Assembly: GCF_003112695.1 (NCBI RefSeq)
Contig: NZ_BFBP01000010.1
Coordinates: 116,438-148,437 of the forward strand
Length of the DNA stretch: 32,000 nt
From: Azospira sp. I13
Lineage (GTDB): Bacteria > Pseudomonadota > Gammaproteobacteria > Burkholderiales > Rhodocyclaceae
Direction of reading: 5' to 3'
In this document: piece after piece, positions 1-32,000 of the stretch
How positions within the stretch are numbered: position 1 is the first letter of the stretch
How the letters are laid out: every line of letters starts with the position of its first letter
Program-made: the position numbers and the translations under genes
The notes under the pieces: generated by a model
Database searches by the model: none
The model's input: the letters and a program-made list of their open reading frames with translations, nothing else
What the model was told of the DNA's origin: nothing

Positions 1-1431
1 CCGGGAAGGCGGCGCCACGGCAATACTGTCGATAAAGGGCAGCAGTTGCAGCGCTTCGCCCTTGAGGCGGTCGGCCAGCAACTGACGGCCCCGCTTCCAG
101 GTGGTCATGAGGACGAAAACGAAGACGCCGACCACCAGGGGGAACCAGCCGCCATCCGGAATCTTCAGGATGTTGGCGGCCAGGAAAGTCAATTCCACCA
201 CCAGGAAGCCGGCAAACAGCAGCACAGCGCGGCTCCAGCCCCACCCCCAGACTTTGGCTGCCACCACGGTGGCCAGCAGGGAAGTAATGACCATGTCGCC
301 GGTCACGGCAATGCCGTAGGCCGCCGCCAGGTTGTTGGAAGACTTGAAGCCCAGCACCAGCACGGCTACGGCACCAAAAAGACCCCAGTTCACACCGGGC
401 AGGTAAATCTGGCCTTGCTCCTTCTCGGAAGTGTGCTGCACTTCCATGCGCGGCACGAAACCGAGTTGCATGGCTTGGCGGGTCACCGAGAAAGCGCCGG
501 AAATGACGGCCTGACAGGCGATCACGGTGGCCACGGTCGCGAGGGCTACCAGAGGCATGACCGCCCAGTCGGGGGCGGAGTTGAAGAAGGGATTGGCGGC
601 GGCGGCGGGGTCGTCCAAGATCAGGGCGCCCTGGCCGAAGTAGTTGAGCACCAGGGCCGGCAGCACGAAGCTGAACCAGGCCAGCTGGATGGGCTTACGG
701 CCAAAATGCCCCATATCTGCATAGAGGGCCTCGGCGCCGGTCACCGCCAGCACTACGTTGCCCATGGCCACCAGGGCCATGGCCTTGTTGGCAAAGAGGA
801 ACTCGATGCCGTACAGGGGATTGGCCGCCAGCAGCACGTGGGGATTGGCCATGATGTTCCACAAGCCCAGCAGGGCCAGGGTGGAAAACCAGGCCAACAT
901 CACCGGACCAAACAGCACCCCCACCGTGGCAGTACCCCGGCGCTGGATGAAAAACAGGCCGAACAGCACAAAGAGGGTGATGGGAATGATGTAGGGCTTG
1001 AAGCTCGGGGTTACGATCTCCAGGCCTTCCACGGCGGAAAGCACGGAAATGGCAGGGGTCACCATGCCGTCACCGTAGAACATGGCGGCACCGAGAATGC
1101 CGATGACCATGATGATTTTCTGCCGCCTGGCCTTGCCCTGGGACTCGTGCAGGGCAAGGGCGATGAGGGCCATGATGCCCCCCTCGCCCCGATTGTCAGC
1201 CCGCATGATGAACGCCACATATTTCAGGGACACCACAATGATGAGGGCCCAGAAAAAGAGGGAGAGGCTGCCGAGCACATTGGCCTCGGTCAGGGGGATA
1301 GGGTGGTTTCCGGCAAAAACTTCTTTCATGGCGTACAGCGGGCTGGTCCCGATGTCGCCATAAACCACGCCCAGTGCGGCCAGGGCCAGTGCGGCCAGGC
1401 GCGACTTGGTGGTCTGAACGGAATCGTGCAT
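1..1431 (-). CDS. kup: KUP/HAK/KT family potassium transporter (partial; C-terminal part lies beyond the window)
   Basis: Absent from the ORF track because it runs off the window edge. The minus-strand frame is open from the ATG at 1431-1429 to base 1 (477 codons). N-terminus reads MHDSVQTTKSRLAALALAALGVVYGDIGTSPLYAMKEVF, containing the GDIGTSPLY signature of Kup. The last codons read ...TTWKRGRQLLADRLKGEALQLLPFIDSIAVAPPSR. Confidence 0.9.
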   Translation of the reverse strand, partial: MHDSVQTTKSRLAALALAALGVVYGDIGTSPLYAMKEVFAGNHPIPLTEANVLGSLSLFFWALIIVVSLKYVAFIMRADNRGEGGIMALIALALHESQGKARRQKIIMVIGILGAAMFYGDGMVTPAISVLSAVEGLEIVTPSFKPYIIPITLFVLFGLFFIQRRGTATVGVLFGPVMLAWFSTLALLGLWNIMANPHVLLAANPLYGIEFLFANKAMALVAMGNVVLAVTGAEALYADMGHFGRKPIQLAWFSFVLPALVLNYFGQGALILDDPAAAANPFFNSAPDWAVMPLVALATVATVIACQAVISGAFSVTRQAMQLGFVPRMEVQHTSEKEQGQIYLPGVNWGLFGAVAVLVLGFKSSNNLAAAYGIAVTGDMVITSLLATVVAAKVWGWGWSRAVLLFAGFLVVELTFLAANILKIPDGGWFPLVVGVFVFVLMTTWKRGRQLLADRLKGEALQLLPFIDSIAVAPPSR

Positions 1432-1765
1432 GCGAACTCCCGAAAGAGATGACTGACAGCGCTTCGATGCACTCCCGCCGCTTTTTCAACGTCTGCCGAT
1501 ATTTTCGGTGCACGCCTGCGGCTTCGGGAATGCCGGCGGGGAGAACCCAAAAATAAGGCGCTCCTCGCCACGGAGGCCCGTAAGGGCATCCGGAGGACCG
1601 CCAGTGTATACCGTTTTTTGCAACGCAACATTGCCGTTTTCCCAACCTTACCCCCACTCCCCCACCGATTCATGCCGGCGTCCTTGACAAGGATGCAGAC
1701 GGTGGCGGAAACCCGCCAACTGTCTGGTAAACTTGCGGTTTCCACATCCAAGCCCCCGGGCCCCC

Positions 1766-2581
1766 ATGAAGTCAGCCCCCAAGTCCCTTGCCCTGCTCGA
1801 AATCAAGGGCACCACCCTGGCCATGACGGTATTGCAGGCTACGCTCCGCTCGGCAGACCTGCCCTCCCTGGCCGACAGCCTTTCCGACCAGTACGGCCCC
1901 GAATCCGATTTTTTCAGTTTCGAACCCACCATCATCGATCTGGGCGAGCTTCCTGGCGACGTATCCCTGGACTGGTCGGAACTGCTGCCCCTGCTGCGCC
2001 GCTACCGGCTAGCCCCGATCGGCATCCGCAACAGCAGCGCCGATCAGGCCGCAGCGGCCCGGGTGGCCGGCCTGGTCATCGTCGAGGAAGCCGAAACGGC
2101 TGTCCGCCACGGCGCACGGCGCAGCGAACCTGAAGCCCCTGCCGCCGAATCCGTACCCGCAGCACCGGTTGCCGCCGTGCCGAGCCAAAGCGAACTGGAT
2201 ATTGCGCCGGTCGCTGCCCCCGTGCCGGCAGCCCCGCTCCCCGCCGCCACCCTGGTCCTGGACAAGCCCTTGCGCTCCGGCCAGCAGGTCTATGCCCGAG
2301 GCGGTGATCTGGTGGTACTGGCCATGGTCAGCCCGGGGGCCGAGGTCATTGCCGATGGCCACATCCACGTCTATGCCCCCTTGCGGGGCCGCGCCCTGGC
2401 CGGCGCCCGGGGCGACGTCAATGCCCGCATCTTTACCACCTGCTTCGAGGCGGAACTGACTTCCATTGCCGGGGTGTATCGCACCTTCGAGCCCGGCGCG
2501 GAAAAGGCCCTCACCAGCAAGCCGGTACAAATCCATCTGGAGGGGGAAAAGCTCGTCCTAACTCCCCTCAAGACCTGCTGA
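1766..2581 (+). CDS. minC: Septum site-determining protein MinC
   Basis: ORF 1733..2581. The ATG at 1766 (MKSAPKSLALLEIKG...) is the more plausible start. An Ala/Pro-rich linker is followed by the conserved C-terminal domain (LRSGQQVYARGGDLVVL..VSPGAEVIADGHIHVYAPLRGRALAG). It sits directly upstream of minD and minE. Confidence 0.9.
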   Translation: MKSAPKSLALLEIKGTTLAMTVLQATLRSADLPSLADSLSDQYGPESDFFSFEPTIIDLGELPGDVSLDWSELLPLLRRYRLAPIGIRNSSADQAAAARVAGLVIVEEAETAVRHGARRSEPEAPAAESVPAAPVAAVPSQSELDIAPVAAPVPAAPLPAATLVLDKPLRSGQQVYARGGDLVVLAMVSPGAEVIADGHIHVYAPLRGRALAGARGDVNARIFTTCFEAELTSIAGVYRTFEPGAEKALTSKPVQIHLEGEKLVLTPLKTC

Positions 2582-2621
2582 CATCCTCCGAATCATCAAC
2601 CTTTCACATTCCCGAGGTCCC

Positions 2622-3434
2622 ATGAGAATCATCGTCGTCACTTCCGGCAAGGGTGGGGTAGGCAAGACCACCACCAGCGCTGCCTTCGCCTCCGGCCTCG
2701 CCCTGCGTGGTTTCAAGACTGCGGTCATCGACTTTGACGTCGGCCTGCGCAACCTGGACCTGATCATGGGCTGCGAACGCCGGGTGGTCTATGACCTGGT
2801 AAACGTCATCAATGGCGAAGCCAACCTGACCCAGGCCCTGATCAAGGACAAGCACGCCGAGAACCTCTTCGTGCTGCCCGCCTCCCAGACCCGGGACAAG
2901 GACGCCCTGACCGAGGAAGGTGTGGAAAAGGTGCTCAAGGAACTGGAGCACATGGGCTTTGACTACGTGGTCTGCGACTCCCCTGCCGGCATCGAGCGGG
3001 GTGCCGTCATGGCCCTGACCTTCGCCGACGAGGCCATTGTCGTTTCCAATCCGGAAGTTTCCTCCGTACGCGACTCGGACCGCATCCTGGGCATCGTCCA
3101 GTCCAAGTCCCGCCGTGCCAAGGAGGGCAGCGAGGCGGTCAAGGAACATCTGCTGGTAACCCGCTACTCCCCGAAACGGGTAGACGATGGGGAAATGCTC
3201 TCCTTCAAGGATGTGCATGAACTGCTGCGCATTCCCCTGCTAGGCGTCATTCCCGAATCCGAAGTGGTGCTGCAAGCCTCCAACCAGGGCACCCCGGCCA
3301 TCCACATGAACGGCAGCGATGTTGCCGATGCCTATCAAGACATGGTGGCCCGCTTCCTCGGCGAGGAAGTCCCCCTGCGCTTCGTGGATTACGAAAAGCC
3401 CGGCCTGCTGAAGCGTCTGTTCGGAGGCAAGTGA
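2622..3434 (+). CDS. minD: Septum site-determining ATPase MinD
   Basis: N-terminus [21 protein letters not shown] carries the deviant Walker A motif. The 270-aa protein has full-length MinD character and a C-terminal amphipathic helix ([12 protein letters not shown]). Confidence 0.97.
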
Positions 3435-3435
3435 C

Positions 3436-3702
3436 ATGTCCCTGCTCGACCTTCTCTTCGGCCAGAAGCCCAAGACCGCCTCGGTCGCCAAGGAACGCCT
3501 GCAGCTCATCATTGCCCGCGAACGCAGTGGCGAGCAAAGCTCCCCTGACTTTCTGCCGCAATTGCAGCAGGAGTTGATTGCCGTCATCTCCAAGTACGTC
3601 AAGGTGAATCAGGACGACATCAAGGTTTCCCTGGAAAAGAAAAACAACTTCGAGGTACTGGAAGTCAACATCGTCCTGCCGGAAGTCCCCACAGGCCGCT
3701 GA
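3436..3702 (+). CDS. minE: Cell division topological specificity factor MinE
   Basis: 88 aa, [30 protein letters not shown]... is the typical MinE N-terminus. The start lies 1 nt after the minD stop. Confidence 0.95.
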
Positions 3703-3718
3703 CGACTGTTCGCTCAAC

Positions 3719-3757
3719 AAAAAGGCCGGTGCGAGTTTCGCACCGGCCTTTTTGTTT
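3719..3757 (+). terminator. Rho-independent terminator after minE (flanking A and T tracts, so potentially bidirectional)
   Basis: Stem GGCCGGTGCG (3724-3733) pairs with CGCACCGGCC (3739-3748) around a 5-nt loop, followed by TTTTTGTTT. Confidence 0.7.
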
Positions 3758-3783
3758 GCCATGAATACGCTTAGATTCTTGCA

Positions 3784-3815
3784 ATAAAAAACGGGCACCC
3801 GAAGGTGCCCGCTTT
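3784..3815 (-). terminator. Rho-independent terminator of the porin gene
   Basis: The minus strand reads GCGGGCACC-TTCG-GGTGCCCG followed by TTTTTTATT. It lies about 30 nt downstream of the porin stop at 3843. Confidence 0.65.
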
Positions 3816-3842
3816 CAACTTCAAACTCTCGGTGAGGAGAGA

Positions 3843-4961
3843 TTAGAAGGAGTGACGCAGACCAACTTGCACGCCGGAGTTGGTGGCGCCAGCAGCGGTA
3901 CCGCCGATGGGGCTCACGCCGAAGCCGTAGTTGGCGAAGTCGTTGTTAGCCAGACGGGAGTAGGTAGCCTTCAGCAGGGTGCGCTTGGACAGGCTGTGCT
4001 CGTAACCGACGGCGAACAGCTTGGCACCGGTTTCGTTGGCGGTAGCACCAGCAACCTTCACGTCGCCAGCCTTGTAGTACTGAGCAACCAGCTTGCCGTT
4101 GGTGGTGACGTTGTAGGTACCACCGATACCCCAGACGTTTTGCTTGATGTCGGTACCGACGTTGTCGTCAGCCTTCACGCGGTCGTACATAACGCGCAGG
4201 GAAGCCACGCCGAAGTTGTAGGAACCGCCCAGACGCAGGTCCTTGGCCTTGGTGTCGTTCAGGTCGCCCAGAGCAACGTGGTTGTAGGTCAGACCAGCCA
4301 TGATCGGGCCGTTGTTGTACACAGCACCAACGTCGTAACCCTTCAGGTTAGCCTTGACAACAGCGTTGTCCAGGGTCTTGTTTTCGCCAGAAACGTAAGC
4401 ACCGGTCAGGGTGAAGCCGCTCAGGTTCGGGGAGATGTAGGCGATGGTGTTGCTGAAGCGGGTGTCGAAAACGGAGTTTTCGATGGTGGCGCCACGAGCA
4501 GCGGGAGCGCTGATCACGGGAACCATGTTACCCAGCTTGCCGATGATGCCGCTGTTGGCGCCAATGCCGGTGGAGCCAGCAAACACGTCCAGGGAAGCAC
4601 CCAGAGCACGGGTCGGGCCGGTCAGGCGACCAGCAGCAACGGTACCGAAGCCACCAGCGATACCAGCGTAGGAATCACGAGCGGTGTTCAGGCCAGCACC
4701 GGTGTCGAAAGCGACGGAGGATTCGAACTGGAACACAGCCTTCAGGCCGTTGCCCAGATCTTCCAGGCCCTTGAAGCCGATGTAGGAAGAGTTGGTGGAA
4801 ACACGGGTCATGGAGCCCAGGTCGGCGTTGCCGGCGGCGCTGGAGGTCTTGACGACGTCGAAGGTGGCGTCAGCAACACCGTAGATGGTGACGTTGGATT
4901 GAGCGAAAGCAGCGGTGGAAGCCAGGCCAGCGACGGCCAGAGCGATCAGTTTCTTTTGCAT
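3843..4961 (-). CDS. Outer-membrane general porin (Gram-negative porin, betaproteobacterial type)
   Basis: The ATG at 4961 is preceded by AGGAG. A signal peptide MQKKLIALAVAGLASTAAFA precedes QSNVTIYG. The protein is Gly/Asn/Tyr-rich with beta-strand character and ends in the C-terminal ..GLRHSF motif. The 5' extension of the track ORF to 5141 is unlikely to be real. Confidence 0.85.
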   Translation of the reverse strand: MQKKLIALAVAGLASTAAFAQSNVTIYGVADATFDVVKTSSAAGNADLGSMTRVSTNSSYIGFKGLEDLGNGLKAVFQFESSVAFDTGAGLNTARDSYAGIAGGFGTVAAGRLTGPTRALGASLDVFAGSTGIGANSGIIGKLGNMVPVISAPAARGATIENSVFDTRFSNTIAYISPNLSGFTLTGAYVSGENKTLDNAVVKANLKGYDVGAVYNNGPIMAGLTYNHVALGDLNDTKAKDLRLGGSYNFGVASLRVMYDRVKADDNVGTDIKQNVWGIGGTYNVTTNGKLVAQYYKAGDVKVAGATANETGAKLFAVGYEHSLSKRTLLKATYSRLANNDFANYGFGVSPIGGTAAGATNSGVQVGLRHSF

Positions 4962-5166
4962 CAGGTTTTCTCCTCTTGCAATTAGGAAAGGCAGCGTTGT
5001 TTCCGTGCCCCTTGAATACCACCTCTGATTTGAGGGGTTGGACGGATTCTGGCAAAGGGACGGCAGGGGAGCAATCGCCATGGGCTTTCCCGGCACCTCT
5101 TTTTGAGCACCTGTTGTGTTTTTACAACACAACAACAGCATAAGCCAGGAATCCCTATGCCTTAAG

Positions 5167-5198
5167 CGATAAACGCCGCCCGGAGGCGGCGTTTATCG
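5167..5198 (-). terminator. Perfect 14-bp hairpin downstream of trpC (terminator-like, weak U tract)
   Basis: CGATAAACGCCGCC-CGGA-GGCGGCGTTTATCG. It lies 46 nt downstream of the trpC stop on the minus strand. There is no clean T run, so function is uncertain. Confidence 0.45.
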
Positions 5199-5243
5199 CC
5201 GTGTTGATTGCCATCTTCGCCCGTCAGGCGATGTCGGGTGAAA

Positions 5244-6041
5244 TCAGCCGAACAGCTCGGCCAGCGCAGCGCCCGGCTGGGGCGCCCGCATGAAAGCCTC
5301 CCCGACGAGAAAGCTGGCGACGTTGTGTTCACGCATCAGCGCCACATCTGCGGGCGCAAGAATACCGCTCTCGGTCACCACCAAACGCTCGGCACCAATG
5401 CGGGGCAACAACCCAAGGGTGGTTTGCAGGGAAACCTCAAAGGTCCGCAGATTGCGGTTGTTGATGCCCATCAGGGGCGTCCGCAACTGCAATGCCAGTT
5501 CCAGCTCGTCGCCATCATGAGACTCCACCAGTACGGCCATGCCCAGCTCCATGGCCAGGGCTTCCATTTCCTGCATCTGGGCCAGGCTCAGGGCGGAGAC
5601 GATGAGCAGGATGGCATCTGCCCCCATGGCCCGAGCTTCATAGACCTGATAAGGATCGACGAGGAAGTCTTTGCGCAGGGCGGGCAACGCACAGGCGGCC
5701 CGGGCCGCCTGCAGATATTCCGGAGCGCCCTGGAAGTACTGACGATCCGTCAGCACGGAAAGACAGGCGGCACCATGGGCCGCGTAATCAGCTGCGATGG
5801 CGGCCGGATCGAAGTCCTCCCGGATCACCCCCTTGGAGGGGCTGGCCTTTTTGACTTCCGCAATAACGGCAGCGTGACCGGCAGCCAGCTTGGCGCGGAT
5901 GGCACCGACGAAATCCCGGGCGGGGTCCATCTTGACCCGGGCCTCGGCCTCGGCACGGATCTCGGCCAGGGATTTACTGGCCTGCGCGGCCGCCACCTCG
6001 TCCTGCTTGGTAGCGAGAATCTTCTTGAGGATGTCGCTCAT
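5244..6041 (-). CDS. trpC: Indole-3-glycerol-phosphate synthase
   Basis: 265 aa, with ..[20 protein letters not shown]...LSVLTD..YFQG...LRKDF.. matching conserved TrpC motifs. Its start shares an ATGA overlap with the trpD stop. Confidence 0.95.
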
Positions 6042-7060
6042 GCACCGGCTCCGGTGAAACGCACGAATTCGTCCAACTTGGCCCGGGCTGCGCCACAGGC
6101 GATCACATCCAGAGCCTTCTCCACCCCTTCAGCCATGGTCTCGGCCAAGCCAGCCACATAGAGGCTGGCACCGGCATTCAGGGCAACGATATCCCGGGCC
6201 GGGCCGTTCTTGCCTTCCAGGGCAGCCAGCACCATGGCCTTGGATTCTTCCACATTGCCCACCCGGATCACCCGGGGATCGTGCACCGGCAGGTTGAAGT
6301 CTTCCGGATGAATTTCGTATTCCAGGATGCGCCCGTCCTTCAGCTCGCCAATGAGCGTGCGACCGGAGTTGGAGATTTCATCCAGACCATCCACCCCGAA
6401 TACAGTGAAAGCCCGCTGGGAGCCCAGGCGTTGCAGCACGCGGATGAGGATGCCTACCAGATCGGCATGGAACACTCCCAGCACCTGGCGCGCCGCGCCG
6501 GCCGGGTTGGTCAGGGGGCCAAGGATATTAAAAATGGTGCGCACCCCCAGCTCCCGACGCACCGGGGCGGCGTGTTTCATGGCGCCGTGGTGGTTGGGGG
6601 CGAACATGAAACCGATGCCCACGGTCTCGATGCACTCGGCAATGCGCTCGGGCGGCAAATTGAGGTTTACGCCCAGGGCTTCCAGCACGTCCGCCGAGCC
6701 GCTCTTGGAGGAAACGGAGCGGCCGCCGTGTTTGGCGACCTTGGCCCCGGCGGCGGCACAGACGAACATGGAGGTGGTGGAGACGTTGAAGGTGTGGGCA
6801 CCATCACCGCCGGTACCGACGATATCCACCACGGCAGCGGGATCCTGCACCGGCACCTTGGTGGCGAACTCGCGCATCACCTGGGCAGCAGCGGCGATCT
6901 CGCCGATGGTTTCCTTCTTTACCCGCAGGGCCGTGGTGATGGCGGCGATCATCACCGGACTCATTTCGCCGGACATGATCTGGCGCATCAGCGCCAGCAT
7001 TTCGTCGTGGAAGATTTCCCGGTGCTCGATACAGCGGGTCAAGGCTTCTTGCGGGCTCAT
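6038..7060 (-). CDS. trpD: Anthranilate phosphoribosyltransferase
   Basis: 340 aa, with [17 protein letters not shown] and [21 protein letters not shown] motifs. Its start shares an ATGA overlap with the trpG stop. Confidence 0.95.
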
Positions 7061-7629
7061 TTGGCGTGCTCCTTGAGGAAATTCTGCAGCATGTCGTGGC
7101 CGTGTTCGGTGAGGATGGACTCGGGGTGGAACTGGACCCCTTCCACCGCCAGGGTCTTGTGCCGCACCCCCATGATTTCACCGTCGTCGGTCCAGGCAGT
7201 GATCTCCAGGCAGTCCGGCAGGCTTTCCCGCTCGATGGCCAAGGAGTGGTAACGGGTGCAGGTCACCGGATTGGGCAAGCCCTTGAAAACGCCCTGATCA
7301 TTGTGATGCACGGGCGAAGTCTTGCCGTGCATCAGCTTCTTGGCATGCACGATGCGCCCGCCGAAGGCCTCGCCGATGGACTGATGGCCCAGGCACACGC
7401 CCAGCAGGGGAATCTTGCCGGCGAATTCGCGGATGGCCGCCAGGGAAACCCCCGCCTGCTGGGGCGCACAGGGCCCCGGGGAAATCACCAGATAGTCCGG
7501 GTTGAGACGGGCGATCTCGCCCAGGGTGATGGCGTCGTTGCGATAGACGCGCACATCCTGGCCCAGCTCGCCGAAGTACTGGACGATGTTGTAGGTGAAG
7601 CTGTCGTAGTTATCGATCATCAGCAGCAT
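7057..7629 (-). CDS. trpG: Anthranilate synthase component II / aminodeoxychorismate synthase glutamine amidotransferase
   Basis: The start is taken at ATG 7629 ([23 protein letters not shown]). The catalytic GVCLGHQ motif and an H..E (FHPES) pair are present. The longer track ORF to 7785 would overlap trpE and is rejected. Confidence 0.9.
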
Positions 7630-7639
7630 GGCAGCGCCC

Positions 7640-9115
7640 TCACTCGAAACGGGTATCGAGGCCGTTCTCGGCCATTTCCGCAGCCCGCAGCACGGCCCGG
7701 GCCTTGTTCTGGGTTTCCTGCCATTCGGAGCTGGGGTCCGAATCGGCGACGATGCCGGCCCCGGCCTGCACGTGCAACTGGCCATCCTTGATCACCGCGG
7801 TGCGGATGGCAATGGCCAGGTCCATATCGCCGTTGAAGCCCAGGTAGCCGATGGCGCCGCCGTAGATGCCGCGCTTCACCGGTTCCAGTTCGTCGATGAT
7901 TTCCATGGCCCGCACCTTGGGGGCACCGGACAGGGTCCCGGCGGGAAAGGCCGCCTTCAGCACATCCAGGGCGGAGAGGCCCGGCTTGAGCTTGCCTTCC
8001 ACGTTGGAAACGATGTGCATCACGTGGGAGTAACGCTCGATGCTCATGCGCTCGGTGAGCTTCACCGAGCCGGTCTGAGCCACCCGGCCGACGTCGTTGC
8101 GGCCCAGGTCCAGCAGCTGTACGTGTTCGGCGATTTCCTTCTGGTCCGCCAGCAGATCCTCAGCCAGGGCCGCATCCTCCTCCGGCGTCGCTCCCCGCTT
8201 GCGGGTGCCGGCGATGGGCCGCACCGTCACGGTATCGCCTTCCAGACGGGTGAGGATTTCGGGGGAAGCACCCACCACATGGAAGTCCTCGAAATCGAAG
8301 TAAAACATGTAGGGGGAAGGGTTAAGGGTACGCAGGGCCCGGTATAGGGACAACGGGCTGGCAGTGAAGGGCTTGGTCATGCGCTGGGACAGCACCACCT
8401 GCATGATGTCGCCTTCGGTGATGTAGCCCTTGGCCTTGGCCACCGCCTGCTTGAAGGGCGCCTCGCCGAAGATGGAAACGGCCGGCTGGGAAGCTGCCGG
8501 CTTTTCCTCGGGAATGGGCGCCGGGGTGCGCAGTTGCGCCAGCAGTTCCTTCAGCCGGGCCTTGGCTTTCTGAAAGGCCCCGGGGAAGCCAGGCTCGGCA
8601 TAAACCACCAGGCTCAGCTTGCCGGAGAGGTTATCCACCACTGCGATCTCCTCCGAGAGCAGCAGCAGAATGTCCGGCGTACCCAGCTCATCGTGCTTGG
8701 CCGCCTTGGTCAGGCGGGTTTCCACATAGCGCACCGTGTCGTAGCCGAAGCAGCCCACCAGGCCGCCGCAGAAGCGGGGCAGGCCGGCGTAGGGAGCGAC
8801 GCGGAAGCGCTGCTGGAAGCTCTCGATGAACTCCAGGGGATTGGTGTCGTTTTCACGCTCGGCGATGCGCTGTCCGGTCAGCACCATGACCTGGTGGCCA
8901 TAGACGGCGATGCGGGTGGGGCTGGAAAGCCCGATGATGGAATAGCGGCCGAAGCGCTCACCGCCCTGCACGGACTCCAGCAGGTAGGTGTAGGGGCCGT
9001 TGGCCAGCTTCAGGTAGATGGAAAGGGGCGTGTCGAGATCGGCAAAGGTCTCGAGGGTCACGGGGATACGGTTGTACCCCTGCGCGGCAAGCGCGTTGAA
9101 TTCGGTTTCGGTCAT
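7640..9115 (-). CDS. trpE: Anthranilate synthase component I
   Basis: 491 aa with chorismate-binding enzyme motifs (..[14 protein letters not shown].., ..[25 protein letters not shown]..). A GAGGT Shine-Dalgarno precedes the ATG. Confidence 0.95.
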
Positions 9116-9205
9116 GGGGACCTCGCAAGTACGACAGGTTGTATTTCAATGCTTGCCCGGGGTGTTTGGGTTTCAACCCGCCGCCCGGGCCCGGGCGGGT
9201 AATTA

Positions 9206-9277
9206 TCAGCGTTGGCGCGGGGAGCGCCAGTCAACGCAGACGCGGCCACGCCAGCCCCAGGCGGCGCGGTTACCCAT
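9206..9277 (-). promoter_or_regulatory. Candidate Trp-rich leader mini-ORF upstream of trpE (speculative)
   Basis: A minus-strand ATG at 9277 opens a 23-codon ORF, MGNRAAWGWRGRVCVDWRSPRQR*, with three Trp codons including W-G-W. It is followed by GC-rich hairpins built from self-complementary CCCGGG repeats. No U-tract terminator and no clear Shine-Dalgarno are present. Confidence 0.3.
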
Positions 9278-9334
9278 CAGGAAAGCATTGAACTTGCGGG
9301 TCACGGTGAAGTGTCGATTCGGAGTCGGTATCGA

Positions 9335-9997
9335 TTAAGCGCCGGCCGCCCAACGGGCCGCTGCGACGAGGTCCGATACTAGCGCATCGCAATCGGCGCT
9401 GTCTACGGGCCGCCCCTCGTTGTAACCATAGGGCACGCAGATCACCGGGCAGCTGGCGGCCCGGGCCGACTCGATGTCGTTGTGGGAGTCACCCACATGC
9501 AGATTAAGGTCCGGCGCCACGCCCAGCCGGGCACAGGCATGCAACAGGGGCTCGGGCCGCGGCTTCTTGAAAGCAAGGGTGTCGCCGGAGACGACCACGT
9601 CGAAATAGCCGGCCAGGCCCATGCGTTCCAGCAGGGGGCCGGTAAAGGCCGCCGGCTTGTTGGTCACTACGCCCAGGGGCAGATCTAAGGCACGGAAGGC
9701 TTCCAGCCCCGCCACCACGCCGGGATAGACCGTGCTGGCCCGACCGTTGATCTCCGCATAGTGCTTGCGGAAGGCGGCAATGCCGGCCTCCAGCAGCGTT
9801 GCCTCGGGCACTACATCCCAGGTCAGGCAGCGCTCCACCAGCACCGCCATGCCCTTGCCGACGAAACGGTGGATGTCGCCGTCCGTGCGGGGTGGCTGGC
9901 CCAGCTCGGCCAGCATGGCGTGGCAGGCGGCCGCCAAGTCGGGGATGGAATCGACCAGGGTACCGTCCAGGTCGAAGGTGGCCGCACGCAGGCGCAT
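9335..9997 (-). CDS. gph: Phosphoglycolate phosphatase (HAD superfamily)
   Basis: The start is taken at ATG 9997 (MRLRAATFDLDGTLVDS...). HAD motifs DLDGT, VVTNK and GDSHNDI are present. The gene occupies the conserved rpe-gph-trpE position. Confidence 0.85.
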   Translation of the reverse strand: MRLRAATFDLDGTLVDSIPDLAAACHAMLAELGQPPRTDGDIHRFVGKGMAVLVERCLTWDVVPEATLLEAGIAAFRKHYAEINGRASTVYPGVVAGLEAFRALDLPLGVVTNKPAAFTGPLLERMGLAGYFDVVVSGDTLAFKKPRPEPLLHACARLGVAPDLNLHVGDSHNDIESARAASCPVICVPYGYNEGRPVDSADCDALVSDLVAAARWAAGA

Positions 9998-10004
9998 CGG
10001 CGAA

Positions 10005-10694
10005 TCAGGCCTTGGCCAGTTCGCTGCGCAGGGCGGCAATCACCGAGTCGTAGCGATGGGGGTCGCTGTCCTTCCCGGCACCATAAACGGCAGAACCGGC
10101 AACGAAGGTATCGGCACCGGCCCGGGCGACCTCGGCGATATTATCCACCTTCACCCCGCCATCAATTTCCAGGCGGATCTGGCGACCGGTACGGGCGGTA
10201 TAGGCATCAATTTTGGCCCGGGCTTCCCGCAGCTTGTTGAGGGTCCCGGGGATGAACTTCTGGCCGCCGAAGCCCGGGTTCACGCTCATGATCAGCACCA
10301 CGTCCAACTTATCCATGACGTAGTCCATGTAGTGGAGGGGCGTCGCCGGATTGAAGACCAGGCCGGCCTGGCAGCCGCAGTCATGGATCAGGCCAAGACT
10401 GCGGTCCACGTGCTCGGAGGCTTCCGGGTGGAAGGTGATGATATTGGCACCGGCCTTGGCAAAGTCGGGAATGATGCGATCCACCGGCTTAACCATCAGG
10501 TGAACGTCAATGGGCGCCTCGGTGTGGGGGCGGATGGCCTCGCAGACCAGGGGACCGATGGTGAGGTTGGGGACGTAATGGTTGTCCATCACGTCGAAGT
10601 GGATCCAGTCAGCGCCGGCAGCGATGACGGAACGGACCTCCTCCCCCAGCTTGGCAAAATCGGCGGAAAGGATACTGGGGGCAATGAGATTCAT
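10005..10694 (-). CDS. rpe: Ribulose-phosphate 3-epimerase
   Basis: The start is taken at ATG 10694 ([20 protein letters not shown]...[16 protein letters not shown]...). The 229-aa protein looks like canonical Rpe. Confidence 0.95.
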
Positions 10695-10813
10695 GGGGCG
10701 GCCTGCGGTGGAAAGTGGCGAGGGCCGGATTTTACCGTGAACCCGGGATGACTCCGGCTTGTCAGAGCCTGCGTAGTGTTGTGGAATGACACTTTCCCCC
10801 AACGGAAACTCCC

Positions 10814-11197
10814 ATGGCCGAGAGCAAAAAATACGAAATCGCCGTGACCACCGCCCCCCAGTATCTGGAGGATCAATCCGATCCCGAGGCCGGGCGCTAT
10901 GTCTTCGCCTACACCATCACCATCAGGAACACCGGCAGCATCGCTGCCCAGCTGATTTCCCGGCACTGGATCATCACCGACGCCAACGAGGAAGTGCAGG
11001 AAGTGCGGGGCCTCGGCGTGGTGGGCCACCAGCCCCTGCTCCAGCCGGGGGAGAGCTTTGAATACACCAGCGGCGCCTCCCTCAACACCCCAGTGGGCAC
11101 CATGCGGGGCAGCTACCAGATGACGGCGGAAGACGGCACCCAGTTCGAAGCCGACATTCCGGAATTCACCCTGGCCATTCCCCGGGTACTGCACTAA
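10814..11197 (+). CDS. apaG: ApaG (DUF525) protein
   Basis: 127 aa, with ..[13 protein letters not shown]...[37 protein letters not shown].. matching the typical ApaG fold sequence. It is divergent from rpe. Confidence 0.9.
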
Positions 11198-11204
11198 TAC
11201 CGGC

Positions 11205-11798
11205 ATGGGCCTCCGGCAGAGCTATACCCTGGCCGCCCCCATCTACGATGCCCTCCTGGCGGCGGCCACCCGCGAGGCACGTAAGCGTAGTCTGCAAGCC
11301 CTGCCAACCACGGCACAGCAGGTGCTTTTGTTGGGCGTTGGCACCGGCCTGGACCTGCCCCATCTCCCCGAGAACCGGCAATACACCGGCGTGGACCTGA
11401 CGCCAGCCATGCTCGCCCGGGCCTGCGCCAAAGCCGGCCATCTGGATTTTCACCCGGTGCTGGGCGATGCCCAGTCCCTGCCCTTTGCCGATGGCAGCTT
11501 TGATGCTGTGGTCGCTCACCTCATCCTCGCAGTCGTACCCCAACCTCTGTGCTGCCTGGCAGAAGCCGCCCGGGTGCTGCGTCCCGGCGGCACCCTGCTG
11601 ATTTTCGACAAGTTCCTGCGCCCCGGCCAGCGGGCGCCACTGCGCCGTCTGCTGACCCCCTTGGCCGGCAAACTGGCCAGCCGCCTCGACGTAGAGTTCG
11701 AAACCTTGCATCGGGCAATGCCCCGCCTGGTGCTGGAAGAGGATCGCCCGGCCTTGGCCGGCGGCTGGTTCCGCACCCTGCGCCTGCACCGCTGTTGA
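11205..11798 (+). CDS. Class I SAM-dependent methyltransferase
   Basis: 197 aa. Motif I is VLLLGVGTGLD, followed by ..LPFADGSFDAVV.. and ..LRPGGTLLIFD.. The substrate is unknown. Confidence 0.8.
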   Translation: MGLRQSYTLAAPIYDALLAAATREARKRSLQALPTTAQQVLLLGVGTGLDLPHLPENRQYTGVDLTPAMLARACAKAGHLDFHPVLGDAQSLPFADGSFDAVVAHLILAVVPQPLCCLAEAARVLRPGGTLLIFDKFLRPGQRAPLRRLLTPLAGKLASRLDVEFETLHRAMPRLVLEEDRPALAGGWFRTLRLHRC

Positions 11799-11816
11799 AA
11801 ACAACATCCCCAAAAT

Positions 11817-12722
11817 TCAGTGGACGTGCTGGTAACTCGGGTTGTCGATACCGGCAACGGCCCGACACAGGGCTTCGATAGCCTTCGGCCGGGTAAAGCC
11901 CACCCGCCAGGCCAGGGCAATACGCCGGGAAGGTACCGGCGGCTTGAAACGCACTTCCCGCAGCAAGTCCGTCGAATAGGGCTTGCATAGCGCGCCGGCC
12001 GGCAGCACCGACAGGCCGAAACCGGAGGCCACCATGCAGCGGATGGTCTCGATGGAATGCCCCTGGCGCACCTCGGTGTCGGCCCCGCTGATCTGGGGAC
12101 AGGCATCCATCACCTGATCACGGAAGCAGTTACCGGCCTTGAGCAGCAGCACATCCTCGGCCGCCACCTCGTCGGAGCCGATTTCCTCCTTGTTTTCCCA
12201 GGGATGCCCCTTGGGCACCACCACCTTGAAGGGCTCGTCGTAGAGGGGCCGCGTCACCACACCGGTCTGGTCGAAAGGCAGGGCCAGGATGGCCGCATCC
12301 ACCTCGCCGTGGCGCAGCATCTCCGCCAGGGTGGCGGTCATGGTTTCCTCGATGGCCAGGGGCATGTCGGGGGCGATGCCCTTCAGGGAAACGATCAGCT
12401 CCGGCAACAAATACGGGCCGATGGTGTGGATGACTCCCAGCTTGAAGCCGCCTTCCAGCTGGTTGCGGCCCCGGTGGGCAATCTGGCGGATGCGATCCGC
12501 CTCCTCCAGGGCCCGGGCTGCCTGGTTCACCACCTGCTCGCCCACGTCGGTCAGGCTAACCTGGTTCTTGCCCCGCTCGAAAAGCAGGACCCCCAACTCC
12601 TCTTCCAGGCGCTGAATGGCCACGCTCAAGGTCGGCTGGCTGACGGAACATCGTTCCGCCGCCCGGGAAAATCGCCCTTCCTGGGCCAAGGCCACGATGT
12701 AGCGCAATTCGGTCAATGTCAC
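11817..12722 (-). CDS. oxyR: LysR-family peroxide-sensing regulator, OxyR-like
   Basis: A GTG start at 12722 is preceded by AGGGAG. The N-terminal wHTH reads LTELRYIVALAQEGRFSRAAERCSVSQPTLSVAIQRLEEELG. The segment AGNCFRDQVMDACPQ has two Cys spaced like the redox pair C199/C208 of E. coli OxyR. The gene is divergent from a peroxidase gene, with an OxyR-type site between them. Confidence 0.8.
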   Translation of the reverse strand: MTLTELRYIVALAQEGRFSRAAERCSVSQPTLSVAIQRLEEELGVLLFERGKNQVSLTDVGEQVVNQAARALEEADRIRQIAHRGRNQLEGGFKLGVIHTIGPYLLPELIVSLKGIAPDMPLAIEETMTATLAEMLRHGEVDAAILALPFDQTGVVTRPLYDEPFKVVVPKGHPWENKEEIGSDEVAAEDVLLLKAGNCFRDQVMDACPQISGADTEVRQGHSIETIRCMVASGFGLSVLPAGALCKPYSTDLLREVRFKPPVPSRRIALAWRVGFTRPKAIEALCRAVAGIDNPSYQHVH

Positions 12723-12785
12723 GGTGCTTCTCCCTGATTTCCCTAGGCGGCGTTGGCTATTTCGACGTCCGTCAGCTGCCGGACT

Positions 12786-12822
12786 ATAGGCTCTGGCTAT
12801 TGGCCAAATAGGGAATTTCTAT
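12786..12822. promoter_or_regulatory. OxyR-type binding site (ATAG-N7-CTAT-N7-ATAG-N7-CTAT)
   Basis: The sequence reads ATAGgctctggCTATtggccaaATAGggaatttCTAT. All four tetranucleotide elements are perfect and have the canonical 7-nt spacing. It lies in the oxyR/ccp divergent intergenic region. Confidence 0.7.
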
Positions 12823-12831
12823 TATAACTCA

Positions 12832-12845
12832 TTGATTTACATCAA
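12832..12845. promoter_or_regulatory. FNR/Anr-type box (TTGAT-N4-ATCAA)
   Basis: TTGATttacATCAA is a perfect match to the FNR consensus half-sites. It is centred about 81 nt upstream of the ccp ATG. A class II arrangement (box at -41.5) would place the -10 near GACAAT at 12867-12872. Confidence 0.65.
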
Positions 12846-12919
12846 TATTGTACCTCATCAAGACGAGACAATCCCCTACTGAAAACAAGGTTTATTACCA
12901 CTGCAAAAAGGGAGATGTC

Positions 12920-13897
12920 ATGAAGAAGAAACTCGCCGTTCCGTTGTTGCTGGCTGGTCTGCTGGGGGCCGGCCTGGCCCAGGCTGCCGATCCTTACGCC
13001 AAGTTCAAGGAATACTACAAGCCCCTGCCCGCCATCGCCCCCATCCCGGCGGACAACCCCCAGACCGAAGCCAAGGTGGAACTGGGCAAGATGCTCTACT
13101 TCGATGCCCGCCTCTCCGGCGACGGCACCATTGCCTGCGCCACCTGCCACAACCCGGCCCTGGGCTATACCGACCGTATTCCCCGCGCCATTGGCCACGG
13201 TGCTGCCCGCGGCCCGCGCAACTCTCCCACTACCCTGAACGCTGCCTTCCTCACATCCCAGTTCTGGGACGGCCGCGCGCCCACCCTGGAAGCCCAGGCC
13301 CTGGGTCCTCTACAGGCCAATATCGAGCACAACATCACCCTGGACAAGGCCATCGCCATCCTCAAGGGCTTCCCCGAGTATCAGAAGCGCTTTACCGATG
13401 TCTTCGGCGGCAAGGAGCCGGTAACCCCGGAAAACCTGGCCAAGGCCATCGCCGCCTTCGAGCGCACCCTGATCACCCCCCACTCTCCCTTTGATCGCTA
13501 TCTGGCCGGCGACGAAGCAGCCATCAGCAGCCAGCAAAAGAAGGGCATGAAGACCTTTGTCGAAAAGGGCTGCGTCGGCTGCCATAACGGCCCCAACTTC
13601 AGCGACGGTAACTTCTACGCCATCAAGGTGCCGGGCTCCACGGACGAAGGCCGCTACACGGTGACCAAGAAGGAGAGCGACAAGCACGCCTTCCGTACCC
13701 AGACCCTGCGCAACGTGGCCCTCACCTACCCCTACTTCAATAATGGCTCTGTCTGGAAGCTGGATGAAGCCGTGAAGATCATGGGCAAGGAAATGCTGAA
13801 GACCGACCTGAGCAAGGAAGAGGTGGAAGACCTGGTGGCCTTCCTCAACAGCCTGACCGGTGAAATGCCCAAGTTCACCATCCCCGCCCTGCCCTGA
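12920..13897 (+). CDS. ccp: Di-haem cytochrome c peroxidase (CCP/MauG family)
   Basis: The ATG at 12920 follows AGGGAG. The signal peptide is MKKKLAVPLLLAGLLGAGLAQA. Two CXXCH haem motifs are present (CATCHN and CVGCHN), together with conserved FWDGRA and ..FRTQTLRNVALTYPYFNNGS.. Confidence 0.9.
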   Translation: MKKKLAVPLLLAGLLGAGLAQAADPYAKFKEYYKPLPAIAPIPADNPQTEAKVELGKMLYFDARLSGDGTIACATCHNPALGYTDRIPRAIGHGAARGPRNSPTTLNAAFLTSQFWDGRAPTLEAQALGPLQANIEHNITLDKAIAILKGFPEYQKRFTDVFGGKEPVTPENLAKAIAAFERTLITPHSPFDRYLAGDEAAISSQQKKGMKTFVEKGCVGCHNGPNFSDGNFYAIKVPGSTDEGRYTVTKKESDKHAFRTQTLRNVALTYPYFNNGSVWKLDEAVKIMGKEMLKTDLSKEEVEDLVAFLNSLTGEMPKFTIPALP

Positions 13898-13918
13898 GTC
13901 CCGGGCAGCAGCATGACA

Positions 13919-13950
13919 ACGGGGAGCCATGGCTCCCCGTTTTTGTTTTG
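13919..13950 (+). terminator. Rho-independent terminator of ccp
   Basis: ACGGGGAGCC-AT-GGCTCCCCGT is followed by TTTTGTTTT. Confidence 0.75.
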
Positions 13951-14018
13951 ACAGATGCCCTAAAGTCCCCGCCTGGCGTGCCGTTACAGGCCATACCTCG
14001 GTGCACATGGGATGCAAC

Positions 14019-14162
14019 ATGGCAGACAACATGAAACAACTGGAGAGCCTGATCGAAGCCATTCTGAGCGGTGACCGGGAGGCCACCATGACCATCACCC
14101 AGTTGCTGGAATGCCTCTCCCAGCCCTATCGCTGCGAACGCCTGCTCAAGGAAATGAGCTGA
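14019..14162 (+). CDS. Small hypothetical protein (47 aa), start uncertain
   Basis: MADNMKQLESLIEAILSGDREATMTITQLLECLSQPYRCERLLKEMS. Third-codon positions look GC-rich, as in the real genes here. A hairpin with a T-rich tail follows at 14226-14256. I recognise no family and the RBS is weak. Confidence 0.3.
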   Translation: MADNMKQLESLIEAILSGDREATMTITQLLECLSQPYRCERLLKEMS

Positions 14163-14225
14163 GTCGCAGGCGTCAGTGGCATGGCCAACCTGTCGGGATG
14201 GCCCCGCTCCACCAGAATCGATGAC

Positions 14226-14256
14226 AGGCCCCGCTCCGGCGGGGCCTTGGCTTTTC
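14226..14256 (+). terminator. Hairpin between two convergent small ORFs
   Basis: AGGCCCCGC-TCCG-GCGGGGCCT is followed by TGGCTTTTC. Confidence 0.4.
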
Positions 14257-14269
14257 CCCAGGTGCCTGT

Positions 14270-14536
14270 TCAGGCCATGCCGGCCAGCGCCCCTTGCAGA
14301 TCGAAATCTGCGCCACCACCCTGCACCTGGCTGGCGATACTCTCCACCCGGGCCAGGTAACCCAGAGCCCGCAACTGTCCAGCCCAGAGCTCCGCATCTT
14401 CATGGGAGCCCAGCCAGGGGCCGGTATCAACGACCCATTTACCCCGATGGTCGAGCCATCTGCTGACTACGCGATGCACCTGCTGCGGTATCCAATCTGG
14501 GCGGGTGGAAGGGAATGCCAGCCCTACGCACAACAC
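14270..14536 (-). CDS. Hypothetical protein (~88 aa if the GTG at 14536 is the start)
   Basis: The C-terminal part of track ORF 14270..14752 has coding-like composition (..RPDWIPQQVHRVVSRWLDHRGKWVVDTGPWLGSHEDAELWAGQLRALGYLARVESIASQVQGG..). The upstream part of that ORF crosses a terminator hairpin and the att repeat, so it cannot be coding. The start codon is unresolved and I recognise no family. Confidence 0.3.
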   Translation of the reverse strand: MLCVGLAFPSTRPDWIPQQVHRVVSRWLDHRGKWVVDTGPWLGSHEDAELWAGQLRALGYLARVESIASQVQGGGADFDLQGALAGMA

Positions 14537-14635
14537 GGTGAGCGGCGGCAGAGTTATCCCATACCCGCCGCTTGAAAACACCTGGGTTGCCGCCCGATTG
14601 ACAGCCAGCCGCCTTTGCTGAATGGCTTCTCCGGC

Positions 14636-14668
14636 AAGAAAAAAGCCCGCACGGGGCGGGCTTTTTGG
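14636..14668 (-). terminator. Terminator hairpin; near-duplicate of the hairpin downstream of argJ at 19303-19332
   Basis: AAAAAAGCCCGC-ACGGG-GCGGGCTTTTT. On the minus strand the stem is followed by TTTTTTCTT. It shares the blocks AAAGCCCGC and GCGGGCTTTTTT with the hairpin next to argJ. Confidence 0.6.
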
Positions 14669-14699
14669 GGCGAAAACGGGGAAGTCCCGCAATCGATGC

Positions 14700-14717
14700 A
14701 CTCCGGTAATCGGCGTT
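14700..14717. repeat. Left copy of the 18-bp direct repeat (att core candidate)
   Basis: ACTCCGGTAATCGGCGTT here matches ACTCCGGTAGTCGGCGTT at 19372-19389 at 17 of 18 positions. The right copy encodes the last codons of argJ (..NADYRS). Confidence 0.65.
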
Positions 14718-14748
14718 ATAGACACAAAACCCGCATAAAATCTAGGAT

Positions 14749-15117
14749 TCATGCAACGCCACGCTTTACCGTACCCGGTTCCGTACCCGGTTTTGTGATT
14801 TCACGCCCTAGATGGCCCCAAGGTTCCGCCGCCCGTCCGATGAAATAGGCCCGCGCCTCTTCATCTTCCTGACACTTGCCCATCACCTCGGCTATGGTCG
14901 CCGGGTCGGTTTCGCCTATCTGGGCCAGCCATAACCGGATTGGGCTGCAATTCCACGCTGCCAACTCATCAACGATTGCCGCCTTGTATTGCCGGATAAG
15001 AGGGAGCCAGCGCCCCACCGCCGCTTGGTCGCCGGTTGCCTTGAGGCTCCCCGTGTCGGAAAGGGCCAGCACCACTCCTTCTGCCGTCGCCGCCTGGATC
15101 ACTTGGGCGGGGGTCAT
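14749..15117 (-). CDS. Hypothetical protein (122 aa), translationally coupled to the primase
   Basis: Its ATG shares an ATGA overlap with the primase stop. Sequence: MTPAQVIQAATAEGVVLALSDTGSLKATGDQAAVGRWLPLIRQYKAAIVDEL... then ...WLAQIGETDPATIAEVMGKCQEDEEARAYFIGRA. The N-terminal ~50 aa loosely resemble TubC_N-type docking motifs (recollection only). The last ~15 codons are encoded by the tandem CCGTACCCGGTT repeats. Confidence 0.6.
   Translation of the reverse strand: MTPAQVIQAATAEGVVLALSDTGSLKATGDQAAVGRWLPLIRQYKAAIVDELAAWNCSPIRLWLAQIGETDPATIAEVMGKCQEDEEARAYFIGRAAEPWGHLGREITKPGTEPGTVKRGVA
14769..14792. repeat. Tandem CCGTACCCGGTT x2 (candidate arm-type recombinase sites, left end)
   Basis: CCGTACCCGGTTCCGTACCCGGTT. 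The same 12-mer recurs at 19189-19200, and the core ACCCGGTT recurs four more times at 19206-19263. Confidence 0.6.
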
Positions 15118-17465
15118 ACTTCCACCTCCACATGATTCCCCTGGCTTTCCCCGCTTCTATCCGTAACAGCGTCACAATCCAGTATTAGCGCGGGTTTCGG
15201 CGTGACGGACAGGGTTTTGCTGGGGTAACGTGACGGATGATCCGTAACGGCAAAACCCACATGGTTGCTGGGTTGTGACGCTGTTACGCTTGTACCGCTG
15301 GAAAGGGCCAGATAACGCGCAAAGGCCTCTTTGAATTGCTCAAGCTCAAACCCTTTCGCCGTTTCATGACCAAGGCGGATCGTCTTACTGGCGATTCCAT
15401 ACTCCTTCAGCCGCGTGGCAACCTGGCGCGGGCTGATAGGCTTGCCTCGGTTGTAGGTCGCCCACGACTTCTCGTCGTCATCGCATAGATGCTGGATCAG
15501 GTCCGCCGTGCTGATCTTGAGCAACTGCTTTGTCTCGAATAGTTCCCGAATATCAGCCAGTAGCTCATTACCTACCGTGCCTCCATCCTCCCCGCTGCCG
15601 GAGAGTTTCAGGGCCGCATGACGAGCAAGGCTCGGCCACTCCCCTCCGGCAAGTTCGGCAATGGCAAGCAGGGGCTCCCAATTGTCCTGGGCACGGTCAT
15701 TCAGGGCGGCGGGCAGATCGGGGCGTACCTGACGCAGGGCCTCCCGGTTGTCGATAGCAAAGCGGGCCAGTTTCGCGGCCAGGTCATCAAACAAACCCGG
15801 TTCGGCATGGCGCAAGCGTTGCACCTCTTCATGGGGGAGCTTGCGCCGCAGCTCCAGAACAATGGCGCGGTCCATGATGGTATCGGCCAGGTGACCAATC
15901 CCCGCCAGCGCCTTGGCTCCCCAGACGTTGAAACGCTTGGGGGTATGGTCGTCGCCCACCACGCGCACGATATAGGCCGAATCGCGGGTATGCCCGCAGT
16001 TCAGCAGCCCCCGCAGCTCCTCGTTATCCTTCATGAAGGCGTCTGCCTCATCCACCAGCAGGGTGGGCTTCCAGGCATCAACCGCCCGAAACAGGGCCGC
16101 AGGAGTGATATTGCTGGCCGCCAATGGGCGATGCACCAGACGCCCCAGCAAAAACAGCAGTTGGGACTTTCCGCAGCGTTTCTCCGGTGCGGTAATCACA
16201 GCCAGGGGTGCCACCTGAACCACATCCATGAACCAGGACATGGAAACCCACAGCGCCGCCGCGTGGGCAGTTTCCTCCGGGCAGATGATGAACCGCTGAA
16301 CGGTCGCCGACAGGTCAGACAGGAGCGCCCCAGCCACTACCGAATGCGGCCACGGTGTCACGTCATCAAAGTCGATGCCCTCGGTTTCGTTCTTCTTCTG
16401 TTTCCTGGCTTTAACCTCTTTATCCAGAGTAATACTACGCACTCCGAGCGCCTTGGCTTCCGCTTCCCGTACTCGGTCATATTCGATAGGCGAAAGCTCG
16501 GCCAAGCGCCCTATACGGCTATCGTCGTTAGTAGGTACCACAACCTGGGGCGTATAGTCGGATTCCATGGCAATGCCAATGCTGCGGGCCACAGAGTCCA
16601 AGCCCATCAGCACGGCCATATCGTTGAAGTCCGTCGCCCCATCCGGTCTATCGGTTCCGAAGTCGGGGAAGGCCAGCTTGCCGCCGACGGCCTGGGCCGC
16701 TTCTATAGCCTTGGTTTTGCCGGTGTTGCCTTCGGTTCGGTAGTCATCATCCCCGCAGACGATCAGGGGCAGGTCGGGAAACTTCGCCCGCATCGCCTGG
16801 GCCACCCCCAGCAGGTTGCCTGCATTGAAGGCCACCGCCACCGGGTAGCCCGTCGCTTCGTGAATGCTGGCCCCGGTAGCAAAGCCCTCACAGATCACCA
16901 GCCTCGCCGCCCCCGTGGGATTGCCGATGCTGAAATAGCAGCCCCTTACCCGGCCACCGGGTAAGAATCGCTTGCCACCGTCCTCACCAATGAATTGCAG
17001 GCTGTGAATGTCGCCATCAGCCCGCACGGGGATCACTAGGGCATCACCGCTCAGGCGTACCCCGTAGGGCTTGATCTGCTTACGGGCAAGGTAGGGATGA
17101 TCCACCGGGGCGGCGGGACTAGCTTTCCATATAGCACCGGCCTTTTCCCTGGACTCAGCCTTGCGGCGGGTTTCCTCGGCTTCCCTAGCCTGCCGCATGG
17201 CCTCCACCCTGGCCCTGTGCGCTCCCTCTTCTGCCGGGGAAAGAGTGCGGCCAATGTCCGCCCGCCAGTTCTGGATTAGACCACTGCGCCAATCGCCAAA
17301 ACTCCCAGCCGGGATACCATCACCGTGCAGGCAATACCATCCGGAATCGTCGCCGCGTTTGCCGTTGCTGGAAAAGCGCCGCAGCTTGCCGTCGTCCTCG
17401 ATTACGTCAGGCGGCGTCAGGCCAGCAGCTTGAATAGCATCCCTGAATTGCTGCAATGGGGACAT
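15114..17465 (-). CDS. Primase/replicase: COG4643-like N-terminus + Toprim domain + DUF3631-type P-loop domain with C-terminal wHTH
   Basis: 783 aa. The N-terminus is ..DDGKLRRFSSNGKRGDDSGWYCLHGDGIPAGSFGDWRSG.. The Toprim domain shows ..LVICEGFATGASI.. and ..LIVCGDDDY.. A Walker A-like APEKRCGKS and Walker B-like LLVDEAD follow. The C-terminus ..WATYNRGKPISPRQVATRLKEYGI.. is typical of DUF3631 proteins of genomic islands. Confidence 0.85.
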   Translation of the reverse strand: MSPLQQFRDAIQAAGLTPPDVIEDDGKLRRFSSNGKRGDDSGWYCLHGDGIPAGSFGDWRSGLIQNWRADIGRTLSPAEEGAHRARVEAMRQAREAEETRRKAESREKAGAIWKASPAAPVDHPYLARKQIKPYGVRLSGDALVIPVRADGDIHSLQFIGEDGGKRFLPGGRVRGCYFSIGNPTGAARLVICEGFATGASIHEATGYPVAVAFNAGNLLGVAQAMRAKFPDLPLIVCGDDDYRTEGNTGKTKAIEAAQAVGGKLAFPDFGTDRPDGATDFNDMAVLMGLDSVARSIGIAMESDYTPQVVVPTNDDSRIGRLAELSPIEYDRVREAEAKALGVRSITLDKEVKARKQKKNETEGIDFDDVTPWPHSVVAGALLSDLSATVQRFIICPEETAHAAALWVSMSWFMDVVQVAPLAVITAPEKRCGKSQLLFLLGRLVHRPLAASNITPAALFRAVDAWKPTLLVDEADAFMKDNEELRGLLNCGHTRDSAYIVRVVGDDHTPKRFNVWGAKALAGIGHLADTIMDRAIVLELRRKLPHEEVQRLRHAEPGLFDDLAAKLARFAIDNREALRQVRPDLPAALNDRAQDNWEPLLAIAELAGGEWPSLARHAALKLSGSGEDGGTVGNELLADIRELFETKQLLKISTADLIQHLCDDDEKSWATYNRGKPISPRQVATRLKEYGIASKTIRLGHETAKGFELEQFKEAFARYLALSSGTSVTASQPSNHVGFAVTDHPSRYPSKTLSVTPKPALILDCDAVTDRSGESQGNHVEVEV

Positions 17466-17475
17466 TTCTGGCCCC

Positions 17476-17712
17476 TCAAGCTTTACGGCTTTTTTCGATC
17501 TGTGCGGTCAGCCATGCATCTATTTCGGCCTCCACCCATCCCACAGCTTTTGCACCAATAGATACAGGCAATGGGAAAGTAGGATCGTAGTCACCGGGAC
17601 GCTTGGGGTTTTGGCGTATCTTGCTATAGATGGTGGAACGAGAAAGCCCAGTGCGGGCCTCTACCTGCTTACGGCGCAAAATGACAGGGGCGGGCTGAAA
17701 TTTGAGAGCCAT
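17476..17712 (-). CDS. alpA: AlpA-family phage regulatory protein / putative excisionase (MerR-type HTH)
   Basis: 78 aa, with ..ILRRKQVEARTGLSRSTIYSKI....FPLPVSIGAKAVGWVEAEIDAWL.. matching the Phage_AlpA pattern. It lies 10 nt upstream of the primase gene. Confidence 0.85.
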   Translation of the reverse strand: MALKFQPAPVILRRKQVEARTGLSRSTIYSKIRQNPKRPGDYDPTFPLPVSIGAKAVGWVEAEIDAWLTAQIEKSRKA

Positions 17713-17901
17713 GCTTTTCCTTCCGATTAAAGAAGGCCAGAGCGGAGTGCTCTGGCTCGCCCCGAATTATTTAATCCAGCTTAGGCACATCGCCTGCCTG
17801 CAAATTTCGCATTGACTATTCAATAGCAAAAATCCCGATAACTGCCGACAGGTGCGCTCCCAGCGTCCCGCAGTAGCATAGCCTCCACAGGGGCCCTTCC
17901 A

Positions 17902-19167
17902 TTACAAGGCCCCATTGCTGCGCAGAGGCACCACATCAGCCCCCTTAATCCAGGCTTCTGTCAAATCAGCCCATTGCTGCATTAATGCCCGCCGTTGGTC
18001 CAGCTTCTTGGCGTGGTTGTATGCCCCCCGGACCTTGTTGCGCTCGGCATGGGCAAGGCATAGCTCGATCACCTCATGATCTGCGCCCGCCTCATTGAAG
18101 AAGGTGGAGAAGGTGCCACGCACCCCATGGGGAGTAAATTTACCGGCATACCCAGCGCGATTGAATACATCCCGGATTCCCTCATGGGTAAGGGGCTGCT
18201 CCCGGTCCTTCCTCCCAGGAAAGACATAGCGCCCCCGGCCCGTTAGCGCCTGCATCCCCCGCAGGATTTCCACCGCCTGGAAAGACAGGGGCACGGTATG
18301 GGCTTCCCGCATCTTCATCCGCTCGGCAGGCACAGTCCAAAGCCCGGCCTCTAGGTCAAACTCCTGCCATTCGGCACAGCGTAATTCCACCGTCCGAACC
18401 ACGGTCAGCCACAGCAACTTGGCGGCGGCCTTGGTCGCGTTTTCCGCTTGCACGTCCTCCAACGCCCGCAGGAAGGCGGGTATCTCTTTAGTGGCCAGGT
18501 GGGCGATGTGTTGGGTCTTGGGTGCCTTGAGGGTATTACGTAGGGGCCAGGTGGGGTCTGCTTCCACCAGCAATTCACCGGCTGCATACCGGAAAACGCC
18601 CCCTATCCAGGTTTTCAGCAGCTTGGCACTAGCCGGTGAGCCACGCTTTTCCAGACGTTTGAGTACGTCCTTAACGTGGGCCGGTGTAACCGACTTGATA
18701 GGCAAAGCCCCAATCCATGGGAAGGCATCGCCGGAAAGGCGTTGCTTGATCTGCCGCAGGTAATTGGCGGACCAGTGGCTTTCGTTCTCCCTGATCCAAG
18801 TTTCAGCCACCGCCTGAAAGGTGCTTTCTGCCTCCAGGGAGCGGCGCAGCCTATCGGTTTGCTGGCTGTGAGAGGGATGAATGCTCTGTTTAACCAGCCC
18901 CCGGCAACGCTCGCGCTCTACCCGAGCCTCGGCCAAGGTGAATTGCCGGGCATCCCGCCTAGCCTGGGCTTCCTTCTGGGACTCCCCGGCAGGGGGTTGG
19001 CAGTAGCTCCCCAAGGCGAACAGGTTTTCCTTGCCCCCTATCTCGTACCTATAACGCCATAGCTTGGAACCGTTGGGGCGGACCTCCAGATAAAGACCAT
19101 TCCCGTCGCGCAGCTTCAACGGTTTGTCTGCTGCCTTGGCGGTGCGGCATTGCGTGTCTGTCAGCAT
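17902..19167 (-). CDS. int: Tyrosine recombinase, P4-type integrase (DUF4102 N-terminal arm-binding domain + catalytic domain)
   Basis: 421 aa. The N-terminus MLTDTQCRTAKAADKPLKLRDGNGLYLEVRPNGSKLWRYRY is canonical for P4-like integrases. The catalytic residue context is ..TPHGVRGTFST.. and ..LAHAERNKVRGAYNH.. Confidence 0.95.
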   Translation of the reverse strand: MLTDTQCRTAKAADKPLKLRDGNGLYLEVRPNGSKLWRYRYEIGGKENLFALGSYCQPPAGESQKEAQARRDARQFTLAEARVERERCRGLVKQSIHPSHSQQTDRLRRSLEAESTFQAVAETWIRENESHWSANYLRQIKQRLSGDAFPWIGALPIKSVTPAHVKDVLKRLEKRGSPASAKLLKTWIGGVFRYAAGELLVEADPTWPLRNTLKAPKTQHIAHLATKEIPAFLRALEDVQAENATKAAAKLLWLTVVRTVELRCAEWQEFDLEAGLWTVPAERMKMREAHTVPLSFQAVEILRGMQALTGRGRYVFPGRKDREQPLTHEGIRDVFNRAGYAGKFTPHGVRGTFSTFFNEAGADHEVIELCLAHAERNKVRGAYNHAKKLDQRRALMQQWADLTEAWIKGADVVPLRSNGAL

Positions 19168-19188
19168 TGGCGAGCCTTTCAGGGCCTT

Positions 19189-19263
19189 CCGTACCCGGTT
19201 TTTCGCTGTACCCGGTTTTCAGAACCGGGTACAGCACTTCGATACCCGGTTTTGCACCCGGTT
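19189..19263. repeat. Cluster of five ACCCGGTT motifs between int and the att core, including a perfect 12-bp inverted repeat
   Basis: GTACCCGGTT occurs at 19191-19200 and 19208-19217, with an inverted copy AACCGGGTAC at 19223-19232. ATACCCGGTT is at 19242-19251 and GCACCCGGTT at 19254-19263. CTGTACCCGGTT-ttcag-AACCGGGTACAG (19206-19234) is a perfect palindrome. The first motif lies only ~22 nt upstream of the int ATG. Confidence 0.6.
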
Positions 19264-19302
19264 TTTATCCGGATTGCAATGGACGACAGCGGAACGATAC
19301 AG

Positions 19303-19332
19303 ACAAAAAAGCCCGCATTTACGCGGGCTTTG
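19303..19332 (-). terminator. Rho-independent terminator downstream of argJ
   Basis: The minus strand reads AAAGCCCGC-GTAAAT-GCGGGCTTTTTTGTCT. It lies about 40 nt after the argJ stop. Confidence 0.7.
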
Positions 19333-19368
19333 TGGGTTTCTCCGGACTTCACCGGATGCAGTCTGGAA

Positions 19369-20610
19369 CTAACTCCGGTAGTCGGCGTTGATTTTCACGT
19401 AGTCGTAGGAGAAATCACAGGTGTAAATATCGCCGCCGGCCGGGCCGCGAGCCAGGTCGACCCGCACGGTGATTTCGGCATTCTGCATGATGCGGGAACC
19501 ATCAGCTTCCTTGTAGCTGGCCGCCCGACCGCCCTTTTCCGCCACCAGTACGGTATCGGCGCCGCTGCCCAACCACACCCGGATGTTGCCCACATCCAGG
19601 TCAGCAATACCGGCGTAGCCGATGGCGGCCAGGATACGGCCGAGATTGGGGTCGGAAGCGAAGAAGGCGGTCTTTACCAGGGGAGAATGGCCGATGGCGT
19701 AACCCACCTTGCGACACTCCTCCAGATCCTTGCCGCCTTCCACCGCCACGGTGATGAACTTGGTAGCGCCTTCGCCATCCCTCACGATGGCCTGGGCCAG
19801 TTCGATGGAAACTTCCACCAGGGCAGCACGCACGGCAGCCCAGGCCGGGTCCTGGGCGTCCTTGACGTGCAGGCCGCTCTGACCGGAGGCCATGAGGATG
19901 AAGGAATCGTTGGTGGAGGTGTCGCCATCCACGGTGATGCAGTTGAAGGACTGGTCCGCCGCTTCCTTGGCTACCTGCGCCAGCAGTTGCTGGGGAATGC
20001 CCGCATCGGTGGCGACGAAGCCCAGCATGGTGGCCATGTTCGGCTTGATCATGCCGGCGCCCTTGGAGATACCGGTGACGGTAATGGTCTTGCCGCCCAC
20101 CTGAATACGGCGGGAAGCGGCCTTGGCCACGGTGTCGGTGGTCATGATGGCGTGGGCGGCAGCATGCCAGTTGTCCGCCTTCAGGTCGGCGATAGCGGCG
20201 GGCAGGCCGGCTTGCAGCCGATCCACAGGCAACGGTTCGAGAATGACGCCGGTGGAGAACGGCAGCACCGCCCGATCTTCATCCAGGCCAAGCAGGCCGG
20301 CCAGGGTGGCGCAGGTCTGCATGGCGGCCTGCAGGCCGGTTTCGCCGGTGCCGGCATTGGCGATACCGGTATTGATGACCAGGGCGCGAATTTCCGGATC
20401 GCGCCCCAGGTGACGGCGGCAGACCTGAACCGGGGCGGCGCAGAAACGGTTCTGGGTGAATACGCCGGCCACGGTGGTGCCCGGATCCAGGGCAATGACG
20501 GTCAGGTCCCGTCGATTGGCCTTGCGGATTCCGGCTTCGGCAGTACCGAGACGGACCCCGGCAACGGGGAACAAGGCTTCAGGGGCAGGCGTGGCGTAAT
20601 TGACGGGCAT
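19369..20610 (-). CDS. argJ: Bifunctional glutamate N-acetyltransferase / amino-acid N-acetyltransferase
   Basis: 413 aa. The autoprocessing site context is ..[15 protein letters not shown].. The C-terminus ..[11 protein letters not shown] is typical of ArgJ. Confidence 0.95.
19372..19389. repeat. Right copy of the 18-bp direct repeat (att core candidate), inside the argJ 3' end
   Basis: ACTCCGGTAGTCGGCGTT. Its reverse complement AACGCCGACTACCGGAGT encodes N-A-D-Y-R-S, the last six codons before the argJ stop codon. Confidence 0.65.
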
Positions 20611-20627
20611 GGCTCTCTCACCGGAGA

Positions 20628-20672
20628 GGACAAAAGAAAACGCAGAGGGTAGCAGGCTGCTCCCTCTGCGTC
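20628..20672 (-). terminator. Rho-independent terminator of secA
   Basis: Stem CGCAGAGGG (20641-20649) pairs with CCCTCTGCG (20662-20670). On the minus strand it is followed by TTTTCTTTTG. Confidence 0.7.
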
Positions 20673-20685
20673 AGTGGCATGGTGC

Positions 20686-23382
<2,697 letters not shown>

Positions 23383-23422
23383 CTTGAGAGACGCACTGGC
23401 GTCCGTAAGCGGGAAAGGGGCG

Positions 23423-23450
23423 ATTCTATCACGCCCGGGAAGCCCGCCAA
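23423..23450 (-). promoter_or_regulatory. Candidate sigma70 promoter for secA
   Basis: The minus strand reads TTGGCG-16 nt-TAGAAT, with TGA immediately upstream of the -10 (extended -10-like). It lies about 40 nt upstream of the secA ATG. This is pattern matching only. Confidence 0.35.
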
Positions 23451-23509
23451 TTTAGGGAAAGTCAAAGGAATGGGGCGGCGATTGCCACCCGACAAAAATG
23501 CCGACGGTT

Positions 23510-24463
23510 TCAGCGCCGGCTGGCGACCTGAGAGCCTTGCTGCAGGAAGCGGGCCGGATTCTGGGCCACCCCCTGGTAACGCACCTCGAAATGCAGATGG
23601 GGGCCGGTGGAGCGCCCGGTATTGCCGCTGGCGGCTATCAACTGGCCGCGCTTGACCAGCTGACCGGAGCGGACACCGATCTTCGACAGATGGGCATAAC
23701 GGGTGGTAAAGCCATTGCCGTGGTCAATCTCGATGAGATTGCCGTACTGGGGATGCCGATCGGCCTCCACCACCACGCCACCGGCAGCGGAAACCACGGG
23801 CGTACCCACTTCGGCGGAGAAATCCACGCCTTCGTGCATGGCGCTTACCCCGGCAATGGGATCGGCACGAACGCCAAAACCGGAGCCCACTCCCGAACCC
23901 TGGATAGGCAGAGAGGTCGGCAGTAACACCTGGCGGATGCGGCGGTCCATCAATTGGTTCTCCAGGGTCCGCATGTAATCGACCCGCTGATCCACCAGGG
24001 TGGACATGCGCTCCAGTTCCCGCTGCAGTTCCTCGGCAGAATGAATGCCCGCCTCCTGCACCGATACCGGCAGGAGGGGGCCGCCCTGCCCGCCCTTGCC
24101 GATGGCGGCCGGAGTCACCTTGTCACCGGACTTTTCACCGGACTTCATGCCGGCCAGCACCGAAAGGCGCTCACCCATGGCGTCGAGATGCAGCATCTGG
24201 GCCTGCATGTCGCCCAGGCGCGCCGCCATGACATTGAGGTTTTCCCGGAGAAAATCCTGTGTCTTCTGGGTTTCCTGGCGCTGCACGGCAAGGACGAGAT
24301 CCTGCACCAGCGGCAGGCGGAAACGCACGGTCAGCCAGGAAAAGGCCACCGCGCCAGCCAGCACCAGAGCCATGAAACCCAGGCCCAGGGCCAGCAGCAG
24401 GCGGGGCGTCAGGGTCACGGTTTTGGCGGTTGCCATCCGATCGGAGACAAGAATAAGATGCAC
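23510..24463 (-). CDS. M23 family metallopeptidase (EnvC/NlpD-like, membrane-anchored with coiled-coil region)
   Basis: The C-terminal LytM domain shows ..HEGVDFSAEVGTPVVSAAGGVV...GNLIEIDHGNGFTTRYAHLS...GNTGRSTGPHLHFEV.. I prefer the GTG start at 24463 because GAGGAG lies 7 nt upstream. The ATG at 24436 is an alternative. Confidence 0.85.
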   Translation of the reverse strand: MHLILVSDRMATAKTVTLTPRLLLALGLGFMALVLAGAVAFSWLTVRFRLPLVQDLVLAVQRQETQKTQDFLRENLNVMAARLGDMQAQMLHLDAMGERLSVLAGMKSGEKSGDKVTPAAIGKGGQGGPLLPVSVQEAGIHSAEELQRELERMSTLVDQRVDYMRTLENQLMDRRIRQVLLPTSLPIQGSGVGSGFGVRADPIAGVSAMHEGVDFSAEVGTPVVSAAGGVVVEADRHPQYGNLIEIDHGNGFTTRYAHLSKIGVRSGQLVKRGQLIAASGNTGRSTGPHLHFEVRYQGVAQNPARFLQQGSQVASRR

Positions 24464-24487
24464 GATGCTTCTCCTCGAAGTGGATCC

Positions 24488-24928
24488 ATGCACGAATCAG
24501 TAGAAAAATATCTCGGCAGAGCGGACGGCGCAGCATCGGTGCTGGCCCATGCCCGACTCTTGATGCGCGCCCAGCGCGCTTACGACGACTTTGCCCCGGC
24601 CTCATTGGCCCGATCGAGCGGCGTCGCAAACATCAAATTGGGGAGTGTGGTTATCCACGCCGATAACGGCGCGGTCGCGGCCAAACTGCGCCAGATGGCC
24701 CAGACCCTGGCCCGCGAATTCTTGAAAAGGGGTTTTGAGTGTAACGGCGTGGTCATCAAAGTGCAAGAGCGCCCCAGAGCAACTTCCGGGCCAGCCCCTA
24801 CGCTAAAACCCCTACCTCCCCGCGCGGGAGCCGAACTCCAGGAACTCGCAGCCAGCCTGCCCGACAACTCCCCCTTGAAACGGGGCCTGCAGGACTTTCT
24901 CGCCCGGGTTGCCCTCAGAGAGGAATGA
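24488..24928 (+). CDS. dciA: DUF721 / DciA-like protein
   Basis: 146 aa starting MHESVEKYLGRADGAASVLAHARLLMRAQRAYDDFAPASLARSSGVANIKLGSVVIHADNGAVAAKLRQ.. This matches the DUF721 pattern (..L.....G.L.i.v.s.awa..L....). It occupies the conserved slot between lpxC and the M23 peptidase/secA seen in other proteobacteria. The track ORF from 23954 is an antisense extension. Confidence 0.65.
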   Translation: MHESVEKYLGRADGAASVLAHARLLMRAQRAYDDFAPASLARSSGVANIKLGSVVIHADNGAVAAKLRQMAQTLAREFLKRGFECNGVVIKVQERPRATSGPAPTLKPLPPRAGAELQELAASLPDNSPLKRGLQDFLARVALREE

Positions 24929-25103
24929 TCGCCAGACGCTCCAGCCCCATCAGGGCGAAGAGCAGCAGGGCCAGAATCAAGAGGTAACGGGTGGTACGCC
25001 AGGCAAAGCGGAGGTAACGGGACTGCCCGGTCAGGAAATAGCCCAGAACACCACCGCCAGCAGCGATAACAGCCAGTACGGCCAGGATACGCAGGAGGAG
25101 CAT
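24915..25103 (-). CDS. Small two-TM membrane protein (62 aa), unknown function
   Basis: The ATG at 25103 is preceded by a strong GAAGGAGG RBS. The sequence MLLLRILAVLAVIAAGGGVLGYFLTGQSRYLRFAWRTTRYLLILALLLFALMGLERLAIIPL contains two hydrophobic helices. Its 3' end overlaps the convergent dciA-like gene by 14 nt. Confidence 0.6.
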   Translation of the reverse strand: MLLLRILAVLAVIAAGGGVLGYFLTGQSRYLRFAWRTTRYLLILALLLFALMGLERLAIIPL

Positions 25104-25174
25104 GGGGCCTCCTTCATTTTCTCGGGATGGATGGGCGGCAAACTCAAGCAGCAAGGCCTGAGCGGCCAGCGAGC

Positions 25175-26098
25175 TCAGGCTGCCTGGGCCGGGAGTTCCA
25201 GCCAGCGGGCAACGCCGACGGGCGTCTGTGCCTGGTCTTCAAAGGTGGCGAACTCCCAGGAGTCCTGCTCCTTGAGCAGCTGCCGGGCCAGCAGATTGTT
25301 CAGGGCATGTCCAGACTTGTGGGCGGTGAAGGCCGCCAGCAGGGGATGCCCCAAGAGATAGAGGTCGCCCACCGCGTCCAGCACCTTGTGTTTGACGAAC
25401 TCGTCGCCATAACGCAGGCCGTCGCTGTTAAGCACCCGGTATTCGTCGAGAACGATGGCGTTCTCCAGGCCGCCCCCCAGGGCCAGGCCGTTTTCCCGCA
25501 GCATCTCCACATCCTGCATGAAGCCGAAGGTACGGGCCCGGGCCACTTCCCGGGTGTAGGACTGCTCGGCGAAGTCGACGCTGACGGACTGGGCCGACTT
25601 GTCGATGGCCGGGTGGTTGAAGATGATGGAGAAGGTCAGCTTGTAGCCGTCGTAAGGCTCGAAGCGGGCCCACTTGTCGCCGTCCCGCACCTCGATGGGG
25701 CGCGTGACGCGAATGAATTTCTTGGCTGCCGGCTGTTCTTCAATGCCGGCCGACTGGATGAGGAAGACGAAAGGTGCCGCGGAACCGTCAAGGATCGGCA
25801 CTTCGGCCGCGTCCAGGTCCACATAGGCATTGTCGATGCCCAGGCCGGCAAAGGCCGACATCAGGTGTTCCACCGTACCGACCTTGACCCCATCCACCTC
25901 CAGGCAGGAGCACATGCGCGTATCACCCACCATCAGGGCGTCGGCACGGATTTCCACCGGCTGGGGCAGATCCACGCGGCGAAAGACGATACCGGTATCG
26001 GGCGCTGCCGGACGCAGGGCCATAGTGACCTTGACGCCGCTGTGCAGGCCGACGCCGGAGGCGCGGATCAGGGACTTGAGGGTACGTTGCTTCAACAT
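25175..26098 (-). CDS. lpxC: UDP-3-O-acyl-N-acetylglucosamine deacetylase
   Basis: The start is taken at ATG 26098 ([21 protein letters not shown], aligning with the E. coli MIKQRTLK start). Motifs ..TVEHLMSA.. and ..HKSGHALNN.. are present. Confidence 0.95.
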
Positions 26099-26180
26099 GT
26101 CGGTATTCACTTCCGTTATGCAACCACCGCGACACCCATGACGGCGTCAGGCGGGATGAAGACGGAATAAGGGGGGAAGG

Positions 26181-26192
26181 CACATTCTAGCA
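26181..26192 (-). promoter_or_regulatory. Candidate extended -10 (TGcTAGAAT) for lpxC
   Basis: The minus strand reads cgTGCTAGAATg, about 85 nt upstream of the lpxC ATG. It sits in the loop of the inverted repeat GGGGGAAGG/CCTTCCCCC (about 26172-26211). This is pattern matching only. Confidence 0.3.
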
Positions 26193-26343
26193 CGAAGGCC
26201 CCTTCCCCCTTAAGGAGGCGTTTTGTTACAACACGTTACCGCAGGTCAGGACGGCCGCCAGACGCCGGTTTCCCCGGCGGGAGGCAGCGCCGTTCTCGGC
26301 CCGTGACGGGCCGGCGAAGACGCCCGGCGGCGCGCCCCGACCC

Positions 26344-27498
26344 TTAGTCCGCCTGCTTGCGCAGGAAGGCCGGGATGTCGTAACGGTCGACGCCGCTGTT
26401 GGCCAGGGCTTCGACCGTGGCGTTGCGACCCTTGCGGATCACGGCCGGGATGTCCAACTGGCTGTAATCGCCGCTGACGCTCATCGGCACATCATCGGTA
26501 CCGGTGCGCATGGCGGTGTTGATGACTTCGAAGGACTGGCGACGGGCTTCCGCCTTGCCCAGGCCGGTGGCGACCACGGTGACGCGCAGCTGCTCGCCCA
26601 TGGATTCGTCAAACACGGCACCGAAGATCACGTGGGCATCTTCCGCAGCGAAGTCGTTGATGGTCTTCATCACTTCGTTCACTTCCTTCATCTTCAGGCT
26701 GCTCTTGGAAGCGGTGATGTTGACCAGCACGCCCCGGGCGCCGGAAAGGTTGATACCTTCCAGCAGCGGGGAAGCCACGGCCTGCTCGGCCGCAATACGG
26801 GCGCGGTCGATGCCGGAAGCGTAGGCGGACCCCATCATGGCCATGCCCATTTCACCCATGACGGTGCGCACGTCCTCAAAGTCCACGTTCACCAGGCCGG
26901 GCTGGTCGATGATCTCGACGATGCCGCCCACGGCGTTACGCAGCACGTTGTCGGCCGCCTTGAAGGCTTCGTCCATGGAGACGTCGTCGCCCAGAACTTC
27001 CATCAGCTTGTCGTTGAGGATCACCACCAGGGAATCGACGTGCTTCTGCAGCTCGGCGATGCCAGCCTCGGCAGCCTTCAGGCGCTTGCCCTCGAAGCCG
27101 AAAGGCTTGGTCACCACGGCCACGGTAAGGATGCCCAGTTCCTTGGCCACTTCCGCCACGATCGGGGCGGCGCCGGTACCGGTGCCGCCACCCATGCCGG
27201 CGGTGATGAAGACCATGTTGGCCCCCTTCAGTTGCTCGGCGATGCGCTCCCGCTCTTCCAGGGCAGCGGCGCGACCGGCTTCCGGCTTGGCGCCGGCACC
27301 GAGGCCGGAAGCACCCAGCTGCAGCTTGGTCTGGGCGGTGTTGCGGCCCAGGGCCTGGGCATCGGTGTTGGCCGCCAGGAAATCGACACCCACCACCCCT
27401 TCGCGAATCATGTGGTCGACAGCGTTGCCGCCAGCGCCACCGACGCCCACCACCTTGATCATGGTGCCGGATTCGTCTTTATCAATAATTTCAAACAT
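26344..27498 (-). CDS. ftsZ: Cell division GTPase FtsZ
   Basis: 384 aa with the GGGTGTGAAP tubulin signature, ..VVGVGGAGGNAV.. and the C-terminal conserved peptide DIPAFLRKQAD. Confidence 0.98.
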   Translation of the reverse strand: MFEIIDKDESGTMIKVVGVGGAGGNAVDHMIREGVVGVDFLAANTDAQALGRNTAQTKLQLGASGLGAGAKPEAGRAAALEERERIAEQLKGANMVFITAGMGGGTGTGAAPIVAEVAKELGILTVAVVTKPFGFEGKRLKAAEAGIAELQKHVDSLVVILNDKLMEVLGDDVSMDEAFKAADNVLRNAVGGIVEIIDQPGLVNVDFEDVRTVMGEMGMAMMGSAYASGIDRARIAAEQAVASPLLEGINLSGARGVLVNITASKSSLKMKEVNEVMKTINDFAAEDAHVIFGAVFDESMGEQLRVTVVATGLGKAEARRQSFEVINTAMRTGTDDVPMSVSGDYSQLDIPAVIRKGRNATVEALANSGVDRYDIPAFLRKQAD

Positions 27499-27557
27499 GG
27501 ATCGCCTCCTTCAAAAATACTGCATTCACACGTGCTGCATTGAACGGAAATTGCTTC

Positions 27558-28787
27558 TTAGAAATTTTTTTCGAACCACGACTTCATACTGGAAAACACC
27601 TGCTTGACGCTGCGCGTCTCCTGCACTTTCAAGCCCCGCTTGCGCTGGGTCTGGGCCTCGAGCAACAGGCCGTAGGCGGTGGAGAAACGCGGACTCTGGA
27701 CCACATCGGCCAGGGCGCCGGTGTACTTGGGCACCCCGAGGCGCACCGGCATGTGGAAAATCTCTTCACCCAGCTCAATCATGCCGGGCATCACCGAAGC
27801 GCCGCCGGTCAGCACGATGCCGGAGGACAGCACCTCGTCGAAGCCGGAGCGGCGCAGTTCGGCCTGGATCAGCTCGAACAGCTCCTCCACCCGGGGCTGG
27901 ATCACATCGGCCAGGGCACGACGGGAAAGCTTGCGGCTGGGGCGGTCATCCACCCCGGCCACTTCCAGCACCTCTTCCGGATCAGCCAGCTGGGACAGGG
28001 CGCAGCCGTATTTGCGCTTGATGTCTTCCGCCTCCCGGGTGGGCGTGCGCAAGGCCATGGCGATATCGTTGGTGACCTGGTCGCCGGCGATGGGAATCAC
28101 CGAGGTGTGGCGGATGGCGCCCTGGGTCCAGATGGCGATGTCCGTGGTACCGCCGCCGATATCCACCAGGCAGACGCCCAATTCCTTCTCGTCTTCGGAG
28201 AGCACGGCAAAGCTGGAGGCCAGGGGCTGCAGCACCAGGTCATTGACCTCCAGACCGCAGCGGCGCACGCATTTGACGATGTTCTGGGCGGCGGAAACCG
28301 CGCCGGTAACGATGTGCACCTTGACCTCGAGGCGGAAGCCGCTCATGCCGATGGGCTCGCGGATACCGTCCTGGTCGTCGATGATGAATTCCTGGGTGAG
28401 GATGTGCAGGATTTCCTGGTCGGCAGGAATCGGCATGGCCCGGGCGGTTTCGATCACCCGGTCCAGATCCATGGTGTTCACTTCCTTGTCCTTGATGGCC
28501 ACCATCCCGTTGGAGTTGAAGCTCTTGATGTGGCTGCCGGCGATGCCCGTATAGACGTTCATCACCTTGCAGTCGGCCATCAATTCCACTTCCTGGACCA
28601 CCCGGGAAATGGCGCTCACGGTCTCCTCGATATTGACCACCACGCCCTTTTTCAGGCCCTTGGAATCCTGGCTGCCCATCCCGATGACGTTGAGCCGCCC
28701 CTCCGGGGTGATCTCCGCCACCAGCGCCACGATCTTCGAGGTGCCGATATCCAGGCCGACAATCAGTTCCTTGCTATCCCTGCTCAT
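27558..28787 (-). CDS. ftsA: Cell division protein FtsA
   Basis: 409 aa actin-like ATPase, with ..VGLDIGTSKIVALV.. and ..DIGGGTTDIAI.. and a C-terminal amphipathic helix. Confidence 0.97.
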   Translation of the reverse strand: MSRDSKELIVGLDIGTSKIVALVAEITPEGRLNVIGMGSQDSKGLKKGVVVNIEETVSAISRVVQEVELMADCKVMNVYTGIAGSHIKSFNSNGMVAIKDKEVNTMDLDRVIETARAMPIPADQEILHILTQEFIIDDQDGIREPIGMSGFRLEVKVHIVTGAVSAAQNIVKCVRRCGLEVNDLVLQPLASSFAVLSEDEKELGVCLVDIGGGTTDIAIWTQGAIRHTSVIPIAGDQVTNDIAMALRTPTREAEDIKRKYGCALSQLADPEEVLEVAGVDDRPSRKLSRRALADVIQPRVEELFELIQAELRRSGFDEVLSSGIVLTGGASVMPGMIELGEEIFHMPVRLGVPKYTGALADVVQSPRFSTAYGLLLEAQTQRKRGLKVQETRSVKQVFSSMKSWFEKNF

Positions 28788-28810
28788 GTTGTTCCTCTGC
28801 CTTCAAACCT

Positions 28811-29545
28811 TCATTTCCCCGCGGCGGCCAGCCGCAGGGCAAAACCGTTGGGGTACCGCAAATCCACTACCTGGGGCCGGGGCGAACGCTCCGCCAGCAC
28901 TGCCGGGTAAATTTCCACAAAGCGCGCCAGACGCTGGCCCACCGGGGCCTTGGGCTGCTCCCGCCCCAGCTCCAGCAAGAGGCCGTCGTCCAGCTTCAAC
29001 TGCCAGGCCAGGCGCGGCGACAGCACCAGCTGCCGCGGCTGCCGGCCCGTGGGCTGCAACTGGCGGGCGAAATCGTCGAAACGCCGCAGCACATCCGGCG
29101 CCGTGCCCAAAGGCCCGGCCAACTGGGGCAGCGCATCGGCCCGGGCCGGCGGCAGGCCGGCGGCGAACACTTCGCCGTAGGTATTCACCAGCTGGCCGCC
29201 CCCCTCGCCCCAGCGGGCGGCCGGACGATGCTCTTCCACCCGCACTTCCAGACGGGAAGGCCAGGCCCGGCGTACTTCCGCCTTGCGCACCCAGGGCAGT
29301 TTTTCCAGGGCACCCCGCAGGGCTTCCAGATTTACGCTGAAGAAATTGCCCCGCACCAGACCGGAAAGCGCCCGCTCCACCTCGCTGCGCTGCACTTCCT
29401 GCAACTCCTGGGAGAACACCACTTCCTTGAGGGGAAAGAGCGGCAGCCGGGCGGCCCCCAGCCCCAAGGCCACGAGCAGGGCCGCCGCGCCCGCTGCAAG
29501 CAGCAGGTCGGCAACCGCGGTCATGAGCTGGGGCTTGTGCCACAT
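28811..29545 (-). CDS. ftsQ: Cell division protein FtsQ
   Basis: 244 aa with an N-terminal TM helix and a POTRA region (..FPLKEVVFSQELQEVQRSEVERAL...NFFSVNLEALRGALEKLPWVRKAEVRRAWPSRLEVRVEEH..). It lies between ddl and ftsA. Confidence 0.9.
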   Translation of the reverse strand: MWHKPQLMTAVADLLLAAGAAALLVALGLGAARLPLFPLKEVVFSQELQEVQRSEVERALSGLVRGNFFSVNLEALRGALEKLPWVRKAEVRRAWPSRLEVRVEEHRPAARWGEGGGQLVNTYGEVFAAGLPPARADALPQLAGPLGTAPDVLRRFDDFARQLQPTGRQPRQLVLSPRLAWQLKLDDGLLLELGREQPKAPVGQRLARFVEIYPAVLAERSPRPQVVDLRYPNGFALRLAAAGK

Positions 29546-29560
29546 GGCGCCTCGCTGTCT

Positions 29561-30481
29561 TTAGCCCAGGGTGGCGAGGGCCAGGACCCTCAGCACCAGC
29601 TGTTCGTAATCCATGCCCGCCACCCGGGCCGCCATGGGCACCAGGGAGTGGTCGGTCATGCCGGGGGAGGTATTCACCTCCAGGTAGTAATGGTTGCCGG
29701 CCTCGTCCATGAGGAAATCCACCCGGCCCCAGCCACGGCCACCGATGGCCCGAAAGGCCTTCAGGGCGCCAGCCTGGATCTCGGCCTCTTTCGCAGCAGA
29801 AAGGCCGCAGGGGCAGAGGTAGCGGGTGTCGTCCCGCAGATACTTGGCTTCGTAGTCGTAGAACTCGTTGGCCGGTTCGATCTTGATGATGGGCAGGGCC
29901 TGCATGTCATCGCCCTCACCGATGATGGCGACGGTGTATTCGCCACCGGTGATGCCCTGCTCCACCAGCACCAGCTTGTCGTGCGCGGCCGCGGCGGCGT
30001 AGGCGGCGCGCAGCCCGCCCTCGGCCTTGACCTTGGAGATGCCGATGGAAGAACCCTCGCAGGCCGGCTTGACGAACAGGGGCAGGCCCAGCTCCTCTTC
30101 CACTTCGGCGAAATCGCTGTGCTCGTTGAGCAGGGCGTAGGCCGGAATGGGCAGGCCGACGGCCTGCCACATCAGCTTGGTGCGCCACTTGTCCATGCCC
30201 AGAGCAGAAGCCAGGACACCGCTGCCGGTATAGGGGATGCCCATCAGCTCCAGGGCCCCCTGGATGGTGCCGTCTTCGCCGAAGCGGCCGTGCAGGGCGA
30301 TGAAGGCCCGGTCGAAGCCCTTCAGCTCATCCAGGGAACGCTCCGCCGGATCAAAGGCATGGGCATCCACGCCCTGGTGTTGCAGGGCCGCCAGGACGCG
30401 GGAGCCGCTGTTGAGGGACACAGCCCGCTCGGCGGACTTGCCGCCGAAGAGAACCGCCACTTTGCCAAAATTCTTGTTCAT
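29561..30481 (-). CDS. ddl: D-alanine--D-alanine ligase
   Basis: The start is taken at ATG 30481 ([26 protein letters not shown], aligning with the DdlB N-terminus). The track start at 30496 is a GTG overlapping murC. ATP-grasp motifs are present. Confidence 0.93.
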
Positions 30482-30488
30482 CGCTTTC

Positions 30489-31892
30489 TCACGCACTCAC
30501 TTGCTTGGTCGCCAGCTTGCCGGGCACGGCGCCGATGGAACCGGCCCCCATGGTCAGCACCACGTCACCGTCCCGCACCGTATCCAGAATGGTCTGGGGC
30601 ATGGCGGCGACGTCCTCCACGAACACCGGCTCCACCTTGCCGCCCACTCGCAGGGCCCGGGCCAGGGCACGACCGTCGGCGGCGACGATGGGCTGCTCGC
30701 CGGCGGCATAGACCTCGGCCAGCAACAGGGTGTCCACCGTGGCCAGTACCTTGACGAAATCTTCGAAGCAGTCCCGGGTGCGGCTGTAGCGGTGGGGCTG
30801 GAAGGCCAGCACCAGACGGCGCCCCGGGAAGGCCCCCCGGGCGGCCGCCAGGGTGGCCGCCATTTCCACCGGGTGATGGCCGTAATCGTCCACCAAAGTG
30901 AAGCTGCCGCCGGTCGGGCAGGCCACCTCGCCGTAACGCTGGAAGCGCCGGCCAACCCCCTTGAACTCGGCCAGGGCCTTGATAATGGCGGCGTCCGCCA
31001 CCCCCACTTCGGTCGCCACGGCGATGGCCGCCAGGGCATTGAGCACATAGTGGCGGCCCGGCAGGTTGAGGGTGATGGGCAGGCGGGTGGTGCTGCCGTT
31101 CACCCGCACCGCATCGAACTTCATCTGGCCACCGGCCTCGACGATGTTTTCCGCATAGACATTGCAGGAGGCCGGATCGAGGCCGTAGCGGATCACCTGC
31201 TTGGGCACCTGGGGCAGGATTTCCCGCACATTGGGGTCATCCACGCAGAGCACCGCCACGCCGTAGAAGGGCAGGCGGTTGAGGAAATCGACGAAGGCGC
31301 CCTTGAGCCGGCCGAAGTCGTGGCCGTAGGTTTCCATGTGGTCGGCATCGATGTTGGTGACGATGGAAATCACCGGCGACAGCATCAGGAAGGAGGCGTC
31401 GGATTCATCGGCTTCGGCCACCAGGAAGTCGCCGGAGCCCAGACGGGCATTGGCGCCGGCTGCATTGAGGCGGCCGCCGATGACGAAGGTCGGGTCCAGG
31501 CCGCCTTCAGCCAGGATGGAAGCCACCAGGCTGGTGGTGGTGGTCTTGCCATGGGTGCCGGCGACGGCGATGCCCTGCTTCAGGCGCATCAGTTCGGCCA
31601 GCATCTGGGCCCGGGGCACCACCGGGATACGGGCCTCCCGGGCCGCCACCACTTCCGGGTTGTCGGCCTTGACGGCGGTGGACACCACCACGGCATCGGC
31701 CCCGGCGATATGGTCGGCGTCGTGGCCCTTGACGACCTGGGCGCCCTGGGCCGTGAGGCGGGCCGTGGCGGCATTCTCACCGAGGTCGGAACCGGACACC
31801 TGATAGCCCAGATTGAGCAGCACCTCGGCGATGCCGCTCATGCCCGAGCCGCCGATACCGACGAAGTGCAGGTGTTTGATCTTGTGTTTCAT
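30489..31892 (-). CDS. murC: UDP-N-acetylmuramate--L-alanine ligase
   Basis: The start is taken at ATG 31892 ([25 protein letters not shown]). The ..[11 protein letters not shown].. P-loop is present. The start shares an ATGA overlap with the murG stop. Confidence 0.95.
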
Positions 31893-32000
31893 GCTTTGCT
31901 CGCTGCTTCCATGCACGCCTTGGCCACCATGGCCGTAGCGTCGGGTTTGGCCAGTTCGCGCGCCTTCTCGGCCATCTGGGCGAGCTGGCTGCGGGGCATG
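31889..32000 (-). CDS. murG: UDP-N-acetylglucosamine transferase MurG (3' end only)
   Basis: Absent from the ORF track because it is truncated by the window edge. The minus frame reads ..[36 protein letters not shown], a typical MurG C-terminus in the expected dcw position. Confidence 0.8.

Follow-up and report, generated by a model that had tools for sequence, protein, structure and literature searches.

P4 alpha is a multidomain primase/helicase-like/DNA-binding replicase that recognizes short iterons (ori and crr). Among other small elements, the PICMI of Vibrionaceae encode DUF3987 (PF13148) or DUF5906 (PF19263) primases and lie next to fis, and int, alpA and prim were shown to be necessary for the lifestyle of PICMI115 (PMC10803314). 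VEIMEs, with monomers of <5 kb to 16.8 kb, are packaged as concatemers and have no capsid genes (PMC9618062). In actinomycete pMEA300, the 8-bp repeats bound by RepAM lie within the 3′ end of the gene for RepAM itself and can fold into a hairpin (PMC2440964). Here we describe a 4,672-bp element of Azospira sp. I13 that we interpret, with moderate confidence, as a self-replicating, site-specific, core-only member of a Toprim-RepAM (DUF3631) island family that includes PICI/cf-PICI-like satellites.

We analyzed a stretch of 32,000 nucleotides (the window), in which argJ (19369-20610, minus strand; Pfam ArgJ, E=9e-142) carries a 4,672-bp insertion within its last 18 bp, counting one core copy. 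The insertion is flanked by an 18-nt direct repeat with one mismatch (14700-14717 and 19372-19389), the sole such pair in the window and one with no copies in 100 shuffles. The original prediction had taken these repeats as the bounds of an element of about 4.7 kb (14700-19389, a span of 4,690 bp), and both the repeat search and the empty sites bear this out. The uninterrupted site, secA-argJ-ccp without an insert, is present in two contigs, L092 (NCBI GCA_054403835.1) and L093 (JGI 3300003887). These contigs are 98.3-99.9% identical to the flanks of the window, and the alignments end at window positions 14717 and 19371. The flanking genes are chromosomal, and secA, argJ, ccp and lysR keep their order in the empty-site strains. 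Because strains that are ~99% identical in the flanks carry an empty attB, the boundaries are exact and the unit has moved recently. The locus is thus a discrete integrative element, neither debris nor the edge of a prophage.

Exactly four genes lie between the repeats, co-directional on the minus strand and all full length, which together with the empty attB in near-identical strains upholds the earlier view that the element is not debris. The ORF and domain scans recovered only the predicted int/alpA/primase core and one coupled ORF. The element was integrated in all eight of the contigs read that carry the replicase. While the proposed search for an empty attB succeeded, the search for an excised circle did not: JGI metagenome contigs contained neither the predicted attP junction nor an element end. 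We found no excised circle, packaged form or helper phage for the element, and no identical copy outside I13-type contigs, the next closest replicase being 83% identical.

All argJ homologues end in ...KINADYRS, and the last 18 nt of the gene form the attachment core, so that the repeat copy at 19372-19389 corresponds to the final six codons (NADYRS, then the stop). This attL core (AACGCCGACTACCGGAGT on the minus strand) is the same as the attB of the empty-site contigs. The attR core (AACGCCGATTACCGGAGT, 14700-14717, minus strand), located by the repeat search and the empty-site alignments, differs by one mismatch. The element provides a new argJ stop codon (TAG, 19369-19371), and a terminator-like hairpin from the hairpin scan, borne by the element just past argJ (19308-19331, minus strand), appears from its position to replace the native argJ terminator. 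The native terminator-like hairpin, which is chromosomal and lies outside the element (14639-14667, minus strand; read from the sequence and absent from the list of the hairpin scan), is located ~35 nt past the argJ stop in the empty-site contigs and is parted from argJ in I13. Because the element brings its own stop codon and putative terminator, argJ is intact after insertion. The chromosomal side just past the attR core is missing the TGA (3 bp) found in the empty attB. Because attR is without these 3 bp, precise excision would strip argJ of its stop codon (+86 aa). The flanking sequence is thereby offset by 3 bp, which may hamper excision, and the deletion may trap the element at argJ.

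The int gene (17902-19167, minus strand) encodes a 421-aa P4-type tyrosine integrase with the Pfam domains Arm-DNA-bind_3, Phage_int_M and Phage_integrase (PF00589, E=6e-25; phrog_1, E=8e-69). According to our reading of the translation, it keeps the putative catalytic R, HxxR, H and Y motifs. The product of alpA (17476-17712, minus strand) is a 78-aa AlpA-family excisionase/regulator (Pfam Phage_AlpA PF05930, E=5e-18) that matches phrog_66, 'excisionase and transcriptional regulator'. A hairpin or palindrome found by the hairpin scan in the 190-bp spacer between int and alpA (17736-17756, minus strand) could be an int terminator or an operator. Upstream of int, the repeat search found five ACCCGGTT(T/C)T repeats (19189-19265), four direct and one inverted, and at the opposite end two CCGTACCCGGTT repeats in tandem (14769-14794). 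We presume that these are the integrase arm-type sites of the P' arm and the P arm, respectively. The 10-mer arm repeat has seven matches in the window, six of them at the two ends of the element, and relatives have lineage-specific repeats of their own at the same two places.

The replicase (783 aa; 15114-17465, minus strand) combines an N-terminal Toprim primase, a central P-loop module (GKS, DEAD) and a C-terminal RepAM-like DUF3631 domain (PF12307, E=4.5e-50, residues 539-718). A Pfam scan of the protein returned DUF3631, Toprim_3 and Toprim_4 only, and the protein matches PHROG DNA-primase families. More than 3,600 homologues were found, with end-to-end alignment to those of 775-842 aa, and the GKS and D-E-x-D columns are invariant in an alignment of 31 replicase sequences.

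Repeat and fold analysis placed a candidate replication origin within the coding sequence of the replicase, at its 3′ end (15162-15288). Two 16-nt arms in perfect inverted repeat (CGTAACAGCGTCACAA ... 95 nt ... TTGTGACGCTGTTACG) enclose more copies of the CGT(A/C/T)AC iteron; nine of the 45 CGT[ACT]AC sites in the window fall within these 127 nt, and the DNA fold has a z of -5.2. The arrangement is kept, with co-varying repeats, in 32 relatives. Among 22 aligned relatives the inverted symmetry is maintained, and changes on both sides occur at 12 of 21 pairs. The number of both-side-change cells was 59, compared with 22.8 +/- 4.7 in shuffles, and was reached in none of 500. This predicted iteron/hairpin origin matches the RepAM origin described for pMEA300.

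The fourth gene, ORF122 (122 aa; 14749-15117, minus strand), was taken from the ORF list and characterized by homologue search. Its start overlaps the replicase stop in the motif ATGA, an overlap that points to translational coupling of the two genes. The conserved part, with two domains, spans residues 1-100; it is followed by a disordered tail (residues 100-122) whose coding sequence runs through the arm sites. Homologues were found in 925 representative clusters (E<=1e-3), and relatives have an ORF122-like gene directly 3′ of the replicase. In the AF2 model (pLDDT 74) the N-terminal domain resembles TubC-type NRPS docking domains; neither the homologue nor the structure comparisons gave a capsid-related match.

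Searches of the four proteins against Pfam, PHROGs, PADLOC and NCBIfam gave no match to a capsid, terminase, tail, relaxase or defense family, in agreement with the original prediction that capsid, packaging and conjugation genes are missing. The element also contains no pac/cos signal and no interference gene.

By gene content, a large family of proteobacterial islands (6-16 kb) has these four genes as its conserved core. The only clusters common to 14 bounded relatives (6.0-15.8 kb), all of them larger than the I13 element, are int, alpA, the replicase and the ORF122-like gene. Accessory genes of the larger relatives are found at int-alpA, at alpA-prim and after prim, and several islands of the family sit at tRNA or tmRNA genes. 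The closest relative (L096/L097; replicase 83% identical) has extra genes at three positions, namely DUF6387, HTH_39 and a baseplate-hub-like gene (phrog_196, E=2e-76), none of which is in the I13 element. Two other relatives, L080 and L090, carry terS (phrog_57, E=4e-26). In the IMG/VR contig L008, terL, protease, major capsid protein and portal genes lie beside a DUF3631 replicase that is 62% identical to that of I13, and the circular IMG/VR contig L009 has terL and terS together with the same origin layout as the I13 element. The replicases of L008 and L009 comprise the C-terminal module only. Neither 50,697 phage records nor 72,556 plasmid records contained the full Toprim+DUF3631 architecture, which leaves these two contigs as the sole evidence of virion association. 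The origin, the arm-type sites, the large ORF122 family, the larger (6-16 kb) closest relatives and the 3-bp loss at attR go beyond the original prediction.

The larger size of all 14 bounded relatives and the absence from the I13 element of the three accessory genes of the nearest one would also fit a stranded, reduced derivative, that is, a 6-10 kb satellite or island minus its accessory and packaging genes, which still integrates and perhaps replicates and has no horizontal spread. We consider this possible, though unlikely. The I13 copy may then not excise cleanly, in line with a would-be excision product that leaves argJ without its stop codon, and the confinement of identical copies to I13-type contigs points the same way. 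However, the extra genes of the nearest relative occupy three separate positions, so one deletion would not be sufficient, and no damage is seen in the four ORFs or the cis sites. The difference in presence between ~99%-identical strains shows that a unit with these exact ends was recently integrated or excised, and the genes found necessary for the PICMI115 lifestyle are int, alpA and prim (PMC10803314).

A conjugative route appears improbable. The element would be an integrative mobilizable element moved by a co-resident conjugative system through a cryptic oriT, possibly the hairpin at the 3′ end of rep. This would be consistent with the N-terminal 300 aa of the replicase, which share 37% identity with plasmid TraC proteins (annotated as conjugative-transfer primases), and with the long hairpin and its flanking repeats, as DUF3631/RepAM was first described in conjugative actinomycete elements with a hairpin and a putative nick site (PMC2440964, PMC3218068). 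Yet no relaxase/T4SS-type domain, coupling protein or FtsK-like Tra was found in the element or in the scanned subset of recurrent accessory clusters, the transfer-related genes of the scanned relatives are, where present, phage genes, and the full-length architecture is in none of the plasmid records. It is hardly credible that the locus represents fixed debris with a coincidental repeat or the margin of a larger prophage or island, even though the repeat is short (18 nt) and has one mismatch, since the empty sites in L092 and L093, aligned to both flanks and ending exactly at the repeat copies, refute it, and the syntenic chromosomal neighbors and the shuffles speak against it as well.

If the element is instead a self-replicating core-only member of the island family, the P4-type integrase would bind the core and the ACCCGGTT arm repeats and recombine attP with the final 18 nt of argJ, where the insertion itself is observed. 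By analogy with PICMI and Gram-negative PICIs, excision would be directed by AlpA, whose activation probably comes from a phage that enters the cell or is induced. The excised circle would then replicate: the DUF3631 domain would bind the 8-bp iterons within the rep 3′ end, the P-loop module would open or unwind the DNA and the Toprim domain would prime, as suggested by pMEA300 RepAM and P4 alpha. ORF122 is probably an accessory subunit that docks onto the replicase. As genes for packaging, capsids and conjugation are all missing, spread of the element would depend on a helper phage that takes up the multimers produced by replication through headful packaging, as for PICMI and marine VEIMEs.

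The resemblance to pMEA300-type elements lies in the DUF3631/RepAM domain next to an integrase/excisionase module and in the identical, hairpin-capable 8-bp repeats at the rep 3′ end, here at 15162-15288 with binding predicted (PMC2440964, PMC3218068). In contrast to these 13-23 kb elements, the I13 element is 4.7 kb and proteobacterial, its RepAM domain forms one protein with a Toprim primase and a P-loop module, and it has no FtsK-like Tra, Kor or Nudix genes. It does not fall among the AICEs, as it contains no FtsK/SpoIIIE-type Tra domain and its host is a betaproteobacterium. The P4-type integrase with an arm-binding domain, the AlpA-family protein and a likewise multidomain replicase with short iterons are shared with P4. 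P4 is larger (11.6 kb), and the I13 replicase has DUF3631 rather than a D5/SF3 helicase in its C-terminal half; sid, psu, delta, epsilon and cos functions were not found in Pfam/PHROG scans of the four proteins. By description, VEIMEs are also small integrative elements with integrase, AlpA and primase/helicase and no capsid genes, but they are defined by their presence in virions, whereas no packaged form of the I13 element was found.

Parallels also exist with PICMI and PICIs. Like PICMI, the element is very small, has an int/alpA/primase core without capsid-remodeling or terS genes and is integrated on the 3′ side of a housekeeping gene. It carries the tyrosine integrase (PF00589) and AlpA (PF05930; PF12728 is also allowed) of the PICMI definition, and the accessory positions in its larger relatives are those of PICMI115 (int, iolg, alpA, up1, prim, up2). 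However, its primase is Toprim_3+DUF3631 instead of the DUF3987/DUF5906 of the PICMI SatelliteFinder model, its site is the argJ 3′ end, between secA-argJ and ccp, instead of fis, and its host is a betaproteobacterium instead of a member of the Vibrionaceae. With primase family, site and host all different, the element is not a PICMI, and the distinct lineage proposed originally stands. In addition, int and alpA are direct neighbors, with nothing like iolg in between, defense genes are absent, and the element measures 4.67 kb, compared with 6.1 kb for PICMI115 and an average of 6.7 kb for PICMI. PICMI are helper-induced and their concatemers are packaged in full-size capsids; by analogy, a PICMI/VEIME-like satellite lifestyle is plausible for the I13 element. 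PICIs and cf-PICIs, as modeled in SatelliteFinder (PMC10085698), share with the element a left half of integrase, AlpA regulator (alpA/merR/stl in the model) and primase-replicase, here in the order int-alpA-rep on one strand (rep called from Pfam domains). Without terS and capsid-morphogenesis genes, the I13 element has three of the five PICI core components and is about half as long as the median PICI (9.5 kb; PMC10085698), and it differs from cf-PICIs in having no head genes of its own (terL, portal, protease, major capsid protein, connectors). The link to both is indirect, through the DUF3631-replicase relatives with terS (L080, L090) or a head/terminase module (L008, L009). As the stripped-down core of a family that includes satellites, the element may be one of the smallest satellites that parasitize phages.

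Judged from its sequence, the 4,672-bp insertion at the end of argJ is a separate integrative element that has moved recently. Its genes for integrating, for controlling excision and for replicating are all full length and carry the expected domains, and it has att sites, presumed arm sites and a candidate origin typical of its family. On the minus strand the order is secA (20686-23382), argJ (19369-20610) and then the element, beyond which a gene for a di-haem cytochrome c peroxidase lies on the opposite strand. The original prediction of four co-directional genes between the repeats was confirmed, and domains were found for the integrase, AlpA and the replicase. The integrase has 421 aa (Arm-DNA-bind_3, Phage_int_M and Phage_integrase domains) and AlpA 78 aa. 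The replicase (783 aa, Toprim_3 and DUF3631) is identical to AZSI13_18620 of the betaproteobacterium Azospira sp. I13, and its stop codon is overlapped, as ATGA, by the start of a 122-aa reading frame (ORF122). In scans with Pfam, PHROGs, PADLOC and NCBIfam, none of the four proteins matched a capsid, terminase, tail, relaxase or defence model, which bears out the predicted lack of capsid, packaging and relaxase genes. ORF160 (14270-14752, minus strand) was rejected as cargo: it falls outside the element, runs across the native terminator of argJ and matches no family. It is annotated as a gene of 160 aa in public assemblies. The empty-site strains have a 140-aa version, so its first ~20 codons in the window are element DNA, and it is probably not a real gene.

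To locate empty sites, we followed ArgJ homologues and their contigs. Two strains (L092, NCBI GCA_054403835.1; L093, JGI 3300003887) carry secA-argJ-ccp-lysR without the insert, and their ArgJ is listed at 100% identity. On either side of the element they share 98.3-99.9% identity with the window, and their alignments stop at window 14717 and 19371, overlapping by the core sequence. On the minus strand, attB reads ...AAAATCAACGCCGACTACCGGAGT-TGA-GCATCGATTG..., attL ...AACGCCGACTACCGGAGT-TAG-TTCCAGACTG... and attR ...GTGTCTATAACGCCGATTACCGGAGT-GCATCGATTG..., and alignment of the three sites gives the insert its length of 4,672 bp. The core is an 18-nt direct repeat with one mismatch (14700-14717 and 19372-19389), the right copy of which is the last six codons of argJ. 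The terminal repeats of the original prediction were verified as the sole such pair in the 32 kb, even with three mismatches allowed, and none arose in 100 shuffles. The window lacks tRNA genes according to ARAGORN, which rules out a tRNA target; the element sits in the 3′ end of argJ instead. The alignments of the empty-site contigs stop precisely at the repeat, and the notion that this is a chance repeat, an artefact or the edge of a larger prophage is therefore scarcely credible; the claim of a discrete element is upheld. These alignments also show that, within a ~99%-identical population, a unit with precisely these ends has either been inserted or been lost by excision.

The insertion gives argJ a new stop codon from the element, followed by a terminator-like hairpin (19331-19308). 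All ArgJ homologues inspected end in ...KINADYRS, so the protein is unaltered by the insertion. The replicase occurs at 100% identity in I13 and I13-type contigs only; the next best match is 83% identical. The excised form anticipated by the original prediction was not found either: an exact search of JGI metagenome contigs, a low-power test, matched neither the predicted attP junction GTGTCTATAACGCCGATTACCGGAGTTAGTTCCAGAC nor the element end. In the flanking region, Logan assemblies from different sequencing runs (L002, L003 and L005) all break at window ~20739, a point within the 3′ end of secA and 129 bp before argJ starts, which could reflect strain heterogeneity or a coverage artefact.

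One end of the element departs from the expected sequence. The variable core position is C in attL and attB and T in attR, which places the crossover 3′ of this position, within TACCGGAGT, and predicts an attR of ...CCGGAGT-TGA-GCATCG. In the empty attB of the near-identical strains a TGA comes after the core (L092 3786-3788; L093 6049-6051), but these 3 bp are missing from the attR present (window 14699-14717). Seven Logan contigs, drawn from six sequencing runs of this strain, have the same TGA-less attR, which rules out a sequencing error. The excised attB is predicted to read ...GACTACCGGAGT(TGA)GCATCGATTG, with presence of the TGA as the variable, and the predicted attL x attR product is an argJ without a stop codon that reads through for 86 additional residues. 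Recombination between attL and attR would also bring the chromosomal arm 3 bp nearer the crossover region. The loss of TGA may reflect either imprecise integration or a later deletion that would lock the element in place, and the defect may impair excision.

Both ends also carry short repeats. With one mismatch allowed, the window has seven matches to the 10-mer ACCCGGTTTT, where 1.7 would be expected. All but one of the seven lie at the element ends, a single match at 14785-14794 and a group of five, of which one is inverted, at 19193-19265. A degenerate copy (14773-14782) is part of a tandem pair, CCGTACCCGGTT, at 14769-14792. Relatives with defined boundaries have their own short repeats at both equivalent places, for instance TTTTGTACCCC in L064, GTGTGCCCA in L019 and L013, TGGGGGTAACA in L066, GTGCACCCAA in L087 and TGTGAGTAAC in L080 and L090. 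We infer that these are putative arm-type sites, each set co-evolving with the arm-binding domain of its own integrase.

In an alignment of 31 replicases, the stretch between the Toprim and DUF3631 regions has an invariant GKS P-loop and an invariant D-E-x-D motif, giving the order primase, NTPase, DUF3631. Within the last ~200 nt of the replicase gene lies an array of an inverted repeat and iterons (15162-15288). It contains a perfect 16-nt inverted repeat (CGTAACAGCGTCACAA / TTGTGACGCTGTTACG) with arms 95 nt apart, each arm consisting of two 8-nt units, and further units lie between the arms. These 127 nt hold 9 of the 45 CGT[ACT]AC sites of the window (0.2 expected) and, folded as single-stranded DNA, reach z=-5.2 against shuffles. 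Because the array fits the published description of the origin of RepAM, the founding DUF3631 protein (PMC2440964), we call it a candidate origin of replication with predicted replicase-binding sites. An Rfam scan of the element returned nothing at the gathering score; the hairpin has a sub-threshold match to a miRNA-precursor model, which we assume is owed merely to its long hairpin shape.

The inverted-iteron layout recurs at the equivalent place in most relatives, often with the identical 95-nt spacing, while the iteron unit changes in concert inside each element. The unit is GTAAC/GTCAC in the window and the Geobacter lineage, GCTAC in L031, L050, L081 and L087, GCAAC/GCCAC in L040, L043 and L044, GTCCC in L077, and GACAC/GGCAC in the circular IMG/VR contig L009. 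In an alignment of 22 elements, both sides of the arms change at 12 of 21 positions. The both-sides-changed cells number 59, against 22.8 +/- 4.7 in shuffles (none of 500 shuffles reaches 59), and the signal collapses on sliding the partner column. Read in frame, the iterons of the candidate origin (GTNAC) yield the [S/A]-V-T peptides that recur in the replicase tail, so that one DNA stretch appears to encode both the replicase tail and its predicted binding sites. Such co-varying iterons in rep offer a simple sequence marker for origin and replicon specificity across the family.

ORF122 has homologues in 925 representative clusters at E<=1e-3 (139 at E<=1e-10), with conservation across residues 1-100, which marks it as a member of a real family and not a chance reading frame. 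A similar gene lies directly 3′ of the replicase in 9 of 15 bounded elements, this one included, and after the replicase in 18 of 84 loci of a wider tblastn survey, including the closest relative (hhalign probability 99.5%). A role as a defence or capsid gene was rejected, since ORF122 matched nothing in PADLOC, PHROG or NCBIfam and had no significant match in Pfam. The AlphaFold model (pLDDT 74) has an N-terminal helix, a beta-hairpin and two helices, then a helical domain and a disordered tail (residues 100-122) whose codons run across the arm repeats. Foldseek matched the N-terminal domain best to 6ewu, 6ewt and 6ews (probability 0.96-0.99 but E=0.3-0.7), the family profile matched 6ewt at E=0.004, and two family members weakly match Pfam TubC_N. 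The modelled domain thus resembles TubC-type NRPS docking domains. Given this resemblance and the translational coupling, we hypothesize that ORF122 may be an accessory subunit that docks on the replicase.

The family behind the element is very large. The replicase has >3,600 homologues at E<=1e-10, nearly all of 770-850 aa, and its partner protein the 925 clusters; the literature searched makes no mention of the family. Using one genome per species, we obtained 309 loci and examined 80, most of which have a P4-type integrase 0.5-3 kb upstream of the replicase on the same strand. Fourteen relatives are bounded by direct or arm repeats (13 of 6.0-9.2 kb and one of 15.8 kb), and several elements sit at tRNA-Pro, tRNA-Ser, tRNA-Arg, tRNA-SeC or tmRNA genes. 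The only protein clusters broadly common to the bounded elements are the integrase, AlpA, the replicase and the ORF122-like protein, the remainder being mostly singletons. The Azospira element, the smallest bounded member, is therefore exactly the conserved core and nothing more. In the loci whose flanks were usable, another core-only element of <6 kb could not be delimited by any convincing direct repeat. A survey of related loci (L008-L091) did not extend the predicted four-gene module at argJ, as none of the 84 encodes an adjoining ArgJ.

In the nearest relative (L096/L097), whose replicase is 83% identical, additional genes occupy three distinct positions: a 53-aa ORF, a 102-aa ORF and a DUF6387 protein between int and alpA, an HTH_39 protein between alpA and rep, and, as last gene after the ORF122 homologue, a 343-aa baseplate-hub homologue (L096 5130-6161; L097 6459-7490; phrog_196, E=2e-76). 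The latter is odd cargo for a ~7-kb island and could have a tail-related hijack or interference function. These accessory positions are those of PICMI115, whose order is int, iolg, alpA, up1, prim, up2 (PMC10803314). Geobacter-lineage loci (L014, L016, L017, L020, L026 and others) share genes 0.2-1.5 kb downstream of the replicase: right after it come a second tyrosine-recombinase-like gene (296 aa) and one for a small basic protein, then one for a membrane/coiled-coil protein. Since no direct repeat was found within 10 kb, these loci appear to be larger islands of another subtype.

Some relatives are linked to phages. A terS gene (phrog_57, E=4e-26) is present in two bounded 6-kb relatives, L080 (Nitrosomonas) and L090, and relatives of the DUF3631 part occur in four IMG/VR viral contigs. 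One of these, L008 (9.1 kb), encodes terL, a head protease, a major capsid protein, a portal protein, an integrase and a 500-aa DUF3631 protein 62% identical to our replicase. L009 (IMGVR_UViG_3300048832_000095, 1-10696), circular at ~10.6 kb with a 127-bp terminal overlap, encodes terL, terS, a weak capsid-like match and a primase-DUF3631 fusion; its N-terminal primase differs from the Toprim domain of the element, and its inverted-iteron origin layout is identical. By gene content both are cf-PICI-like, and L009 would be a satellite using the replicon type of the element. PICIs and cf-PICIs share and exchange an int-regulator-primase left half (PMC10085698). The full Toprim+DUF3631 architecture (>=80% of the protein covered) is absent from 50,697 phage and 72,556 plasmid records, where the two halves occur only apart; phage primases and plasmid TraC primases have the Toprim half, and Pseudomonas phage Phipami28 and small Streptomyces plasmids the DUF3631 half. 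Phipami28 is the sole strong phage match to the DUF3631 half; the protein (PV029746.1 31323-32543) is annotated as hypothetical and is 50% identical to replicase residues 366-771.

We see an even chance that the element is a core-only satellite wholly reliant on a helper phage, with a route between cells that we infer. This reading, the best supported, draws on PICMI115, for the lifestyle of which int, alpA and prim were shown to be necessary, on PICMI multimers, which fill normal capsids (PMC10803314), and on virion-borne marine elements without capsid genes, with monomers of <5 kb to 16.8 kb (PMC9618062). For induction of PICMI, expressing alpA by itself was enough. The Toprim-RepAM replicase, its internal origin and ORF122 as docking partner would generate multimers, and an Azospira helper phage would package these by the headful. 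Bolder, and doubtful on present evidence, is the proposal of a fully functional four-gene, 4.67-kb phage satellite that has no interference, packaging or defence gene and leads a PICMI-like lifestyle on a different replicase. If true, this lifestyle arose independently on another replicase, in a family of thousands across Proteobacteria. The PICMI work asked for the fewest functions needed to parasitise a tailed phage, and an integrase, AlpA, a replicase with built-in origin and a small partner make the element a natural candidate for a still smaller answer. As the strain is cultured and its genome complete, tests of excision, replication and transfer are feasible.

Against a satellite-type model stand the failure of the low-power attP search of JGI metagenome contigs to reveal a circle, the larger size of every bounded relative and the possible impairment of excision by the 3-bp attR defect. 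A stranded, reduced derivative is accordingly conceivable, if rather unlikely. Conjugative mobilisation via a cryptic oriT is improbable, as no conjugation domain was found in the scanned accessory genes of relatives and a subset of recurrent accessory clusters; the remaining probability falls to some other explanation.

In its presumed way of life the element resembles PICMI. Membership is ruled out by primase family, integration site and host, all outside the published definition (PMC10803314), and the claim of a distinct lineage holds: the element is a minimalist int-alpA-replicase island whose replicase and bacterial class differ from those of PICMI. It has three of the five PICI core components and none of the hijacking genes of P4. 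With pMEA300-type actinomycete elements it has the replicon type in common, including an origin within the rep gene, but it lacks their conjugation genes. The element connects three fields usually kept apart, namely the actinomycete RepAM replicon, the int-alpA-primase left half of PICIs and cf-PICIs, and the minimalist satellites (PICMI and VEIMEs). After PICMI and VEIMEs a specialist would expect such an architecture; the parts list here is unusually complete and small, and the element is smaller than any satellite with demonstrated activity.
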